Translations under genes and position numbers: made by a program
Notes under the pieces: model-generated
What the model was told of the DNA's origin: nothing
Seen by the model: the letters and a program-made list of their open reading frames with translations, nothing else
Database searches by the model: none
Source of the DNA: a virus
Lineage: Duplodnaviria > Caudoviricetes
Reading direction: 5' to 3' (one strand)
Length of the DNA stretch: 64,000 nt
IMG/VR virus record: IMGVR_UViG_3300029267_001596
Coordinates: 284 to 64,283 of that record
Shown here: positions 1 to 64,000 of the stretch, piece by piece
Layout: each line of letters starts with the position of its first letter
Position numbering within the stretch: position 1 is the first letter of the stretch

Positions 1-307
1 GCTTCATCCCAGCCCAGCTTTCATACGTCGCGCTCCTGCTCTTACGTCGGGAGTGTCCATGCGTATGCGCTCGGCGAATAGACTCTCGCCTCAGACAACC
101 ACAGCTTCGAGTGTGCCCACTCTTGAGATCCCGTTGACTCACGACTGTGTCCGCGCCGCACTCGCACCGACACGCCCAACGCCTAGCAGTGGCGTTACTA
201 GGATACCGTCGCTTGGGTGACTCAGATACAACCGTCAGTCGACCGAAAACCTGTCCTGTTAGGTCTTCGCGATATGTACGTCTTGCTGTCGCCTGGGCAT
301 CTGTCAT
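1..307 (-). CDS. HNH/AP2-type endonuclease-like phage protein, N-terminal part (runs off window start)
   Basis: Manual translation MTDAQATARRTYREDLTGQVFGRLTVV...WACRCECG...LKSGHTRSCGC...TYESWAGMK; typical N-terminus of this phage family; not in the ORF track because it is truncated. Confidence 0.8.
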   Translation of the reverse strand, partial: MTDAQATARRTYREDLTGQVFGRLTVVSESPKRRYPSNATARRWACRCECGADTVVSQRDLKSGHTRSCGCLRRESIRRAHTHGHSRRKSRSATYESWAGMK

Positions 308-322
308 CGCGCCGTCCGCCCT

Positions 323-520
323 TCACAGTTTGAGCCCAAGTGAGCGTAGATACTTTTTGGTCTTGCGTAGTTTAAGCCTGCTGGCCTTCTTCTTCGTCGC
401 CTCCAGCGGGCGATTCAGCGCCGCCGCCACCTCGGCCGTCGACTGATTGCGGAACTTCTTCTTGAGTGTCCTGACCTCGTCAGGGGTCCAATCCCCTCTC
501 TTGAGTGCCTTCTTTGCCAT
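323..520 (-). CDS. Small basic Myb/SANT-like HTH protein
   Basis: WTPDEVRTLKK...AEVAAALNRPLEATKKKASRL; SD-like AGGAG upstream. Confidence 0.7.
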   Translation of the reverse strand: MAKKALKRGDWTPDEVRTLKKKFRNQSTAEVAAALNRPLEATKKKASRLKLRKTKKYLRSLGLKL

Positions 521-577
521 AACGGTTCTCCTTTCTGATCTGTTGGACTCACCTTTTTGCGCACGCGCGCAATATGG

Positions 578-892
578 TCATCGAATGATTCCTAAGCGTT
601 CCGCTTCGTCCGCCACCCGCTCTATGGGCCTTTTCGGCGGCAGAACCGTGACGATCTCCTTGCGGCGGGTGTCGTAGCAGACCGGGAAGACTCCTTGGCT
701 CGTGGTCACACGCCACTTCGTGACCCGAGCGCTCGTGCGGCCCAGGAACTCCGCTTTCGCCGACTGGATCTGCTCGACCATCTCGCGCCGGAGCTTGCGA
801 GACAGCGGGATACCGTATCTCTCGATCATCCGACGCGCGGCGTGGATGCCCATCGACTGCCTGCGATTGCGAACGGTGCGGCGTCTGCCCAT
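578..892 (-). CDS. Hypothetical protein (HAxRRxxERYG...IVTVLP, RelE/BrnT-like fold possible)
   Basis: Start overlaps the upstream stop; motif pattern. Confidence 0.55.
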   Translation of the reverse strand: MGRRRTVRNRRQSMGIHAARRMIERYGIPLSRKLRREMVEQIQSAKAEFLGRTSARVTKWRVTTSQGVFPVCYDTRRKEIVTVLPPKRPIERVADEAERLGIIR

Positions 893-1146
893 TACGTTTC
901 GCCCCCCGTCTCTGCGCCGAGCACGTTACGCAGCTGTGCAAGCTTTCCTTCGGAGGTTCGCCACTTGGCGTAGATCTCCGATGTGTTCTGACGATGTTGG
1001 GCCAGCCGCTTCTCGTGGGACGCGCGGGCAGCCTTGAGTTGGCGAACCATGGCCTTGCGATACCGTCGCTCGTCCACCCAGAAGGCACCGAAGACAACTG
1101 CCGCCAGGGCGGACGCGACTGTTGCACCGATCAGTATGTCAGTCAT
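892..1146 (-). CDS. Membrane-anchored coiled-coil hypothetical protein
   Basis: MTDILIGATVASALAAVVFGAFW hydrophobic N-terminus; GAGGAG SD; ATGA coupling. Confidence 0.6.
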   Translation of the reverse strand: MTDILIGATVASALAAVVFGAFWVDERRYRKAMVRQLKAARASHEKRLAQHRQNTSEIYAKWRTSEGKLAQLRNVLGAETGGET

Positions 1147-1448
1147 GAGCGTTCTCCTCTTGGCGGCCGGCTGTTCACAATCCCCCGCACCCATCTGCGG
1201 GCGATGCGGGATGCGCCGAGGTCGGTGAAGGGCTTGCTTCTCGCTATTCGCAACTCGCGACAGCGGCCCATCCAGACGAACTCTACATAGAGCTGATACC
1301 GTGGCGTCATGCGTTCCTCCCGCCAGGTCTCGATGCGTATGAGTCCATGCCGGGTGCGGGCTGTGCCGACGCGAATCGTACGCTTGCCCACCCAGTACCA
1401 CATCGTCGCCTCGTAGACGGCCCAGTTTCCTTCTGTTCTGCGTGTCAT
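1143..1448 (-). CDS. Hypothetical protein
   Basis: ORF with GAGGA SD, coupled to neighbours. Confidence 0.55.
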   Translation of the reverse strand: MTRRTEGNWAVYEATMWYWVGKRTIRVGTARTRHGLIRIETWREERMTPRYQLYVEFVWMGRCRELRIARSKPFTDLGASRIARRWVRGIVNSRPPRGERS

Positions 1449-1459
1449 GATATTCCTCG

Positions 1460-1705
1460 TTAGCACATAATCTGAATGTCGAGATTCGCCTGCGCGGCCA
1501 AGGCCTTGAGCACGTCTTCGGCTGTAACCTCTTCCGAGAGGCGGACGGAGGGGTTGGGTGCCCCCAACACCACCGTTCCGTTCGTCCAGTTGAAGCGTAT
1601 TGTGGCGCGGCCGAGGTAGGGAAAGTCGTCACCCTCTTCTCTCCCTTGGTTGTCTGCCGCCCGCAGCAGTTCGTCGGCGTTCTCTAGGATGGCTATCTTG
1701 TACAT
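1460..1705 (-). CDS. Hypothetical protein
   Basis: MYKIAILENAD...; GGGAGAG SD. Confidence 0.55.
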   Translation of the reverse strand: MYKIAILENADELLRAADNQGREEGDDFPYLGRATIRFNWTNGTVVLGAPNPSVRLSEEVTAEDVLKALAAQANLDIQIMC

Positions 1706-1881
1706 GGTCTCTCCCATTCGTCGGGTGGATCGATCGTCATGGTCTGTCCGCAGCACTTGGGCCAACCGGACCGCAGGCGGTCAGCGGAGTCCACCTTCTC
1801 CGTGCGCCCGCACGTCCGGCACCAGACCTGGCCGCGCTGCAGCTTCGGCTGGGACCTGGCTAGAGTTTCGTGTATTGCCAT
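1693..1881 (-). CDS. Small zinc-finger protein
   Basis: VWCRTCG...GWPKCCGQTM. Confidence 0.6.
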   Translation of the reverse strand: MAIHETLARSQPKLQRGQVWCRTCGRTEKVDSADRLRSGWPKCCGQTMTIDPPDEWERPCTR

Positions 1882-2470
1882 GTCTCTCCTGCTTTCTGAT
1901 GATCTCGGCCACATGCCCGCTGTAGAACGATGCCCAGACAATCGCCTTGCCCTGTATGCGCCCGGCGTGTTTGCGGGGCCGGCCGTTCGCGTCCCGGCAG
2001 CAGTACTTGCGAGCGAATCGCCGCTTCCACGTGTCGATGCTGATGTCCCATCCGTAGAGCGTGCGATTGCCTAGCGGAAAGAGGTCCATGAGTCTATCCA
2101 TCAATCGGGCATCTCTTTCCAGGTACTTCCCGTACGAGTAGTCCCGGCCGATCAGGTAGACCCACCATCCGTAATAGGCGAACCCAGCGACGCCGGGGCA
2201 ATGGAACACCCAGACGTAAATGGGCCGGATCTCAGTGCCGGCGACGCAGCGCCTGCGCTCCAGTTGTCGCCGTTGCCGCGCGCGCTTCTGGCGACCCACC
2301 TCCGCCCACGTCACGGTACGCCATCGTCCGTGCTCGTCTTTCGTCGCCCGCGCAACGTCGGGTCCGAACTGCGAAGCCAGTATGTCGAACGGCCCGCGCT
2401 CGGCCGCCCTCTCGCGCGTTCGGGGTCGTGTCCATATAACGGTCACTTCTGCGACTCCTTCCTTCCCCAC
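1781..2470 (-). CDS. Hypothetical protein
   Basis: 229-aa ORF in operon orientation. Confidence 0.5.
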   Translation of the reverse strand: MGKEGVAEVTVIWTRPRTRERAAERGPFDILASQFGPDVARATKDEHGRWRTVTWAEVGRQKRARQRRQLERRRCVAGTEIRPIYVWVFHCPGVAGFAYYGWWVYLIGRDYSYGKYLERDARLMDRLMDLFPLGNRTLYGWDISIDTWKRRFARKYCCRDANGRPRKHAGRIQGKAIVWASFYSGHVAEIIRKQERHGNTRNSSQVPAEAAARPGLVPDVRAHGEGGLR

Positions 2471-2769
2471 TCATCGCACCAGCCGGTGGGGTCGACTTGC
2501 CTCTCCACCCATTCACGACAGCAAAGATGGAGACGCCACGATGAACTGTGGATGCATGACGCGCAATTCGCACACCGCTGCTCGCACTCTTCCGGCACGT
2601 GGTCAGCTACACCCCCACATCGGGGACACTTGGGCTTGCGCACCAATCGCCACGCCTTCTTGGCCCCGCCCACGACGCACGCCTTGACAATGCTCCCGAG
2701 CAGGCCGGCGAGCGCGAAGGGGATCTTCCACTTCTTGTCTGGGCCTTGGAATCCTATCGGTCCGGTCAT
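2443..2769 (-). CDS. Cys-rich hypothetical protein with hydrophobic N-terminal segment
   Basis: CPRC, CANC and further Cys; ATGA-coupled to upstream gene. Confidence 0.5.
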   Translation of the reverse strand: MTGPIGFQGPDKKWKIPFALAGLLGSIVKACVVGGAKKAWRLVRKPKCPRCGGVADHVPEECEQRCANCASCIHSSSWRLHLCCREWVERQVDPTGWCDEWGRKESQK

Positions 2770-2936
2770 CGCTTCGCCCCTTCCTGGGTCGGTTTGCGGT
2801 CGATCTGCGCCTCCTTCGGCGCCGTGATGACCACTCGCGTCTTCGCGATCGCCCTGCGCACATGAATGCGTATCCGGTCGTCGATGACGATATCCTCGCG
2901 CCGGGAGGGGCAGACTACTAATCGAGTGTCTACCAT
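2766..2936 (-). CDS. csrA: Divergent CsrA/RsmA-family RNA-binding protein (56 aa)
   Basis: Manual translation MVDTRLVVCPSRREDIVIDDRIRIHVRRAIAKTRVVITAPKEAQIDRKPTQEGAKR; aligns by eye to CsrA (E-x-I-x-I-x-D, R-x-x-I-x-APKE-x-x-I-x-R); GAGGAGG SD; below the ORF-track cutoff. Confidence 0.75.
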   Translation of the reverse strand: MVDTRLVVCPSRREDIVIDDRIRIHVRRAIAKTRVVITAPKEAQIDRKPTQEGAKR

Positions 2937-2945
2937 GGTGCCTCC

Positions 2946-3260
2946 TCAGCAGTTGAGTGCCCCGCGTACGACAATCACCAAGGCGTCGTCCAGCTTGCCG
3001 TCGTGCGTGTACGCCCGGACCGCCATTGTCTCAGCCAATTCACGCAACGCTTCGCTTGTTTCACGGGGGCGAATCTTTGGATCGACGATTCCCTGGAGTA
3101 GAGCCACGCCAGCGTCGTCGGCCTTGTTGCCCGTCAACGCCGCGCGTCGCTCCAGGTCTTCCAGTTCGTCAACCAAGGCTTCACCGAGTTTCGGCCCGAT
3201 CTTCTTGGCCGCCCACATAATCGCCTTGCCGCCTATCCATTCGCGTATTCTTCCGAACAT
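2946..3260 (-). CDS. Hypothetical protein
   Basis: ORF with AAGGAG SD. Confidence 0.6.
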   Translation of the reverse strand: MFGRIREWIGGKAIMWAAKKIGPKLGEALVDELEDLERRAALTGNKADDAGVALLQGIVDPKIRPRETSEALRELAETMAVRAYTHDGKLDDALVIVVRGALNC

Positions 3261-3370
3261 ACTCCAAGACTCCTTTCCTTATCTGAGTGGAGTGGCCGTT
3301 ACTGCTCTGGCGGGGCAACCGTGTGAAAGCCCGCATCGTCACAGAGGGTCACGGCCACTTGAAGCGAACG

Positions 3371-3898
3371 CTATCTGCTAGCCTTGGGCTTGAAGCGAAT
3401 GCATGGGCCGGTGACGACCACGTACCGGTCATGGTCCTCCCGGAACGTCTGCCACGCCTGCTGGTACTCGGTCGCCCAGTCGAACCAGTGTCGCGGCGCA
3501 TCGTTGAGTGTGGTCTTACTGCCCACCAGCCACCCGGCTTCCAGTTGCCCATCCTGAAACTCCCAGCCCCCGTAGAGCCCGGCATAGACCACCCCCTCCG
3601 GGAGCGTCCAGTCTCCATTGATCCAGTTGGCGATGACGTCCGCCGTTAGGGCGTTGTACATCCCATAGACTCTCAGGTCAGTAGCGACGTCGCCTTCAGA
3701 GGCCAGCGCCTTGTCGTAGCGTGGTGCAATGTAGGCCTCGAACGCGTCCCAGATCGCCCCCAAGCGAAATTCCGCAACGTTGTCCCCCGCCATGATGCCG
3801 ATCGTCCATTCGATCTCAGGCGCATTGGGCTCTTCCTCGGCGAAGCTCGTCACCGTCATCGCGGCGACCATCATCAGTACTGCGATCCATCGTTTCAT
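3371..3898 (-). CDS. Secreted or outer-membrane-like protein
   Basis: Sec signal MKRWIAVLMMVAAMTVTSFA; beta-strand-like, aromatic-rich mature part. Confidence 0.7.
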   Translation of the reverse strand: MKRWIAVLMMVAAMTVTSFAEEEPNAPEIEWTIGIMAGDNVAEFRLGAIWDAFEAYIAPRYDKALASEGDVATDLRVYGMYNALTADVIANWINGDWTLPEGVVYAGLYGGWEFQDGQLEAGWLVGSKTTLNDAPRHWFDWATEYQQAWQTFREDHDRYVVVTGPCIRFKPKASR

Positions 3899-3913
3899 GC
3901 TCTTGTCTCCTTA

Positions 3914-4189
3914 CTACTCGGTGATTGCTTTTTCGACGACCAACGTCCACATGTCGTCGATATCGTGATCGTTCCAGTCTGAGCACAACCCGCTTGCTCT
4001 CATCGCGTTCCGCACCTGCATCCCCTCGCGGAAGTGGACCGGATGCGGTATGGGCCGATTGGCCTTGCGCCCGAACGTGGGACTCACTGACCCCGCCCAC
4101 CGCCTGTAACGCCGGAACAAGGCGACGCCGCGCGGCCCAAGCCACTCGCGGATGTGCTCTACCAGTTCGTGTGAAGGTTCCCGGCGCAT
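3914..4189 (-). CDS. Hypothetical protein
   Basis: PHPVHFREGMQVRNAMR...DHDIDD; AGGA SD. Confidence 0.6.
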   Translation of the reverse strand: MRREPSHELVEHIREWLGPRGVALFRRYRRWAGSVSPTFGRKANRPIPHPVHFREGMQVRNAMRASGLCSDWNDHDIDDMWTLVVEKAITE

Positions 4190-4194
4190 CGGTC

Positions 4195-4674
4195 CTACTC
4201 CACGATGAACCAGTCGTCGCTGAGCATGTCGGCCTGGCTGGCGACCCAGCCCGGCTGCCACTGCTTCTTGGCGTTGTACAGAGCAAAGTAGGCCTGGCAG
4301 TCCAACGGGACATCGGGACCGATGAGCCTCGCTGTGCGGTCGTTGACCTTCCGACCGGGCTCTTGGGAGTTGAACGGAGGCAGGTGCATCGGCGACATGT
4401 AGACCGCGAACATGTCCGCTCCGTTCCACCCAGCCCGGGCGATCTTGTGTCCCTGCTTTGCCGCCTCGATCGCGAAGCCGAACGGCATACCCGTCGTTGG
4501 GCGGTTATGCTTCTCGAACGTCTCCTTCGGGCACCAACTCTGATAGCCCTCCTCGTACTTCACGAGGTAGCCGTGATCTTCGACGTTGCCATCGATGGGA
4601 CGCCCCAAGTACTCTTGGGCAGCAGCCAACGTCATGGGCTCGCCGTCTACAATCTTGACTCCGATGAATCTCAT
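4195..4674 (-). CDS. DUF2829/Tad2-like protein (putative cyclic-nucleotide sponge, anti-Thoeris/CBASS)
   Basis: FGFAIEAAKQGHKIARAGWNG...GWVASQADMLSDDW signature, plus N-terminal GYLVKYEEGYQSWCPKETFE module. Confidence 0.8.
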   Translation of the reverse strand: MRFIGVKIVDGEPMTLAAAQEYLGRPIDGNVEDHGYLVKYEEGYQSWCPKETFEKHNRPTTGMPFGFAIEAAKQGHKIARAGWNGADMFAVYMSPMHLPPFNSQEPGRKVNDRTARLIGPDVPLDCQAYFALYNAKKQWQPGWVASQADMLSDDWFIVE

Positions 4675-4731
4675 AGCTTCGTGACTCCTTTCAATATCTG
4701 CTCTCGTTCACCGCCTGGACGTCCGGGCGGT

Positions 4732-5157
4732 CTATAGCACTCCGTCAGCACAGTCTTGCGTCTGGTCCGTCTGGGCCGACTCTGTCTCAACATCCTCGGC
4801 CAGGCGATCGAAGCACTTGTCACACAGCGGCACGCCTTCGCTATCTGTCTTGGTGGCCGTGCGCCCGCAGCCCTCGCAGTAGTCCTGGGCCTCAGGCCCC
4901 GGCAACTCCCACTGTTGAACGGGTTGAGGTCGGTTCTGCTGTGCGACCGCCCTGACGATCGACTCGGTCGTGGGCGTCATGCAGTAGACACTGGAGACGT
5001 TGTAGAATTGGGTCGCCGGCGGCTCGCTGGGGATGTCGATGCGCAGCATGCCCTGTCCGGCGATCTCCACCTCACGCACGTAACCGGCCAAACGCCGGTG
5101 CCCCATCAGTTCCAGAATCACCCACTGGGCAAACGGCTCTCTTCCTTGTCCTTCCAT
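4732..5157 (-). CDS. Conserved phage protein with C-terminal Zn finger
   Basis: WVILELMGHRRLAGYVREVEIAG...LRIDIP; CEGC...CDKC. Confidence 0.7.
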   Translation of the reverse strand: MEGQGREPFAQWVILELMGHRRLAGYVREVEIAGQGMLRIDIPSEPPATQFYNVSSVYCMTPTTESIVRAVAQQNRPQPVQQWELPGPEAQDYCEGCGRTATKTDSEGVPLCDKCFDRLAEDVETESAQTDQTQDCADGVL

Positions 5158-5177
5158 GGTTCTCCTTTCGATTTCTG

Positions 5178-6779
5178 CTATCCAACGTCCGCTCGCGCCG
5201 CTTCGCGAAGCCGTACGTTCGCCTTAACCAGCGCCGCCGCGATCGGCGGACACACACTGTTCCCTATCTTCGCCACCTGGCAGGACTTCGTGCCGGTCAA
5301 GTGGTATGTGTCCGGGAAGCCTTGGGCGCGGGCCAGTTCTCTTGGGGTCAGCATCCGCAGGCCGATATCCGCGATCTGGTAGTCATGGCCTGCGACTGTC
5401 ACCAGGCCCAATCGGTGCTTGGCGGTGATAGTGTGCGCCGGTTCCCGACACGACTGCCCAACAGCCGTATTGAAGTACTTCAGGAGAAAGGCACGCACCT
5501 CGCCGATGTGCTGGCCGCCTCCGGTGACGGTCGGCATCGGCTGGCGCGGGTCGCTGCCCGTCGTCGTGCCGTAGAATTTCGTTAAGTAGGAGGTCACCAG
5601 GGCGTCGTGATTCTGCGCTGATGCGGTGGGGGATGGCGTGTCGACCGATGATCCGACGGACTGACCGTAGTACCGGGTCATATGGGCCGCAACGAGCCCG
5701 AATCGGTTGAAAGTATCCTGAGTTCGCAGTGGATCGCGCAGGTTTTGGCCCCGTGCCTCTTGCCCCTTGGCTCCGTGGTAGTTGATCAGGTACGGGGCAA
5801 CCAGAGCCTTCTCGCCCCGATGCGCCGTCGTGATCGTACGTAGCGGCTCTTCCGCCTTTTCGAGTCTGCCGCCATGAGTGAGGTTGTAGAGATACGGCGT
5901 CACCAACCCCATCGCATGACCGGCTCCAGCGGGACGCTTGACGTAGCTTCCGGCCGTAATCGTATGCATGGGCTCGTGAATCGTCTGCCCGGTCGCGCCC
6001 TGGCGGAACTTGATGATGAACGGGTCGCCGCTCTCGATGACAAACTTGCGAATCCCCCGGGCGATCCGCGCCAGCGTCTTCTCAGCCAGAGGCCGTCGAA
6101 CGCCCCAGGCCTTGGCCTCTTCTTTCGTCAGGAAGATGGAGGGGCACGGTAGCGACCAATCGATGCATTCAGCGGCCGTGTGGTATGGCAGCTTTCCTTC
6201 CCAGTGCGTCGGCTCCGGCCACACGATCGGCCGGCCGTCGCAGCGAGCAATCACAAACAGCCGCTTGCGGATCGTCGGCGCGCCATAGTCGCAGGCCCGC
6301 AGGTCTTTGCTCTCCAGTTCATAGCCCAGGGCACGGAGTTGTTCGCACCAGAGCTTGAATGTCTCGCCCTTGCGCCGCTTGTCCGGAACAGAGTCCTTCG
6401 TGAGAGGCCCCCACATCCTAAACTCAGGGACGTTCTCCAGGATGATGACCCTGGGCCGCACCGCCTTGGCCCAACGCACGACCACCCAGGCCAGCGAACG
6501 GATGTTCTTCTTCACCGGTTTGCCGCCTTTGGCGCGGGAGAAGTGCGTGCAATCGGGGGACGCCCACAACAGTCCCACCGGTCGCCCGGCTGTCGCTTGA
6601 GCCGGGTCCACGTTGTAGATATCGGCGCACTCGTGGCGGGTGCGTGGATGGTTCATCCAGTGCATGGCCATCGCATCCTGGTCGTGATTGACCGCCAGGT
6701 CCACCGGCACTCCCAATGCTTGCGTGATCCCCAGCGACGCTCCGCCGCCGCCGGCGAACATGTCTACGATCATCTCCAC
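5178..6779 (-). CDS. DNA (cytosine-5) methyltransferase
   Basis: Motifs DMFAGGGG, ASPDC, ENV, RKRLF, RAQGFP, KIGNSV. Confidence 0.95.
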   Translation of the reverse strand: MEMIVDMFAGGGGASLGITQALGVPVDLAVNHDQDAMAMHWMNHPRTRHECADIYNVDPAQATAGRPVGLLWASPDCTHFSRAKGGKPVKKNIRSLAWVVVRWAKAVRPRVIILENVPEFRMWGPLTKDSVPDKRRKGETFKLWCEQLRALGYELESKDLRACDYGAPTIRKRLFVIARCDGRPIVWPEPTHWEGKLPYHTAAECIDWSLPCPSIFLTKEEAKAWGVRRPLAEKTLARIARGIRKFVIESGDPFIIKFRQGATGQTIHEPMHTITAGSYVKRPAGAGHAMGLVTPYLYNLTHGGRLEKAEEPLRTITTAHRGEKALVAPYLINYHGAKGQEARGQNLRDPLRTQDTFNRFGLVAAHMTRYYGQSVGSSVDTPSPTASAQNHDALVTSYLTKFYGTTTGSDPRQPMPTVTGGGQHIGEVRAFLLKYFNTAVGQSCREPAHTITAKHRLGLVTVAGHDYQIADIGLRMLTPRELARAQGFPDTYHLTGTKSCQVAKIGNSVCPPIAAALVKANVRLREAARADVG

Positions 6780-7618
6780 TATGCTGTCTCCCTAGGAAAC
6801 TCCCGAACCCGCAGGTCTCGGGGAAACTTCGTAATGTCCTTGACGACCTTGCCGTTGAGGTCGACTTGCTTGACGAAGACGGGGATGTTGGCCGCTTGGC
6901 CCTGCTGGACGATCGAGCGGAGCCAGTTGAGTTGGCATCGGCGACGCCCGGGCCCGGACTCACAGCCGACGATAATCCACCCTAACAGGCCCCGAAGATC
7001 TTCGTGGTTCGGCGCCAATCCTAGATGGAACTTAAGATCGACGGGCCCGAGCAGCGGCTCGAACGAGGCGAAGCGCAACACCGGATCAATCTCATACAAG
7101 TCGCGAAGTCGCCTGTCGGCCCACTCCTGGTTCTCGCAGGTCGCGCCCATCCAGATGTTCGGGGCGTTGACGATCGGGCACGGCAGGCCGTCGTGCTCGT
7201 CCGCGTCGGCGATACAACTGCGGTAGTATTCCAGGGCCCGATCGGGGCGCTTGGTCAGGACCTGGAAGGTTGTGTTCGGATGGCTGATCATCTCGGAGTA
7301 GACCTCGTCGAGGAATTGAAAGGGCACCTTCTCGTGGAACAAGTCCCCCATCGAGCAAACGAAACACATCCCCGATTTCGGGATGTTGTCCCAATGGCGC
7401 TGCGTGCAGACGGCCACTTCGCCATTCCATCGGCCGTCGTAATAGTTGATGACGTCCAGGTAATTGGGCTGCCCCATTCCCGCGAGTCGCTGCGCCATCC
7501 GCTCGGCGTAGCAGTTCTGGCAGCCGGGCGAGACCTTCGAACACCCAACAATCGGGTTCCACGTTTGGTTACTCCACTCTATCCTTGTCTTTGACACGTT
7601 GGGTCTCCTTGGTTTCAC
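6779..7618 (-). CDS. Phage Gp37/Gp68 (DUF5131) radical-SAM-like protein
   Basis: IEWSNQTWNPIVGCSKVSPGCQNCYA, SMGDLFH, LTKRP, SFEPLLG, GCESG. Confidence 0.9.
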   Translation of the reverse strand: MKPRRPNVSKTRIEWSNQTWNPIVGCSKVSPGCQNCYAERMAQRLAGMGQPNYLDVINYYDGRWNGEVAVCTQRHWDNIPKSGMCFVCSMGDLFHEKVPFQFLDEVYSEMISHPNTTFQVLTKRPDRALEYYRSCIADADEHDGLPCPIVNAPNIWMGATCENQEWADRRLRDLYEIDPVLRFASFEPLLGPVDLKFHLGLAPNHEDLRGLLGWIIVGCESGPGRRRCQLNWLRSIVQQGQAANIPVFVKQVDLNGKVVKDITKFPRDLRVREFPRETA

Positions 7619-8517
7619 CTCTCCGTTCGCTCGAACTCATAGACGGCGATCCAGGGATTGCCGACGACGTACCACGGTTTGCCTCGATGCTCCCGGGTCT
7701 CACGAACCGACTCCCACGGGTAGGAGACAAAACACGCCTCTTTGGCCCAGGTGTACGGGTTGTGCGTGCTCGGCTTCGGTTTGGAATTCAGCGAGTCCCA
7801 GAGGTAGGCGAATATCTCGCGATTACCTGCGGTCCGCGTGTCGGCTACGGGCGTGCCGTATCGCTCGTATATCTCTTCCCTTCGCTGGTTCCACGCATCA
7901 TCATGCACCTTGCGAATAATGGCGTCCGTCTCGATGCCTTCGGCCTCAGCGTCCGCTTCGCTGATATCCTGCACGTGCTCGACGCGCACACCCTTGACCC
8001 GGCGACGGATGCGGGCCGCCCACTTGGGCATGTGGATCGCGGGTATGCACCGCTCAGTCAGGTTGTCGTCTGAATCAACATATTCCTGGATGCCATCTGT
8101 TGCGGGGTAGCCGACCGCGTACCCTTCGCCCGTGTTCCAATCCGCGTCCCAGTATCCTACGCCCTCTGCATACAAGGGCTGAATCTTCTCCCGCACCCAC
8201 AATTCGTCCTCGTTTCGGTACGGCAGGCAGTACCCCAACTGCCCATCGGCCGAACACGGACCCCAGCCGATGACTACCGGCTCGCCCCGCCGCATCACGA
8301 ACTCGCCGTTCACCATCTTGTGGATGTCGCCGAAGTGGTCCGGGCTCCACCATCCCGGCGGCTGGGGCTTGAGGTGGCACCTTCTCGTCTGCGTCTTGCG
8401 AAACTCCGTAGACCCACACCGCTCGCACGGGAACGGAACGGACATCTCGCCGCACTTGGCGCACGTGATGGTCGCTCGGACCATGGGCGTGCTGAATAGG
8501 ATCGGCTTCTCACTCAT
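7615..8517 (-). CDS. ASCH/PUA-like phage protein
   Basis: KPILFSTPMVRA...KTQTRR...LWVRE...IHMPKWAARI...VRVEHVQDISEADAEAEG...NPW. Confidence 0.8.
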   Translation of the reverse strand: MSEKPILFSTPMVRATITCAKCGEMSVPFPCERCGSTEFRKTQTRRCHLKPQPPGWWSPDHFGDIHKMVNGEFVMRRGEPVVIGWGPCSADGQLGYCLPYRNEDELWVREKIQPLYAEGVGYWDADWNTGEGYAVGYPATDGIQEYVDSDDNLTERCIPAIHMPKWAARIRRRVKGVRVEHVQDISEADAEAEGIETDAIIRKVHDDAWNQRREEIYERYGTPVADTRTAGNREIFAYLWDSLNSKPKPSTHNPYTWAKEACFVSYPWESVRETREHRGKPWYVVGNPWIAVYEFERTER

Positions 8518-8782
8518 CGTGTTCCTCAATCATCTCAACCGCTGTCGCCAGGATCATGGCAGTCATCATTCCGTTGCCGTGGGGTTCTCTCTCGGCTATC
8601 TCTTTCAGGCAGCGATGGGTAGCCTCCATCACTGTGAGATCGTGGCACTCCATCACCCCCTCGATGACCTTGCGGGTCCTTGCCACTCGGGCCTTATACA
8701 CTTCGCCCAGAAGCTGCTTCATCAGCTTCCGGCCCTCGTACATCTTGGCCGCGATCTCGATTGCCTGTTCACTCATACTCAT
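8510..8782 (-). CDS. Hypothetical protein
   Basis: ORF in operon. Confidence 0.55.
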   Translation of the reverse strand: MSMSEQAIEIAAKMYEGRKLMKQLLGEVYKARVARTRKVIEGVMECHDLTVMEATHRCLKEIAEREPHGNGMMTAMILATAVEMIEEHDE

Positions 8783-8788
8783 GTCCTG

Positions 8789-8815
8789 AAAACGGGGCCG
8801 GGCTGGCCGGCCCCG
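8789..8815 (-). terminator. Intrinsic terminator
   Basis: CGGGGCCGG-CCAGC-CCGGCCCCG followed by TTTT on the minus strand. Confidence 0.55.
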
Positions 8816-9051
8816 CGACCTGTGCTGTATTGCACCAAAACCTCAGTTGTCTTGTTGGGTGTGCTCTGCCCCGGGCGGCGCTCGGCATCTGGGTCGGGTG
8901 CCCGGTCCTGTCGTTTGCGAACAGTCGTTTGGGGGCCGTCTTGGCGCTCGCCAGTACTGCCCATGCCAGCCATCGGCATCACGGCACAGTAACAGCCCCA
9001 GGGCGATGAACGCCCGGTGCCAATTTGAAGCTGTCCCGGCGCGGCATCTAC

Positions 9052-9687
9052 TCATGACTTGATCCTCTCCACCAGATCGATCAGTTCGCCCAGCGTCTTG
9101 ACCTTCTCGGCGTCTTGGTCCTGGATGGCGATATCGAACGCCTCTTCGCACTTCATCAGGACCTCCACGGCGTCGAGTGAGTCGGCGCGGAAGGCGTCGT
9201 ACAGATCGTCATTGCGGTCAAGCTCCTCCAGGTCCGCGCCGGTGGTGTCGAATTGGTCAGCGAGGATCTCGAGTATCTTATCTTCAGTCGTCACGGCGTC
9301 ACCTCCTGGGCCGAGAAGGCTGTCGAGTAGGGTCAGATCAACGATGCACCAGCCCAAGATCTCCCGGGTGGTTTTGACTAGCGCCTCCTTGAGTACAGCG
9401 ACCTCGTTCGAGTCGCCCGGGGTCAACGGAAACACGTCCCCGTCTACCGAGCGAAGCACATCGATGACCTGGATCTGATCCGCCGGCCGGGCCAGCAGGT
9501 AGCCGCCCTTCGAACCGCGGATCGCACGAACCAGACCGGCCTTCTTCAAGTCGGACACGATGACATCGGCGTACTTGGCGCTGATGCCCGCCCCTTCGGC
9601 CAGCTTGGCCAGGGAAAGGTGTCCCTGGGCGCCGTGCAGCTTCACCAGTAGATCGATCGCGTGGGTTACTCGGGTGGGTAGTTGCAT
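9052..9687 (-). CDS. Rrf2-family winged-HTH regulator fused to an acyl carrier protein domain
   Basis: N-terminal LKKAGLVRAIRGSKGGYLLARPADQI (Rrf2); C-terminal ADSLDAVEVLMKCEEAFDIAIQDQDAEKVKTLGELI (ACP with pantetheinylation Ser). Confidence 0.9.
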   Translation of the reverse strand: MQLPTRVTHAIDLLVKLHGAQGHLSLAKLAEGAGISAKYADVIVSDLKKAGLVRAIRGSKGGYLLARPADQIQVIDVLRSVDGDVFPLTPGDSNEVAVLKEALVKTTREILGWCIVDLTLLDSLLGPGGDAVTTEDKILEILADQFDTTGADLEELDRNDDLYDAFRADSLDAVEVLMKCEEAFDIAIQDQDAEKVKTLGELIDLVERIKS

Positions 9688-9713
9688 GATCTATCTCCTT
9701 CCTGAGTGAGGAC

Positions 9714-10595
9714 CTAAGAGAACAGTTCGTCCCGGTGCTCTGACGTGTCGTGATTGGTCAAGAGAACTTCGATCGCTTTCGTCTTGTTCTCGCCCCGCTT
9801 GTTCTGATGGGACATCGCCTTGGCGACCGTCTTGTAGTGCTTGGTCCAGGTCGGGTACAGTTCGTCCAGTCTGTCGTGTTGGTAGTAGCTCAATACAACC
9901 CGAGTCTCTTTGAACCGGCCCAGCAGCTCCGCCAGTCGTTCGTGGTCCTCGTCAGTGAAGTCGTGCAGGTACTTGGCGCTCTTCTCGAAGTAGGGCGGAT
10001 CGCAGTAGATGGCCGTCCCGGCCTTGTCCTCGATCTTCTCGCCCACCTCGAAGACATCGCGGCGCAGGACCGTGACGTTCAGCAGGCGTTGATGCCACCA
10101 TGGGATACTCTCGATAACGCCCTTCCACCGCTTGGCCGCGTGGCCGCCGTTGGACGTGTATCGAACACAGAAGCCGGAGTTGTAACAGGCTGTGCCAGCC
10201 GCACCGTTGCGGCCCTGCCAGGAGCACAGGAGGTAGTCGTACGCCCGGTCAAGGTCGGGTCCGTCCAACTCGACCTGGCGGGCCTCCACGAGTCGGTTTC
10301 TGGCCTCTTGATGCAACTGATCGGACATCAGCGTCCGTGCCGTCCTGGCGTAGAGTTTCAAGGCCAGTTCTTCGACCTGCAGGACCTTCGCGAGGTTGGT
10401 CACGTCGGCGTGCAGATCTACGACGGTTTCCATCACGCACGGCTTCTTCGCAAACGTCACAGCCATTGAACCGCAAAACAGCTCCCAATACACTCGGTGC
10501 AGGCCCAGCAACGTGATCGCCACCGGGGCCAGGTTGCGCTTGCTCCCCAACCAGGGCGCCGCCGCTTTGTTCTTCATCCCGGAATCCGTTCCCAT
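9714..10595 (-). CDS. DNA adenine methyltransferase (Dam/D12 class)
   Basis: PWLGSK, ELFCGS, YCDPPY, SYY, EVL. Confidence 0.9.
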   Translation of the reverse strand: MGTDSGMKNKAAAPWLGSKRNLAPVAITLLGLHRVYWELFCGSMAVTFAKKPCVMETVVDLHADVTNLAKVLQVEELALKLYARTARTLMSDQLHQEARNRLVEARQVELDGPDLDRAYDYLLCSWQGRNGAAGTACYNSGFCVRYTSNGGHAAKRWKGVIESIPWWHQRLLNVTVLRRDVFEVGEKIEDKAGTAIYCDPPYFEKSAKYLHDFTDEDHERLAELLGRFKETRVVLSYYQHDRLDELYPTWTKHYKTVAKAMSHQNKRGENKTKAIEVLLTNHDTSEHRDELFS

Positions 10596-10668
10596 TGCTC
10601 GTCCTGAACTCCTTTCTCCCAGGGGCGGCCGCCCTGTCACGGCCGCCCCGGAAATAGGGTGATGGGGG

Positions 10669-11853
10669 TTAGGCCGCCGATTGAGCTGGTGTCAGTTCGC
10701 CAAGGCAGGAACACTTGCCGCTCTCAGGCCAGTGGTCGTACGGTTTGCTGCAACGACGGCAGATGTATGCCGTAGGAGATTCCTTAGCCAACGCAGCGTC
10801 CAGGGCGGCGTCGTCGTCCATCGGCCCACCGACCTGGCTGGTCGCATCGGCCAATTGGCCATGCACTTCCTTGGCCTTCTTGAGTGTCACATGCACGGCC
10901 TTGTCGGACAATTGGGCTATTGACTTGCCGGGTATAACCCTCTGGTCGCGGCCAGGGAACGTGCTGAGCTTGATGCAGATCCCGTCCGGCGTATCCCCGC
11001 TGTCGGATCGCACCAGTGCAAAGGTCTTGTAGTCCTCCGATGCCGCTGTCATGCCCGCGTTGGCGATATCGACGCAGAGACGCATCAGCTCTTCCCTTGC
11101 GTCGCCCGGCTGTCGGGGTGCGGTCTGGGCCTGCGTCCCGTTCTGGTCCGACCGGCGCCTGGGCTGTTGGACTGTCGGCTGTGCCCCGTTCCCGTTGGTG
11201 GTGCTGCGGGTCTTGTCGGTAGAGGCCAGATCATCGTCGTCGATGTCCTGGGTAAAGATGTCACTGGCAGCCGTCGCCGTCAGGGTTGCATCGACGTTCG
11301 CCCTCTTCTTGGCCATCTTGAGCACGGTATTGTAGTAGTCGGCCGGGTTGTCATGTTCGATGCGCTCGGAGATCGTCCACGCGTTGTTCTTCTTGCGGGG
11401 ATGAAACTGCGGACCACCCAATATCTTCGGGTCTCGCGTTTCCCAATAGTCCTGGGGCACCGGCCGGCCGGTGTCTTCGCTGCGGAACCGATACTTGGCT
11501 TCCATCGTCGAACAACTGCCCACGCCCGAGCCGACGAACGCACCTGTGTTGATGTTGCACAGATCGCACGTGACGATGTACTCGCGGTGCCCACCTTCGA
11601 AGTCCAGTCGTTCGATCGCAAAGCGCGGGGCCAGTCGAAACGTAAACGCCAACTTCTCAGCCCCCGGCTTGAGTAGACTGGGTTTGTCGCCGCAGCCGGG
11701 GATCTGGCCGTAGTGTTCACCGGCCTTCATGACATGCTTCATGACCTGCTGAACCTTTGCCACCTGGCTCAGTACCGTCTTTACACTCATCTCGTCGGAT
11801 TGCTGCTGAATAGCGCTCGATTCTTGCGTTTGCGGTGCTAGTTCCGTGTTCAT
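10669..11853 (-). CDS. Putative single-strand annealing/recombination protein
   Basis: HYGQIPG-KPSLLKPGAEKL...NTVLKMAKKRA..D...SDIFTQD; next to an exonuclease. Confidence 0.65.
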   Translation of the reverse strand: MNTELAPQTQESSAIQQQSDEMSVKTVLSQVAKVQQVMKHVMKAGEHYGQIPGCGDKPSLLKPGAEKLAFTFRLAPRFAIERLDFEGGHREYIVTCDLCNINTGAFVGSGVGSCSTMEAKYRFRSEDTGRPVPQDYWETRDPKILGGPQFHPRKKNNAWTISERIEHDNPADYYNTVLKMAKKRANVDATLTATAASDIFTQDIDDDDLASTDKTRSTTNGNGAQPTVQQPRRRSDQNGTQAQTAPRQPGDAREELMRLCVDIANAGMTAASEDYKTFALVRSDSGDTPDGICIKLSTFPGRDQRVIPGKSIAQLSDKAVHVTLKKAKEVHGQLADATSQVGGPMDDDAALDAALAKESPTAYICRRCSKPYDHWPESGKCSCLGELTPAQSAA

Positions 11854-12563
11854 ATCGCTCTCCTTGTGGCCGTATTGACGGCCACGCTCGTCTCAGTGAC
11901 GGCCTTGCAGCCGGGGATATTGAAGGTCTGACGCATGGCCCGCGCCATGCCATTGAGGGCCACCATGTTCGGCTGCACCAGTTCAGTTGAAGCCTGTCCG
12001 TTGGCCACGGCCCGACATAGGGCCTTGATGTCCACGACCTCCGCCTTCCATCGCTTCTGCGTAGAGACGCCAGTGGCCTTCGCATAGACGGGCTTGGCGA
12101 CGATCGCTGGTCGCACGACAGGAGTTGTGAGGATCTCGTCGACCGTCTCTTCGGTCGCTCCGTTCTCTTCAGCCTCCTGAGCCAGGGCCAGTCGAGCTTC
12201 TTCGTCCGCCTTGTGTTGGGCCTCCTCCAGTTGCCTCTGTTTCTCCTGCTGTAGCCGCTCCTGTTCGCGGTCCCAGTTGCCGATAGCAGTCTTGATGATC
12301 TGCTCGGCCTGTGCGATCGGGTCGAGCAGCTTCTTCTCGGCCGCCACGGCAGCCTTGTGGGCCTTGTGCGCGGCGTCTTTGATCGGCTTGTGATGGGCCT
12401 GGATCTCCTTGCGCAGACCCACGATGTCGCCCAGGAACGACGCGGCTGTGTTGTACGTCTCCTGGTCGGTGATTGTGATAGCCTTGGCCCGATCCGGCCA
12501 CGCCAGGGCGACTTGTTCCATCTGTTCGACCTCCGTTGTCTCTACGGGTGCGTTAGCTTCCAT
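11850..12563 (-). CDS. Coiled-coil recombination-module protein (Gp157/Gam-like)
   Basis: Long helical coiled coil; C-terminal W..EVVD...IPG. Confidence 0.55.
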   Translation of the reverse strand: MEANAPVETTEVEQMEQVALAWPDRAKAITITDQETYNTAASFLGDIVGLRKEIQAHHKPIKDAAHKAHKAAVAAEKKLLDPIAQAEQIIKTAIGNWDREQERLQQEKQRQLEEAQHKADEEARLALAQEAEENGATEETVDEILTTPVVRPAIVAKPVYAKATGVSTQKRWKAEVVDIKALCRAVANGQASTELVQPNMVALNGMARAMRQTFNIPGCKAVTETSVAVNTATRRAI

Positions 12564-13104
12564 AATGCGTCCTCCACTCAGTAACGGTTAATGCGGCGTT
12601 GAAGACGCCCAGGTCGCGCGCGAACTCCTCACGGGGAAACTCCCGGACCTGATACGTCGCGTCCTTCTTCAGGTACAACCCGAACCGGCGATACGAGTAG
12701 GGATCGGGCAACATGTTGACGTATGCAGCCGTCTGGATCGCGTGCCACGGGAAATGACAGCCGCTCTTGATGTCCCACAACTGCCTGGGCCGGGCCTGCA
12801 GAATGCGGTCGGGCGTGCCCCGATAGCGGCCCAGCGGGTCCTGCTGCGGGCACTCGATCCACTCCCACTGAACGGCCCCGTGATCAGCCTGAAACTTGCA
12901 GTACGCCTCAAGGTAGGGCGCAATGACCGGATCGACCGACGCCTCATCCAGATCGCCCTCGTCGTGGTAGTGACAGGCGGCATGCACGGCCGTGCCCCGA
13001 TCGCGTACGGCCTGCGTGAACCACCGCGTGTCGACAATCCCCGCATCCTTGAGGACCTCGGTGACGCGCGGCAGGTTGGTGTTGACGGTTCCTTCGGGGG
13101 TCAT
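12553..13104 (-). CDS. PD-(D/E)xK exonuclease (Cas4/RecB-like)
   Basis: PRVTEVL, RGTAVH, GTPDR, DIKSG, QTAAY. Confidence 0.85.
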   Translation of the reverse strand: MTPEGTVNTNLPRVTEVLKDAGIVDTRWFTQAVRDRGTAVHAACHYHDEGDLDEASVDPVIAPYLEAYCKFQADHGAVQWEWIECPQQDPLGRYRGTPDRILQARPRQLWDIKSGCHFPWHAIQTAAYVNMLPDPYSYRRFGLYLKKDATYQVREFPREEFARDLGVFNAALTVTEWRTHYGS

Positions 13105-13177
13105 TCGGCCACCTCCTGGCCGTAGCCGTCGAACATCGTTGGCATCCAGAGGGCCTTGAATCCGGCCCAGATTGCGG

Positions 13178-13369
13178 TTAGGAGTCGCATGGGGTTACCT
13201 CCAAGGGCGTATTCGCCGCGCCCAGGGCGGGCTCACGTGGTCCCTCTTCAAGTTCCTCCTGCCCGCCACACCTGACCAGTTGCGCCCGGAGAATGGCCTC
13301 GCCCTCGCACAGCAGGCAGTGTTGCACCATCGTTCCGCCGTTGATAACGTTGGCGATGTGCTGGTACAT
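13178..13369 (-). CDS. Small hypothetical protein
   Basis: TGATG coupling, GGAGG SD. Confidence 0.4.
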   Translation of the reverse strand: MYQHIANVINGGTMVQHCLLCEGEAILRAQLVRCGGQEELEEGPREPALGAANTPLEVTPCDS

Positions 13370-13683
13370 CAGGAGGCCTCCTCTAAGGCCGCGTCGGATA
13401 ACTTGGCCTCTACGGCCTCGCAGTATCCCGCCTGCCGGGTCCGCCCCGTCAACTCCACGACCCCCGCCTCCACCAGGGCCTCGGGAATGCCCTCGTTCTC
13501 TGACCAGCCCTTGAGCCAGACGCACCCTTCGTCGGCTGGAATCTCGAGATTGACCGTCGCCACGTACAGCCGTTCGCTTGTCGTGGGGTCGTCGCCGATG
13601 ATCGCGGCCCCGCCGTCCTGATAGCAGGGAAAGCTCAGCGCAACCCGGCCCTTGGTGTACTTCGTAGTCACGTCGATCAGCAT
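13369..13683 (-). CDS. Hypothetical protein (DUF4313-like)
   Basis: ATVNL...VWLKGWSENEGI..AL..AG. Confidence 0.65.
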   Translation of the reverse strand: MLIDVTTKYTKGRVALSFPCYQDGGAAIIGDDPTTSERLYVATVNLEIPADEGCVWLKGWSENEGIPEALVEAGVVELTGRTRQAGYCEAVEAKLSDAALEEAS

Positions 13684-14090
13684 CAGCCCACCTTTCTCTG
13701 CTCTGTTACGTCGGGGAGTAGGCGGTCCACTGTGACGTCAAGGACGCAGTCCCTCGCTCCGTCGTCCTGCTGTGGCTCGACCGGGAAGGCGTCCAGGATC
13801 GCCCGGTACTTGCGCCGCCATCGTTCGCGGGCGACCTCGGGGTCTCGTTTCCGGTACGCCGCCTCGCCCATCATCGCGTCACGGACTATCATCGCCCGGA
13901 CTTCATAACAGAGGTAGCAGAACTCCTGCTTGTTCGCAGGCACGAGACTCGGGTAGATCCTCTCCACATGCTCGTCGATAGGGTCCCGGCGCGTGGCAAT
14001 GCAGGATTTGTGAACTCTTTTTTGACAGAACTCGCAGGCCGCTGTCTCCTGGCCTTCAATAATGTCCTCGTTGCATGTTGGGCATGTCAT
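13683..14090 (-). CDS. Zn-finger hypothetical protein
   Basis: CPTC..CEFC...H..C...CYLC; GAGGTG SD. Confidence 0.6.
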   Translation of the reverse strand: MTCPTCNEDIIEGQETAACEFCQKRVHKSCIATRRDPIDEHVERIYPSLVPANKQEFCYLCYEVRAMIVRDAMMGEAAYRKRDPEVARERWRRKYRAILDAFPVEPQQDDGARDCVLDVTVDRLLPDVTEQRKVG

Positions 14091-14240
14091 ATTTCACCTC
14101 GCTCAATCAGACCGGTCGCCCGGTCGGTTACATCAGAGGGAACACGAGGTCGCTCAAATGGGGTGACTGGCGTACGACCAGCCACCCCTGAGCGAAGGTG
14201 TAAAGGTGCGATTCGGATCTCCGTAGCACAGATACGCGGG

Positions 14241-14354
14241 GAGCCCCAACGGGATTTGAACCCGGCAACGGATCTGGCCCACCAGACCAGGACGGTTGCC
14301 TACGTGACCTCCAGCTTTCCAGACTGGCGCTCTACCTTGCTGAGCTATGGGGCA
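14241..14354 (-). tRNA. Atypical tRNA-like element (GGA anticodon) with about 40-nt hairpin insertion; probably non-canonical
   Basis: GCCCCA-TA-GCTCAGCAAGGTAGAGC-G-CCAGT-CTGGAAA-GCTGG-AGGTC-AC[insert]GGG-TTCAAAT-CCCGT-TGGGGC; 6-bp acceptor stem, no CCA. Confidence 0.6.
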
Positions 14355-14678
14355 ATCCCTACAACCTTTCGGAGGCCGTGTTCGGTACACCGTAATCGCG
14401 GTTGGTGACAAAGGTCGGTTCCCATCCATGGAGGGAGATGTTCCCCGACCTTCGGAGGAGTTGATCAAGATAAAGGGGAGTCGGCTGTTAAAAAGGGCCT
14501 ATCGACCGTAAACGTCCATTGGACGATTTACAGTGGTTGGTTTCCGAACTCCCCTGAACGACCAGGAATAACCGTACAGGCGACTGCCTACCAACGGGAT
14601 ATCACCGCCTTCCGGCAGTCGCCTTGTACAGCCCCTCTCCGGCCCGACGTCTAGGCCTACGGAGAGGCAATCGCACAT

Positions 14679-16193
14679 TTAGAGTGTGCCGTTACGGGAA
14701 TGACGTCGCCCCGCACATATCTCCAGAATGGCCGCCCGATCCTCGTCAGAGAGGTCCGGCCATGCTTCGATCAGGGAGCCCAGTTCGGGGTGATTTGCAG
14801 TGATTTGCAGCACCTTGCGTGCATCGACTGCGCCGCATTTTGCGCCGCCACCCTCAGCAATCAGCGTTTTGGATAGCGCCAGTGGGGGGTGTTCGTGAGC
14901 CTCCGCCTCCATTAGAGTATCCTGCAAATCGCTGCAATCCGCTGTATCTGGCTGCAAATCGCCCTTTTCGACCCCGCCAGACGATGTCACGTGCGCCACA
15001 TTGCGCCGCTTTGCGTGACTTTGCTGCGCCGGATTCTGCGCCGCGTGCGTGACATGCGCCGCATTTTGCGCCGCCTGTTCCAGTCGGTGGTTGTCTCGAA
15101 TAGCCTTCGCGAAGGCCTCGTCGGGGACCTGGAGATAATGGCGTTCTGCGATCCGCGCCGTGTTACCGATCCAGGTGGTCGCGACATGTAATGGGTACTC
15201 CGCGGCCAGCTCGGTCTCCCGGCTGGCTCGGAGGTTTTGAAACAGCCGCGGCCAGGGCTGGAGGCCCGCCCTCTTGAGGATTCGCAGCAGCTGCGTCCTG
15301 AGGTTTGCGTTGGCGTCACGATACCGGGTAATCACATACGGTATCCCCGGCTCCGCCAGCTCAAACACTTCTTCGAGATACGGCCGTACCTCTGGGAAGA
15401 TCGGAATCACTCTCGATTCCCGCCCTTCGTGGTGCTCGGTCTTCGGGCTCCTGACCGTCATCCGGGCTGAGTCCCAGGCAATATCATCCCAGGTTAACTC
15501 CAGTGGCTCGCTGGGCGTCCTGAGCCCGCCGTAACGGGCCAGGGCGAACAGGAGCCGCCACTGGGCGTCCGGGCAGTGCTCCAGGACCTTCTCGGCCTCT
15601 TCGCGGGCGACGAAGTACTGGCGTGCCTTGTTGGCGACCGATTTGGAGTCCAGATCAGCAAAGGGGTTCTCCGGTATGAGCTTCCGCTTGACCGCGACAT
15701 TAAAGAACGCCTTGGCGTTGGCCGTCCGCTTGCCGACCGTCGCAGGGCTGAGCTTGGATTCGACCAGATAGGCCCGCCAGGCCTGGGCGTCTCGTTCGCT
15801 GATACTCCGTAAGGGCTTGTCGGCCCCGAAGAACTCTCGGAGCGTCCTGCGGGTGTGAGAATAGACGAGCTGGCTGTTCGGCTTCAGATCCGTGCGGCTC
15901 TTGAGGTACTCCTCAATGAAGGCGTCCAGTGTCGCATTGGTCCGTTTCTCCACCAGTCCCACGGCCGCCAACTTATCGTAGAGCCCACCGTCAAGACCTT
16001 TGAGCCATTGAAGCGTGTCCGCCTCAATCACGCCCATCGCGCCATTGGCCGCCAGGACAAGCTGCTCGACCCTGAACTTGATCGATTCGGCCTGTCGTCG
16101 GCTGCACTTGCCCAGGCGGAGGGTCTTACGCTTACCCTCCGCTCGGAACTGAATCCTCTTCCTGCCGTTGGTGTCGTTCACGAGACTCGCCAT
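14679..16193 (-). CDS. int: Tyrosine integrase (planctomycete-type) with C-terminal extension across attP
   Basis: RYGGLRTPSE, SPKTEHH, FQNLRASRETEL, WIGN, HYLQV; N-terminal MASL..NGRKRIQF...RLGK. Confidence 0.92.
   Translation of the reverse strand: MASLVNDTNGRKRIQFRAEGKRKTLRLGKCSRRQAESIKFRVEQLVLAANGAMGVIEADTLQWLKGLDGGLYDKLAAVGLVEKRTNATLDAFIEEYLKSRTDLKPNSQLVYSHTRRTLREFFGADKPLRSISERDAQAWRAYLVESKLSPATVGKRTANAKAFFNVAVKRKLIPENPFADLDSKSVANKARQYFVAREEAEKVLEHCPDAQWRLLFALARYGGLRTPSEPLELTWDDIAWDSARMTVRSPKTEHHEGRESRVIPIFPEVRPYLEEVFELAEPGIPYVITRYRDANANLRTQLLRILKRAGLQPWPRLFQNLRASRETELAAEYPLHVATTWIGNTARIAERHYLQVPDEAFAKAIRDNHRLEQAAQNAAHVTHAAQNPAQQSHAKRRNVAHVTSSGGVEKGDLQPDTADCSDLQDTLMEAEAHEHPPLALSKTLIAEGGGAKCGAVDARKVLQITANHPELGSLIEAWPDLSDEDRAAILEICAGRRHSRNGTL
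14829..15075. mobile_element. Putative attP: core near 14891-14911 flanked by arm-type repeats
   Basis: Identical 21-mer TGCGCCGCATTTTGCGCCGCC at 14829 and 15055 plus degenerate copies near 14992 and 15025; core GTTCGTGAGCCTCCGCCTCCA resembles a tRNA-Ala/tmRNA 3' end. Confidence 0.65.
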
Positions 16194-16413
16194 CCATCGC
16201 CCCTTTCCATGCTGCATCCATGAGCCACTTGCGCAAAGAGTCTACCGGATACATCAGGATACCGCCAACCTTCAAATGTGGCACGATCCCCTGAGTGGTC
16301 CAATCAGACAGCTTGCGCTCGCTGATACTCAAGGCCTTCGCCGCTTCCGGGGCCCGCAATGACAAACATGGCACAGAGGGCCCGGAAGGCTTCTTTGGCT
16401 CTATACCAATCAT
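16132..16413 (-). CDS. xis: Excisionase-like HTH protein
   Basis: LRAPEAAKALSISERKLSDW...VPHLKVGG..MYP...LRKWL, directly upstream of int; GGAGG SD. Confidence 0.8.
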   Translation of the reverse strand: MIGIEPKKPSGPSVPCLSLRAPEAAKALSISERKLSDWTTQGIVPHLKVGGILMYPVDSLRKWLMDAAWKGAMDGESRERHQRQEEDSVPSGG

Positions 16414-16487
16414 AGATAACCTCCGTTCAAGCCCGGCGCGGTGTGCGCCGGGCAGTCTTTCACCATTTCCTCGTGTTCACTCTGCAG

Positions 16488-16499
16488 TTGTCAAAGATC
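16488..16499 (-). promoter_or_regulatory. boxA-like antitermination element
   Basis: GATCTTTGACAA, resembling rrn boxA, upstream of a GC hairpin at 16430-16455. Confidence 0.4.
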
Positions 16500-16509
16500 A
16501 CTGTTTCAA

Positions 16510-16656
16510 AGGGGATGGTGGGATTTGCACCCACACGTGCCACACAGTCGCGGGAGATAATTCCCACGGCGCTCGTGCCTCAATTGCGTGCCCGCCACCC
16601 TGTGTGATGCACAGCCGAGCTTGACCGCGTCTAACTAGTATTTCCGCCACATCCCC
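16510..16656 (-). ncRNA. tRNA-like RNA with Leu-type D-arm, no anticodon arm and about 75-nt multibranch insert
   Basis: Perfect 7-bp acceptor GGGGATG/CATCCCC, GCG...AGACGC D-arm, T-arm GTGGG-TGCAAAT-CCCAC. Confidence 0.65.
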
Positions 16657-16697
16657 ATGTTGTCTGGCCCGCTGGGGGCCTAAAGAGCTATACCCGC

Positions 16698-17456
16698 CTA
16701 TGCGGGGTTTCCTACGTAGCACTGAACCTTCTTGCTGCTGCGGTCGATTAGGACAGCTCGCTTCGATTTGAGGATTGCATCCGACAGACTGTTGTATGTC
16801 GTCACGGTCCCGTTGCCCCAGACCTTGTTCACGGTCCCGTTGTCCCGGACCTCGTTCACGGTCCCGTTGCCCCAGACCTCGTTCACGGTCCCGTTGCCCC
16901 AGACCTTGTTCACGGTCCCGTTGCCCCAGACATCGTTCACGGTCCCGTTGTCCCGGACCCTGTTCACGGTCCCGTTGTCCCAGACCTCGTTCACGGTCCC
17001 GTTGTCCCGGACCTCGTTCACGGTCCCGTTGCCCCAGACCTTGTTCACGGTCCCGTTGCCCCAGACCTTGTTCACGGTCCCGTTGTCCCGGACCTCGTTC
17101 ACGGTCCCGCACACGTAGGTTTTTGTGCTCTCTCCATTGATGGAGGCGACAACTTCGCCTTGCTTAACTACTTTGGCTTTGTACCAATCCTTCAAGGCAT
17201 GTTTCGCACGCCTCTCGCAATCCTCGGCGTCGTACCACGCCGGCAGAATATCCTGGTCGAGATGGTATTCCCATTTCCTGAGTGGGGCATTCCAATCACC
17301 GCCAGGAGGAACTACTTCGACCCTGACCAGCGACGGGTTATTCCGTGCGGTCATCTCCCTGAGCTTATTGTCCGCGATGATCTGTTCATGGGATTCGGTT
17401 CGCAGTCCCCAGAACACCTTTTGCTTGGTCAACACGAAACTGGCTGGTCTACACAT
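16698..17456 (-). CDS. Beta-solenoid repeat protein
   Basis: MCRPASF...SHEQII N-terminus, then 11 x GTVN(E/K)V(R/W)(D/G)N; GGAGAG SD. Confidence 0.8.
   Translation of the reverse strand: MCRPASFVLTKQKVFWGLRTESHEQIIADNKLREMTARNNPSLVRVEVVPPGGDWNAPLRKWEYHLDQDILPAWYDAEDCERRAKHALKDWYKAKVVKQGEVVASINGESTKTYVCGTVNEVRDNGTVNKVWGNGTVNKVWGNGTVNEVRDNGTVNEVWDNGTVNRVRDNGTVNDVWGNGTVNKVWGNGTVNEVWGNGTVNEVRDNGTVNKVWGNGTVTTYNSLSDAILKSKRAVLIDRSSKKVQCYVGNPA
16802..17108. repeat. 27-bp coding tandem repeat, about 11.4 copies
   Basis: TTCACGGTCCCGTTGYCCCRGACCTYG units, no unique spacers. Confidence 0.95.
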
Positions 17457-17460
17457 CCCT

Positions 17461-17820
17461 CTACTCTCCCATCTCTTTCTGGAATGCTTCCTCGGCGTCG
17501 AGGAGGGCCTTGAACTGCCTAAGATGTTCCCCGGAAGTGCAGTCCTCCTCATGCCCGTCCCCGGACCTGTGTTCGCACTCAAAGCACGCATTGTGCCCGT
17601 CTTCATCTTCCTCATAGATGAGGTCCACCAAGTTGGCGTACGCATCATCTAGTGCTTTCGCTAACGCCTCGTGCTGGTTGATGGCGTGGGCGGCGTAGCG
17701 GGCTTGCTGCTTATCCAAGTCAAGAAATCGATTAGGATAGACCACTTGGGCCAGCCGCCAATGGCCGAAGGCTGTGTTCAAAGGAACAGCTACAACTATG
17801 CCTTCAAACGGATTACTCAT
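17461..17820 (-). CDS. Hypothetical protein
   Basis: ORF with GAGGA SD; CFEC..H...C. Confidence 0.6.
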   Translation of the reverse strand: MSNPFEGIVVAVPLNTAFGHWRLAQVVYPNRFLDLDKQQARYAAHAINQHEALAKALDDAYANLVDLIYEEDEDGHNACFECEHRSGDGHEEDCTSGEHLRQFKALLDAEEAFQKEMGE

Positions 17821-18034
17821 TGTCCTCGGCCTCCTTCTCTGGGGGAGCAGGGAGGGGGCACCACTTGGGTATCGTCAGGCAATCTCGCACATCACGCTCG
17901 TAGTCGCCCCCTCGGCACAGTCCGTCATATCCTGGGATTGGCGATGAGACAAAATGTCCGCAGTCACAGCATCGCCCTATCCTCGCCGAGTAGACAGAGT
18001 CACGTTTCTCTGTGTATAGCTTAACCTTACTCAT
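17813..18034 (-). CDS. Small Cys-rich protein
   Basis: CCDCGHF...C...IPKWCPL motif. Confidence 0.6.
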   Translation of the reverse strand: MSKVKLYTEKRDSVYSARIGRCCDCGHFVSSPIPGYDGLCRGGDYERDVRDCLTIPKWCPLPAPPEKEAEDNE

Positions 18035-18365
18035 GCTCCACCCCCTCAAGCCATTCGGGTTCGAGAGTGTCGGCGGCTATGTGGCTTTGCTTTGCCGCCA
18101 CGAGCGAGAACACTGCATCGTTGGCGGCCGCTAAAGCCCTGGCTGCGTCTTGTCGCCAGTTCTCAGCATCTCGACGGCACTGCGCTCGATACGCCTCGAT
18201 AGCGTCTTTCCGGCTGAAACATGGGTTGTCGTCTTTGCGGATACGAGCCCGCACCCCAGTTGTCGTCAGCGGTCGGACCATGAAGAAACTCGGAGTCTCA
18301 CGCAATACCTCATACACTCGCATAGTGCCGTACCTGACTTCGTATATCCGTCGCTTGTCACTCAT
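18027..18365 (-). CDS. Hypothetical protein
   Basis: GGAGG SD; overlapping neighbours. Confidence 0.6.
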   Translation of the reverse strand: MSDKRRIYEVRYGTMRVYEVLRETPSFFMVRPLTTTGVRARIRKDDNPCFSRKDAIEAYRAQCRRDAENWRQDAARALAAANDAVFSLVAAKQSHIAADTLEPEWLEGVEHE

Positions 18366-18585
18366 GAGGCACCTCCATGGCGAGGCATTTCGGACAACAC
18401 TTCTTCATGCGATTGAATAGCCTGGGGTCTATGTGCAAGACATCGGCCTCATGGTCAGACAAGCAGAATGCAGCCCCGCATTCTTCGCACATACCAACCC
18501 CCACATCCTCCAGAGTGGTCCTTCTGAAGCGGCCTCCTTGCCCACGTGGCACGAGTCGCTTATTGCTGTGCCTATACCACCTCAT
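18358..18585 (-). CDS. Small Zn-ribbon protein (first gene after the early leader)
   Basis: MRWYRHSNK...CEECG...CPKC; GGAGGT SD. Confidence 0.6.
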   Translation of the reverse strand: MRWYRHSNKRLVPRGQGGRFRRTTLEDVGVGMCEECGAAFCLSDHEADVLHIDPRLFNRMKKCCPKCLAMEVPHE

Positions 18586-18607
18586 TTGCCACCTCCCATG
18601 CAGCCCC

Positions 18608-18728
18608 CGCCGTCCGTGGCGTAATACTGGGGTTCCACCCCGGGGGCTGCGAGTCCAAAGAAACCAACGCCTGCCGTCCGTGGCACGTGGGCCGTCCATG
18701 GCCCTGCCGTCCATATGCCATCCGTGAA
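18608..18728 (-). promoter_or_regulatory. Array of Csr/Rsm-type ANGGAN hairpins
   Basis: CGCC-ACGGAC-GGCG, TGCC-ACGGAC-GGCA, GGGCC-ATGGAC-GGCCC plus two weaker copies (ATGGAC, ACGGAT). Confidence 0.7.
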
Positions 18729-18871
18729 ATATTGAGAGGCCCGGCCGCTTTGGTGAGGGGAGAGGAAGCGAGACTCTGCGGGACCGGGCCTTGGTTTGTA
18801 AAACTGGCGCCGCAGAACGACACCAGCTTCGGAGGTATTCCGCGCCCTGTGAGGGCGTTGCGGAGGGTGTC

Positions 18872-18961
18872 AAAAGAAAAAGGACGATTGGCCGAAGTCT
18901 GGCAACTTGGCGGCACCAATCGCCCCGTGAACGGTTCTTCTGTGTGAGTCGCCAGACTTCG
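18872..18961 (-). terminator. Attenuator-like terminator/antiterminator pair
   Basis: GGGCGATTGG/CCAATCGTCC plus TTTTTCTTTT; competing 15-bp helix CGAAGTCTGGCGACT/AGTTGCCAGACTTCG. Confidence 0.6.
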
Positions 18962-19215
18962 CTTTTGCCTATCCATCCTGGATCTCCCTGTGATCAGTTC
19001 TGGGTTCTACGTCACCTTCCAAGAAATAAGGAGGGGGCGGCGGCGGGGCTCGCCCCCTGTGAACGGCGCGAGATGTGACCGCTGAGTCTACGCGCGTCGC
19101 TCGAAGATTTGGATTCGACTTGCGAAACTGATACAATGGTATTCAGCACGCCAAGGAGCGGCCGCCCGTCGAATGGATTCCCGAATGATGTATATCGTAG
19201 ACTCAGCATGACCTA

Positions 19216-19243
19216 ATTATCGGTTATCCACTGCAGAAAGCAA
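19216..19243 (-). promoter_or_regulatory. Candidate leftward sigma70-type early promoter
   Basis: TTGCTT-N16-GATAAT at the divergence point of the genome. Confidence 0.4.
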
Positions 19244-19323
19244 GAAGGAAATCGAAGGATTTCGGAGGATAACAGCAGGAAAACGAAGGGATGCTACGGT
19301 AACACTCGGTATAGGATGGGGTT

Positions 19324-19702
19324 ATGGCAACTGAACCCCACATGAAAAAAAATTGAGGCCACACACATCGAGGCTGAACTTCTGGACGCTTATGATGAGT
19401 GGGCCGATGGGCGCAAGATCAGTGCACGTGATCGTATGCGGGCATTGTTCCGCCTCTTCGTTGCTGCGCCACCGACCCTGAAGCATTTGGCGCTTGCCGG
19501 GCGTCCCGAGGAAATTGAAGCGGCCGCATTGTTCTACGCGGAAAATATCTCGCAGGACATCGTCGCGTTTGCGCAGGCTGTAGAGGCCAAGCACAAGGGC
19601 TCCTCTATGCCGGGTGATCCAGACGCCTCACGTGCTCAGGGGATTGTGCATGCCGCCGAAGCTCGATCAGCAAACACAGAACAAAACGAGGGCGGCACTT
19701 AG
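19324..19702 (+). CDS. Putative repressor (RHH-like), interrupted by an A8 tract frameshift
   Basis: MATEPHMKK(N*) then +1 frame IEATHIEAELLDAYDEWADGRKISARDRMRALFRLF...; only divergent regulator-sized gene. Confidence 0.45.
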
Positions 19703-19709
19703 ACAGGAT

Positions 19710-19925
19710 ATGACAGATCTCCCAGATGCAGGCGAGCTTGCCTGGTTCGGGCTGTTTGATAATGGCCCATTCTGGGAATTTGACAATGGCAGGCTCTTTG
19801 GAATCGCGCTTGGTGGGATGGATCTCGCCAAATCTCATACACCCTCTCTCTCAATAGACGTACGTCAAGTTCGGGAGGGTGTTGTCAGGCCCTCGAAATA
19901 TGTGGTTGTTCCGGGGGAGGGGTAA
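19710..19925 (+). CDS. Hypothetical protein
   Basis: CAGGA SD; follows the putative repressor. Confidence 0.4.
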   Translation: MTDLPDAGELAWFGLFDNGPFWEFDNGRLFGIALGGMDLAKSHTPSLSIDVRQVREGVVRPSKYVVVPGEG

Positions 19926-20097
19926 CGTTACCTGCCAGGATGCGTCCCCTCTCCCGGCTCCGCTACTTATTATAGCGAGCAATGAGGGTAGGATATGGGC
20001 GCTAAAATCAAATTTGGTTGATAGTTTTTCGTAGAAGCGCTGGAAGCGACGTAGAAGTTACCAGGGAGGGGGTAACGAGGCTTTTGGGAGGCGAGAA

Positions 20098-20454
20098 ATG
20101 AAGACGAGACTGTGGATTATCATTGTGCTGCTGGTGTGTGCGTTCTTGGCCGGCTGCGGCGATGTCGGCAACCTGGTAGTCAACGACGTACTCGGCTTTG
20201 GCCCTGAATATCCGACACCCGAACTCAGTGAGGATCTTCCGCCGACCTATGTGTCCGGCTTCGAGCAGGGGTATCAGAGTGCCACATACCCGTCCCGCTT
20301 TGCGAAGGACCTGGAGGCGTATTCAGGCCAACCTCACTATCACGAAGGCTGGGACGATGGATACGCCGCCGGCCAAGCCGCCGTGCAGAAGGAGTTGGTG
20401 CGACAGCAACGCGCTGCCGCGGATGCTGAGTTTCTTGGAGCGATGAGACATTGA
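20098..20454 (+). CDS. Lipoprotein (moron)
   Basis: MKTRLWIIIVLLVCAFLAG-C lipobox; Y..GFEQGY / Y.EGWDDGY repeats. Confidence 0.8.
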   Translation: MKTRLWIIIVLLVCAFLAGCGDVGNLVVNDVLGFGPEYPTPELSEDLPPTYVSGFEQGYQSATYPSRFAKDLEAYSGQPHYHEGWDDGYAAGQAAVQKELVRQQRAAADAEFLGAMRH

Positions 20455-20479
20455 CGCTGACTGGAGGAGGAGGCGAACG

Positions 20480-21286
20480 ATGAAGCGACTTTCGATTATA
20501 CTGGCAATTGCCCTGCACTTGATTCTGGTCTGCCAATGCGCATTCGGTGACCTTGTAGGGTTTTCGTACGACGACTGGGCGCTGTATCAACTGGACATCG
20601 CGACCATGCAAAGCACCAAGATCGGAGATTTGGATATCCCGCGAGCCGCCGACCTGGCGTGCATGACCGCCGCCTCTGCGTCGTCCGCCTACATGGTCGG
20701 ACGGGAACAGGATACGCTCTATACAGTCAGCCTGGAAGATGCCTCCATGATCGCCTCAGTCTCCCTGGATCGGGATATGCTGGTCAACGGACGCGGCCTG
20801 GCCCTTTCCCCCACCGGAGTCCTTCATGGCGTCTTCGCTGGTCGGGAACTAAGGTCGATTGACCCCATCACGGGCAGCACGGCCCTGATCATGCGGTTCG
20901 ATACCTGGTCTGTTGAGTCCCTAGCGTTCTCGTCGGAAGGCGTGTTATACGTTGGACAGGATCACGGCGGTACCGGCCGTTTCTCCGCGGTAGACGTGTC
21001 AACCGGAACCCAGACTGACTTCGCACAGACGGGCGCCATCGCGGACCCCGATGCGATGGCTTATCTCGATGGCTATCTGTACGCCGCAGACTCCGTGGGA
21101 GGGATCTCGGCTGACCTGTACCGAATCGACGCCGTTAGCGGGGGCGTTGTGAATCTTGGGAACACTGGCATCACCGGACTCAACGGCATGGTGGCCATAG
21201 AGCAAATCACCACCCCCTTGCCTTCCGCCGCCCTTCTGGCCGTTCTCGGCCTGGGTGTAGCGCGATGGAGACTCAGGAGGCAATGA
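20480..21286 (+). CDS. Secreted beta-propeller protein with PEP-CTERM-like sorting signal
   Basis: Signal peptide; LY.ID..TG repeats; C-terminus TPLPSAALLAVLGLGVARWRLRRQ. Confidence 0.8.
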   Translation: MKRLSIILAIALHLILVCQCAFGDLVGFSYDDWALYQLDIATMQSTKIGDLDIPRAADLACMTAASASSAYMVGREQDTLYTVSLEDASMIASVSLDRDMLVNGRGLALSPTGVLHGVFAGRELRSIDPITGSTALIMRFDTWSVESLAFSSEGVLYVGQDHGGTGRFSAVDVSTGTQTDFAQTGAIADPDAMAYLDGYLYAADSVGGISADLYRIDAVSGGVVNLGNTGITGLNGMVAIEQITTPLPSAALLAVLGLGVARWRLRRQ

Positions 21287-21450
21287 AGCGCGATGACATC
21301 GCCTGCGCGTTCGCTGTGCTCTCCTGGGTAGGGATGTGCCTGTTTCTGTATGGGTACGGGGAGTTTCGGGGAGATCTCCAACTCTTGGGGCTCCTGGTGG
21401 CGTCTGCTGGGGTTATTGGTGCCGGGATCGTCTACCGAAAGGACCTGTAG
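21283..21450 (+). CDS. Small two-TM membrane protein
   Basis: Two hydrophobic segments; AGGAGG SD; ATGA coupling. Confidence 0.6.
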   Translation: MKRDDIACAFAVLSWVGMCLFLYGYGEFRGDLQLLGLLVASAGVIGAGIVYRKDL

Positions 21451-21451
21451 G

Positions 21452-21619
21452 TCACCGGTCCATCTCGTCGTCCAGGTCCTTGTAGGCGGCCAGCCATTTC
21501 TTGCGCCACTGGACCATCTGTTGGTCGATGGCATTGGCCTGGCTCTGAAGGTTCATCAGATCGACCATCAGGCCCCGCTGGATCTCGCGCCGACGTTTGG
21601 CCTTCTCTTGCTCGTTCAT
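21452..21619 (-). CDS. Small coiled-coil protein (55 aa)
   Basis: MNEQEKAKRRREIQRGLMVDL...; TGATG coupling. Confidence 0.5.
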   Translation of the reverse strand: MNEQEKAKRRREIQRGLMVDLMNLQSQANAIDQQMVQWRKKWLAAYKDLDDEMDR

Positions 21620-21972
21620 CAGTCCTTCTGGCCGTTCTTGCTCATCAGCCCGTGCATGATATCGATCTTCTTGAAGACGCCCTCAAAGCCGGTCTTGACA
21701 TCGGCTTTGAGTTCCGAGACGTCAGCCTTGACCTCGTCCAGCTTTTCGTCGGAGTGTTGCTTGCGCTCCTCGAGCAGTTGGGCGAACTGGTCATGCACGG
21801 GGCAGACGCCCCGCTGTTCGGCCGGCTGGGATGAGCCGTTCGCCTTGCGCCGCTCGATCAACCGCCCGCCCGTACCGCCACCCAGCACGAGGGCTATCCC
21901 GCCGATGACGGTCCCGATCCACACTCCGATGTTTGTTCCGTTGGCTGCTTCCTGCGCCAGGATGTCAATCAT
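21619..21972 (-). CDS. Holin-like single-TM coiled-coil protein
   Basis: TM IGVWIGTVIGGIALVLGGG then coiled coil; end of late operon. Confidence 0.5.
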   Translation of the reverse strand: MIDILAQEAANGTNIGVWIGTVIGGIALVLGGGTGGRLIERRKANGSSQPAEQRGVCPVHDQFAQLLEERKQHSDEKLDEVKADVSELKADVKTGFEGVFKKIDIMHGLMSKNGQKD

Positions 21973-22828
21973 GTCGTCTCGCTCCGATCAAAAACACTAT
22001 CAGGGATGCTATAACTATAGGCGCGCCGGCATACGGCACGACACTGCTCATAATCATAATCACGCGCGGGGTGGTCGCTGGCGGTGCCCCGCCGCTGGCG
22101 TAATAGGCTGTTGGTGGAGCAGGGGATTGGACCATCTGGTACGGATCGGCAAAGAGGCTCGCTATGTCAGAGGCGGACAGGGCGCGAGACCATACGCCCA
22201 CCTGCCCCATCGCCCCATTCAGGGAAATCCCCAACACGATGGACGCAGCTAAGACCGCATCGTGCGAGTCCCCCGTGGCGGAACCAATGTGCACACCGTT
22301 GTTGTAAAATCGCCATGCGGTGCCTTGTTTTGTTACTGCAACGCATTGCCAATTGCCGCTGGCTGTAAAGTTTGTTATATACTCATATGCCCAATTGGTG
22401 CCATCGCCCCAGGTGACCTGCAAGCGGCCAAGCACCGCACGACGGTAGAATTGAAGCTCGTAATCGTCTAAGGTCGACCGAAAAAACCTATAATCGCCGG
22501 TATCGCTGTCGATTCGTACCCACACAACAATGGTGACATCAGGCAGTGTCCAGCCAGGATTCGGTATGGTGACTGTGTCTGATCCATCAAATTCCAGGAC
22601 GGAACCATTCGGGGAAACTCCCCATGTGGTGCCTGAGCATGTACCATCAAGCCCATGCCCACTCACATCAAAGACCTTGTCCCCCGCCCCTTCGTTCATG
22701 GGCCAGTAGCCGACAAGGCCTTTGGTGATGGGGTTGGCGCGGACGAGCCGAGAGCCTACTGGAGCTTTAGGCTGGAAGCCCCACACCGGAGCGCAGACCA
22801 GGATGAGTATCAATGCGATCCACCGCAT
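21965..22828 (-). CDS. LamG/concanavalin-like domain protein with signal peptide and C-terminal TM
   Basis: GLVGYWPMNEGAG..VFDVSG, W..VAVT, FYNNG, VWSRALS..I..L. Confidence 0.8.
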   Translation of the reverse strand: MRWIALILILVCAPVWGFQPKAPVGSRLVRANPITKGLVGYWPMNEGAGDKVFDVSGHGLDGTCSGTTWGVSPNGSVLEFDGSDTVTIPNPGWTLPDVTIVVWVRIDSDTGDYRFFRSTLDDYELQFYRRAVLGRLQVTWGDGTNWAYEYITNFTASGNWQCVAVTKQGTAWRFYNNGVHIGSATGDSHDAVLAASIVLGISLNGAMGQVGVWSRALSASDIASLFADPYQMVQSPAPPTAYYASGGAPPATTPRVIMIMSSVVPYAGAPIVIASLIVFLIGARRHD

Positions 22829-23196
22829 TATGCTACCCCCGCGTTCGTCCATTTATCACCATCGTAACAGGTGCCGTATTGGTTCCAGTCATTGCGCTTA
22901 TCCAGGGCAGCCTGTAGTGCCTGGTATCGCTTGATGAGTTGGGTTTTGATGTCGGCGACCGTCGTCGCTTTGGCGTCCTGCGTCGCCTCGAAGTGTTGCG
23001 ATAGAACGACCTCTTTGATGGCCCCACTGCGGATCGCCGCTAGCTCCTCGTCCGTGGCGTCCTTGTAGGTACTGGTCGCTTCGGCGTTGGCATAGAACGG
23101 CTGCCGCGCGGTCGGCACGGTCAGCCAGAAGGCGACACGGTAGTCGAGATCGCTCGGGTAGTTCTCACGTTCGAGTATGATGATTTTCTTAGCCAT
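22828..23196 (-). CDS. Tail-module hypothetical protein
   Basis: TAATG-coupled ORF. Confidence 0.65.
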   Translation of the reverse strand: MAKKIIILERENYPSDLDYRVAFWLTVPTARQPFYANAEATSTYKDATDEELAAIRSGAIKEVVLSQHFEATQDAKATTVADIKTQLIKRYQALQAALDKRNDWNQYGTCYDGDKWTNAGVA

Positions 23197-23765
23197 TACG
23201 ATACGTCTCCTTTGATCGGCTTGTAGTGGACGAAGTTGCCGGAGGCCGCCGTGGCCGCGCCGCTGTAGTTGACGAGTATGATTGAGAATCCATCGACCAT
23301 GCGGTAGCCCAGGACCGGCCCCAAGTTGAACGTCGCCTGAACTACCTGATCGGCGGTGGAGTACTTTATTACTTGCGCCAACAAGAGGTTCCCAGCATCG
23401 GAATCGATGGTGTACGTACCCTCCGATCCGGACGGAAGCGTCGATGTCCCGCTGTCGTTGTACAGCCAGTTGGAGCCATCGTAATAGGCCGGGGCAATGT
23501 AGACGTAGATCGCCTCATCGTTCGCCGGGGCCGTGTTCGCCATGTCCAGCTTGACGGCTACTTGGTAGTCTAACGCGTGGGTGGTACGGTTGTCGATCAC
23601 CGCCGACTGCCAGCCTGCCGTTGCCGATGAGGACAGGCTGTGAAGATTTGTGACCGTCAGGGCAGTGTGCGATTGGTCCGGCTGCGTCACCGTGGCCGCA
23701 AAGACTGTGTAGGCCAGGAGCCCGATGAGCAGGCTGCCTGTGAGTATTGCGAGTCGTCGTCTCAT
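23196..23765 (-). CDS. Putative virion beta-sandwich protein with signal peptide
   Basis: MRRRLAILTGSLLIGLLAYTVFA; SLSSSATAGWQSAVIDN... Confidence 0.7.
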   Translation of the reverse strand: MRRRLAILTGSLLIGLLAYTVFAATVTQPDQSHTALTVTNLHSLSSSATAGWQSAVIDNRTTHALDYQVAVKLDMANTAPANDEAIYVYIAPAYYDGSNWLYNDSGTSTLPSGSEGTYTIDSDAGNLLLAQVIKYSTADQVVQATFNLGPVLGYRMVDGFSIILVNYSGAATAASGNFVHYKPIKGDVS

Positions 23766-23776
23766 ATCGTTTCTCC

Positions 23777-24244
23777 TTAGTGCAGAATGGGTGCGTGGTT
23801 CTCTTCTGGGACACCCCAGATGGGGACGGTGTAATCGGTCAGCTTCGGTTCCCGGTACGGCCCAGGCAGGTCAGTGATCCGCACATAGACGTACTGGGGT
23901 CCGGGGACGACATCGCCGCTCAGAGTCCAGTTGCCGGCGTCGTCGTACGTAACAGTCCAGCCCAGCGTGCGGCTCTCGATGATGACCGAGTCATTATCTT
24001 TATCGCACCACGTCCCAGCGCGATTGAGCTTCCCGGCCGGCACCGCATAGTCAAACGTGTTAGGGTCCGTGACGATCGGCGGAAGGATGATGCCTATTAC
24101 CGTGTTCGGGTCGGCCCAGTCTGGTGCGGCATAGAACTGCTGTTCGCAGGGCTCATTCGGTTCGGCCAGTACGACCATCGGCCGTGCCATACAACCCATC
24201 GTCAGCAAGAGAGTCAGGAATAGAAAGCGTCTAATCGAAATCAT
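23777..24244 (-). CDS. Secreted Ig-like protein
   Basis: Signal peptide; D.DND...WTLSG...VRITD. Confidence 0.6.
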   Translation of the reverse strand: MISIRRFLFLTLLLTMGCMARPMVVLAEPNEPCEQQFYAAPDWADPNTVIGIILPPIVTDPNTFDYAVPAGKLNRAGTWCDKDNDSVIIESRTLGWTVTYDDAGNWTLSGDVVPGPQYVYVRITDLPGPYREPKLTDYTVPIWGVPEENHAPILH

Positions 24245-27200
24245 ATGTCACCTTTACGATAAACTGCGTGATCCCCGAATCCGGCTCGGCCCCGAACCGC
24301 AGGAACACGCACTTGCCGGAAGGAATGGTTGCATCGTCAAATCCCGCCGCAATGGAGGTCGTGCCATTGGTGGTATCTATCACATCGATCACCGTCGTAT
24401 TGGCCTGTCCGATGAACGCATCACAGAAGCACAGGTCGATGTCGAGTTCCGTGGCGGGATCCGCATCGCACGTCACCTCGATCTTCGTCACTGTGCAGGC
24501 CGCCGCCACACCGAGGTCAATGGGGATCTCGTGGTCGATGGCATAGGCCCCGTCAGGGTCCATAACAACGAACATCCAGTGCTTGTCCTCGCCTGCGGAT
24601 CGGGACGGCATGGTCATGGTCTTGCCGGAAAGGTCCAGGGTTGCAGCAAGTTCGCTCTCATCCACCGAACCGTCAGTGATGTCGTCGCCCGCCAGTGCAT
24701 CGCCAGTCTGGAGGAAGTTGGATACATCCGACAGAACAGCGTACAACCCATCCTCGTTATTCAACTGCACCTCGAACGTGCTGTCGGCCGTGCCCTTGGC
24801 GTAGAAGTCCGTGTCTGCCTCTAGGTCCAACGACCCGCGCATCTGCGCGAAGGTCTGAGCCATCAATGTGCGCCCGTTGGCGCTGGCGTCCGATATGTCC
24901 GCCAAAGTCACTCCAGCCGGTTCGTAGGTTCCGTCATGGTCGTGCCCAGAGGTCGCATACGTCCCACTCAGGTCGGGAATGTTCCCGGAATGGATGTTCG
25001 TCGCGCCCTGATCACCCGTCCAGTCGATGTGCTCGTTGGCAACGAAGTCGCTGAACCCGTCGTGCGAGGCACTACCCGCCAGGACGATTGCCGTCCCCTC
25101 GATCGCCACCGCCCCTGCGCCAGTGCGCGTGAGGGTGGTATCGGAAGCATGCCCCAGTTCAATGGACGTGAACTGAGGCGAATCGCCCGTATCGAGACCC
25201 AACACAGCCCGCATCGCTGCGTAGTTGGCTGCCGCGTTGAAGGACTGAACATTGGCGCTCGGGGTGATACCCGCCCAAGTGGTCAAGTCGGCGTCCGCGT
25301 CCTGGAAGGCGCTGGCGCTCTCGCCGTCCAACAGATCGGCATTCAGGTTGGTACAGACCGTTGTAGAGGAGACCGTCAAGGGAGCCGTCCCGGTCGCCAC
25401 ATCAGAGATGAACCGCGGGGCCGTGATGTAGTAGGCCCCCACGTCCCAGTTGGCCGTCAGAGGGATTGTGCCGTCCGCCTTGAGGTCGCCTGCGCCGCCG
25501 CTGCCGTTTGATGCCGCAGTGACCCGCCCATCGGCGTCCACAGTGATGCTGGCAAGTGTGTAGCTGCCCGGCGTCACGGCCGTGGATGCGAGTTCGTCCG
25601 AGTCAACTGTCCCGGTCTTGATCGTCGCCGTCACCACATTGGCCGCGTTCGTGAAGTTGATGTCCCCGCCGTCCTGGAAGTCAGGATCAACAGTCGCCCC
25701 GCTATCAACTGAAACACTGTCGCCACCGGCTGCACCAGCTTGATTCACAAATGACAGATTCCCTGCACCGTCCGTTTGGATGACTTGCCCACTTGATCCA
25801 TCGGCAGAGGGCAGTGTATAGGTGGTAGTGCCAATGTCTGTAGATGGCACTTGGATGCGGATGAAATCTATGCCGTGATCGCTGTCCTCAAAGATACGTA
25901 GGAAGCCGCCGCCCGTGTCGCCGTAGCGGACATTAAGGCCCTGCGTTGCTTCACCCACGATATCCGCCCAGGTCCCAGGCGTTCCTGCCGCCGTGCATAC
26001 CCAGCCCCTTGCGTAGCCCAATTCGCCAACGCCACTGAAATACCAATCTCCCGTCTTGTGCGTGCCAGTCGAAGGGGCAGAGGCAAGAGTGTAGTGAAGC
26101 TGAATCCGCGCCCCGCTGATGTATTCCGGCCAGATATAGTTGTCGCTGCCGTAGGTGTTCCCGAAGATCTTCCGCGTACCGGTGGTCAGATCATGGATCA
26201 AGCCGTTCGTGACCGACGAACCTGCACCGGAAATGATCGACGCCGTGAGATCCGAGATCCGCGTTAGATAGCAATTCAGGTTCAGCTTGACCAGCGAATC
26301 GGCCGTGTTGCCTCCAGCCAGATATCCATAGATGCCGCGAACACAGTTGCCGTTGTGGTTGGCGTGAATCTCCAGGTATGGCCCCGTACAGCCCCCCTCA
26401 AAGTGCAGGTCTTCACATCGATTGTAATGCCCGTCAATTGTAAACGCCGCATCGCTGGACGATCCACAACTGGAGAACAGGAGATTACTCAACAGGCTGC
26501 CAGAGCCGTCCAGGTAAATGCCCTCTTTAGTGCAAGTCCAGACCTCGATGTTATCAAGCACACCAGCGTTCGCATTAATCTTGAGTCCAATACCGGTGAC
26601 GTTCCGGATGAACACGTTCTCCATCCTTGCGACCGCCCCGAAGGCCGTCCCGTTATATCCGAGGTAAACCAATGCGGTAGTAATCGTGTTGTCATTGCCG
26701 TGGAACCCGATATTCTCGATGATGATGTTCGCGGAGCTGGTGTCATCAGTAATCAGCGCTCCAGTCTGGCCGGAGACCTGCTTGATATAGGTGTGGCCCT
26801 CATCAGACCCAAGCAATTTGCATCCCGCAGGCAGAACAAGCTGAGTTGCCATGAAGGTGCCGTCAGGGAAGAAGACTACGCCGTCACCACCTGCTGCGTC
26901 AATCGCTGCTTGGATTGCTGCGGTGTCGTCCGTGGAGCCATCGCCGGTTGCGCCAAAAGCTTTAACATTATAGACAGTCGGCACCATCGCCGTATCGAAG
27001 AATGTCCCGCCCAACTGCTCATGCCGCATGAACTGACAGTTTGTTCCGGCACCAAGACTGTACGTAACCCCAGTTGCGTTGTAGATGAGGTTATCCCAGA
27101 CAACGCAGTTCGTGCCACCCGCATCCAAGGTGATGCCATCTTGGACGGTGCAGATTGTATTATCTGAGATCTTTATGTCACGCATGTCCCCGGTCGCGTG

Positions 27201-28931
27201 TTTTGTCGCCTCAATCCCGTGTTCGATCTCTGCCAGTCCAACGCCAGATATGACGTTACCGATGATCTGGTGCTCTCTGTTTCCCGTTACGGCCGAACCA
27301 CCGAGAAAGATACCAACATGACTGGCGCTGCTCTCGTCGCTGCCGAGCGAGTGACCCGTCTCACTCGTGTCCCCGCCAGCGACCCCGGCAATCAGGTTGT
27401 TGATGATCTGGACGCGACGCACCTTGGGGTAGGCGAGGATGCCGTACTTGCCGCCGATGTCATAAAGCTGGTTGCCCTGGACACGCCAGTTGACGATGCT
27501 TGTCCCGGCGTTGATGAGGGCGATCCCGTTACAGCCCACGCCCTTGATGATATTGTTGGCGACGACCGTGTCGCCGGCCCAAATCATAACACCACTGGCC
27601 TCCAGTGCCGCGGTGTCTTGAGTGATTGTATTGCCGGTAATCGTGGAGTTTTCGCAGTCCGCCTTGACATTGATGACCCCCTGAGCGCACTCGCAATCGA
27701 GAAACGCGTTATTGGAAACCACCGCCCGGCCGACGTCTCGGATATAGACCGCTTCACAGTTCGTAGGATCGGTCTGGGCGATGTTCTCGAAATGGTTCCC
27801 AGTGATAATCGCATCAGTCGCCTCGTGGACCATAACCCCCTTGGTCTCGGTAGTGGCGCCGCCCACGATATCGTGGAAATGGCAGTTGGTCACAGTGAGA
27901 CGCTCCCTGCCCGTTGACGGAGTTGTGTCCAGTCCGTACCAGATGCCCAATACGCCCATGCCTGCGACCTTGTGCGAGAGATTGGAAAACGTGCAATTCG
28001 TGACGGTGGTATTGGTCATCACCTGAGACGTCAACCACAAGCCTTGATTGCCGTCATCGAACACGCAGCCGTCCACAAGCAAATCAGCAAACCCACCCGT
28101 CGTCGTATCGAAGTACATGCCGTACTGCATGTCCTCGAACCGGCAGTCTTTCAGCGTAATCTTGTCGATAGTGGTCGCCAGGGTGGTGCAGGTGAAGAGC
28201 GTATCGAACGACTTGATCGTCACGCCCTGGACGTGTAGTTCGTCCCTAACCTCCAGGAAGTCCACATCACCACTGTCACCCGGCCCGACAATGACCGTCT
28301 GGGCCGCGCCGTCGCCAACGATTCGCAGGTTGCCGCCCGTGACCGTAAAGGCACTCCATGTCGCCAGAGAGTACGTGCCAGCCGGCAAATACAGTGTCGC
28401 GCCGCTGGATACCGCCGCTGCATGAGCGGCGTTGATTTCAGTCGTGCAGTCCGTTGCTCCAGTGTTGTCGGCGTTGTATGGGGCTTCGGTCACGTCGATC
28501 ATGTGCTGCTTCTGGAGGTCGAGGAGGTCGCGCATCTCTGCCGCCGTGCGTTTGAGCACCAGGGACCGGCCCAGATTGCTGTGCGGGATCGCCACCGGAC
28601 GCGCCGGCTGGGCATGGAGGGCCGGCGCCAGCAGGCAGGCGAATACTGCGACCGCCAGGATGCTCCGGGCAAGATCGCCCTGGCATGGCCGAGCCCTCTC
28701 TGCTATACTACACGTATGGTCTCCCGGAGGATTCGTCGCACCGTTCGTATCGCTCGCCTTGTGGCGGTCGAGTTGCACTATCTGCTGCTGTATATGGGCA
28801 GCTTCCCGATCCTGATACCCTACAACCTCTTCCGCGCATTCCTGGTTGACCCTGTCCTTGAGCGGTTGAGCCCACGCTTTCGCACGCGCGAAGAGGCCGA
28901 AGAACTGAAGCGTTTGATCGAATAGGTTCAT
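24231..28931 (-). CDS. Tailspike/fibre with two pectate-lyase-like beta-helix domains
   Basis: IDVTEAPYNADNTGATDCT..INAA and YNVKAFGATGDGSTDDTAAIQAAID starts; fibre motifs TYTLPSADG..GQV..TDG.GNLS and TNLNADLLDG. Confidence 0.85.
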   Translation of the reverse strand: MNLFDQTLQFFGLFARAKAWAQPLKDRVNQECAEEVVGYQDREAAHIQQQIVQLDRHKASDTNGATNPPGDHTCSIAERARPCQGDLARSILAVAVFACLLAPALHAQPARPVAIPHSNLGRSLVLKRTAAEMRDLLDLQKQHMIDVTEAPYNADNTGATDCTTEINAAHAAAVSSGATLYLPAGTYSLATWSAFTVTGGNLRIVGDGAAQTVIVGPGDSGDVDFLEVRDELHVQGVTIKSFDTLFTCTTLATTIDKITLKDCRFEDMQYGMYFDTTTGGFADLLVDGCVFDDGNQGLWLTSQVMTNTTVTNCTFSNLSHKVAGMGVLGIWYGLDTTPSTGRERLTVTNCHFHDIVGGATTETKGVMVHEATDAIITGNHFENIAQTDPTNCEAVYIRDVGRAVVSNNAFLDCECAQGVINVKADCENSTITGNTITQDTAALEASGVMIWAGDTVVANNIIKGVGCNGIALINAGTSIVNWRVQGNQLYDIGGKYGILAYPKVRRVQIINNLIAGVAGGDTSETGHSLGSDESSASHVGIFLGGSAVTGNREHQIIGNVISGVGLAEIEHGIEATKHATGDMRDIKISDNTICTVQDGITLDAGGTNCVVWDNLIYNATGVTYSLGAGTNCQFMRHEQLGGTFFDTAMVPTVYNVKAFGATGDGSTDDTAAIQAAIDAAGGDGVVFFPDGTFMATQLVLPAGCKLLGSDEGHTYIKQVSGQTGALITDDTSSANIIIENIGFHGNDNTITTALVYLGYNGTAFGAVARMENVFIRNVTGIGLKINANAGVLDNIEVWTCTKEGIYLDGSGSLLSNLLFSSCGSSSDAAFTIDGHYNRCEDLHFEGGCTGPYLEIHANHNGNCVRGIYGYLAGGNTADSLVKLNLNCYLTRISDLTASIISGAGSSVTNGLIHDLTTGTRKIFGNTYGSDNYIWPEYISGARIQLHYTLASAPSTGTHKTGDWYFSGVGELGYARGWVCTAAGTPGTWADIVGEATQGLNVRYGDTGGGFLRIFEDSDHGIDFIRIQVPSTDIGTTTYTLPSADGSSGQVIQTDGAGNLSFVNQAGAAGGDSVSVDSGATVDPDFQDGGDINFTNAANVVTATIKTGTVDSDELASTAVTPGSYTLASITVDADGRVTAASNGSGGAGDLKADGTIPLTANWDVGAYYITAPRFISDVATGTAPLTVSSTTVCTNLNADLLDGESASAFQDADADLTTWAGITPSANVQSFNAAANYAAMRAVLGLDTGDSPQFTSIELGHASDTTLTRTGAGAVAIEGTAIVLAGSASHDGFSDFVANEHIDWTGDQGATNIHSGNIPDLSGTYATSGHDHDGTYEPAGVTLADISDASANGRTLMAQTFAQMRGSLDLEADTDFYAKGTADSTFEVQLNNEDGLYAVLSDVSNFLQTGDALAGDDITDGSVDESELAATLDLSGKTMTMPSRSAGEDKHWMFVVMDPDGAYAIDHEIPIDLGVAAACTVTKIEVTCDADPATELDIDLCFCDAFIGQANTTVIDVIDTTNGTTSIAAGFDDATIPSGKCVFLRFGAEPDSGITQFIVKVTYDFD

Positions 28932-31900
28932 CGCGACGCCCCCTGTGATTGTTGAATCAATGCTTTTACCCGCCGTCGCCGCTCCTGGCTGCGAGCGCGA
29001 TTTGCCTGCCGCTCCAGAACGCTTAGACGGCTCCATTCGGTGAAATCGGCGGGCGTGAGGTCCTTCAGAGCCCGCTTGATCCGCTCGGCCTTCTCCTCCT
29101 TGCCCTCGTGCGCGACCCATTTGTCCGGCTCGCGCAGTGCGGTCTTGCGGGAGTCGGCATAGGTCACATCAGCCAGCGCCAGCAGCTTCTCCGGGTTGGT
29201 CATCATTCGATAGGGGTTCTCGTGCTCGCGCAGGGCCCTCTGGACCGGCCAGTACAGTTCCTGAGTCGGGCCCGGCAACGGGACTCCGGCCAGTTGGGCG
29301 ACCACAATAGCCGCTTCCGCCGCCGCGTCCTCAGCGTGCCCGCGCCACTTGAGTTCGCCCTTTCGCGGCCCGCTCTGGAACCGCTCCTGACTGGCGATCT
29401 CCTGGGCGATCTGGGGGCCCTTGTCAAAGGCCAAACTGTAGGAGTCCGCGAACATCTGACCGATCGGATCGTCGTATGGCTCAGCCTTCCACACGTGCTC
29501 GCCGCGCGTGCGCTTGAGCGCCAACTTCAAACCGCTCTGGAGATGCTGGCCCCCCGGCATAAGACTCAGGAGATTCCCCGCCGTGTCCTCGGCCAGCTTG
29601 CCTGCCAGTCGCCGTCGCTCGCCTTTACTGGGTCCCTCCTTGTCGTCCGGGTCAATCACTCCCAGGGCTACCAGCGCGGCGACAGAGCCTGTATACAGCC
29701 CGTATCGCAGGCCCCACTTCCAGGCGGCGATCAGGGCGTTGGCGGCGATAACGCCTCCGACCTCCTGGGAATACTGCCAGCCCCCCTTACCGCCACCCTT
29801 GGCAAGGCTGTTGTTCGCCCGCAACAAAACGTTCCACTGCTTCTCTCGCGCTGACCGGAACATCAGGCCGAGCCGCAGCCACAGACTGGGCGACCCGGAC
29901 AGTACGCTCCGGTTGAGCATATCCCACATCGGTTGGGTGCGGCGCGTGACGTACTCGGTGCGACGAATGACCGCCTCGTCGAAGGCCTCGCCCTTCAGTT
30001 CGGGATGCAGAGCACGGGTCTCCGCTTCAGCGGCCGCGTGGATATGGGCGATGGCGGCCTGGTCGCCCCAGACCAGGCCTTTCATCGGCTTCTCCAGGAT
30101 CGGGCTCTTGTCCCAGACCAGCGTTTCCATGGTGTGCTGGGCCATGAGCGAGCCGACCTCAACGTTGATCTTCTTACCCGTCCACCGCTCCCAGAGAACA
30201 GGTGACAGTTCCTTCATCTTCTTGACGCGAGCGAGCACCTGCGCCTTGGTCAGGGCCTTGAGGAAGTAGCGCGGCTTGATCTCGCTCTGAGCGACCGGGG
30301 CGCTGAGGATCTGATTGCCGACCGTACTGATCCGCAGGCCCAACACGCTGCGCGCGAATTTGCTCAGCAGCTTCTGGCCGGCCATCTCGGCCACCGACTG
30401 ATCGGTGCGGTAGCCCTGCACGCGACGCAGAATGGTGAGCGCTGCGCTGACCAGGTCCTGATGACCTGCCTTGCGCATGGCGTCCTGCCATTCGGAGGTG
30501 TTGACGATCGAGCGCAGGTTGCGCATCGGTACGGCCATGCCGTAGTAGGTCGCGGCCGTCTGGATGTTGTTGACTACTTCTTGAGTGAAAGGACGAATCT
30601 CGATGCGCTGGGTCCCACCTGTTCGTGGCTGGAACGGCCCGGAGTCCTCAATCGCCACATCACTGATCCGCCCGGACATCTTGCTCGGCAGCGCCCGGTG
30701 GATCCGCCAGTGGTTCGGGTTGGTCGCCAGTTCGTAGCCTTCCAGACGCAGAGCGACTTCATTGATGCCCGGGGCCAGGATCTCGTTGTTCAGATCGGTG
30801 TACAGGTCGCAGAACGCGCGCTGCTTGTCGCTCAGTTGGTCCACGGCCTGGTTGAGCTGCGCCAGGTCTTTGAAGGCGGGCAGCAACTCCCCTTTGAGCC
30901 GATGGCCGGTGGTCGTCATGAACCGTTCGACGTTGTCGGGGTTCTGCAGGTGCATGTACAGGTCCATGACGTACTCGACAGGCACCTTGCGTTTGACGGC
31001 GCCGCTCTCAATCTCGACGGTGTCCTTCTGGAGTGCCTTGAAGTCCTGATGAGTGAAGCCGATCTCGTCGACCCCTTCTTCGATCATTACAATCGCCCTG
31101 CGAATCAGATCGGCGCGCTTGCGCCACCCGTCATTGAGCGCATCACTGAACAACCTCCGCGTCTGGGTGTCGCCGGATCGGGTCATCAGTTCGGCCAGGG
31201 TATCCAGATGGGCCGAATCGGTTTTGAGGACGCGACGAGCGACCTTCCGGGCCGGCTTGCGAATCTCCTGGGGCAAGCCCTCTAGATCTCTCGCCGTCCG
31301 GCGGACCGCCTCTTTGGTCGGCACAACTTCGTCCAGCATGGCCTTGAGCACCGCGTCCCGCTCCCGGGCCTCGTTCTCTTCGAATATCTGCCGCGATGTC
31401 TCGTATTGGTGGACGATGTACTTGAGCGTGCTGGTAATGGCACGGATATCGTCGGCGGTCATGCTGCGAATCGACGTCTGGCCCAGTCGGGCCATCTCCT
31501 TGATCCGTGCCTCAGGAACGTCGAGCAGCATTGCGCCCGTCGCCGGGTCGATCTGCTGCATGGTGGTGCCCAGCTCGCGAGCGAGCTTGCTGATCCGCCG
31601 TCCGAGGGTCTCCAGTTGGACACGCTTGACCGCGGAGATATCCTTAAGCTGGATGCCGCCCATCAGCTTCTCGATTCGATCCCGCGCCGCTTTGTCAAGC
31701 TTACCCAGCTTCGCCTGACCGCGTCGATAGTCCTTCTGGATCTTCTTCCAAGTCGCCTTCAGTTCAGCGATCGCTGCTCGCTTGTCGTTGCCCCGCAAGA
31801 CCTCTTCTGTCTTGGCGATGACCTTGCCCAGGTCCTTGAGATTGGTCTTGGTCCGGGCCTTAGGGTTGACCCTCTGCAGGATCGAAAGGAACCGATGCTG

Positions 31901-34900
31901 ATCGGCCTTGGGGACGTTCTTTCTCACGTAGTCGAACAACTCGGCCCCGATAGCGATCAGGTCGGCGTTCTCGGCCTTGAGCCGGTTCTTGAACTGTTGG
32001 AGTTTCGACAGATGGCGTTGACTGACCTTCGGATGCTCGCCGTAATCAAACGCCTCCTCGATCGTCGGGCTGGCCTGCTTGACGTACCGGACCTGGTCCC
32101 GGATCGGCTGCGACATGTCCACGAGTGTGTAATGGCCCTTGGCCGGCGGTTTCGGACGGGTCTGGAACTTGCCCGTGGAGCCCTGGACCACGTACATCGG
32201 ACGACCCAACTTGCCGGACGCCTTGATGGCCCGATCCACGGCGTTGCGCCGGCTCTTCCAGTTGATCGACGCGGCGCCGACGGAGACCTGGTAGCCCGGC
32301 CCCTCACTGCCGATCGAATGCGTCTGGCGCAGATAAGTGACGGTCTCGGAGTCGAGGCCGTAGTCCTCCTGCATGACCTGGAGTGCCTTGCTGATCGCCG
32401 CGTTGATATCACCCACATCCTCCCGGTCGGCCAGCATGTTGCGCTTCAGAAGAAGGAGTTCGAGTTCCGGATCGCCCCCCTGGGCGGCCTGTTCGGCCAG
32501 GGCCTGATCGAACTTGGTCTTTCCAGTCTTGCCCTGGGCCGCCACGGCCCCCTTGAGTCGCTCGAGGAAGCCGTTGATATCGCCCGGCCAGCCCATCTCC
32601 TGGGCCGCCTCGTCCCAATGCTGGCCCCGGTTCTTGTCGTGGGTGACGTACTGCCCGAGTTCGCTCTTGTAATCGCCCGCCGCGGTCCGCTTCTCGCCCG
32701 CGTAGGCCTCGACCTCACCTTTGTACCGTTCGGGGATATAGTAGCGCGTCAGGCCGACGCTCGTAAACGACTCTTCCGAAGCCTGCTCCTGGGCCAGTGT
32801 GTAGAGAGGATGATTCTTAATCGCCTTGGTGGTCTTGCCCATCGCAGCGCGGCGTTTGCTTTCGGTGAACGCGCTGCCCTGTGTCTCTGCGTCCCGCGGT
32901 TCTCCTGGTGCTTCTGAGCCGCTCCCTTCGCCAGGCGATGGCTGGTGAGCGGTGTGCGTTGCAGGTTTTTCAATCACCACCATACGAACACTGACGCCCG
33001 TCTGGCGGAAAGACTCCTTGCCGGTGAACGACTTGGCGGGCAGTCTCTCACTCGTACCGTCTACCTCTTCGAGCCACTCTCGGAACTGCGTAGCTTTCTT
33101 GTCTGACCGGGTGAACGAGCCCTCGCTCATCAATGCGACCACACGGCCGCCCGGTTCGAGCAGGTCGTACGCATGACGTACGTGCTCGATGTCCTGGCCC
33201 TTCTCGTAGGGAGGGTTCATCACGATTCGGTCGTACTTGCCCTCGAACTCCATGAAGTCTCGTGCAACGGGCTGGTATCCCTTCAACGCCAGAATGTCGC
33301 CCAACGACGAACTCGTTTCGACGGTATCGGGAGCGATCCCCGTCTCCTGCTTGATGACGTCGGCTAGATCGCCCTTACCGGCGGACGGCTCCAGGACCTT
33401 CATGCCCTCTTCGATCTCGGCGGACTCGACCATGCGCTTGCCTACGGTGGCCGGCGTCGGGAAGAAGCCGGGTATCTTGACCCCGATCAAAGCAGCCGTC
33501 TTCTCTCGGATCTTCTGGTCGGTCCTGGAGTCCTTAGGGGCGGGTTTCAATAGCGACCGGGCGTCATTGCGGGCTTTATCAAGATCAGCCTGACTGCGGA
33601 TCCCCAACGCCCAGAATCGCTTGCCTTGGGCCAGGTCTTCTCGTCCGAGTCGGGCGCCGTGCTTCCTGGCCACGCGTGTGAGCTGCTCCATCGCCTTGAG
33701 TTGTTCGGCCGTCCTGGGCTCGTAGCCGTAGGCGCCGTGGCGGGGTACACCCTTCAGTGCGTCCCGGATTGCCGGTGCGCCCGGTTTGCCCTTGATGGCT
33801 TTCAGGGCGTCGTCCACAACGGATTTGTGCATCCAGGGCGGTGAGTAGGTCTGGGCCAGCACCGTCTCTGCGTCGGCCTTGGTCTTGACCTTGGCGAGGC
33901 TCTCGGGCAGGTCGCCCGCCTCGATTCGATCGGCAATAGCACGCAGAAGCTGCTGCACCTCCTGCATGCGCCGGCCCTGCTCCATCATGTTCCCAGCGAT
34001 ACTCGCCCGCCGCGCGGTGACGTTCTGCTGGCCGATCGCAGGGTTCAGCTTCGCCTCTATCTGGGAGTCCATCCGGTCCGCCAGGTCGCGCAACTTCCCG
34101 ACCCGCTTCTCGTCAACGGCCTGCTTGAGGGTCTTCTTGACAGGCGGAGCGTCCGTTACACCGGCCGCCGCCTGGGCCTCGGCGACCTTCGCAACCATCT
34201 CATTCCGCACCGCCTCAAGCTGATCGCCCAGCCGATCGACCTCCGCCTTTGTGCCGGGTTCGTCCTTGTTCGGTCCGAGTTCCAGGTCAGCGATGTCGTT
34301 TTCGACGCGCTGAAATTCCGGGTCGCTGTCGGCCAGGTACTCAAGAACGGCGTCCTGTATGTTGTCCGGTTTGTCGCTGGCTTCTGCCCAGTAGGCGTTG
34401 AAGGCTTGGATGGTTCTGGGGTCATGCGCCGTTTCGCTAGGCTGGGACGTCGCGGCCCTTTTTACCTGCCCAGCCACTGGCTGGTGAGGGGCCTGCTTGG
34501 AGGGAGATTGTATGCCGGGCGCTTCCTGCCCGGCGGTGCGGTCAAAAGAGGCGAGGGCTTCATTGACCTCCTCTTCAAACCTCATCACGATATCGGCTAT
34601 GTTGGTATCGGTGACTTCCAGATCAATGTCGGGCTCGCGAAAGGCGCTCGCAGACAACTGGCCGCTGATGTGGTCTGACAGCCGGATTTTCAACAGCTCC
34701 GTTCGGGTGTGATTGGGTTCAATCTGCTTTATGGTTATGTACTGCGAATTGCCTGCGGCCGAAGTGTACTCCGCTATCTCAAGGCCGTTTGCTTCTGCCC
34801 ATCTATCGAGTTCGCCAAGGTAGGCGTTATTCAGATGGCCTTTCGCATCCAAATACGGATGGCTTCTTATGCGGTCGCGGTGCGCCTCCCTCTTCTGCTG

Positions 34901-37900
34901 CCGGCGTCTCTCTTGCTCGTATGGGGTGCCGTACAGTCTCTCATCAGCAGACGCTTTCAGTGCGCGTATTTCTTCGGTTAGCCTATCGTATTCGGTTCGC
35001 TCTTTCGGGGTGAGGAAATCGTCGGCGTCGTGGAGCGCCTTCCGTGTCAAGCGTTTCGCGTTGGGTTGCCCCCTGAACCGAGCCCTTATCGCCTGTTCGC
35101 CCTCCCGAATCGTTTGCGCGAACGGCTCGGCTTGCTCTCTTAATTCGCGGAGCTTCTTTTGGTCGTTTTCAATTTCTTGCTTCCGTCGCGCCGCCTGATC
35201 AGATAGAATTGGATCGGCTTCAGTTCTCTTGGATGCAGCTGCAATGACCTTGCGCCTGCCCTGTTCAGATTGCGATCTGATGTCAAGTTTGCTGAAGCCT
35301 TCTTCTTTTGTCCCTCCAGGCCGCTCGGGGTTCGGAGGCTGTTGCTCGCGGCCCACCCCTTTGTCTTCCGTCACGGGTTCTACTGTAGCAGATCCCTCCC
35401 CGGTATTCAAATTTTCGCCCGTTTTCTTTAATACGGGCTCGGCTGTTCTATTTTTCTTTAATGCCTGATCGGCCCACTCCGCGCCCTGGTACTCTTCTAG
35501 GACGTTGCGCGGGACAGGTTTTCCCTCCGATACGGCTTGCATGACGGCGTCGTAATGCGCCCTGCGTAGACTCGGAGCATCCTTGACCGAAACAAACGCC
35601 CCGGAATTATCGACAAAGCCAGAGACAAAGCCTTGCTGTTGGCCTACATCCTGAAGACCGCTTGGCACTTGATTCCAGTCATGGATTCTTCCGGTCGGTA
35701 TAACCTCGTCACCGATTTTGAATGCCGCCTGAACATCCTGTTCAGCTCGATGAATTTGCTGATACTCTTCTCTCGTCATCTCCCAGGGCTGTGGGCTTTT
35801 TGTGGCTACATCCTTGGACACTTTTTGCTCCGCCTCGGTTGTAACCTCTGGCGGGGTCGCGACTTCGTCAGGCACTGTTTTGGGCGTAACCTCTGACATG
35901 TCGTGCGATGACAAGACGATGCGGGCCGCCCTGGCGATAGCTGCGACATCCGCCGGTGCAGTACGGACCTCTTTGGGGCCCCCTTGTACCTGTCCTTTCT
36001 CGGCAGCCTTGGCATACTTAGCGGCTATCTCAGACGCCAACGACGCGTCATCCAGAAGTCGCGTCGCGTCGCGTTGGATGCGGGGGGCCACAGAGTAATC
36101 AGAGAATTCATCAAGCGAGTTCTCAAGTGCAAGCAGGATGCGTCGGGCTGGTTCTGGCACATCACTGGTCTCCCCTGTTTTCGTGGATAGTTGCCGGGAA
36201 AGCACCGCCCGCGCCTCAGCGGGCGACATCTTCAACACCTCGGCCATGCCCTTGCCCGTCTTGTCCATGACGGACCGGACTTCGGTTTTGCTGAGGGGTT
36301 CTACTTGGCCTTCTGCGGCCTTTACTTGGACATCGGGGGCCTTTGGTTGGAGGTCTTCCTTTGGTTCCTGCGTCTCCTCCACCCCAGGGGCAGGAGCTTC
36401 AGGCTGCTCTGTGATAGATGCCTTGGGCGGCGCAGCCGGTGGTGTGGCCGCCGGTGCCTGGGGCAGTGCTTCAGTAGTTGCCGTCCAGCCGTTCGGCAGA
36501 GCCTGGAACGTCGTCCCTGATGGGTACACCGCCTTCTGTGCACCCTCTGCGCTACGGACCACCACCACCTGCTCTTTTCCATGCCAACCTCCAGGCAGGG
36601 GCTTCTTACTCGGACCCAGGACCTCGTTCAGTTCCGAGCGCGCCTCACGAACGCCCGATTGGATGCGCTGACGGAGAGTCTTGGCATCCGGCTGTTTCGG
36701 GGCCTTGATCTGCGACAGTTGTTTGTGCGTCTTACCCGGTTCTCCAAACCGATAACCACGGTCCATCAGCTTTTGTGCTGCTTGCTGAGCCGTCATGCCC
36801 TGTCGCTGGGGTGCAAATGCGTCGGCCGGCTGACGGTGGGCGTCGCGCTTGACGTGGTGCATGACGTCCTTGATCTTTCCCGCCTCCTGTCGGAGCAGGC
36901 GGGCGCTCATCTTGGCGGGCATCCCCTGTTTGACACGCACATGATGGCGATCGTAGGCCGCGCGGCGCATGGTGCTGTCCATGTCGCGCAGGTACTTCTG
37001 TTGCTGCTTGATGCTCCAGGCGTTGAAGGCGACCGGCAATAGTGCGGCAATGGCAATATCCTCACCACTTCCACCCTGCGCGGCGGTCTTGCCGGCGAAC
37101 AGGGCGGACTCGGCGGCTGTCTTGCCGACCTTGCCTGCCAGGCTGGCCGTGGGGATCTGACCAATAGCACCCAAGGCCCCGCGTGTCGTCGCCCCTTCGC
37201 CAGGAAGTCCACCGTCCATCTGAGTGACGATCTCCCAGGCAACGGCGTCGGGCAGGACCGTACCGGACGGCAGCAGCTTCTTGGCGACCATGACGCGACT
37301 GATGAACGCACCGAGACCGGCTGTGATATCCACCGCCTTCTCGGCCTTTGTCTCGGCCGGCTCCACATCGAACGCCACTGAGCCCCGTTCTTTCTCCAGG
37401 GCCTGTTGGGTTTGGACGGCCTTGGCGCGATGTTCCGGCTTCAGGGCCGCCAGCCAGCCGGAGGCGACCAGTTTCGGAACAGCCTTGAGCCCTTCCCAGA
37501 ACGTGACCTTCTCCCCTTCGGGAGATAGACCCAGTCGTTCCGCTTCCTCTTGCCAGGCCAGCATATTCGTGACAGCGTTAACCGCCCCGGACGAGGGGCG
37601 GGCCTTCTCGATATCCTCCAGAATGGCCTTGTTGCCGAACTGCTTGCCCGCGCGGCCGGCAAGACCTCCGACCTTCTGTTGGACGGCCCCAGCGATCGGA
37701 GACGGCTCGAAGTAGTCAGAGATACCCCGGATCGGCCGAGCCTCGTCCAGGGCCCTGTTGAACAGATCGACCGGAACGCGACCCTGGTCGCTGCGCATGT
37801 AGTCCTGTTGTTCCGCTTCGCCCAGGCTACCCGGCTCGGGCGTCAGGAAGTCGGCTACGACGTTGCGCATCGTCTGGGCCCTGTCCGGGCCAACGATCTT

Positions 37901-38029
37901 CTCCGTCGCCTCGTCCAGCGACCGACCGGCCCGGACGGCCCGCATCGTCTCGGCGCGCCGTGATGGCTGAGCCGGCGGCTGGGCGGCTGGTGTGCCCGTC
38001 ATGGACCTTAGCTTCTCAAGCCTGGACAT
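28928..38029 (-). CDS. Giant (3033 aa) polyvalent internal virion/ejection protein with N6-adenine DNA methyltransferase domain (DarB-like)
   Basis: FFPTP...VLEPSAGKG...IVMNPPY...GGRVVALM; helical C-terminal region typical of ejection proteins; position after small ejection genes. Confidence 0.8.
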   Translation of the reverse strand: MSRLEKLRSMTGTPAAQPPAQPSRRAETMRAVRAGRSLDEATEKIVGPDRAQTMRNVVADFLTPEPGSLGEAEQQDYMRSDQGRVPVDLFNRALDEARPIRGISDYFEPSPIAGAVQQKVGGLAGRAGKQFGNKAILEDIEKARPSSGAVNAVTNMLAWQEEAERLGLSPEGEKVTFWEGLKAVPKLVASGWLAALKPEHRAKAVQTQQALEKERGSVAFDVEPAETKAEKAVDITAGLGAFISRVMVAKKLLPSGTVLPDAVAWEIVTQMDGGLPGEGATTRGALGAIGQIPTASLAGKVGKTAAESALFAGKTAAQGGSGEDIAIAALLPVAFNAWSIKQQQKYLRDMDSTMRRAAYDRHHVRVKQGMPAKMSARLLRQEAGKIKDVMHHVKRDAHRQPADAFAPQRQGMTAQQAAQKLMDRGYRFGEPGKTHKQLSQIKAPKQPDAKTLRQRIQSGVREARSELNEVLGPSKKPLPGGWHGKEQVVVVRSAEGAQKAVYPSGTTFQALPNGWTATTEALPQAPAATPPAAPPKASITEQPEAPAPGVEETQEPKEDLQPKAPDVQVKAAEGQVEPLSKTEVRSVMDKTGKGMAEVLKMSPAEARAVLSRQLSTKTGETSDVPEPARRILLALENSLDEFSDYSVAPRIQRDATRLLDDASLASEIAAKYAKAAEKGQVQGGPKEVRTAPADVAAIARAARIVLSSHDMSEVTPKTVPDEVATPPEVTTEAEQKVSKDVATKSPQPWEMTREEYQQIHRAEQDVQAAFKIGDEVIPTGRIHDWNQVPSGLQDVGQQQGFVSGFVDNSGAFVSVKDAPSLRRAHYDAVMQAVSEGKPVPRNVLEEYQGAEWADQALKKNRTAEPVLKKTGENLNTGEGSATVEPVTEDKGVGREQQPPNPERPGGTKEEGFSKLDIRSQSEQGRRKVIAAASKRTEADPILSDQAARRKQEIENDQKKLRELREQAEPFAQTIREGEQAIRARFRGQPNAKRLTRKALHDADDFLTPKERTEYDRLTEEIRALKASADERLYGTPYEQERRRQQKREAHRDRIRSHPYLDAKGHLNNAYLGELDRWAEANGLEIAEYTSAAGNSQYITIKQIEPNHTRTELLKIRLSDHISGQLSASAFREPDIDLEVTDTNIADIVMRFEEEVNEALASFDRTAGQEAPGIQSPSKQAPHQPVAGQVKRAATSQPSETAHDPRTIQAFNAYWAEASDKPDNIQDAVLEYLADSDPEFQRVENDIADLELGPNKDEPGTKAEVDRLGDQLEAVRNEMVAKVAEAQAAAGVTDAPPVKKTLKQAVDEKRVGKLRDLADRMDSQIEAKLNPAIGQQNVTARRASIAGNMMEQGRRMQEVQQLLRAIADRIEAGDLPESLAKVKTKADAETVLAQTYSPPWMHKSVVDDALKAIKGKPGAPAIRDALKGVPRHGAYGYEPRTAEQLKAMEQLTRVARKHGARLGREDLAQGKRFWALGIRSQADLDKARNDARSLLKPAPKDSRTDQKIREKTAALIGVKIPGFFPTPATVGKRMVESAEIEEGMKVLEPSAGKGDLADVIKQETGIAPDTVETSSSLGDILALKGYQPVARDFMEFEGKYDRIVMNPPYEKGQDIEHVRHAYDLLEPGGRVVALMSEGSFTRSDKKATQFREWLEEVDGTSERLPAKSFTGKESFRQTGVSVRMVVIEKPATHTAHQPSPGEGSGSEAPGEPRDAETQGSAFTESKRRAAMGKTTKAIKNHPLYTLAQEQASEESFTSVGLTRYYIPERYKGEVEAYAGEKRTAAGDYKSELGQYVTHDKNRGQHWDEAAQEMGWPGDINGFLERLKGAVAAQGKTGKTKFDQALAEQAAQGGDPELELLLLKRNMLADREDVGDINAAISKALQVMQEDYGLDSETVTYLRQTHSIGSEGPGYQVSVGAASINWKSRRNAVDRAIKASGKLGRPMYVVQGSTGKFQTRPKPPAKGHYTLVDMSQPIRDQVRYVKQASPTIEEAFDYGEHPKVSQRHLSKLQQFKNRLKAENADLIAIGAELFDYVRKNVPKADQHRFLSILQRVNPKARTKTNLKDLGKVIAKTEEVLRGNDKRAAIAELKATWKKIQKDYRRGQAKLGKLDKAARDRIEKLMGGIQLKDISAVKRVQLETLGRRISKLARELGTTMQQIDPATGAMLLDVPEARIKEMARLGQTSIRSMTADDIRAITSTLKYIVHQYETSRQIFEENEARERDAVLKAMLDEVVPTKEAVRRTARDLEGLPQEIRKPARKVARRVLKTDSAHLDTLAELMTRSGDTQTRRLFSDALNDGWRKRADLIRRAIVMIEEGVDEIGFTHQDFKALQKDTVEIESGAVKRKVPVEYVMDLYMHLQNPDNVERFMTTTGHRLKGELLPAFKDLAQLNQAVDQLSDKQRAFCDLYTDLNNEILAPGINEVALRLEGYELATNPNHWRIHRALPSKMSGRISDVAIEDSGPFQPRTGGTQRIEIRPFTQEVVNNIQTAATYYGMAVPMRNLRSIVNTSEWQDAMRKAGHQDLVSAALTILRRVQGYRTDQSVAEMAGQKLLSKFARSVLGLRISTVGNQILSAPVAQSEIKPRYFLKALTKAQVLARVKKMKELSPVLWERWTGKKINVEVGSLMAQHTMETLVWDKSPILEKPMKGLVWGDQAAIAHIHAAAEAETRALHPELKGEAFDEAVIRRTEYVTRRTQPMWDMLNRSVLSGSPSLWLRLGLMFRSAREKQWNVLLRANNSLAKGGGKGGWQYSQEVGGVIAANALIAAWKWGLRYGLYTGSVAALVALGVIDPDDKEGPSKGERRRLAGKLAEDTAGNLLSLMPGGQHLQSGLKLALKRTRGEHVWKAEPYDDPIGQMFADSYSLAFDKGPQIAQEIASQERFQSGPRKGELKWRGHAEDAAAEAAIVVAQLAGVPLPGPTQELYWPVQRALREHENPYRMMTNPEKLLALADVTYADSRKTALREPDKWVAHEGKEEKAERIKRALKDLTPADFTEWSRLSVLERQANRARSQERRRRVKALIQQSQGASR

Positions 38030-38030
38030 G

Positions 38031-39041
38031 TCAGCCCCTGATCAGTGCGATGATTTCCTTGGCGCTGAGCTTGCGCTTCTGGCCCGGGTTCTTCTCGTCC
38101 TTGACCCCGTTCTGGATCGCGGCGAGCAGCTCGCGGTAGAACTCGGGGTCCCGCCGGTAGTCGGCGCGCAGATCGAAGCCGGGTAGCGATTTGCCGAGTA
38201 TGGCCTCCAGCTCCTGGAACTGCTGGGCCATCTGGCGGTTATCCACCCCGAGGTCGGTCAGAGTCGTCGGCTCACCGCCGGCGGCGACACCTTGTGGCTT
38301 CTGCGTACCCGCCAGACCGCCTCCGAACATGCCGCCTAGAGAGGCAAGGCCGCCCTTAGGAACCACCGCGCTGCGATCGGGGCCCGTGGCGCCGGGCGGG
38401 CCTTGAGTGGCCCAATCGAACGGCGAGGCCTGGACATCCTTACTAGGTGGGGTCTGCGTAGCCAGAGCGGGCGAATCGGGCGGTCCCTGAGCATTCCAGT
38501 CGAACGCCGAGGCCTGGACATCCTTCTCGTTGTTCTCCATTGCCGCTGCGGCGGGATCGAATTGCGGGCGCGTCGAGAAGTAATCGCGCACCCCAGCAGC
38601 TCGGCCCGCCGTCTGCCGGCCGGGATCGAAGTGGTCTTGAGGTTGGGACAACTTCTTGCGTCGCTCCTCAATGTCCGGCGCGATTACATCGCCGCCGCCG
38701 TACGAGGAAGCACCCCAGTTCTGTTTAGCGACGCTCGCCTCGCGACCAAGCTGAGTCAGCGCCGCGAGTTTCGGGTCGGCTGAGAGCTTCACGGTCGTAT
38801 CGATCATGGCCTGAGGTACGCCCGCCTGTTGCGCTACGGATACGTAGGCCTGGCGCCACTGATCGGAGCCGGGATCGCCGTACTGGGCGGCCGTCTCCAT
38901 CGCGGCCTTGTGACCCGTGAGGATCGCGGCCTGCTCGTCTCGCCGCATCCGCGCAGTATGGGCCTCTCGCTCTCGTCGTGCACCTCCTATGGGGGGCAGC
39001 ACCGCTTCTGCTACATCGCCGAAAAACTGCGCAACGCTCAT
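38031..39041 (-). CDS. Putative internal virion/ejection protein
   Basis: Ala/Gln-rich; duplicated KDVQAS.FDW..QGPP; synteny. Confidence 0.55.
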   Translation of the reverse strand: MSVAQFFGDVAEAVLPPIGGARREREAHTARMRRDEQAAILTGHKAAMETAAQYGDPGSDQWRQAYVSVAQQAGVPQAMIDTTVKLSADPKLAALTQLGREASVAKQNWGASSYGGGDVIAPDIEERRKKLSQPQDHFDPGRQTAGRAAGVRDYFSTRPQFDPAAAAMENNEKDVQASAFDWNAQGPPDSPALATQTPPSKDVQASPFDWATQGPPGATGPDRSAVVPKGGLASLGGMFGGGLAGTQKPQGVAAGGEPTTLTDLGVDNRQMAQQFQELEAILGKSLPGFDLRADYRRDPEFYRELLAAIQNGVKDEKNPGQKRKLSAKEIIALIRG

Positions 39042-39055
39042 GTCCTATCTCTCCA

Positions 39056-39901
39056 CTACTGTCCGAAGCCAACATTGAACGAACTGCCTGAGCCCTTGCT
39101 GTAGCTCATCGTCTGACCGATCAGGCTCAGCAGGATCGCCAGGTTGGTCGGGTCGGTGATCTGGTTCTCTTCGGCGTACTGGGTAATGGCCGCCTGAATC
39201 TCGGCCTGTTCCTGCGTCTGGCCCTGCTGGCCGATCCCGAACAGGTCGTTGAGTCCGCCGATCTGGGCGGCCGCGATGCTCAGGTTGTTCATCGTCTCCT
39301 GGGCCGGCTGCTGGCCGTACTGCATAGCCGAACCGAGGGTGTTGAGCGTGCGGTCCGCCTTGCTCTCGGCCAGGGCCTGGTTCGATTGCAGGACGTCCCA
39401 GTCCAGATCGCCCTTGGCTTCGCTGAGGTAGCGGGCGGTGTCCGATGCGGCCGATTCGCGGGCCTTGGCCCGGCCGGAGCCGAAGAAGTTGCCGCCGGCG
39501 AAACCCTCGTCGATGCTCGGCAGCACATCGTTCTTCAGGGCGTACATCGTCGGGTCGTAGAGACTCGTCTTGAAGTAATGTTCGGTCTGCTCCGGTGTGA
39601 TCTGTTTGCCGCCGACATCACCGGCCAGCAAGTCCTTGACCGCAGTCCCCGTTTCCTGGGACAGGGGCGTTCCGGCCTTCTGAGGTGTGCCGAACATGTC
39701 CAGAAAGTTCGGCGCCGAGTCCAGAACCCCCTGCTGGACGCCCGTCAGGTCGGCGACGCGATCGCCTTGATAGACGTTCTGGTTCTGGCCCAGCGTGGGC
39801 AGATAAACGTCCAAGGCGTCCAGCAAGGCTTCCTTTTGTTGGGGCAGGTAGCTGGTGCTCTTCGATGACGATTTAGAGCTTCCGAATCCAAGCAGTGCCA
39901 T
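39056..39901 (-). CDS. Putative DNA-transfer/ejection protein
   Basis: FGSSKSSSKST N-terminus, YQGDRVA, G.FFGSGR, Q/A/G-rich. Confidence 0.7.
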   Translation of the reverse strand: MALLGFGSSKSSSKSTSYLPQQKEALLDALDVYLPTLGQNQNVYQGDRVADLTGVQQGVLDSAPNFLDMFGTPQKAGTPLSQETGTAVKDLLAGDVGGKQITPEQTEHYFKTSLYDPTMYALKNDVLPSIDEGFAGGNFFGSGRAKARESAASDTARYLSEAKGDLDWDVLQSNQALAESKADRTLNTLGSAMQYGQQPAQETMNNLSIAAAQIGGLNDLFGIGQQGQTQEQAEIQAAITQYAEENQITDPTNLAILLSLIGQTMSYSKGSGSSFNVGFGQ

Positions 39902-39913
39902 GATGGGTCTCCT

Positions 39914-40069
39914 TTACGCGTCCGCCTTCTCGTCGTGCAGGCGCTCAATCTCGCGGTGGATGTCACGCAAGTGCTCTTGCAGATACAGCGCCATCTGCCG
40001 GGCATACTCGGCGGGGTCGCCGTTGAATTCCGGGCCGGGTCGCGGTTCCGGTATCTCCTTCGTGCTCAT
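39914..40069 (-). CDS. Small tail-associated protein
   Basis: ATGA coupling to the tail tube gene. Confidence 0.55.
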   Translation of the reverse strand: MSTKEIPEPRPGPEFNGDPAEYARQMALYLQEHLRDIHREIERLHDEKADA

Positions 40070-41775
40070 AATGGCGCCCCCACAGGTGGGTTGATGACCA
40101 TCTTCTTGACGACCAGACTGCTGCCGGCGTAGTTGGCGATCCGGAACTGGATCTGATCGCTGGTGACGTTCAACTCGAACCCGTAGCTCTGGTAGGCATC
40201 CGTCAGGGTTGTGGGCGAGAACGCCACCCACCCTTCATCGTTGGTCTCGAACGAATCGATTCGATAGCTGACCCGCATGGCCGAACCTTTGGCCACGAGG
40301 TAGAGCATCGACCACCACTTCTCGACTCCGGGCGCACCGAAATCGAAGACCTTGCTGTTCGAGACGGCGACGATATTGGTCCCGTCATCGGCGGTCAGCG
40401 TCTCGTCCACCTGGTAGACGTAGCCGCTGTCGTCCGCGACCATCAACCCGTCGTCGGTCAGGACGGTGTCAATCAACTGATCCCACGTGGTGCCGGCGGC
40501 GATCGCCTGGGTGTACGTCTTGGCCTCATTGATATCCTGCTGCCAGGTTTTGCCGGTGACATAACTCTGTCCGCCCATCAGTGCGGCGGCCACGATGCCG
40601 TGCGATGCGTCGTACAGATGCTCGAAATCGCGAATCGTCCAGGAACCGTCGATGGCGTCAACCCCGTACGCCCGCGTCGGATACGCATAGCCAGGCCGCA
40701 CGACAAAAATCCAGATCATGCGACCGTTGGCGTCCACGCTCATACGGCAGCGGTTCAGCTTGGCTGGGTCGATGTCCTCCTGGAGCGACTCGAAGACCTG
40801 CTTGCCGATCGGGTCCATCGTCGTGCCCCCGGTATACCGGTACAGCTGATAGTCGCTGCCGACCAGATAGTGTGCGTTCTTCCAGGGGACGATCAACGGG
40901 GCGGCCAACAGACCCAAATTCGGGATCTGCAGTCTTGCCATGAGCGCCGGATCGGAGTTGACGTGGTAGAGGTACCAGATTGAATTGTCCTGATAGACGA
41001 TCAGTTGCGAGGCCCCCAGCGCAGCGCACCAGAGGTTTTGGCCGCCGGTGTCCATCAGTGCGACGTATCCCGCCCCGGTATCGGTGATCGTAAAGGCCGT
41101 ACCGCTGGCGGCCGTCTCCACCTTCCCCGGCTTGCCCCACAGAACGGTCTGAGGGTTTTGAATGAACTCGTCGCTCGCCGCGTTCCAGGTCTTCGGGTTC
41201 AGGAGGATAACATGATTGAAGAACGTGTTGACCTGGGCGGCGTAATGGGCGGTCGGGGTCGCGGGGTCGGCATCCGTCTCATGGTAGCCGTCCGCGCCCG
41301 CCAGTTCGTGGAAGGTGTCCTCGAACTTGCCCGCCCATCGGTAGATCGGACTCTCCCCGCCGTCGCAGGCCAGCAGATGGTAATAGCACGCCGTCCCGTC
41401 CTCGGTGATCGCGTCGGTGTGGGGAATGCCCACGAACGAGGGGATGCTGTCGGGCCCGGCGTTCAGCCCAGACGAAGGGCTGATATCGGCCCAATCGTCG
41501 GCTAGAGAGTCCCACCGCCACAACTTGCGGCGCGTCATGGCGACGACGTGGTCTGTCGGATTGCGCGACTGCTCCTGGTAATGGCACAGGCCGAGCAAGG
41601 CGGTATCCAGAGGCAGGCCGGAGGCGGCGAATTTGGCGAAGCCGGGGGCCGTCTTCATGGCGCCCCGCGTGAACAGCATGTTCCGCGCGAACGCCATCTG
41701 CCCATCGGCGATCTCGCTGGCCGGGTCGTAGGTGTTGAGGCCTCGACCTAAATTGTTGATCGTCAGCCCACTCAT
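40066..41775 (-). CDS. Tail tubular/head-stabilisation protein (P22 gp10 / T7 gp12-like)
   Basis: GLNT.DP...I......ARN....G.....PG N-terminus; beta-propeller-like body; S.VFDFG.P..EK C-terminal motif. Confidence 0.75.
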   Translation of the reverse strand: MSGLTINNLGRGLNTYDPASEIADGQMAFARNMLFTRGAMKTAPGFAKFAASGLPLDTALLGLCHYQEQSRNPTDHVVAMTRRKLWRWDSLADDWADISPSSGLNAGPDSIPSFVGIPHTDAITEDGTACYYHLLACDGGESPIYRWAGKFEDTFHELAGADGYHETDADPATPTAHYAAQVNTFFNHVILLNPKTWNAASDEFIQNPQTVLWGKPGKVETAASGTAFTITDTGAGYVALMDTGGQNLWCAALGASQLIVYQDNSIWYLYHVNSDPALMARLQIPNLGLLAAPLIVPWKNAHYLVGSDYQLYRYTGGTTMDPIGKQVFESLQEDIDPAKLNRCRMSVDANGRMIWIFVVRPGYAYPTRAYGVDAIDGSWTIRDFEHLYDASHGIVAAALMGGQSYVTGKTWQQDINEAKTYTQAIAAGTTWDQLIDTVLTDDGLMVADDSGYVYQVDETLTADDGTNIVAVSNSKVFDFGAPGVEKWWSMLYLVAKGSAMRVSYRIDSFETNDEGWVAFSPTTLTDAYQSYGFELNVTSDQIQFRIANYAGSSLVVKKMVINPPVGAPL

Positions 41776-41776
41776 G

Positions 41777-42802
41777 CTATTTCAGGAACCCAACGAGTTT
41801 GAGAGTAATCGTAGCGTTGTTGTTGGCCCCGATCCGGATGATACCGCTGGAGTCGGTCATACACACCACGTAGCCGACCTTGGCGGAGGTGCCGAGATAC
41901 GCGAACGAGGCACCTAGCGAGCTTCCGCCGTAGTGGTTGTCGAACGTGCCGCTGCCGTACCCCTTCGGTTTAGCTGCAAAGTACACGCCTTTCGATGCCT
42001 GGACCTCCAAATAGACCAGTGCCACGGCACTGCCGATTTGGCCCGAGAGGTCCAGATCGGTCCATGTATCAGGCGTCAGCGCCGCATTGTGGACCACCGT
42101 GCCGTTCGCCTGGCACCGCGCCGCATCACCGGCGTCGACGTAGGCTTTGACTGACTGCTGAGTCGGAACGTGGTCGGCGCTGTCCGACGCCATATCGTCT
42201 TCGTCGACAATGACTGCGGCGACGGCGGCGTCGGCGTAGGTGTTCGCGTCAGTCACGGCGGCGTCGACGTAGGCCTTGACAGACTGCTGGCTGGGTACCT
42301 GCGTGTCGGAATCGGACGTCATATCGTCCTCGTCGAGCATTCCGGCCATCGGCTTTTCCGTCCCGTCGGCGCCCTTGAAGTACAGTTCGTTGCCCTTCAT
42401 GTAGAGCCCGCGATCGGGCTCGTTGCCGGCCGTGTAGAGGGCCAGGGCCAGTTCGCCGGCGGGCGTCCACGTATTGGGACTGCCAATGGCTGTCAGGCTC
42501 TTGATGACATTGTTTGTGGTATCGATCCAGATGCGCCCGAGGTCGGCGGACGTCAGCGCCGTCGAGCCGTCCGGGCGAGTTGTTGGCGCCGTGTCTTGGA
42601 TCCAGGCTACTGCCGAGCCCTGCTTGTGCTCACCGCCAGCGGTCGAACCGGCGGGCGTGGTGTGCTCCTTCTGCAGGCGCAGCCGCAGGCCCATCCGCAG
42701 GTCGCGGATCTCCAAGGCGCCGTTGCCGTGTGCGTCACTCAGCGCCGGAGCGTCTTCGTCCCAGGCGGTTCCGGTCGGTGGTGGTCCGATGTCGTTGGCC
42801 AT
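41777..42802 (-). CDS. Tail fibre/needle protein
   Basis: Two DEDDM.SDS...VP.QQSVKAYVD repeats; WTDLDLS C-terminal domain. Confidence 0.7.
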   Translation of the reverse strand: MANDIGPPPTGTAWDEDAPALSDAHGNGALEIRDLRMGLRLRLQKEHTTPAGSTAGGEHKQGSAVAWIQDTAPTTRPDGSTALTSADLGRIWIDTTNNVIKSLTAIGSPNTWTPAGELALALYTAGNEPDRGLYMKGNELYFKGADGTEKPMAGMLDEDDMTSDSDTQVPSQQSVKAYVDAAVTDANTYADAAVAAVIVDEDDMASDSADHVPTQQSVKAYVDAGDAARCQANGTVVHNAALTPDTWTDLDLSGQIGSAVALVYLEVQASKGVYFAAKPKGYGSGTFDNHYGGSSLGASFAYLGTSAKVGYVVCMTDSSGIIRIGANNNATITLKLVGFLK

Positions 42803-42811
42803 GTCTCACTC

Positions 42812-44152
42812 CTATTCCACGTCCTCGTAGAGGATGTAACTGGACCGGTCCTCGGCGTTCTGTTCGGTCTCCAGGTCGCAGTGGGACTCATACTCGACGA
42901 GCCAGCCGTCCCATTCGCTCTCTTTGGCCTCCGCAGCGACCAGGAGGGTCTGTTGGCCTTTGGCGATCGCCCGCAACGCCTTGGCCTGGGCCCAGAGGAT
43001 CAGGCCGTCGTCGGCGTCATCGAGGTCACAGGTCTGCGTACTGGACGTCGAGGTGAACCGCGCCGGCTTCTTGGTGTAATCGAAACGGATATCGAGCCCG
43101 TTGTAGTTCGAGGAGAACGGGCAGGAGAACCGGATCGTGCCCCCGTCGCGCGTCCAGTAGGTCGGCAGTCCCTCCGAGACCGATTCCGGGGCCGGGTACC
43201 GGTCGTTGAACCATGGTTTCGGCCGGAACGTGATCTGGTGCGTTTCGGTCCCATTGAGCACCCAGATCGCGTGCGAATGCCAGAGATTGCTAATGCTCGT
43301 CAGGTCCAGTTCGTAGTCGCCGGTCGCCACATCGTAGGTCGTCGTGTCCCGGACCTGAAGCTCCAGGGCCTGGGGCACGCGCTCGGCGATCTTTCGCATG
43401 GCCTCGTTCAGGGCGTCCAGAATGATCTCCGAGATCGGCATGGTGCTGGAGGTGTCGTGTCGACCGACCAGATGGAGGATCCGGGTGATCAACTCGGCGC
43501 ACGTCTTCTTCTCGCCACTCGAGGTGGGGGTCAGCGCCGTAGCGATATCCAGCGTGAACGCGACCGTACCCGATACCGGCTGGATCGTTGCGTCGGCGAA
43601 GCTGTAGTTGTTGTGCCCACAGAAGACGTAGTAGGTCTCGTCCAGAGACAGATAGAATTCGACCTGGCCGCTGGCGTCGGTCGTGCGCGGATAGCCGAGC
43701 TGGGTCGTCGAATCGTTCTGGTCGCTCACCCAGACCGAGATACCAGGGGCCGGTGTGCCCCCGGTAGTCCGGACCGTCACAGACACGAGGGTCTGGCCCG
43801 GACCCTGCATCAGATCGAAGGTGCTCAGCCACTGGGTGCCCGTCCATCGGCCATGCACTTCGGAGATAGGCGCATCGTCGTCCGAGGGCGAGGCCCCCGA
43901 CTGGATGTAGAAGATGATCGTATAATCGCCAACCGGAACCCCGGTCGGCATATCGGCGGTCCACAGGGAGCCGCCCTGCGACGTTACCGCGAAGTCGTAA
44001 TCGTCGGCATCCCGACCCAACGTCCCCCAGGTCTCGAAGGTTGGTGTGACGGCGTCGATGTACCAGACCTTGCCCGTCGACGGCTGGCGCAGGGCCGCCC
44101 AGAGCGTCGGGGAATCGTAGTTCGAGTAGGTCAGATGGATTTCACGACTCAT
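42812..44152 (-). CDS. Head-tail adaptor (tail tubular A-like) with N-terminal accessory domains
   Basis: ELITRILHLVG...ILDALNEAMRKI...G..DY.L...GLPTYW. Confidence 0.7.
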   Translation of the reverse strand: MSREIHLTYSNYDSPTLWAALRQPSTGKVWYIDAVTPTFETWGTLGRDADDYDFAVTSQGGSLWTADMPTGVPVGDYTIIFYIQSGASPSDDDAPISEVHGRWTGTQWLSTFDLMQGPGQTLVSVTVRTTGGTPAPGISVWVSDQNDSTTQLGYPRTTDASGQVEFYLSLDETYYVFCGHNNYSFADATIQPVSGTVAFTLDIATALTPTSSGEKKTCAELITRILHLVGRHDTSSTMPISEIILDALNEAMRKIAERVPQALELQVRDTTTYDVATGDYELDLTSISNLWHSHAIWVLNGTETHQITFRPKPWFNDRYPAPESVSEGLPTYWTRDGGTIRFSCPFSSNYNGLDIRFDYTKKPARFTSTSSTQTCDLDDADDGLILWAQAKALRAIAKGQQTLLVAAEAKESEWDGWLVEYESHCDLETEQNAEDRSSYILYEDVE

Positions 44153-44161
44153 GAGCTACGG

Positions 44162-45430
44162 CTAGGCCACCGCCGCCTCCTGTGCGATGATCTTGCGGAC
44201 CGTCAGGGCGCAGAACGGACAGACGCCCCACTGGGATTCATGGTGCAGGCCGAACATGTTCTTGCACGACGGACAGATCATCCGCACGTGGTCGGGGCCG
44301 GGCTCGGCGGTCGTGTCCTGACGCTGGTAACGCGGCTCGCGCGGCCATTGGTCGGGTATCTGGGGCTTCTTGCGACCCTTGCGCAGGACCCGAGAGATCG
44401 CCTCAGCCGCTCGGTGGCACGCGCTGCCGTCCAGGGGTCCGTAAAGATGGTCTTCCAGCCAAGTGAGTTTGTCGGTGTCGATATTGCTGCGGCCCCAAAC
44501 CAGTCGGCCGAGCGCCTCAGACAGCTCACCGTAGTCGTTGACCTGGGGACACGCATTGGCGAGGATGGGATCGGGATTGCAGTTCGCGAAGTTCAGGGAC
44601 GGCACGCCCAGCAAATGGGCCTCGATCGCCATGGTCGAGCCGGCATGGACCACGACATCGCTCGCGGCAATGGCCTGGCCGCTGGGATAGTCGTACGGCA
44701 GGATCTGGACGGTCTTGCCGAACGCCTCCTGGTACGCCCGGGTCGACTCGCCGGGCCGGACCTTCAGGGCGAAGTCGTACTTGTGGCTCTTGGTGGCGAC
44801 GAGGTTCTTGATCGTCGCGATCCAGAGCGCCCTCAGTTCCGCATGCCGCGCGTACAACCGGCGCTGCAGTGGATTGCCTTCGGGCAGTCCGCATTCAGTG
44901 TAGTCCGGATGATCGTCGGCGGCACTGAAGGCGGTAGCGAACAGAACGCGCCGTTTGCCCGGCCGGGCCTGTCGCTCGTACTGCGTGCAGACGTCGAGGG
45001 TGAACGGGCCACAGGCAACCAGTTTCCTGGCCTCCATGCGCCCGCGTTCGGCCAGGATGTCGGCAAACTCCTGGCCCCAGACCAACTCCAGATCGATATG
45101 CTCGGCGTAGTCGTAATCACCTACGACGACACGCTGACGGTCCTCGTCCATCTGTTCGAGCGCCACCCGGCCGGCGCCCGCTTCCCCACGGCGAACGATC
45201 GTCACCACGCCCCACTCCTTGATCTGGCGTGCGAAGTTCAGTTTGTGATCGGACCCGATCATCGGCAGGACCACCGCGTCGGGCTTCTCGACCGTCACCG
45301 CATCGGACCCGGCCAAGACGAAGTTGCGGACCATGACCTCATGGCCCATATCGCGCAGACATTGGGCCAGTCGCTCGTCGACAGGCTTGTCCCGCTGCTC
45401 GGTCAGTGTCAGGATCAGGATCTTACTCAT
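44162..45430 (-). CDS. GT-B fold surface carbohydrate biosynthesis/glycosyltransferase-like protein
   Basis: LVWG, G...LD, LFATAF, KVRPGE, SDVVVHAGSTMAIEAHLLGVP, DGSACHRAAEAI. Confidence 0.75.
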   Translation of the reverse strand: MSKILILTLTEQRDKPVDERLAQCLRDMGHEVMVRNFVLAGSDAVTVEKPDAVVLPMIGSDHKLNFARQIKEWGVVTIVRRGEAGAGRVALEQMDEDRQRVVVGDYDYAEHIDLELVWGQEFADILAERGRMEARKLVACGPFTLDVCTQYERQARPGKRRVLFATAFSAADDHPDYTECGLPEGNPLQRRLYARHAELRALWIATIKNLVATKSHKYDFALKVRPGESTRAYQEAFGKTVQILPYDYPSGQAIAASDVVVHAGSTMAIEAHLLGVPSLNFANCNPDPILANACPQVNDYGELSEALGRLVWGRSNIDTDKLTWLEDHLYGPLDGSACHRAAEAISRVLRKGRKKPQIPDQWPREPRYQRQDTTAEPGPDHVRMICPSCKNMFGLHHESQWGVCPFCALTVRKIIAQEAAVA

Positions 45431-46034
45431 TGGGGGTGTTCCCTAAAAAGAGGTAGACGGGAGAAGGACGGTCTTCGTAGCGTTCGAAGACCTCGCACAG
45501 CCAACTGCGGCCGGGCATGTGGTTCAGTAGCTTGTTGAGCCACCAGCCGGGACTCTTGACCGTTGGATGGATGGGCGGATTGCCGTAGCCGGCAATGCTC
45601 AAGACGAACGCCTGGGCGGACTGCCCGATGTTCGCCAGGGCGCTATCGACCTTGTCCTCGGGGATATGTTCGAGTACGTCGAAACACAGCGTCACGTCGA
45701 AACCATCGGGGAGAGGCTGTTCGGTGATCTGGCAGGCCTGGAAGGTGTACCCGGCTCGGTCGTAGGGCCCTGGCACCAGGTCAACCCCGACAACCGATTT
45801 GCCCAGCCGGGCGAGATTCCCACACAGCAGCCCGTTCCCGCACCCGACCTCCAGGACCGTATGACACTCTGCGATCATGCCAATCCACCTGTCGGAACAG
45901 GCGAGCCCCTGATTGTGGGTCTGGTAGCCCATATCCGCATTGTGGAGTGTGCGGTACATCGACACGTCCGGCGGATCAGGGAGAACGGGAGCGCCCGGTG
46001 CAGGCGCTCCCGTGATTCGAGTCTGAGCGGACAT
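45423..46034 (-). CDS. Class I SAM-dependent methyltransferase
   Basis: VLEVGCGNG, GVD, FDVTLCFDVLEHIP, H.TV....WW. Confidence 0.9.
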   Translation of the reverse strand: MSAQTRITGAPAPGAPVLPDPPDVSMYRTLHNADMGYQTHNQGLACSDRWIGMIAECHTVLEVGCGNGLLCGNLARLGKSVVGVDLVPGPYDRAGYTFQACQITEQPLPDGFDVTLCFDVLEHIPEDKVDSALANIGQSAQAFVLSIAGYGNPPIHPTVKSPGWWLNKLLNHMPGRSWLCEVFERYEDRPSPVYLFLGNTPNE

Positions 46035-46050
46035 AATGTCCTTTCGGGTT

Positions 46051-46335
46051 TTACGTCCCCCACAGGACGTAGGTCACTGTGGGAGTCGTATCGTTGATGG
46101 TCCCCTTGGTCGTGAACGTGACCTGCCCGCCGCTGCAGACCCCAAGGGTCGGTACGGCTAGCAGGCCGTCGCTGCGGACGGCGAAGCCGCCCTTGATGCG
46201 GTGCAGCTTGCTGGCGATCGTAAAGGTCGCGCCGTCCACGTCGGCCGAAGCCAGCGTCACAACGCCCTCTTCCTTGATCGTCCCGGCCGTCCCGGGCGTG
46301 GGACCGAACTGGGTTTCGCAATTGAAACGCGCCAC
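46051..46335 (-). CDS. Putative capsid decoration protein
   Basis: GGAGGT SD, GTG start, downstream of the capsid gene. Confidence 0.6.
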   Translation of the reverse strand: MARFNCETQFGPTPGTAGTIKEEGVVTLASADVDGATFTIASKLHRIKGGFAVRSDGLLAVPTLGVCSGGQVTFTTKGTINDTTPTVTYVLWGT

Positions 46336-46350
46336 GGGTCACCTCCTTCT

Positions 46351-46941
46351 TTAGCTGGTGGTGTCCACGGCGAAGGCGGTTCCGCAGGGCAGGATCATCG
46401 CCCCCGCATCGTTCTGAGCGACCACCCCAAACTTGCAGACGCTGGCGCTGTCGACCATCGTCAGCACCGCGCCGGCGGTGACACTGCCGTCGCTCGGGTG
46501 AATGCCGTCCAGTCCCGCGATCGTATCGACCGGGCAGACGCCGCCGCACCAGAACCAGGCGTAGAGGCCGTCCGTCAGGGTCGCCACGGCCACCGCGGCC
46601 AGGCCGCCGCCCTTGAGCGCCTCCCCGCCGTCGTTGGTCACTACGTAATGCTTGCCGGCGGCCGCCGCCTCGGTGGTGTCCGGGGCGCACAGGCTCTTGA
46701 TCGCAGCGGCAGCAGCGGTGCCCTTCTCGTACTTGAGCAGGATGAACGTGGCGTACCCGCCGTTGGTCTCCTGGTAGAGGCGCACCTTGGTCCCGACCGG
46801 GCACGGCGCGTCCGTAGTCGCCCCCGCCCCGTGCGCCGTCGCGTACGTCTCGGTCAGGTCCACGGGCGGCGAGATCATGGGGTGCGCGTCAGGCCAACGG
46901 TCCCAAAGAATGAATTTTCCGTCGTCCATTCCGACAGTCAT
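46351..46941 (-). CDS. Putative capsid cement/decoration protein
   Basis: PVGTKVR...YAWFW..G.C; immediately after the capsid gene. Confidence 0.65.
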   Translation of the reverse strand: MTVGMDDGKFILWDRWPDAHPMISPPVDLTETYATAHGAGATTDAPCPVGTKVRLYQETNGGYATFILLKYEKGTAAAAAIKSLCAPDTTEAAAAGKHYVVTNDGGEALKGGGLAAVAVATLTDGLYAWFWCGGVCPVDTIAGLDGIHPSDGSVTAGAVLTMVDSASVCKFGVVAQNDAGAMILPCGTAFAVDTTS

Positions 46942-46989
46942 TGCACTATCTCCTTACATACGGTTGTTGTTGGTTCACACACTGCCCAC

Positions 46990-48033
46990 TTAGGCCACAA
47001 CGTTGGGCAGGTAGATGCTCCGGTTCGGGTGCTTGCAGATCAGGTTGCCGCTGAACTTGATGCGGGCCAGTTTGAAGTCCGCACCGTTGGCGATCTGCGA
47101 CTGATCGAAGAAGGGGAGCATCTTGAAGTTGGCCTTCGGGTGGACCAGGAAGTGCCAGTCGGGGATGTTGAGCCCGTAGAGCCGGCGCTCCATCGCTCCG
47201 GCCGTCCCGGCCGTCTGGCCCATGACGGTGTTGTACTTGCTCTTGAGGAACGGCTCCTTCACGATGCGGCAGCCGTCGACCTCGATCTCCTCGATGCCCC
47301 ACTTCATCAGGCCGCGCGGATCCACCTTCTTCGGCAGCGACCGCGCCTCGGCCTCAGCCAGGATCGCCAGCCAGAGCGTGCCGCCCATGACCCAGACGAA
47401 CTCCTTGTCCGTCTCCAGGTCGGTCAGCGGCTCCTGCCACTGGCGCAGGCGCGTCAGGCTGATCGCGTACTCCTGGGCGTAGCTGGAGGGAGTGAACTGG
47501 TTGTCCGCCGGCTGCCACCAGTCACGGACGTTCGAGGCATTGGTCCGGGCCAGCGTGCCGTAGGTGCTGTCGGGGACCAGGGCGGAGTTGAGGCCCTGGA
47601 CCTGCTTGGCCGTATCGGTGGCCGCACCGAAGATGAGCTTGCGCAGGTGCAGCCGCGTGCCCTCCTGGGCCTTCTTGACCTTGAACTTCGCCAGGTTGTG
47701 CAACTGGGTGCGGTCCTCGGTCTCGTAGGCGTTCTCCAGGTCCTCCTCGAAGTCGAGGGTGATCGGCAGTTGGAAATGCTTGCGCCGGAAGTAGGCCGTG
47801 TCGGTCACTTCCTTGGTGCCGTGCGTCAGTTGCTCGTTGACCCCGTAGTCCTGAGCGAGATCCTCGACCGTGTCGGTGTCCATCTCGAAGAAGTAGCGCT
47901 TGCCGCCTTTGAACTTGCGGTTCTGACGCTCGAGAATCAAATCGAGTACCGGGGTCTTCCGCATGATTTCGACTTCCATCGACGCGTCGTGCATGTCGCG
48001 CGTCAGGTTGTCGAGGTCCTGATGGAATCCCAT
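46990..48033 (-). CDS. Major capsid protein (HK97 fold)
   Basis: 347 aa after the scaffold; TP.L, GL......TYG.L.R....WW, GNLICK.P. Confidence 0.8.
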   Translation of the reverse strand: MGFHQDLDNLTRDMHDASMEVEIMRKTPVLDLILERQNRKFKGGKRYFFEMDTDTVEDLAQDYGVNEQLTHGTKEVTDTAYFRRKHFQLPITLDFEEDLENAYETEDRTQLHNLAKFKVKKAQEGTRLHLRKLIFGAATDTAKQVQGLNSALVPDSTYGTLARTNASNVRDWWQPADNQFTPSSYAQEYAISLTRLRQWQEPLTDLETDKEFVWVMGGTLWLAILAEAEARSLPKKVDPRGLMKWGIEEIEVDGCRIVKEPFLKSKYNTVMGQTAGTAGAMERRLYGLNIPDWHFLVHPKANFKMLPFFDQSQIANGADFKLARIKFSGNLICKHPNRSIYLPNVVA

Positions 48034-48076
48034 GATGTGTCTCCTTTGTCACTTGACGCCGGCACCCTTCGCAGGG

Positions 48077-48856
48077 CTACGGCGCCGTCGCTGTCTCGAA
48101 CTGAGCAGCGACATCGTCCAACGATCCTGGTTTGATCTGGACGTCTCCGTAGGACGGGCGAACGCCGCCGCCTCCGGTGTCGGTGGTGACCTTCTTGGTG
48201 GACTCAGCGTCCTTCTTCTTCGCCTTGGCGGCTTCCTCCTTGGCCTCGGCGAAACACTCGTCGAGCCGCAGGGTCGCGTCGGCGGGATCAGAGGGCGGGC
48301 CTTCGAGTTTCACCTTCTCCTGGAACAGCTCGGTGGCCCGATTGCGCAGGCCGTCGCCGTACTTCTTCTCCAGGCGGGTGCAGACGCGGTTGTAGGTCTT
48401 CGCCTTCGCGTCCTCGGCTTGGCGCTGCTGGCGTTCGGACTCCGTTTCCTCGGCCGTCTGTTCCGCGCGGGAACGGACGGACGCCAGTTCGCTTTTGAGG
48501 TCGCGGACCATGCCGCCAATCTGCTTGAGCGCGGTTCCATAGTCTTCCAGGCTCGCGTTCTCAGGGTCGAAGTCGCCCAACAAAGATTCGACCTCATCAG
48601 AGGCCCCTTTGGCCGCCTTGAGTTCGTCGATCTGTTTGGCGAGCTGCTCGGCGCTGGCCTTCTGTTCGGCCAACTTCTGTTGGAGCTGCTCTTGCTCGAC
48701 CTTGGTCTTGCGCAGATTCGCCTCCGCCTGGTCGGCGCGCTGACGTTCCTTATCGAAGTCCTGTTCGGCCTTCTTGGCATCGTTCAGGGCGTCGTCGACG
48801 TTGGCCTCGTCGGTCTGCTGTTCGGTGATCTCGTTCAGGTCATCCATCTTGTCCAT
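48077..48856 (-). CDS. Scaffolding protein
   Basis: Acidic coiled coil, C-terminal GGG..P, upstream of the capsid gene. Confidence 0.75.
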   Translation of the reverse strand: MDKMDDLNEITEQQTDEANVDDALNDAKKAEQDFDKERQRADQAEANLRKTKVEQEQLQQKLAEQKASAEQLAKQIDELKAAKGASDEVESLLGDFDPENASLEDYGTALKQIGGMVRDLKSELASVRSRAEQTAEETESERQQRQAEDAKAKTYNRVCTRLEKKYGDGLRNRATELFQEKVKLEGPPSDPADATLRLDECFAEAKEEAAKAKKKDAESTKKVTTDTGGGGVRPSYGDVQIKPGSLDDVAAQFETATAP

Positions 48857-49029
48857 CGTCCAAATCCTTTCCGTTTTGAGCGCGTGTCTCGGTCCGGTGC
48901 TGCTTATTCCGAAGCTGGCCCTTTAGCGCATGTCTGTTTGGCTGCTCCGGGATCAAACGGCCCACGGTGGGCCGGGATATGTCACGGGATCGGAAAGGGA
49001 TTCAGGCGGGGGTACTCTGGAGTGAGCGC

Positions 49030-49079
49030 AAAGAAAAAGCCCGGCCCCTTCCGATCGTGCGTCGGAAAAGTACCGGGCT
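49030..49079 (-). terminator. Long terminator-like hairpin upstream of scaffold/capsid genes
   Basis: AGCCCGG..TTCCGA..TCGGAA..CCGGGCT followed by TTTTCTTT. Confidence 0.65.
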
Positions 49080-49123
49080 GTCTTTCAAGTGTTCCGGTGG
49101 GTCTATTGCATTGTCAATACTGC

Positions 49124-49291
49124 TCAGTCGGTATTCTTGCTGAACTTCAGGCTCTTGTCAAGTCGATCAATGCCAGTCGGCTTGCCTTTATTGACGTGTA
49201 CCTCAAACGAGCCTTGGCGGATACTCAGTTTCCGCGCCAACTGCCCGGCCAGATCGTTAACTTCCTGTTTTCGTTCGGGGCTCAGAATCAT
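49124..49291 (-). CDS. Small DUF2292/YezD-like protein
   Basis: GSFEVHVNKGKPTGIDRLDKSLK; TAATG coupling. Confidence 0.5.
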   Translation of the reverse strand: MILSPERKQEVNDLAGQLARKLSIRQGSFEVHVNKGKPTGIDRLDKSLKFSKNTD

Positions 49292-49665
49292 TACCGTTGG
49301 TCTTTCTTCCACCGTTTCCATGCCGCCTTCAGGTCGTCGTAGCAATCGGCCAGGAAGGCCCCGGCCCTGGCGCATATCTCCGAGTGCTGGGCGTGCGTCT
49401 GCACGATCAGTCGGGCCGTCATGTCCTGCGAGTAGTCCACGAACGGCGAGTACTGACAGCCCAGACGGACCCCGACAAACTCAGTAGCCTCATGCAAGGC
49501 TACTTCGAAGATATCCGACCAGTCGTCATGGTCGGCGCCGATTTCCATGCGGGTCATCTTCTTCTCGTGCCCGCGCCCCCGACACGAACCGCCCGTCCCA
49601 GGCCGAAGCCACAGCTTGACCGGTTCGCCGCCCAGATCGTATGTACCCACGATGACGGGTTTCAT
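49291..49665 (-). CDS. Hypothetical protein, zincin-like (ALHEATE)
   Basis: Degenerate HExxH. Confidence 0.55.
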   Translation of the reverse strand: MKPVIVGTYDLGGEPVKLWLRPGTGGSCRGRGHEKKMTRMEIGADHDDWSDIFEVALHEATEFVGVRLGCQYSPFVDYSQDMTARLIVQTHAQHSEICARAGAFLADCYDDLKAAWKRWKKDQR

Positions 49666-49844
49666 TCGTTCTCACCCTTGACAGTCGCCACCGCCTTCGA
49701 AGCGGCCTCCTTCTTCTTCTCCAGCACCTTGGTCGCCGCCTTCAATCGCGTCTTGTCCTTCTTAATCTCCATCGCGCGGATCAGAGTCTCAGCGTCGGAT
49801 TCGGCCTGCCACTCCTTCTCTTGGGCAGTTATGCCTTTGGCCAT
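49662..49844 (-). CDS. Small basic protein
   Basis: WQAESDAETL.RA.EIK.D..RLKAA. Confidence 0.65.
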   Translation of the reverse strand: MAKGITAQEKEWQAESDAETLIRAMEIKKDKTRLKAATKVLEKKKEAASKAVATVKGENE

Positions 49845-49918
49845 ATCAGGTCCTTTCGTCTTCTACGAAGCAATTTCTATGTCCATACCAGCGTAGTCGC
49901 GTTCGGCAGATATTTCTC

Positions 49919-50257
49919 CTATTCGGTGGGCGGCCACCAGCTCTGGGCTATTTCGTCGCCGTTACAGGCCCTGCGATACGAGGTCCTGTCCTTCGCCGGC
50001 GGGTCGGGAATACCAGAAGTGTCAGTAAGGGGGCCACGCCAAGACAGTGTCTCCAGGTGCTTACGCAGTTCACGATGGCTGGCGGCGACAAGGTCCTCTA
50101 CGGCCGCGAACAGGTCTAGGTCTATGTTCTGCATTTGGGTAGAGGTGCCAGTAACAGGTGCTGGCGTCTCGGTCACAGCAGGCAGAGTCCCCACACCCAC
50201 GCAGGCCGCTACGCCGCCAATGCAGCCTCGCAAGAATGTTCGTCTGGTAATGCTCAT
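49919..50257 (-). CDS. Tat-signal protein resembling a major capsid fragment
   Basis: SITRRTFLRG signal; RKHLETL...TDT..G...D..Y...WW.P similar to the capsid protein. Confidence 0.6.
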   Translation of the reverse strand: MSITRRTFLRGCIGGVAACVGVGTLPAVTETPAPVTGTSTQMQNIDLDLFAAVEDLVAASHRELRKHLETLSWRGPLTDTSGIPDPPAKDRTSYRRACNGDEIAQSWWPPTE

Positions 50258-50778
50258 CTATCTGCCTCCCGGTCCGCAGCCTCATTGCCCCACGCGAGGC
50301 CGCCATCTGTATCGACCTGAAGATAAACCTCTGCGTCGTCCCCATCATGGAGCATCAGCAACTCATATGCTTCGTCATCGGATGCGTACTGGACTTCCGA
50401 CCAGCGAGACATGCAACGCGTCTCTTTACGGCCACAGAGCGAGCAGCGGCGTGTCTCCTGTTGGCTGAGGTTCTCCATGGCATAGAGCCAGGGAACCGTC
50501 TCCCAGTGGTGTCCGACCACCGCGCAGACAGAGCCTTCGTTGATCAGGGCACGTATGGCGTTCGGGTCGGCTCGCACGATATCCATTGCAGCCTGGACAG
50601 TAAGACAAGGCTCGGACGCCAAGGCCTCTACCTCGCACCTGCTCCAGGTGATCTGGGCAGCCGCACCGGAGAACATATCGCTCCGGTTGTAGATCAACTC
50701 GCCCCGAGCCGCCAGAGATGCCATACCGGCGACGAGCAACGCGGTCACCACAACGATCCACTCACACGTGTGTCTCAT
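50254..50778 (-). CDS. Signal-peptide protein with C-x-x-x-GH-x-W...C-x-x-C motif
   Basis: Hydrophobic N-terminus; CAVVGHHWE...CSLCG. Confidence 0.6.
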   Translation of the reverse strand: MRHTCEWIVVVTALLVAGMASLAARGELIYNRSDMFSGAAAQITWSRCEVEALASEPCLTVQAAMDIVRADPNAIRALINEGSVCAVVGHHWETVPWLYAMENLSQQETRRCSLCGRKETRCMSRWSEVQYASDDEAYELLMLHDGDDAEVYLQVDTDGGLAWGNEAADREADR

Positions 50779-50791
50779 TCGTTCTCTCCTT

Positions 50792-51046
50792 TCATGCGGC
50801 CCCCTTCTGTAGTCCGTGCCAAAGGAGGTTCATCCATGCCCTCCGTTGCTTGAGAATGTGAGTTGCCATGCGGGCGAATCTGGTCGTGGTCATCCGTGCC
50901 AACGCACTGCCTCTACACACGTGGAGAATCTGGATTGACCTGCAATGGTCGCACTTGAGTCCTATGTAGGGCGGGAGAAACAGTCCCCCGTCAGAGAAGG
51001 TCACCCTTCGGGATGCGTGTCTGCACTTGTGGCTATTACAGTTCAT
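50792..51046 (-). CDS. Small Cys/His-rich protein
   Basis: ATGA coupling to the portal gene. Confidence 0.45.
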   Translation of the reverse strand: MNCNSHKCRHASRRVTFSDGGLFLPPYIGLKCDHCRSIQILHVCRGSALARMTTTRFARMATHILKQRRAWMNLLWHGLQKGAA

Positions 51047-53121
51047 GCGGCCCCCTGTCTACCCATCTGCCCCACCTGGGCCAGGAGCGCCAGTGCCTCT
51101 TGTGATATCTGCTGTTGGGCCTGCGCCGTTGCCGCCGCGATGGCTTCTGCGTTCGGGGGCTGGCCTTCGGCTCCGTGGCCTGCCTGCTGGATCTGCGCCG
51201 CCAGTTGTTGGGCCTTCTGGGCCAGGGCCATGAACTGCTTGAACAGCTTCAACTGCTCGTGCCGCGCGAGAATCCGGTCGCGGTTGGCGATGTTCAGCTT
51301 GCGCAACACCTCTTCGAGCATCGGGTTCAGGTTGGGATCCGCGCAGAGCTTGTAGGCGGCCAGGTAGTCGTTCTTGACCCGTTCCTCATCGAACGGAAGC
51401 GTCGTACCCGACTCGATCTCCAGGTCAACCTCGACCCGCTTCATCTCCTGGGTCATCTTCCCGGGCTCGGTATCCCCGTTCCAGCCGATGATACGGATGC
51501 GCCGGTCCTCGTCGTAGTGTTCCTGGGCGATCTCCAGTTGGCTGCGGGCCGTGCCTTCGACCCATCGCTCGTAGAAGACGCTGCGCAGATAGACGAGGTC
51601 GTTGGCGTTGGTGTCGAGGCGGGCGGCCTCGGTGGCGCTCATGCCGCTGCTGGACGCCTTGCCCTGGGCCACCGCGTGCATGAACTGCTGGGTCTCGACG
51701 TCCCGGGTCAGGAACTGGACGAGCGACCAGACGTTCGGGTCCAGTTGGTCGCCGGCCAGGTTCTTGATCTTGTCGAGCTTGCCCTTGTTGACCACGATCA
51801 TCTCGCCGGCCTTGTCGTGCAGGATTCGGGCCCGACCGCACTTGTCCTTGGCAATAGTGCCCAGTTCGATGACCTTTTGGGGGTTCGAAGTCATCTTGAC
51901 GTGCTGGAGGATGTAGGCCATGGTCACGTTGAGCATGTCCTGGCTCGACCGGCTCATCTCCACCGCGTTGGTCCCCTGCCACATGTGGGGCAGGATGTGG
52001 TAAGGGAGCACATTGAAGGGCCAGCGGCTGCGCGTGTAGACCTGCTCTTCGATCTCCGGATTGACGACCACACCGCCGACCCGGATGACCATGCGGCCGC
52101 GTGGGAAGTGAGGTTTGTCGTACTCTGACTTGAGCACCTGCGGCCATTCGTCTTTGCCGACCGGCTCCTTCGTCTCCATCCAGCGATAGAGAGCGTCCGG
52201 GTCTTGCGGGTCGATGTAGACGACACCCTCGTCAACCAAGCGTTTAGCCGGCGCCGCGTCCTGGAGCTGGATGTGCTCGACGGACGGGTCGCGGAAGTAC
52301 GTCTCCCGGACCCATACCGTACGCTGCCTGACCGCCGCCTCGTCGCCGGCGGCGCTGACCGTGTTGCCCTCATTGGCCGCATGCTGACCGAGGATCAACG
52401 ACACGAACCGATTGAGGAACCCGCGTCGGCGCCTGGCGGCCCGCTGGTTCTTGTAGACCGGCCCACTGGGGCCCGGGCGCGCATCGCTGTACTCATACTC
52501 GGCCAGGTCGTCTGGCTCGGCCGCCTTCTCCTCGATCTGCTTGGCATACTTCGGCCATTGGGCCTGGGCCCACTCTAAGGACACCTTGCGCACCGTCCCC
52601 ATGCACTCGGCGTCCCTGATCCGATCGGCCCTGGGATCGGCCCAGAAGCCACAGGGATGGATCAGCCGGTGTCCGACCTCGCCCTGCCAACCCTGGGCCT
52701 GATCGCTCCATTCGAACTTCGGAATCCAATAGCTCTTGCCCACCCCGTAGCCGTAGATGGCGCTATCGAGCTGGGCCATAATGCCATCGGTCCGCATGTC
52801 CAGGACCTTCTGCCAGATGTACTGCGCCAGACCCTGCCACTGGTCGGCCCATTCGGCTTCCGATTGGTCCCACGCCCGACAGATGATCTTGGGATGGTTC
52901 TTGGCCTGTTTGGCGATGCTCTGCATGATCAGCGGATAGATCATGTTGACAACGATGTAGTCCCAATCGGGATTGCGTCGCACGCCCTTGAGCTGCTCGC
53001 CCCAAACGTAAGCGGTCGCATCGCGCCAGAGGTCGGCCCACTGCTTGGTGACCGCCATCCCGGCGCCCTCGATCTCGTCGAGGTACTCAATCAGTCCGTC
53101 GCCTTCGAGCATCTTCGCCAT
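51043..53121 (-). CDS. Portal protein
   Basis: Y..G.Q, VVN.I, YGYGVGK, FWADP.A, Q..LN, SATEA, D.EI..G.T.P; Q-rich tail. Confidence 0.88.
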   Translation of the reverse strand: MAKMLEGDGLIEYLDEIEGAGMAVTKQWADLWRDATAYVWGEQLKGVRRNPDWDYIVVNMIYPLIMQSIAKQAKNHPKIICRAWDQSEAEWADQWQGLAQYIWQKVLDMRTDGIMAQLDSAIYGYGVGKSYWIPKFEWSDQAQGWQGEVGHRLIHPCGFWADPRADRIRDAECMGTVRKVSLEWAQAQWPKYAKQIEEKAAEPDDLAEYEYSDARPGPSGPVYKNQRAARRRRGFLNRFVSLILGQHAANEGNTVSAAGDEAAVRQRTVWVRETYFRDPSVEHIQLQDAAPAKRLVDEGVVYIDPQDPDALYRWMETKEPVGKDEWPQVLKSEYDKPHFPRGRMVIRVGGVVVNPEIEEQVYTRSRWPFNVLPYHILPHMWQGTNAVEMSRSSQDMLNVTMAYILQHVKMTSNPQKVIELGTIAKDKCGRARILHDKAGEMIVVNKGKLDKIKNLAGDQLDPNVWSLVQFLTRDVETQQFMHAVAQGKASSSGMSATEAARLDTNANDLVYLRSVFYERWVEGTARSQLEIAQEHYDEDRRIRIIGWNGDTEPGKMTQEMKRVEVDLEIESGTTLPFDEERVKNDYLAAYKLCADPNLNPMLEEVLRKLNIANRDRILARHEQLKLFKQFMALAQKAQQLAAQIQQAGHGAEGQPPNAEAIAAATAQAQQQISQEALALLAQVGQMGRQGAA

Positions 53122-53131
53122 GTTCGATACC

Positions 53132-53680
53132 TTACGCCGCACCCATACCGTCAAGTCCCATCACGCCGCTGACGATCGCCGAGAGCTTGGTCATCTGTGT
53201 TCCGGCCCCACCGTCCAGGTCGATCTCGCAGTACAAATCCAGGATCCCCTCGCGCGGGACACGCAACAGGGCAATCCGGTTGTTTGCACTGTCCAGGATC
53301 GTCGGACTGAAGGCGGCCGCCAGTCCTCCGGTTACGGTGATCGTATCGACCCACAGGCCTGAGTCCGCTTCCTTGGTGATCGGATGCTTGGTGACCGCCT
53401 GCGTTCCGAGCGTCAGCGCACCAGCCGCCAGCAGCAGGATCGGCCCGTTCATCTTCCGCCGTATGAACAGCTTATAGGCCGCTGTGAAATCGGCGGTGTT
53501 CTCGCCGAAGAACGCGACCAGCAGTCGCCCGGCGTCGCCCAGCCTTTCCTGGCCGCCATCGGGGCCCAGACTGATCGGCCCAGCAGCCGGCCAGGAATCG
53601 TAGTCGAAGGTCGTCAACGCGGTGTCGTCGCTGCTCACGGCGCTGCGCAGGTTGTACCAGGGCATCTCGAATTGCTTCAT
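53132..53680 (-). CDS. Hypothetical (possibly virion) protein
   Basis: ORF with GGAG SD before the portal gene. Confidence 0.65.
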   Translation of the reverse strand: MKQFEMPWYNLRSAVSSDDTALTTFDYDSWPAAGPISLGPDGGQERLGDAGRLLVAFFGENTADFTAAYKLFIRRKMNGPILLLAAGALTLGTQAVTKHPITKEADSGLWVDTITVTGGLAAAFSPTILDSANNRIALLRVPREGILDLYCEIDLDGGAGTQMTKLSAIVSGVMGLDGMGAA

Positions 53681-53907
53681 GTCAATCGCTCCAAATCCGG
53701 ATCGTCGTCCTCTTCGTCGTCTTCCTGGGCAACCGCCTGCCTGTCCCGGCGGTCCAGCATCTCGAACTCGCCCGGCGCCTGATCGACCCTGTTGGGCAAT
53801 GGCTCCTGCCGACCAATACGGTAGCCCAGTCGCACGCCCAACAGGGTCGCGACCGTCCCGCCGATCAGGCTGGCGACAGCGACAATAGCCCAGATCGCAT
53901 CGCTCAT
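53677..53907 (-). CDS. Single-TM protein with acidic tail
   Basis: N-terminal TM; GAGGT SD. Confidence 0.6.
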   Translation of the reverse strand: MSDAIWAIVAVASLIGGTVATLLGVRLGYRIGRQEPLPNRVDQAPGEFEMLDRRDRQAVAQEDDEEDDDPDLERLT

Positions 53908-54170
53908 AACGCCACCTCGTCAGGCTGCGGTTCAGGGTTCACCGCCGCCACCGACGCCTTGAACGGCGCCATCGCCCACAGGCACTCATTCGTGACGCAA
54001 CGCACGATGTTCGCCGGGTGTCCAGGGACAGGCCGCATGCTCATCGTGCAGATGGGGCAGGCCGGGCCGCATTCATTCTCGGCCAGGACCGTCTCCATCG
54101 GCTCCCCGCCCGTCAGCTTCACCGCCGCCCTGCTCGCCGGTCTTAGGATTATCAGTCTGCTGTGTCCCAT
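53904..54170 (-). CDS. Small Zn-finger protein
   Basis: CPIC...CVTNEC; start uncertain. Confidence 0.45.
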   Translation of the reverse strand: MGHSRLIILRPASRAAVKLTGGEPMETVLAENECGPACPICTMSMRPVPGHPANIVRCVTNECLWAMAPFKASVAAVNPEPQPDEVAL

Positions 54171-54372
54171 TCTTGGCCTTCTTTCGGGTCTTCTTGGCCT
54201 TCTTCGCGGGTTGTGTCGCTTGCCCTTCAGGCGGGCTTTGATCTTCGCCCGTCGCTTGCTCAGGCGCAGTGTTCTCGGTCGCCTCTGTCTTGGGCACCCA
54301 AGCCCCCGCCTCCTCGTCCCACACCAGACCGCTCTGTGCCTTCCGGTCGATCACCTTCTGTCTCGGCGTCAT
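54073..54372 (-). CDS. Low-complexity basic protein
   Basis: LVWDEEAGAWVP; KKAKKTRKKAK. Confidence 0.45.
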   Translation of the reverse strand: MTPRQKVIDRKAQSGLVWDEEAGAWVPKTEATENTAPEQATGEDQSPPEGQATQPAKKAKKTRKKAKNGTQQTDNPKTGEQGGGEADGRGADGDGPGRE

Positions 54373-54574
54373 TGCCCTGCCTTTCTGGATTCTCTATGAC
54401 CGCAAGCGTTACCGCTGGCGGCCGATATCGCACCTGTCGACCCGGACAGGCGTCGTTGAAGCACTGCAAATACACGCCGTCGTCCTTGCATGCCTGCATC
54501 TCCAGCATAAACAGGCAGTGCGGACACTTGACCTGGCCGATCAGTGTGGTTTTGATGGTCTTGGCGTCACTCAC
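54260..54574 (-). CDS. Small Zn-finger protein
   Basis: CPHC...CFNDAC; GTGA coupling to terL. Confidence 0.5.
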   Translation of the reverse strand: MSDAKTIKTTLIGQVKCPHCLFMLEMQACKDDGVYLQCFNDACPGRQVRYRPPAVTLAVIENPERQGNDAETEGDRPEGTERSGVGRGGGGLGAQDRGDREHCA

Positions 54575-56358
54575 AGTCCAAAATCCTCAATCGCCTCGTC
54601 ATAATCGTCGTCCTCGATATCACGATCGTAGCCTCCGGCCACTTGGGCGGTGTGGAGGTCGTCGTCCGGTCGGTCGGTGGTATCGGTCTGGTCGATATCG
54701 CCACTCATCGGACCGCTGGTGATATGCACCTGCAGCAACCCGGCCAGCATCATCACACCGTCATCGTGGCAGCCGGCCTGGGCCTGCCACTTGCCGTTGT
54801 GGTTGATGAACGTCCTCAGCTCGTTGATCAGGCCCACATCCCGAATCACGGGCACGTTCTCGCCCAGACACTTGCGCAGGAATACGAGTGAGGGCTTGCG
54901 GTTCAGACTGGTCATCCGGAAGCCCAGCCGGCTCGTGTCCCGTTCGGCGTCCTCGTCCTCACCGGCCTGGCGGATGTAGATGTTGGGGTACTCGTCTCGC
55001 TTCAACTCGTTCAGGACCGCCAGGCCGCAACTGTTGATCTCCGGGCTGGTGATCGCCTCCCGGTAGAACCGGCCGGCCAGCGCCATCTGGACGCCGTATT
55101 CGGCGGTATCGCAGCGGCCGTGGAAGGTGCCGACCAACTCATTCTTGCGGCGACTCATTAGGCCGGCGTAGTGGTAGTCGGGATCCCCGCCGCCCTTGGC
55201 CGTCTCGGCGAACAGGCCTTCGCACACGTCTCCGTACAGGATGTACTCCTCATTCGGTTCCGGCCAGCGCCAGATCTGCCAGCAGTCGAGCCCGCGGGCG
55301 GTCTGCTGGGGCTTGATCCGCCCGTTCGACCGTACGAACAGAACCCGCGTCATCGGATCGCAGCACAGCTGCTCGTGCCGATCGAGCACCGCCTGGGAGA
55401 AAATGTTGTACCCTGTGGCGACGAACGCCTCGCGGTCGGTCGCCGGGTATTCCTGATGGAAGGTCCGCAGGTCCATGCCGCACTCGTCTCGTATCGTGAC
55501 CCGACGCCAGTACAGTTGGCCGTCAGTCAGATGCACGCCCATCGCCGCCAGTTGGTCCCGACAATCGACCTCGCAGTACGGTTCGTCCCGAATCAGGACC
55601 AGCCGACCGTCCCGGCCTTTGAGGTGCTCCGGCACGGGCAACGTGTATTCGTGGTGGGTGTACCAGGGCAGAAACAGCGGCGTGTAGCCGCTCCAGTCGT
55701 CTGGGTGCTTGGTGCGCCGCTCCTTCGCCTCCCAATACCGATCGTGGAATGCACCGCCGACCCCATTGGCCGTACTCTCGAGCACGACCTCTGTCTCGGC
55801 CAGTTTCGGCACCTCCTGGAGCAGGCCGAGCAATTGGCTTTCCGCATCGCGCCAGAATGCCACCTCGGTACAGTGGGCGTACTGGGTGGTCCCGCCCCGG
55901 CCCAAGACGTCCTTGCCCGCCGTCTGGCACAGGATCCCCGACCGATGCGGCCGGTCGTACTCGATCTCCTTGCGGTTGGATCGCTTGGTTGGCCGCCGGA
56001 CATCGTCCGGGAGTTCCTCCTGGAACGTCCGGCACATGCGGAAGACCTTGTCGGTCGAGTCCGAATCAGCCGAAACCACCACACCATGGACATTCTGCCG
56101 CCGGTTGATGCGTTCGAAGTATCGCGCCTCGACTGCCGTGGAAATGCCCCTCTGACGCGCCTTGAGCACGCTCAATCGGACGGGAAGGCCCCGCTTGATC
56201 TGTTCCTGGCACAGATGGTGGAGGTTATGTTGCGCCCGGTTGGGCGTGTATCGCACCATCCGCGAATGCTTGTCGACGATCTGCAAGTTGCGGAACTGCC
56301 AGCCTAGCCGGTGCCTGGCCGTAATGTCCGCCATCTTGGAGTCCGCTACCGCCACCAT
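54571..56358 (-). CDS. terL: Terminase large subunit (start uncertain)
   Basis: LKARQRGISTA, GRGGT...HCTEVAFW, ESTANG.GG.F, QEYP....AF, GDVCEG, EINS.G, HDDGVM. Confidence 0.93.
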   Translation of the reverse strand: MVAVADSKMADITARHRLGWQFRNLQIVDKHSRMVRYTPNRAQHNLHHLCQEQIKRGLPVRLSVLKARQRGISTAVEARYFERINRRQNVHGVVVSADSDSTDKVFRMCRTFQEELPDDVRRPTKRSNRKEIEYDRPHRSGILCQTAGKDVLGRGGTTQYAHCTEVAFWRDAESQLLGLLQEVPKLAETEVVLESTANGVGGAFHDRYWEAKERRTKHPDDWSGYTPLFLPWYTHHEYTLPVPEHLKGRDGRLVLIRDEPYCEVDCRDQLAAMGVHLTDGQLYWRRVTIRDECGMDLRTFHQEYPATDREAFVATGYNIFSQAVLDRHEQLCCDPMTRVLFVRSNGRIKPQQTARGLDCWQIWRWPEPNEEYILYGDVCEGLFAETAKGGGDPDYHYAGLMSRRKNELVGTFHGRCDTAEYGVQMALAGRFYREAITSPEINSCGLAVLNELKRDEYPNIYIRQAGEDEDAERDTSRLGFRMTSLNRKPSLVFLRKCLGENVPVIRDVGLINELRTFINHNGKWQAQAGCHDDGVMMLAGLLQVHITSGPMSGDIDQTDTTDRPDDDLHTAQVAGGYDRDIEDDDYDEAIEDFGL

Positions 56359-56513
56359 CTCAGCAACCCAGTCGCTTTCGGATCTTGTTCGGGACGCCCA
56401 CGAATGTGATACCACCCTGGCGCCGCGTCGCCGCCTGATACGTCGATTCAGGGACCGATGCCGACCGGGCCCCTCTGCGTTCGGCCCTGAAGGCCCTTGC
56501 AACCGCCTGTAGA

Positions 56514-57065
56514 CTACTCAGTAGCACTATCCGCACCCCCTTCTGCTCGCGCCGCCTCGTGCTCGGCCCAGAACGCCGCCATCTCTTCCTCGGTCGGCTC
56601 CCGACCGGTCTTGATCTCGCCGGTGTGCTCGATCTGCTGCTTGTCCCGCATATCTGTCATGTTGACCGCGACAAACTTGAACGTGACCGGCGGAATCAAG
56701 CCCTCCAGCCCGTTCTGGATCAGGAAATCCTTCCGCAGTTCCTGCGCGTACGTAAAGGCCTGTGAAAACTCAGGTTGAAACGATGAGTGCTCCTTGTTGA
56801 GCCAGTCGTAGAGCGTCCGCCAACTCACCCCTATCGTCTTGGCAAAGCCCGTCAAGGTCGGCAGTTTGTTCTGCATCCGCTTCGTGTCAATCCAGGATAC
56901 CTTCCCGTCCTTGTAGTGCTTGATCTCGACGTCCTCGTACGGCTCTACATCGAAGAACGCAATCAACGCATCACAGTACTCAGGCTTGTAGTTGGTCGGC
57001 CTCCCTCCCAGGTCCTTACCCTCTGCGAGTCTCTTTGCTGACTGGGGGTTGGTGGGGTCGGCCAT
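56514..57065 (-). CDS. terS: Terminase small subunit
   Basis: GGRPTNYKPEYC, PTLTGFA..IGV...TLYDW...PEFS.A, N....RDKQ.IEH.G. Confidence 0.85.
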   Translation of the reverse strand: MADPTNPQSAKRLAEGKDLGGRPTNYKPEYCDALIAFFDVEPYEDVEIKHYKDGKVSWIDTKRMQNKLPTLTGFAKTIGVSWRTLYDWLNKEHSSFQPEFSQAFTYAQELRKDFLIQNGLEGLIPPVTFKFVAVNMTDMRDKQQIEHTGEIKTGREPTEEEMAAFWAEHEAARAEGGADSATE

Positions 57066-57482
57066 TACTTGTCTCCCTGGATGATGAGGTCGATGTCCTC
57101 GAAGTTTCTCACCCGCCTGCACCGGTCTACAAATGTCTCTGGGTGACTCTGCCGCCCCATGTATCACAAGCTCCAGTGTCGCAACCAAATGCGTCCGGAT
57201 GGCCCTACGCCATCGTATCCGCCCTCCATTCTGGGGTGTGATGACGTTCTGAGGCCAGGGGTTTGTTGCGGGATCTCTGATATGAGGCGCACAATGTTGA
57301 CTAATAGTCAACTATTTGCGTTGCGGGCGCATGAGAAGGGCCAGTCACTTGGACCGGCCCCCTGATTGCTCTGTGCGTGTTCAGTGTATCGCCTGGTGGT
57401 ACTTCCTGACGTCTCGCTGTACGATCTCTGACGCGAAGTCCAGCCATTTACGGCCGTGTTTTGCGATACATCGGCGCCTCGG

Positions 57483-57704
57483 TCAACTCACTTGAGCGGA
57501 TTCGTCGATTTTCTTTCCGACCACGTGAAATCGCTTCCCGCATGTATTGCACCGGCGGTATTGGATGTGATCGCCATATGCCCCCATGCGTGTCGTGTCT
57601 TGCGATCCACACACCTCGCCGGTCTTCTCGTCCACGTTCGTGCAGCGCGGCGCGTTGGCTCCATCGCGCCGGCTGTAGAAGAAATACTTCTGTCTCTCAC
57701 TCAT
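57483..57704 (-). CDS. Zn-ribbon protein (Ogr/Delta-like late regulator candidate)
   Basis: C...CGS..T......QYRRCNTCGKRF. Confidence 0.5.
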   Translation of the reverse strand: MSERQKYFFYSRRDGANAPRCTNVDEKTGEVCGSQDTTRMGAYGDHIQYRRCNTCGKRFHVVGKKIDESAQVS

Positions 57705-57720
57705 GTGCGTCCTTGCCTGG

Positions 57721-57882
57721 TTATGTCGTCTCGGCTGCCCTGAGTGCGCCACGGCGCTTACGCCGCTCGCGATACACAGTCTGGGCGGCGACGTCGTTGG
57801 CGTGTGCCACTTCCTTGACCGACCTACCCTTGTCGAGCATCGCCAGGATGCGGTTGCCCTTGGCGTCGTCAACTGTGTCCAT
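57721..57882 (-). CDS. Small HTH protein
   Basis: ILAML.KGRSVKEVAHANDVAAQTVYR. Confidence 0.6.
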   Translation of the reverse strand: MDTVDDAKGNRILAMLDKGRSVKEVAHANDVAAQTVYRERRKRRGALRAAETT

Positions 57883-57884
57883 CT

Positions 57885-58472
57885 TCAGTCTCCAATCAGG
57901 TTGAGCGCCAGCAGGCAGACGATGATTTGCCGGAGGGGCGTGGCGTTGTATGCAAACCATTTGATGTCGGCTCCATAGCGGTTTGTTTTAAAACCAGGCA
58001 TGCCTACCATCTCCCATACCAGCCATGTAGCGTGCAGCGGCCAAGTTTTCAGCCTTTCCAGTAATCGTCTCGCTACCACCTCCACAGGGTCAGTGATTGG
58101 GGGTGGGACGGGGCAGGGCTTTTTGCCGCTGATGTCGTTCGACCATTCGCCTTTACACCTACTGCACCGCGTATCGTCCGGGTTACGCTCTTTACAGAAA
58201 TGGTCCCAATCGAATGCGTGCTTCCACGGCCCTTTCTCACCAAGCCCCTTCCACACAACCGCGCGGAACTCGTCCAGCTCGCAGAGTTCGGCCCAGGATA
58301 GCTTGAGCAGGTCTTTAGCTGATAGCGGTCGGGCTCGGTGCTGTGGCGGCTTCGGATTGCCCGACGTTCCGGGGCAATTGCACACCGGGTCTTCGTTGTG
58401 CTGCGTCATACATTCCCCACATCTCTCGCAGACTTCGGCTCCGCACGCTGCGCATGTCTTGGCTGATGGCAT
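57885..58472 (-). CDS. Cys-rich hypothetical protein
   Basis: TGATG coupling; several CxxC. Confidence 0.55.
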   Translation of the reverse strand: MPSAKTCAACGAEVCERCGECMTQHNEDPVCNCPGTSGNPKPPQHRARPLSAKDLLKLSWAELCELDEFRAVVWKGLGEKGPWKHAFDWDHFCKERNPDDTRCSRCKGEWSNDISGKKPCPVPPPITDPVEVVARRLLERLKTWPLHATWLVWEMVGMPGFKTNRYGADIKWFAYNATPLRQIIVCLLALNLIGD

Positions 58473-58615
58473 CACTTCACCTTTCCCAGTACATTCCGTT
58501 TCCACGCGGGCCATGAATTCACGATCTCTGTCGCTCGATCAAGATGACGCTGAAATCTGTAGTGCTGCCAGCATCTTCGTGCGATCTGGTGGAGGGTTGG
58601 TCGGGCTGTTAGCAT
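58472..58615 (-). CDS. Small hypothetical protein
   Basis: A.EIVNSWPAWKR. Confidence 0.45.
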   Translation of the reverse strand: MLTARPTLHQIARRCWQHYRFQRHLDRATEIVNSWPAWKRNVLGKVK

Positions 58616-58980
58616 GTCAGTCTCCCTCGTCTCCTTTCGCCTCAACCTCGTCATACTCCCCACCACTGGCAATGCGACTTTGTGACATACTTCGCAAGTA
58701 ATCGCTGTCCGCGTGTTTCGCTTCGTCGCTCATATTCCTATCTCCGCCCACAGCCTCTCCTTTCGTCCAGCGACTCCCTCGGTATCGCGTCGCCTTGCAG
58801 CCCAAGCAGGTCGTCATGCCGTAGGCAGAATGCGTGCGTTCGTGTTGACATTCGCTCATGACTTCTCCTTCTCGAAATACCCCTTCACCTCTTGCAGTAA
58901 CCTGTCGCAAGCCTCCCACTGATAGATGGTTGCCCAGCCCATCACGAGGAACCCACAGGCAAATCCTGCTATGAAGTCCA

Positions 58981-59397
58981 TTATGCGTCCTCCAAATCAA
59001 CGCCTTCGAGTCCATAGCAGAAGCGGCATATGCGATGTGTTTGGCAGACGTCCCGCTCCCATTCGTACTTGTGCCAGCCGATGTGACACCGTAAGGCCCA
59101 TCGGAGGCGACAATGCGACCATGTCCCGTAACCGAGCCCGACCAACCCCTTCGCTCTGAGCCACATCACTAGCGGCACACGCCCCTCGAACCACTCCATG
59201 CTGTGGTCGGTCAGGTCAAACCACGCATCGAAACAGTAGGAGCATTCCCACCACTCCTCACCACATGACGTCTGTGACATGTGGCCACCTGCTCCATTGC
59301 ACATCGGGCACTTGAAGAACGCTCGCCTAGCAACAATGAGCCAAAGGCGAGGACGCCACGAACAGAGTTCGTCCCATAGAGAATTCACACAGAACAT
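58981..59397 (-). CDS. Cys-rich hypothetical protein
   Basis: CPMCNG.GG, C.IGWHKY...C.FC; TAATG coupling. Confidence 0.55.
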   Translation of the reverse strand: MFCVNSLWDELCSWRPRLWLIVARRAFFKCPMCNGAGGHMSQTSCGEEWWECSYCFDAWFDLTDHSMEWFEGRVPLVMWLRAKGLVGLGYGTWSHCRLRWALRCHIGWHKYEWERDVCQTHRICRFCYGLEGVDLEDA

Positions 59398-59669
59398 TAT
59401 GCGTCCTCCCCAACGGGCACGATGTACTTCCCGAACCTGTCGTTGTCCAGCATGGCCACGCACGATCGTGCAAGCCGCGCAATGCCGTCGCTATTGTCTT
59501 TCGCCTCAAAGTATCAGCGTAGGGTCGCTCGGAATTCCATATACTCCAGCGCAGCCTTGTCTCCAGCCTCGCCATCAACTCCCACCACAGTTCCGCGAAT
59601 CGCTGTTGGACAGAGCAGAGTCGCCCGGTCCGCCATGCTGTTTCGCATCATTTCCGCTTCGTCGCTCAT
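59397..59669 (-). pseudogene. Small ORF with in-frame TGA at 59514-59516
   Basis: Frame stays open 38 codons past the TGA and ends in a TAATG coupling with the next gene. Confidence 0.4.
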
Positions 59670-59893
59670 GGCGTCTCCTTCATCACTGGTATTCTGTTTA
59701 CGCATGTGCTGCCCTTCCTCGGTGTCTCGGCAAAATGCGGCGTCATCTCGTGACCTGATTTGCGGCACATCCATCGCAGACAAGTCTCTCGATATGGGCA
59801 TTGCCCATCGTCACACCGGCAGTAGTCGTAGGGCAGGTGGTGTTTCGTCTGTGACAGGTTCTCGGGACTATCTGGGTATGCTGCATTGTTCAT
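59666..59893 (-). CDS. Small Cys-rich protein
   Basis: DYCRC....CPYRETCLR. Confidence 0.55.
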   Translation of the reverse strand: MNNAAYPDSPENLSQTKHHLPYDYCRCDDGQCPYRETCLRWMCRKSGHEMTPHFAETPRKGSTCVNRIPVMKETP

Positions 59894-60075
59894 TACCAAC
59901 TCCTTTCTTGGCACTCTCGCCGCATCTGCTCGAAGCATTCGTCGCATTGCTCTGCGCCGCAATAGAGACCGTTGCCCCAGTGAGGCCTGCTTGGTTTCCC
60001 GCATAAACATTGACCGTCTATGTCTATCATCGCCGTGACAACTTTCTCATAAAAGCTGGGCTTTTCACAACTCAT
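59893..60075 (-). CDS. Small Cys-rich protein
   Basis: GGAGG SD; CLCG...CDEC. Confidence 0.5.
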   Translation of the reverse strand: MSCEKPSFYEKVVTAMIDIDGQCLCGKPSRPHWGNGLYCGAEQCDECFEQMRRECQERSW

Positions 60076-60270
60076 GTCCTCCTCTCACAAAGGCCCGGCC
60101 TCCAGGGAGCCGGGCCATGAAACATGGGTAAGCCGTTGGAAAACATCCACGCTTGGATTGGTTTATACGGCTCGCAGATTGTGACGCGCCCTGGCGCGCC
60201 TGCTCGGCTACCATCTCTTCATGCGTCACCTCCTTCCGAGTAAGGGTTTCGGATGTTTGTCTTGTTCCCA

Positions 60271-60762
60271 TCACCTCTCCTCCACAACAGAGCCCGTGAG
60301 ACGCGACGCTCTTAAGGTGTCTGCGTTGCGGCACCCGTAGGCGATCAGCACCGACGGCCCGCCGGCGTTTGTTTTGCCTCGTGACCCATCCGGCCGATGG
60401 AAGTACAACCGTCCGTGCAAGAACATCAACGCGTCGGCGCGGCCCCAAACCCAATCGCGAAACATCTGCGTTTCAGTTCGAGCAAAGACGAGGGCAATCC
60501 CGTTGCCGTGCCTCGCCAACCGTTCCAGCCAAAGACTGGTCGCCCTCCCGTACGGCGGGTTCAGCCACACTCTGCCGAACCAGTTCTTGCCAAGTCCATT
60601 GTCCCGCCACGTCCACATCGTTCGCGCAGTCGGCCAAGGCTGAGGGGCGCAGGCGCACGGGTCCAGGTCGAACTCGCCGAGGTCGGCAAGGATCTCTAGC
60701 GGCGTAATCCAATCAGTGGATCTGCCTTCATTGGGTTTCGTGTGGCCTCCGATCCCGACCAT
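60271..60762 (-). CDS. Phage DNA N6-adenine methyltransferase
   Basis: WITP...FDLDPCA...NGL...W.GRVWLNPPYG...ARTET...GRL.F. Confidence 0.9.
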   Translation of the reverse strand: MVGIGGHTKPNEGRSTDWITPLEILADLGEFDLDPCACAPQPWPTARTMWTWRDNGLGKNWFGRVWLNPPYGRATSLWLERLARHGNGIALVFARTETQMFRDWVWGRADALMFLHGRLYFHRPDGSRGKTNAGGPSVLIAYGCRNADTLRASRLTGSVVEER

Positions 60763-60947
60763 CACACATCCCCTCCAATCGCAGGGTCGGATGTCACAAC
60801 ATCGCCATACGCCACCTCGCCGGCCTCGATGCGTTTGCACGTGATTGTGCGATCGTCGGGAGTTGCCTCTGGAAATTCCTCTGGTTTGAATTCTCTCGGC
60901 CCTTCGCCTGTGACGATCGGCTCTCGCATTCGCTCGGCAGCGATCAT
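60762..60947 (-). CDS. Small hypothetical protein
   Basis: Coupled to dnaB and the methyltransferase gene. Confidence 0.45.
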   Translation of the reverse strand: MIAAERMREPIVTGEGPREFKPEEFPEATPDDRTITCKRIEAGEVAYGDVVTSDPAIGGDV

Positions 60948-62305
60948 GCCCACATCTCCGTCTGCGACAGGTTATCGAAACGCGTGAACTTCTCGGCAAA
61001 CGCCAGATTCACCGTGCCGGTCGGCCCGTTGCGTTGCTTGGCCACGATGACCTCCGCCGTATTCGTCGGCTCCCAGTTGACGTCGTCCCGGTGGTAGTAG
61101 TCCTCCCGGTGCAGCAGCATGATGACGTCCGCGTCGTTTTCGAGCGACCCTGACTCGCGCAGGTCGCTCATGCGCGGCCGGTGGTTCTCCCGGTTCTCCA
61201 CCTGGCGATTGAGTTGACTCAACGCGATGATGGGCACACCCAGCTCCCGCGCCAGATTCTTGATGTGGCGCGATATTGCGGCGATCTCCTGCTGGCGGCT
61301 CTCCGTCTTGCCGGCAACGTGCATCAACTGGAGGTAGTCGACGACCACAAGCTTGAGATCGTGCATGTGCTTCCAACGCCGGCACTTCGACCGCAGGTGC
61401 ATGGGCGTCACCGCTGCCGACTCGTCGATCCACAGCGGTACATCGTGGTACTCCCCCGCCGCGACCACCAAGGCCTGGTACTCGCTTGCGTCCAAGTGCT
61501 GGGCGTTGCGAATCTTCGTCGAATCCAGTCGCGCCCGGCCGCATATCGCCCGCTGCATGAGTTGCGTCTTGTCCATCTCCAGCGACATCACCAGCGTCGG
61601 GGCCTTCTCGATCAGGGCGGCGTGCTCGGCGATGTTCATGGCAAGAGCGCTCTTCCCGCTACTCGGCCTACCCGCCACGATGACCATCTGCCCGGCCTCC
61701 AGGCCGCCCAGCATCTGGTCCAGCTCGAAGAACCCGGTTCCGATGCCCCCTTTGCCGCCCTCGCACCGCTTCTTGATCGCTGCGAACGCCCGGGCGACAA
61801 GGTCGCCCACCGGCTCGGCGTCTCCTTCCTGACCGCGGTCGACCATCCGGAAGATGCGCCGTTCCGCTTCCTCGAGCAGCGGCGCCACGTCCTCCAGGTC
61901 GCCGTAGGCCTTGTCGCCCAGTTCGGTGCAGATCTGGATGAGCTGCCGCTGCCGAGAGACCGCCAGCACGCGCCGGGCGTAGTACAACGCGTTCTGCGCC
62001 GTTGGCACGGATTCCACCACCTTCTGCAGGTACTCGGTGCCGCCAATGGTTCCCAGTTCTCCCGTCCCCTCCAGTCGCTGCCGTACCGTCAGGCCGTCGA
62101 GGTTCTCACCGATCTCGCAGCCGTAGTCGGCCATGATGGCCCGCCAGATGACTTGGTGCTCCGCGAAAGCGAAATCTCGCTCACCCAGTAGGTCTATCAC
62201 ACTGCCAATGCAGCGCGGGTTGATAATCATGCTGCCCAGTACGGCGGCCTCACTGCTGCCCGCCTGGGGCAGCGACCGTAGCGGCGGTTGCTGGTCGTTG
62301 CTCAT
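60944..62305 (-). CDS. dnaB: Replicative DNA helicase DnaB
   Basis: AGRPSSGKS, SLEM, VDYLQL, LSQLNR, DLRESGSLENDAD, KQRNGPTG. Confidence 0.97.
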   Translation of the reverse strand: MSNDQQPPLRSLPQAGSSEAAVLGSMIINPRCIGSVIDLLGERDFAFAEHQVIWRAIMADYGCEIGENLDGLTVRQRLEGTGELGTIGGTEYLQKVVESVPTAQNALYYARRVLAVSRQRQLIQICTELGDKAYGDLEDVAPLLEEAERRIFRMVDRGQEGDAEPVGDLVARAFAAIKKRCEGGKGGIGTGFFELDQMLGGLEAGQMVIVAGRPSSGKSALAMNIAEHAALIEKAPTLVMSLEMDKTQLMQRAICGRARLDSTKIRNAQHLDASEYQALVVAAGEYHDVPLWIDESAAVTPMHLRSKCRRWKHMHDLKLVVVDYLQLMHVAGKTESRQQEIAAISRHIKNLARELGVPIIALSQLNRQVENRENHRPRMSDLRESGSLENDADVIMLLHREDYYHRDDVNWEPTNTAEVIVAKQRNGPTGTVNLAFAEKFTRFDNLSQTEMWA

Positions 62306-63246
62306 GGGTTGCTCCTGTCCAAAGTGGGAAATCGCTTCTTCAGGGCCCCGACAAAGTACGCCTTTGGCCTGGTGCCCTTCGCTTGCGCCTCCGTGACGAG
62401 CGCCCGGATCTGACCGGCGATCTCGTCAATCCGGGCCGGGTCAGATAGCATTTCGGAGGCGGCAATAGTCTTCAGGTTCTGCTCGATTCCAGCGTCGTGG
62501 CCGAACGCCGTGCGGACTGCCTTCCGGGCCGATTGCCACGTATCGGCGGAGGGTTGATCTGGTGTTTCCGGTTGGCTCTCGTGGGGACCGTCCGGCGAAA
62601 CGGGGGGACCGCTGGGCGACGGGGGGACGGGCACCGGCCTTGGCGTTGGATCGTCCGAGTTGGGATCGGGCCGATCGGGGGGACGCTGGGGGGACGCTGG
62701 TGCCGTTGGCCGCTGGGCGGTTTGCTCGTCAGATGTGTCCCGGTGAGAACGCAGGGGACCGGGGGGGGGCACCGAAGCCCCGCGAGCGGGGCGCTCCGAA
62801 CCGGCCTGTTCAGAAATGTCTTTGCCTTCTGGTTGAGTTTGGTTGAGTTCGGTTCGGTTCGGTTCGGTTGGGCGGAAAGTTTCCGAAAGTTCGGAATCAG
62901 TCTCTACCCAACCAATCTTCACCAGTACGTTAATGCCGTTCTCAACTTGACTTACAGGCGCCTGGATGGCGTAGGCTATGTCTGCAATGTCTCCAAGCTG
63001 ATTTCTTTCGTCCCTCGACGCATTTCCAGCAATTTCGAGCAACTTGCAGAACAAGCCGAACACTTGTAGGGCTTCGTCTTGCCCGGCCGCTTCAGCGAGC
63101 CGCCGATAGCCTACACCTAATGAACGACCATTGGCCTTGAGCTTGATGTACCGAAAGGGGCCTTTGAACTTGGGCTTCCCGGGAGCCCAGTCCCGGCCCT
63201 TGGTGTCGACCTCATAACGTTCATCCCATTCAACGATGCGGTACAT
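62302..63246 (-). CDS. Putative replication initiator protein
   Basis: wHTH-like N-terminus, Pro-rich linker, upstream of dnaB, internal short repeats. Confidence 0.7.
   Translation of the reverse strand: MYRIVEWDERYEVDTKGRDWAPGKPKFKGPFRYIKLKANGRSLGVGYRRLAEAAGQDEALQVFGLFCKLLEIAGNASRDERNQLGDIADIAYAIQAPVSQVENGINVLVKIGWVETDSELSETFRPTEPNRTELNQTQPEGKDISEQAGSERPARGASVPPPGPLRSHRDTSDEQTAQRPTAPASPQRPPDRPDPNSDDPTPRPVPVPPSPSGPPVSPDGPHESQPETPDQPSADTWQSARKAVRTAFGHDAGIEQNLKTIAASEMLSDPARIDEIAGQIRALVTEAQAKGTRPKAYFVGALKKRFPTLDRSNP
62830..62897. repeat. Iteron-like short repeats (candidate origin)
   Basis: GGTTGAGTT x2, TTCGG x4, CGGAAAGTTTCCGAAAGTTCGG inside the initiator gene. Confidence 0.45.
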
Positions 63247-63418
63247 GTCTGCTTTCTTACCTCTCTCGATCCTTCAGTTATCTTGCCGGCTGCCCAGGAA
63301 GACGCTTGTGCGCCTCCCCGGAATGTGATAGTGCAATTGCGTTTGTCTAACCGGTGATCAGTAGTTGACGTTTTCGGCGTAATCGCGGTCCATTGATGGT
63401 CTCTCTTTACTCGATCTG

Positions 63419-63865
63419 CTAGTGGGCCTGAAGGGCAAGCACTTCCTCGATATCCTCCGGCGCCGGCTCTCGGATCTGTACGTGGATGCCGGGCGTGTCC
63501 CCGTAGATGCAGTCCACTATGCCTCGAACGATGAGGCGGTCGTCCTTCCAGAAGATGCTGTTCAGAGCGTCGCCAACGAATTTGCCGACATTGTCCCAAT
63601 CGGGGGTCGACGAGTGCCAGATCGGGGCGCTTTCCTTGAGCGTGTCCGCATGACGGCCCGTGCGGTAGTGACTCTTCGGTCTGGGAAACACGCAGATCAG
63701 ACGCAGACAGACCGGCCCTGAGAAGGGCTCGTCCGGGCGACACTGCATGGCTTTGGCGAGGAAGTCCTTCTTGTCGGAGGCGCTGGGGTCGTAGTGATGG
63801 CCGCTCTTGGTAGAGCGATGGCGCATCTGGCCCTTCGGATTGCCGGGAACAAAGAACGAGATCAT
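63419..63865 (-). CDS. rusA: RusA-family Holliday junction resolvase
   Basis: VPGNP....R, FPRPKSH, PDWDNVGKFVGDALN...WKDD..I. Confidence 0.92.
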   Translation of the reverse strand: MISFFVPGNPKGQMRHRSTKSGHHYDPSASDKKDFLAKAMQCRPDEPFSGPVCLRLICVFPRPKSHYRTGRHADTLKESAPIWHSSTPDWDNVGKFVGDALNSIFWKDDRLIVRGIVDCIYGDTPGIHVQIREPAPEDIEEVLALQAH

Positions 63866-63868
63866 GGT

Positions 63869-64000
63869 TTACGCCTTTCTGTGCACTGGTTCAGTCAGGG
63901 ACCGCTCGATGGGCCATCCAAGTTTGAATATCCTGGCCTGGACAATGACCGGAGGGAGCCCCATCTTCCTGGCCCACTGAGAAACCGTCAGTGTTTCACC
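63869..64000 (-). CDS. C-terminal end of an HNH/AP2-type protein (partial)
   Basis: GETLTVSQWARKMGLPPVIVQARIFKLGWPIERSLTEPVHRKA*. Confidence 0.7.
   Translation of the reverse strand, partial: GETLTVSQWARKMGLPPVIVQARIFKLGWPIERSLTEPVHRKA

Follow-up and report, generated by a model that had tools for sequence, protein, structure and literature searches.

We find that the 56-aa ORF at 2766..2936 on the minus strand of this phage genome probably encodes an RNA regulator of the CsrA fold. For the CsrA fold alone, our confidence is higher. The original prediction had been of a divergent CsrA-like phage protein, and it is borne out by profile matches that are significant although they stay below the curated thresholds, by a predicted fold of five strands, and by a predicted intertwined homodimer that passes its controls. 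Formal membership of the CsrA/RsmA family fails on three points: the score, the beta1 arginines, and helix H1. We propose that a temperate phage of the P22/SU10-like kind carries this ORF as an expressed-type accessory gene, the product of which would be a minimal, very divergent CsrA/RsmA fold, with five strands intertwined as a homodimer. Such a protein would have kept the APKE turn and the arginine that reads GGA, would have lost the two beta1 arginines and the C-terminal helix, and would have become much more basic. It would most likely act as a dimeric, presumably RNA-binding regulator of translation or mRNA stability, docking on GGA-type motifs in loops and in ribosome-binding sites.

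The virus record is 64,283 bp long, has direct terminal repeats and is rated complete; the window, the whole stretch of DNA analyzed here, comprises its bases 284-64283 (64,000 nucleotides). Pfam families matched by 16 of the 40 larger ORFs point to a tailed temperate phage. The proteins identified by Pfam in the window include a P22-like portal, an SU10-type adaptor, a gp3-like small terminase, and a tyrosine integrase, and further DnaB, three DNA methyltransferases, a DUF5131 protein, and a Tad2-like anti-Thoeris protein. Nearly all genes of the phage are carried on the minus strand. The closest terminases from isolates are ~29% identical to the large terminase (a 643-aa ORF at 54571-56502), and the phage is thus without a close cultured relative; no close relatives of the large terminase were found in IMG/VR. 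Where does this phage occur? Its DNA is nearly whole in two sediment and two seawater metagenome runs (window positions 1-20000, runs X1-X9), and small shares of it are present in five further runs, four from sediment and one from seawater. These nine runs belong to seven studies, some of which are possibly one campaign, and there is no RNA run among them. Four of the low-share DNA runs contain short phage fragments only, one of which spans 2701-2947 with a single differing letter.

Both the 56-aa ORF and the strong GAGGAGG Shine-Dalgarno sequence that had been described for it lie on the minus strand, the latter read directly at 2941-2947, 4 nt before the ATG. The ORF is defined by the ORF list, by its Pfam CsrA match, by its GC content at the three codon positions, and by its homodimer prediction. 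Upstream, a 104-aa ORF (2946-3260, minus strand) has a stop that overlaps the ribosome site of the CsrA-like ORF; downstream, the ATG of a 108-aa Cys-rich ORF (2443-2769, minus strand) overlaps the TGA of the CsrA-like ORF as ATGA. Neither neighbor has a Pfam or PHROG match or relatives in IMG/VR, and the CsrA-like ORF is translationally coupled to both. At codon positions 1/2/3, its GC content amounts to 0.63/0.46/0.75, a pattern shared with nine other phage genes (0.58-0.67/0.40-0.54/0.70-0.85). An identical 56-aa protein, called on 4 contigs, is found in a public protein collection. The 56-aa ORF is a real gene because it has a ribosome site, stop/start overlaps with its neighbors, and the codon-position GC of a gene. 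That no gene exists at 2766..2936 is hardly credible: the ORF is short and an orphan, but the strength of its ribosome site, its overlaps on both sides, its gene-like GC content by codon position, and a specific profile match all argue against such a reading. A hairpin also lies within the ORF at 2807-2822 (minus strand), where the A-P-K-E-A codons fold into a 5-bp stem with the loop GAAGGA; it may be a site for self-binding or simply a consequence of the codons.

The likeness of the protein to CsrA exceeds what is expected by chance, since Pfam CsrA (PF02599) matches it at E 3e-5, the ORF ranks first among 918 in a search with a CsrA model, and 1 of 5000 shuffles scores as well. The Pfam match places residues 12-48 on profile positions 8-45 of 53, CsrA is the sole Pfam family to match the protein at E<=10, and a six-frame search of the whole virus record recovers the same match at E 5.5e-6. 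Of the expected hit to the Pfam CsrA model, then, the match itself stood and membership did not: at 24.3 bits the score is below the gathering score of 27, and the membership cut-off is missed. Likewise, two NCBIfam models match below their cutoffs (TIGR00202, E 0.016, 15.3 bits against 70.1; NF002469, E 0.033, 14.2 bits against 73), and PHROG 9500, a "CsrA-like regulator", matches at E 0.21. For our own profile tests, the reference alignment comprised E. coli CsrA and seven phage CsrAs (8 sequences). Comparison with this alignment by hhalign gave E 6.2e-4 with a probability of only 28% over 37 columns (query 13-49, template 9-46). When an HMM built from the 8 CsrAs was run against the 918 ORFs of at least 40 aa, taken from stop to stop in six frames, the CsrA-like ORF came out on top with 13.4 bits (E 0.0029) and the next-best ORF reached 3.0 bits; the shuffles mentioned above were counted at 13.5 bits with the same HMM. 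The CsrA-like ORF is the sole CsrA-like sequence among the 918.

An alignment by eye to CsrA with a single gap had been claimed, and MAFFT with E. coli CsrA and six phage CsrAs gives the same mapping: one internal one-residue gap, to which it adds a 4-residue N-terminal extension. Identity to these CsrAs is 21-31%. The residues said to be kept are indeed kept, with A39-P40-K41-E42 on APKE and R47 on R44 of E. coli CsrA, and L6, I18, A39, P40, and R47 are invariant with the seven CsrAs. The R44-type arginine of CsrA is essential for reading the first G of GGA. The residues said to be lost are lost as well. P10 and S11 stand at the R6/R7 columns, so that the basic residues at the end of beta1 are absent there, with R12-R13 following two positions later and R5 preceding beta1. 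K48-P49-T50 stands on E45-E46-I47 of E. coli CsrA, and after R47 there are only 9 residues, P49 among them, where the helix containing EEI would be. In E. coli CsrA, an alanine scan reportedly found R6, R7, V40, and I47 to be among the eight residues most important for RNA binding; these four of the eight are changed in the phage protein, to P10, S11, A43, and T50. The phage protein has a pI of 10.8 and a net charge of about +5.6, compared with 8.2 and +0.6 for E. coli CsrA. We also considered an AbrB/MazE-like reading of "ITAPKE" and rejected it: no such Pfam match was found at E<=10, and the motif lies toward the C-terminal end as in CsrA.

Structure prediction is consistent with this alignment. 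The AF2 monomer, predicted from the single sequence, has low confidence (mean pLDDT 61.5) and shows strands at 2-8, 14-18, 22-26, 33-39, and 45-49, all five in register with beta1-beta5 of the alignment. Helix H1 after beta5 is absent, with at most 3 helical residues (51-53) in the AF2 model. CsrA exists only as an intertwined dimer, and fold searches with the monomer are therefore uninformative: Foldseek against the PDB gave 0 of 180 listed matches at E<=0.001, and VIA-align against 48,161 chains gave a best Z of 4.0, with none at 5 or above. The homodimer, whose structure the original prediction had proposed to model, received a median ESMFold2 score of 0.34 (runs 0.35, 0.34, and 0.34), whereas the best of 3 controls scored 0.00. 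The mark used for this call is reached by 21 of 30 proteins solved as one-chain pairs, whereas among 23 proteins solved as single chains 0 reach it. At least 94% of contacts are common to the runs, which have a pLDDT of 70-71 and predict an interface of 161-163 contacts over residues 3-51. The most confident contacts pair strand 2 (16-19) with strand 5' (43-46) and strand 1 (8-10) with strand 4' (35-37), with symmetric contacts at 18, 22, 24, and 26. In this predicted topology, beta1 and beta5 interlock to give two sheets of five strands each, as in the CsrA dimer; the available text of PMC7366521 describes the family as five consecutive antiparallel strands that dimerize by "intertwining of beta1 and beta5". 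The homodimer pass may reflect the memory that the model has of CsrA structures, in which case it would show likeness rather than binding.

How isolated is this protein? A word-indexed search of 5.8 billion clustered proteins and a phmmer search of 1.84 billion representative proteins each returned the 56-aa protein itself only. INPHARED yielded no relative by tblastn at E<=10, and none of the candidates from GTDB genome contigs (0 of 383) or JGI metagenome contigs (0 of 544) was related. Three weak matches in IMG/VR were set aside as chance, one being an AT-rich 81-aa ORF and the other two an 11-residue identity inside a 526-aa protein. Aligned with CsrAs, the protein offered no conserved stretch usable for a profile-guided scan of IMG/VR. 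A scan with CsrAs only returned canonical CsrAs only, 71-96% identical to the E. coli protein; since all of these matches are canonical, they form no bridge to the 56-aa protein. BLASTP against E. coli CsrA gave nothing at E<=100, and phmmer against PDB sequences gave nothing at E<=10. By protein language model, the neighbors are viral clusters that carry a CsrA name or a partial CsrA annotation; their scores, 0.83-0.85, make them leads only.

These searches bear on the possibility that we are dealing with a small, basic, beta-rich phage protein, such as a DNA-binding protein or a protein-protein adaptor, whose likeness to CsrA is convergent or accidental. The protein misses all curated cutoffs, its BLASTP and PDB sequence searches are empty, and it is an orphan in all protein collections searched. 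Moreover, the 11-residue stretch around APKE recurs by chance in the unrelated 526-aa phage protein, and language-model neighbor scores below 0.9 are often reached by shuffled proteins. On the other side, five independent CsrA models match and no other Pfam family does so at E<=10, the match takes in the strands from beta2 to beta5, correctly ordered and spaced and with the invariant residues where they belong, and the predicted dimer has the specific strand pairing of CsrA. We consider convergence or chance unlikely and favor a divergent CsrA fold.

If the fold is that of CsrA, would the protein bind RNA itself? It might instead be a decoy that forms mixed dimers with host CsrA, or competes for a partner of CsrA, and in this way turns host Csr control off. 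The parts that are missing, the beta1 arginines and helix H1, belong to the RNA site (the N-terminus of H1 contributes to it, according to the available text of PMC7366521), while the residues of the dimer core are kept and an extensive dimer interface is predicted. In addition, Campa et al. 2021 (PMC8450108), in the portion available, describe many phage RsmA/CsrA genes, the presence of which correlates with csrA in the host. However, the essential arginine and APKE are kept, and a pI of 10.8 fits nucleic-acid binding. The available text of PMC7366521 also describes heterodimers of CsrA paralogues as undemonstrated, and the identity to canonical CsrAs given above is low for the co-folding of an intertwined dimer. 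A decoy is very improbable in our view, and a regulator that itself binds RNA is preferred.

What might such a regulator bind? Csr-type hairpins had been claimed at 18.6-19.0 kb; they exist, at 18.6-18.7 kb, and are clustered beyond chance. On the minus strand, a 97-nt stretch (18608-18704) that ends shortly before the ribosome site of a 75-aa ORF contains three hairpins with AYGGAY hexaloops, the stems of which consist of 4-5 bp of G+C. The first (18689-18704) has a 5-bp stem and the hexaloop AUGGAC and is present in minimum-energy folds. The second (18672-18685), with a 4-bp stem and the hexaloop ACGGAC, is a copy of a 12-nt direct repeat. A hairpin with a 4-bp stem and the loop UGGAA is then found by folding at 18629-18641, and the last (18608-18621) again has a 4-bp stem and the hexaloop ACGGAC. 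Only 10 nt separate the end of this last hairpin from the ribosome site GGGAGGUGG (18589-18597, minus strand), which was located by inspection of the gene start, and the GGA of the hairpin lies ~19 nt upstream of the GGA in that site. A spacing of ~19 nt between GGA motifs is within the range that a CsrA dimer can bridge. Two further AYGGAYGG words occur just upstream of the cluster. The 75-aa ORF itself (18358-18585, minus strand) is Cys-rich (CxxC ... CxxC), is the first gene after the cluster, and has no Pfam or PHROG match.

Counted over the entire window, AYGGAY hexaloop hairpins whose stems have at least 3 bp number 5 on the minus strand and 0 on the plus strand, and none of 300 first-order Markov simulations contained at least 3 such hairpins within 100 nt. 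ANGGA motifs number 5 in the region 18586-18740, whereas dinucleotide shuffles have 0.63 and 0 of 2000 attain that count; GGA motifs number 8 there, compared with 3.9 in shuffles, of which 9 of 2000 attain 8. Folding of the 171-nt leader is unexceptional, with a z of -0.68 and 39 of 200 shuffles folding at least as well; a longer stretch of 431 nt has a z of -2.53. No Rfam model matched the minus strand of 18300-19500 at E<=10. The TwoAYGGAY motif (RF01731) had no match at its gathering score in the window and none at E<=10 in 18300-19500. Of the models in Rfam clan CL00106 (CsrB/RsmX/RsmY/RsmZ), RsmY alone matched, on the plus strand at 19222-19325, with E 3.3 and 12.2 bits where the gathering score is 57. 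We rejected this purine-rich "RsmY-like" stretch as a candidate: it is far below the gathering score, and its 7 GGA are reached by 140 of 2000 local dinucleotide shuffles, so its GGA richness is probably compositional. The idea that ribosome sites throughout the genome lie in GGA hairpins and make up a regulon was rejected too, since most of the 47 gene starts inspected are plain AAGGAG-type. Among these 47, only the exonuclease-like gene starting at 13104 has its ribosome site, GGAGG, inside a hairpin loop (13105-13121, minus strand; 6-bp stem).

Are the hairpins a target of the phage protein? The best candidate target in the phage would be the leader at 18586-18740 (minus strand), in which a GGGAGG site comes after three AYGGAY hairpins and one more GGA loop. 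The 75-aa ORF heads an unbroken minus-strand run of small ORFs, the integrase, exonucleases, methylases, the Tad2-like gene, and the CsrA-like gene, which ends the run ~16 kb beyond the leader. With the leader at the head of this run and the CsrA-like gene at its end, feedback or timing control would be possible; host mRNAs are an equally possible target. We infer both the identity of the target and the regulatory logic. We likewise infer that the leader and the CsrA-like gene belong to a single transcription unit; scans for promoters and terminators gave signals at or below shuffle expectation and defined no transcription unit.

There is almost an even chance that the hairpin cluster has nothing to do with the phage protein, being either a leader or sponge for host CsrA or, in its 12-nt repeats, a set of DNA sites for a DNA-binding protein of the phage. 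The loops are of the canonical AYGGAY/ANGGA type and fit a canonical CsrA, whereas beta1 of the 56-aa protein is altered. As for DNA sites, the hairpin stems belong to a 12-nt direct repeat in three copies, which might just as well be a DNA site and reads GCCGTCCRTGGC on the plus strand with spacings of 64 and 18 nt, and the cluster is located in an intergenic region of 750 bp that separates divergent gene blocks close to the integrase, where operators are typically found. Against DNA sites, the units are self-complementary hairpins with GGA centered in the loop, on the coding strand and immediately 5' of a ribosome site. Such an arrangement is needed by an RNA site and not by a DNA site. A complete Csr-type circuit of the phage's own is doubtful. 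In such a circuit, the helix-less protein, made late because its gene stands at the far end of the leftward block, would bind the AYGGAY leader at the head of the block and shut or time its translation, or else would pair with host CsrA and neutralize it while the leader soaks up the rest. One virus would then carry both the protein and the RNA arm, and the RNA-binding surface of the protein would be re-specified.

How does the 56-aa protein compare with known CsrAs? Canonical CsrA genes in phages are already documented. Sobrero and Valverde 2020 (PMC7366521, text available in part) counted 30 csrA-positive phages among 2517. In our searches, tblastn with E. coli CsrA hit 88 INPHARED phage records, including F116, H66, phi297, and Vibrio and Xanthomonas phages, and 546 of 553 matches to a CsrA pattern in IMG/VR were confirmed. 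Like these phage CsrA/RsmA proteins (Pseudomonas F116, H66, and phi297 of the "RsmM" type; Vibrio and Xanthomonas; PHROG 9500), the 56-aa protein is small, is encoded in a non-structural part of a temperate phage, and keeps APKE or AP together with the essential arginine; in F116, csrA sits close to the repressor/Cro region with small unknown genes around it. The known phage CsrAs, however, share 42-64% identity with E. coli CsrA and can be picked up by tblastn, whereas the 56-aa protein, with its far lower identity to canonical CsrAs, is invisible to BLAST. Unlike them, it is without the beta1 arginines, helix H1, and a C-terminal extension. With the bacterial repressors CsrA, RsmA, and RsmE (PF02599), it shares the five-strand core, the predicted intertwined homodimer, the APKE turn, and the R44 equivalent; it differs from them in its score below the gathering threshold, the lack of H1, P/S in place of R6/R7, and its more basic pI (10.8 against 8.2).

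Other mobile elements also carry their own copy of a global translational regulator. RsmQ of plasmid pQBR103 takes over host regulation (PMC9928087, in the portion available), and CsrT is a CsrA homologue on Legionella ICEs (cited in the available part of PMC7366521). Unlike the 56-aa phage protein, RsmQ and CsrT are close to host Rsm proteins. For the leader, the nearest comparison is the TwoAYGGAY motif of Weinberg et al. 2010 (PMC2864571, text available in part), recounted as proposed Csr/Rsm binding sites in the accessible text of a preprint (bioRxiv 10.64898/2026.09.22.753630). Both have short tandem hairpins with AYGGAY hexaloops, but the phage has three hairpins and a GGA loop as a 5' leader before a ribosome site and no free-standing repeat.

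The surroundings of the CsrA-like ORF contain several other features. In the same gene block, a protein with a Tad2-like (anti-Thoeris) domain is encoded at 4195-4674 on the minus strand (Pfam E 4.8e-21), and three DNA methyltransferases are near the Tad2-like gene (5178-6779, 9714-10640, and 60271-60999). The block with the CsrA-like ORF and the Tad2-like gene looks like a host-takeover or anti-defense module. At 9052-9687 (minus strand), an Rrf2-type transcriptional regulator domain (E 1e-19) is fused to a phosphopantetheine-attachment, acyl-carrier-like domain (E 5.7e-9), an unusual combination. Just downstream of the integrase, at 14241-14354 (minus strand), lies a tRNA-like gene (Rfam tRNA, 41.9 bits) with a GGA (Ser) anticodon and, at the position of the variable arm, an insert that is unusually long at ~44 nt; the gene was uncalled by ARAGORN, and its 3' 31 nt have no exact match in 185,579 species genomes. 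In a 316-aa ORF at 16698-17648 (minus strand), a 9-residue unit of the type NGTVN-x-V-x-x is repeated in tandem about a dozen times.

Beyond the hairpin cluster, a plus-strand island at 20098-22252 has a lower GC content (0.56-0.59) and encodes a lipoprotein-like ORF and a DUF6923 protein. By eye, the C-terminus of the DUF6923 protein has the look of a PEP-CTERM-type sorting signal, with a proline motif, a hydrophobic stretch, and a basic tail, which may hint at the type of host. Two giant ORFs follow on the minus strand, one of 1629 aa (24231-29120) with a pectate-lyase-like domain and one of 3033 aa (28928-38029) with a weak methyltransferase domain. They overlap each other by ~190 nt and are probably tail or ejection proteins.

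Why would a phage carry such a protein? Phage-borne CsrA genes have been catalogued and proposed to reprogram host physiology or to suppress defenses such as CRISPR-Cas; the suppression of CRISPR-Cas by phage RsmA/CsrA genes is put forward as a hypothesis in the available portion of PMC8450108. A phrase search of the literature, within the text portions that it covers, brought up PMC8450108 alone and found no functional test of a phage-encoded CsrA/RsmA. The copy described here would show how CsrA drifts in viruses, having come down to 56 residues without the helix, with an altered beta1, and beyond the sight of BLAST, and the same genome contains a plausible target in cis. If the protein does not bind the leader, the hairpins would point to control of the phage early operon by host CsrA. 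If it does bind, this phage would provide a compact model of translational control owned by a virus and would define the minimal RNA-binding unit of CsrA.

What the first reader, a model, noticed from the sequence alone, without database searches (positions are those of the whole stretch)
18600..18730. CsrB/RsmZ-like array of ANGGAN hexaloop hairpins in the early leader
Seen on the minus strand: three perfect GC stems with ACGGAC or AUGGAC hexaloops (18608-18621, 18672-18685, 18689-18704) and two weaker copies within 120 nt, just upstream of the SD of the first early gene. Established: ANGGAN hexaloops on short stems are the optimal CsrA/RsmE sites in CsrB/RsmZ sponges. Inference: the first phage transcript either sponges host CsrA or places the early operon under Csr control. 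With the phage's own divergent CsrA, this is the strongest candidate for an undescribed system: a carbon-status-sensing lysis/lysogeny switch.
Basis: partly seen in the sequence, partly recalled or inferred. Interest (0 to 1): 0.85.

Follow-up and report, generated by a model that had tools for sequence, protein, structure and literature searches.

The report
CsrA-site-like hairpin array in phage leader
A temperate phage of a probable planctomycete host carries, just ahead of its first early gene, a tight row of small RNA hairpins that look like binding sites for the translation regulator CsrA. This suggests, but does not prove, that CsrA controls the operon holding the phage's excision and integration genes.

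Summary
On the minus strand at 18608-18727 there are three perfect short GC hairpins with AYGGAC hexaloops and two weaker copies, ending 23 nt before the ATG (18585) of an orphan 75-aa gene. That gene heads an operon ending in xis and int. The cluster is far beyond chance. Eight GGA triplets, including the Shine-Dalgarno one, lie 11-23 nt apart, and five are predicted unpaired.

Each hairpin matches C-ANGGAN-G, the CsrA/RsmE hairpin format. The likely host phylum (Planctomycetota, inferred from integrase relatives) has fliW-csrA-flagellin clusters whose flagellin leaders carry similar hexaloop hairpins. The phage also encodes a divergent, C-terminally short CsrA-like protein.

My best reading (about 0.45) is a multi-site CsrA-type translational operator in an mRNA leader. 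It is not a CsrB/RsmZ family sRNA: there is no Rfam match and no terminator between array and gene. "Carbon-status sensing" and "lysis/lysogeny switch" are unsupported.

The main weaknesses are these:
- Every gene searched for relatives returned none closer than distant integrase homologues, so no covariation test was possible.
- There is no RNA evidence.
- The hairpins are also plain 12-nt direct repeats.

A dsDNA operator, a different RNA-binding protein, or a coding extension of the 75-aa gene remain live rivals.

The parts
18717..18727 (-). Weak site UUCACGGAUGG. It matches CANGGANG. The GGA at 18723-18721 is predicted unpaired (0.90).
18706..18716 (-). Stemless copy AUAUGGACGGC. The 9-mer is conserved and the 5' GCC is missing. 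The GGA is predicted mostly paired (0.29 unpaired).
18689..18704 (-). Hairpin C: GGGCC-AUGGAC-GGCCC, 5 bp stem with hexaloop. GGA unpaired probability 0.97.
18672..18685 (-). Hairpin B: UGCC-ACGGAC-GGCA, 4 bp stem with hexaloop. GGA unpaired probability 0.91.
18652..18660 (-). Extra GGA (CUUUGGACUC) that keeps the roughly 20-nt spacing. It is predicted partly paired.
18629..18641 (-). Hairpin GGGGU-GGA-ACCCC, with the GGA in a triloop (unpaired probability 1.00). It is not part of the 12-mer repeat.
18608..18621 (-). Hairpin A: CGCC-ACGGAC-GGCG, 4 bp stem with hexaloop (GGA unpaired probability 1.00). Its GGA lies 19 nt upstream of the SD GGA.
18600..18650 (-). Perfect 9-10 bp stem (GCAGCCCCCG / CGGGGGCUGC) that encloses hairpin A and the GGA triloop hairpin. 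It ends 2 nt before the SD region.
   Evidence: (I5)
18583..18597 (-). Shine-Dalgarno GGGAGGUGG (contains a GGA) and ATG 18585 of the 75-aa gene.
18358..18585 (-). First gene of the operon: an orphan 75-aa protein with a basic N-terminus and CxxC...CPKC. It matches no family and no homologue was found.
14679..18365 (-). Rest of the operon: four orphan genes, then an HTH_17 excisionase-like gene (16132-16413) and a tyrosine integrase (14679-16217).
18872..18979 (-). Long hairpin followed by UUUUUCUUUU, terminator-like. It lies about 145 nt upstream of the array, so the array is either read through from upstream or has an unidentified promoter of its own.
   Evidence: z = -3.06; I1, I9
2766..2936 (-). 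Phage CsrA-like gene, 56 aa. It has the five-strand core and lacks the C-terminal extension.

Best explanation
The array is a multi-site binding platform for a CsrA-family protein in the 5' leader of the early-left mRNA (75-aa gene ... xis, int). CsrA dimers would dock on the exposed GGA loops and bridge from hairpin A to the GGA inside the Shine-Dalgarno sequence 19 nt downstream. That would block ribosome access to the first gene, and through it lower expression of the operon. The binder is the host CsrA, the phage's own short CsrA-like protein, or both. As a side effect the leader could titrate CsrA.

Shown: the sequence anatomy, its non-randomness, the predicted exposure and spacing of the GGAs, CsrA in the likely host phylum, and a CsrA-like phage gene.

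Inferred: transcription of this strand, binding, the direction of regulation, and which CsrA acts.
For: - Three hairpins of 4-5 bp close AYGGAC hexaloops with a C-G pair, giving the 8-mer CANGGANG. In passages of the review PMC7652899, the SELEX consensus is RUACARGGAUGU, 51 of 55 ligands have the GGA in a hairpin loop, 44 of these are hexaloops, and most stems have 4 or fewer contiguous pairs.
- The pair just outside the shared GCC/GGC core differs in each copy and is complementary in 3 of 3 (C-G, U-A, G-C). Chance is about 0.02 (my calculation from base composition on the sequence).
- Eight GGAs span 18723-18594, and three of them lie outside the 12-mer repeat. Five of the eight are at least 0.90 unpaired, against a regional mean of 0.37 and 0.15 for the GG[CGU] triplets.
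- The GGA intervals are 11, 15, 18, 23, 20, 21 and 19 nt (CV 0.205). Random placement reaches this in about 5 of 10,000 trials. Bridging works at 10-63 nt, with an optimum near 18.
- In a genome-wide scan of 1598 windows of 160 nt, this leader tied for second in the number of exposed GGAs.
- Of the 80 best integrase relatives, 77 lie in records titled as Planctomycetota lineages (that these names belong to that phylum is recalled).
- CsrA scores above the Pfam cut-off in 5 of 5 such genomes, and FliW is found in 4 of 5.
- In 3 of 4 flagellin genes adjacent to csrA, the SD sits in a CAAUC-ANGGAG-GAUUG hexaloop hairpin.
- The phage CsrA-like protein scores Pfam E 3e-5 and hhalign 87.4% with E 3.7e-6. 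A single-sequence model has five strands. The homodimer model scores 0.34 against a best control of 0.00; the mark was reached by 21 of 30 proteins solved as pairs and 0 of 23 solved as single chains; the runs agree in at least 95% of contacts; pLDDT is 70-71. This may reflect memory of solved CsrA dimers.
Against: - No comparative support is possible. The 75-aa gene, the next gene (112 aa) and the CsrA-like gene have no homologue in the large protein searches. No relatives were found in viral contigs. None of 84 loci around related integrases (861 kb) has 3 or more such hairpins within 200 nt.
- The inner three stem pairs are identical in all copies. The fourth copy keeps the 3' GGC without a 5' partner. 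Both facts fit a 9-12 nt DNA repeat or a recent duplication as well as they fit an RNA hairpin.
- No transcription start was found, and a terminator-like hairpin lies upstream of the array.
- The SD GGA is predicted paired (0.04 unpaired).
- The leader is not the top window for exposed GGAs, and raw GGA density is matched by several coding windows.
- The phage CsrA-like protein is below Pfam's cut-off. In the alignment it has lost residues that are invariant in the six host CsrAs, at their positions R6, H43 and E46.
- The host itself is unknown.
Confidence: 0.45

Rival explanations
1. The repeats are double-stranded DNA operators. In this reading, 9-12 bp direct repeats (GCCGTCCRTGGC on the plus strand) are bound by a phage DNA-binding protein that represses or roadblocks the early-left operon. 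Candidates are the zinc-ribbon 75-aa protein, the HTH_17 excisionase-like protein, or an unidentified repressor.
For: - There are three identical or near-identical 12-mers plus a fourth 9-mer copy in one orientation.
- The fourth copy keeps the sequence without hairpin potential.
- The site lies in the divergent regulatory gap between the minus-strand operon and the plus-strand gene island.
- Arrays of direct repeats bound by excisionase-type or repressor proteins are known in other temperate phages (recalled, not checked here).
Against: - Start-to-start spacings of 15, 18 and 64 bp do not follow helical phasing (sequence).
- The flanking pairs differ between copies yet stay complementary.
- Three further GGAs outside the repeat keep the same spacing.
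- There is no copy near any other gene or promoter in the genome.
- No repressor-like HTH was found beside the region.
Confidence: 0.22
2. The hairpins are RNA sites for a phage RNA-binding protein other than CsrA. One candidate is the 75-aa product itself, whose N-terminus is arginine-rich, acting as a translational autorepressor or as an N/boxB-like antiterminator that lets transcription pass the upstream terminator-like hairpin.
For: - The pattern of a conserved loop with variable outer stem pairs is the signature of a protein-recognised hairpin.
- The first 22 residues of the 75-aa protein contain 8 Arg/Lys.
- A terminator-like structure lies in the same leader.
Against: - The terminator-like hairpin lies upstream of the array, not downstream, which is the wrong order for a nut-type site.
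- There is no second copy in another operon.
- Four to five tandem sites are unusual for such systems (recalled).
- The 75-aa protein matches no family.
- The loop happens to match the CsrA format exactly.
Confidence: 0.15
3. The repeats have no function of their own. They are a recent tandem duplication in a GC-rich spacer, and the resemblance to CsrA sites is coincidental.
For: - The copies are nearly identical, as expected after a recent duplication.
- The region's overall folding energy is ordinary.
- There is no conservation data.
Against: - The array sits exactly at the ribosome-binding region.
- GGA spacing is regular, and this includes GGAs outside the repeat.
- The flanks of the copies are complementary.
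- A CsrA-like gene occurs in the same genome. Such genes were reported in only 30 of 2517 phage genomes (passage of PMC7366521).
Confidence: 0.1
4. The array is coding. In this reading the gene starts upstream (ATG 18714 or 18699), and the repeats encode an Arg/Gly-rich N-terminal extension in which they read as MDG, MDG and TDG.
For: - The frame of the 75-aa gene is open upstream to 18873.
- The first three copies are 15 and 18 nt apart, so they are in frame.
- The extension resembles the basic N-terminus of the 75-aa protein in composition.
Against: - GC by codon position is flat in the extension (0.67/0.70/0.67) but gene-like in the 75-aa gene (0.55/0.46/0.63).
- Only ATG 18585 has a strong SD. 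SD-like motifs precede 23 of 37 gene starts, against 21% of random positions.
- The fourth copy is out of frame.
- Four of the six frames are open here because of base composition.
Confidence: 0.06

Closest known systems
CsrA-repressed mRNA leaders of the glgC and flagellin (hag/flaA) type
   Same: A high-affinity GGA hairpin lies just upstream and a second GGA lies inside the SD, at a distance a CsrA dimer can bridge (passages of PMC7652899). Planctomycete flagellin leaders next to csrA show ANGGAG hexaloop hairpins.
   Different: This leader has eight GGAs rather than two to five, and three are near-identical repeats. It sits on a phage operon that carries xis and int. Binding is untested.
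CsrB / RsmX / RsmY / RsmZ sponge sRNAs
   Same: It is a row of GGA motifs in short hairpin loops at 10-25 nt spacing.
   Different: - No Rfam model matches the array.
- It is not a stand-alone sRNA with its own terminator, because it runs straight into an SD and a gene.
- The host phylum uses FliW, and in such species no sRNA antagonist has been described (passage of PMC7366521).
Phage-borne csrA genes
   Same: The phage carries a small CsrA-like gene. csrA alleles were reported in 30 of 2517 phage genomes, with unknown function (passage of PMC7366521).
   Different: - This copy is far more divergent: it scores below Pfam's cut-off and has no homologue by phmmer against 1.84 billion proteins.
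- It lacks the C-terminal region that FliW binds in other CsrAs.
- A candidate cis target lies in the same genome.
Lambda-type nut/boxB sites with N protein (recalled)
   Same: GC hairpins with a conserved loop lie in the leader of the first early-left gene, which encodes a small basic protein.
   Different: Here there are several tandem copies, no second site elsewhere, a GGA-type loop, and a terminator-like hairpin upstream rather than downstream.
Asymmetric repressor or excisionase repeat arrays in temperate phages, such as stoperators and Cox/Apl boxes (recalled)
   Same: One-orientation direct repeats lie between the promoter region and the first gene.
   Different: The copies are not helically phased, occur only at this one locus, and have complementary variable flanks.

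Membership tests
CsrB/RsmX/RsmY/RsmZ sRNA families (Rfam) | Match to a family covariance model | tested here: not met
   The gathering scan of the whole window found only a tRNA-like hit. The permissive scan of 18300-19500 at E up to 10 found nothing on the minus-strand array. The only Rsm hit is RsmY on the plus strand at 19222-19325, 12.2 bits against a cut-off of 57.
CsrB/RsmX/RsmY/RsmZ sRNA families (Rfam) | Stand-alone small RNA ending in its own terminator | tested here: not met
   There is no terminator-like site between the array and the SD (sequence). The array is contiguous with the 75-aa gene.
CsrB/RsmX/RsmY/RsmZ sRNA families (Rfam) | Multiple GGA motifs exposed in hairpin loops | tested here: met
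   Three hexaloop hairpins and one triloop hairpin are present. Five of eight GGAs are predicted at least 0.90 unpaired.
CsrA-regulated 5' leader (glgC / flagellin type) | A GGA hairpin upstream plus a GGA overlapping the SD, 10-63 nt apart | tested here: met
   The GGA of hairpin A (18615) and the SD GGA (18596) are 19 nt apart. The criterion comes from PMC7652899 passages. The SD GGA is predicted paired.
CsrA-regulated 5' leader (glgC / flagellin type) | A CsrA protein is present in the cell | tested here: inconclusive
   The host is unknown. CsrA was found in 5 of 5 planctomycete genomes that hold related integrases, and there is a CsrA-like gene in the phage.
CsrA-regulated 5' leader (glgC / flagellin type) | Binding by CsrA and GGA-dependent regulation | not testable with these tools
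   This needs gel shifts and reporter fusions.
CsrA protein family (PF02599), for the phage 56-aa protein | Score over the curated Pfam cut-off | tested here: not met
   24.3 bits against a cut-off of 27, E 3e-5, covering profile positions 8-45 of 53. The whole-record search gave 23 bits.
CsrA protein family (PF02599), for the phage 56-aa protein | Profile-level similarity across the beta core, including the key arginine before the C-terminal helix | tested here: met
   hhalign against six planctomycete CsrAs gives 87.4% probability, E 3.7e-6 and 38% identity over 48 columns. The APKE motif and the Arg aligned to host R44 are kept. Host R6, H43 and E46 are not.
CsrA protein family (PF02599), for the phage 56-aa protein | Five-strand fold forming an intertwined homodimer | tested here: inconclusive
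   The single-sequence model has five strands but a mean pLDDT of 61.5. Foldseek against PDB gave no match at E up to 0.001. The homodimer model scores 0.34 against a best control of 0.00 and passes the mark, possibly from memory of solved CsrA dimers.
Lambda-type nut/boxB antitermination site | Sites in each early operon, upstream of the terminators they override | tested here: not met
   There is no other copy in the genome. The terminator-like hairpin lies upstream of the array.
dsDNA operator array | Helically phased or palindromic sites shared with other regulated promoters | tested here: not met
   Spacings are 15, 18 and 64 bp and the sites occur only at this locus. This does not exclude an unphased operator.

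The most novel reading that the evidence does not exclude
The phage carries a self-contained post-transcriptional module. It would consist of a short CsrA that lacks the C-terminal region through which FliW switches host CsrA off, and a cis array of its binding sites on the xis-int operon leader. Through this module the phage would time or gate excision and early expression, and read or override the host's flagellin/FliW-CsrA checkpoint. Phage development would then be tied to the flagellated versus sessile state of a planctomycete cell rather than to carbon status. It would also be the first RNA with multiple CsrA sites in a lineage where only the protein antagonist is known.
Probability: 0.12. 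Interest if true: 0.85.

Novelty: new variant of a known kind. Interest (0 to 1): 0.55.

Why it matters
Phage-borne csrA genes have been catalogued, but no function or target has been assigned to them (passages of PMC7366521). Three full-text searches listed no report of a CsrA-site array on a phage early or excision operon.

If the reading holds, it gives a concrete and easily testable target for a phage CsrA. It also extends CsrA control to prophage excision in Planctomycetota, a phylum with abundant csrA (passage of PMC13443453) and almost no phage biology. And it raises the idea that phages sense or override the FliW-CsrA flagellar checkpoint.

If the repeats turn out to be DNA operators, the finding is an ordinary phage regulatory site.

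Tried and rejected
**Searches for relatives**
- The 75-aa gene, the next gene of 112 aa, the CsrA-like gene (and the exhaustive phmmer) and the portal all returned only the window's own protein or nothing.
- Integrase relatives were found: 4 viral loci and the best 80 of 356 genome loci. None of these 84 loci has 3 or more GGA-hexaloop hairpins within 200 nt. Six places have 2.

**Scan of viral contigs for two copies of the motif**
- It gave 23 loci in about nine sequence families.
- By my reading, about four families are coding and about five are non-coding.
- Hosts could not be assigned.
- None of the 5 records searched has CsrA, but they are only 7-44% complete.
- The number of families is near what chance allows by my rough estimate, so I draw nothing from it.

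**The same idea in 401 sampled Planctomycetota genomes**
- Thirteen genomes matched, giving 17 rows. Nine rows are one recurring 28-mer.
- In the 6 loci I inspected, all 8 matches lie in long open frames.
- The other loci were not inspected.

**Expression**
- No RNA holder was listed.
- Laying four DNA runs showed no variant; the contigs were identical or partial.

**Other checks that led nowhere**
- The Foldseek search of the monomer model gave no meaningful match.
- PDB phmmer gave nothing.
- ESM Atlas neighbours of the CsrA-like protein are viral clusters, including one named carbon storage regulator family, at 0.84-0.85. These are leads only. Neighbours of the 75-aa protein were uninformative.
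- The promoter scan found nothing usable for the minus-strand leader.
- Raw GGA density does not single out the leader.
- The window that ranked first for exposed GGAs (3121-3280, minus strand) lost that rank when re-cut.

**Readings rejected**
- Integrase arm sites: the array lies 4.3 kb from the tRNA-like att region.
- Origin iterons or pac sites: the replication genes and the terminal repeat are elsewhere.
- Type III toxin-antitoxin or CRISPR-like repeats: the spacing is irregular and the units are short.

**Not available**
- Supplementary tables of PMC7366521 (the lists of phage csrA) could not be seen and might name closer relatives.

Full report
**What the window is.** The window is almost the whole of a 64,283-bp virus record with direct terminal repeats, rated complete, at 60.7% G+C.
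- Most genes lie on the minus strand. They include a DnaB-like helicase, terminase, portal, structural genes and two DNA methyltransferases.
- At 14679-16217(-) there is a tyrosine integrase, preceded by an HTH_17 excisionase-like gene at 16132-16413.
- The integrase is followed by a tRNA-like element at 14241-14354.
- Upstream of xis on the same strand are five orphan genes. The first is a 75-aa gene starting at ATG 18585.
- Between that ATG and the first plus-strand gene (about 19342) lie roughly 750 nt without gene-like codon structure.
- The finding sits at the 3' end of this gap, read on the minus strand.

One search shows the following, all between 18608 and 18727:
- CGCC-ACGGAC-GGCG (18608-18621)
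- UGCC-ACGGAC-GGCA (18672-18685)
- GGGCC-AUGGAC-GGCCC (18689-18704)
- a stemless AUAUGGACGGC (18706-18716)
- UUCACGGAUGG (18717-18727)

The SD GGGAGGUGG and the ATG follow.

The clustering is far beyond chance:
- Four of the 5 AYGGACGGC in the window are here.
- Four of the 55 CANGGANG are here.
- Three of the 10 ANGGAN hexaloop hairpins in the window lie within 97 nt here, whereas 0 of 200 simulated windows had 3 within 130 nt.
- No copy with 0 or 1 mismatch exists elsewhere.

The hairpins are also plain direct repeats of a 12-mer, and the region as a whole folds no better than shuffles. The structure claim therefore rests on the small hairpins only.

**Evidence for RNA hairpins rather than DNA repeats.**
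- The pair just outside the shared GCC/GGC core is C-G, U-A and G-C in the three copies, and copy C adds a further G-C. Complementarity in 3 of 3 has a chance of about 0.02 from base composition (my calculation). This is suggestive, not decisive.
- The leader holds eight GGAs, and three are not part of the repeat: a GGGGU-GGA-ACCCC triloop hairpin, UUUGGACUC, and the SD.
- In a partition-function fold of 251 nt, five of the eight are at least 0.90 unpaired, against a regional mean of 0.37 and 0.15 for the other GG-triplets.
- The GGAs are 11, 15, 18, 23, 20, 21 and 19 nt apart. Random placement gives spacing this regular in about 5 of 10,000 trials.
- In a sliding scan of 1598 windows the leader tied for second place for exposed GGAs. 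The first-ranked window did not hold its rank when re-cut.

Against the hairpin reading, the inner stem pairs never vary, and the fourth copy keeps the 3' GGC with no partner.

**Why CsrA.**
- Passages of the review PMC7652899 give the SELEX consensus RUACARGGAUGU. The GGA lies in a hairpin loop in 51 of 55 ligands, 44 of these are hexaloops closed by the flanking C and G, and stems are mostly 4 pairs or fewer.
- The same passages state that a CsrA dimer bridges two sites 10-63 nt apart, best near 18 nt. In glgC it does this from an upstream hairpin to the SD.
- The phage hairpins are C-AYGGAC-G on 4-5 pairs, and the GGA of hairpin A lies 19 nt from the SD GGA.
- The likely host is a planctomycete. 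Of the 80 best integrase relatives in genome contigs, 77 are in records titled with Planctomycetota lineage names (the assignment of those names to the phylum is recalled).
- In five of these genomes, CsrA is found over the cut-off in 5 of 5 and FliW in 4 of 5, directly upstream of csrA. Flagellin genes lie directly downstream.
- In 3 of the 4 csrA-adjacent flagellin leaders, the SD sits in a CAAUC-ANGGAG-GAUUG hexaloop hairpin. One leader also has GGUUCC-ACGGAUC-GGAACC 74 nt upstream.

So the format of the phage hairpins is the format that this phylum's presumed CsrA targets use. That these are CsrA targets is inferred by analogy with hag and flaA.

**The phage's own CsrA.** The 56-aa ORF at 2766-2936(-) has a good SD.
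- It scores 24.3 bits on Pfam CsrA, below the cut-off of 27, with E 3e-5.
- Against a profile of six planctomycete CsrAs it reaches 87.4% probability, E 3.7e-6 and 38% identity over 48 columns. It keeps the APKE motif and the arginine aligned to host R44, and loses host R6, H43 and E46.
- It ends where the host proteins begin their C-terminal helix and extension. In other species that region binds FliW (passages).
- A single-sequence model has five strands at low confidence.
- A two-copy model passes the tool's mark: 0.34 against a best control of 0.00, a mark reached by 21 of 30 proteins solved as pairs and 0 of 23 solved as single chains. Run agreement is at least 95% and pLDDT is 70-71. The interface covers residues 3-51. 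This may be memory of solved CsrA dimers.
- It has no detectable homologue by phmmer in 1.84 billion representatives.

I accept it as a probable, very divergent CsrA-family protein.

**What it is not.**
- No Rfam family matches the array, and nothing terminator-like separates it from the SD. It is therefore not a member of the CsrB/Rsm sRNA families, and structurally it is an mRNA leader.
- "Carbon status" has no support. The phylum's csrA sits in the FliW-flagellin arrangement.
- "Lysis/lysogeny switch" has no support either. No repressor was recognised near the region, and no promoter was found.
- A long hairpin followed by a U-tract (18979-18872, z = -3.06) lies about 145 nt upstream of the array, so the source of transcription across the array is unknown.

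**Rivals.**
- A dsDNA operator (0.22) fits the identical repeats and the location. It fits poorly with the unphased spacing, the complementary variable flanks, the extra evenly spaced GGAs and the absence of sites elsewhere.
- A different RNA-binding protein (0.15), for example the basic 75-aa zinc-ribbon product, cannot be excluded. A nut-like role is disfavoured by the single locus and by the order of terminator and sites.
- A coding N-terminal extension (0.06) is suggested by the open frame and the in-frame spacing of three copies. It is opposed by flat codon-position G+C, by the only strong SD being at 18585, and by the fourth copy being out of frame.
- A functionless recent duplication gets 0.10.

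**Limits.**
- Every attempt to find relatives failed beyond distant integrase homologues, so no covariation test was possible.
- No RNA run holds the sequence.
- The four DNA runs show no variation.
- The call therefore rests on one genome.

**Verdict.** The most likely mechanism is CsrA-type translational control of the early-left (xis-int) operon through a multi-site leader. This is a new variant of a known kind. Interest is moderate to high because the prediction is specific and cheap to test, and because it would give phage csrA genes their first target.

Noticed in passing
window 18872-19210 (-): A 339-nt non-coding stretch folds much better than shuffles on the minus strand (z = -3.52, 0 of 100 shuffles) than on the plus strand (z = -1.98). 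It has a perfect 12-bp stem joining 19207-19196 to 19092-19081 and ends in a long hairpin plus U-tract. It could be a phage ncRNA or a structured attenuator upstream of the array.
   Followed up: partly
window 19240-19320 (+): The divergent plus-strand leader is purine-rich, with seven GGAs (AAGGAA, AAGGAU, GAGGAU, CAGGAA, AGGGAU, UAGGAU) and a 12-nt repeat. It gives a weak RsmY hit (12.2 bits, cut-off 57, E 3.3). Three of the seven GGAs are predicted at least 0.84 unpaired. It may be a second CsrA-type element, but it is not significant on its own.
   Followed up: partly
window 19342-19357 (+): ATG 19342 is followed by a run of eight A and a stop after four codons. One A fewer would put it in frame with a 118-codon ORF that runs to 19702. 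This could be a homopolymer assembly error, slippage, or a non-canonical start.
   Followed up: no
window 14241-14354 (-): A tRNA-like element beside the integrase scores 41.9 bits on Rfam tRNA, with anticodon GGA and a 44-nt insertion at the variable region. ARAGORN does not call it. It is probably the att region.
   Followed up: partly
window 3235-3280 (-): Five GGAs lie within about 45 nt around the start of the 104-aa gene that directly precedes, and overlaps, the csrA-like gene. This could be autoregulation. It was the top-ranked window for exposed GGAs in one scan but not after re-cutting.
   Followed up: partly
window 18583-18599 (-): A five-codon upstream ORF (AUG 18599) covers the SD, and its stop overlaps the AUG of the 75-aa gene.
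   Followed up: no
window 16698-17648 (-): The 316-aa ORF contains about 14 tandem nine-residue repeats of the type GNGTVNKVW / DNGTVNEVR.
   Followed up: no
window 20480-21286 (+): A phage gene encodes a protein with a DUF6923 repeat and a weak PEP-CTERM-like C-terminus. It is preceded by a lipoprotein-like gene. Both are candidates for lysogenic conversion surface proteins.
   Followed up: no
L116, L118, L120 (flagellin leaders next to csrA in planctomycete genomes): A conserved CAAUC-ANGGAG-GAUUG hairpin holds the flagellin SD. This is probably the phylum's own CsrA operator.
   Followed up: partly
L137 around 1430-1620 (-): A planctomycete genome has a tandem array of units of about 21-24 nt. 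Each unit contains GCC-NNNGAC-GGC, with loops including ACGGAC and AUGGAC. Its nature is unknown.
   Followed up: no
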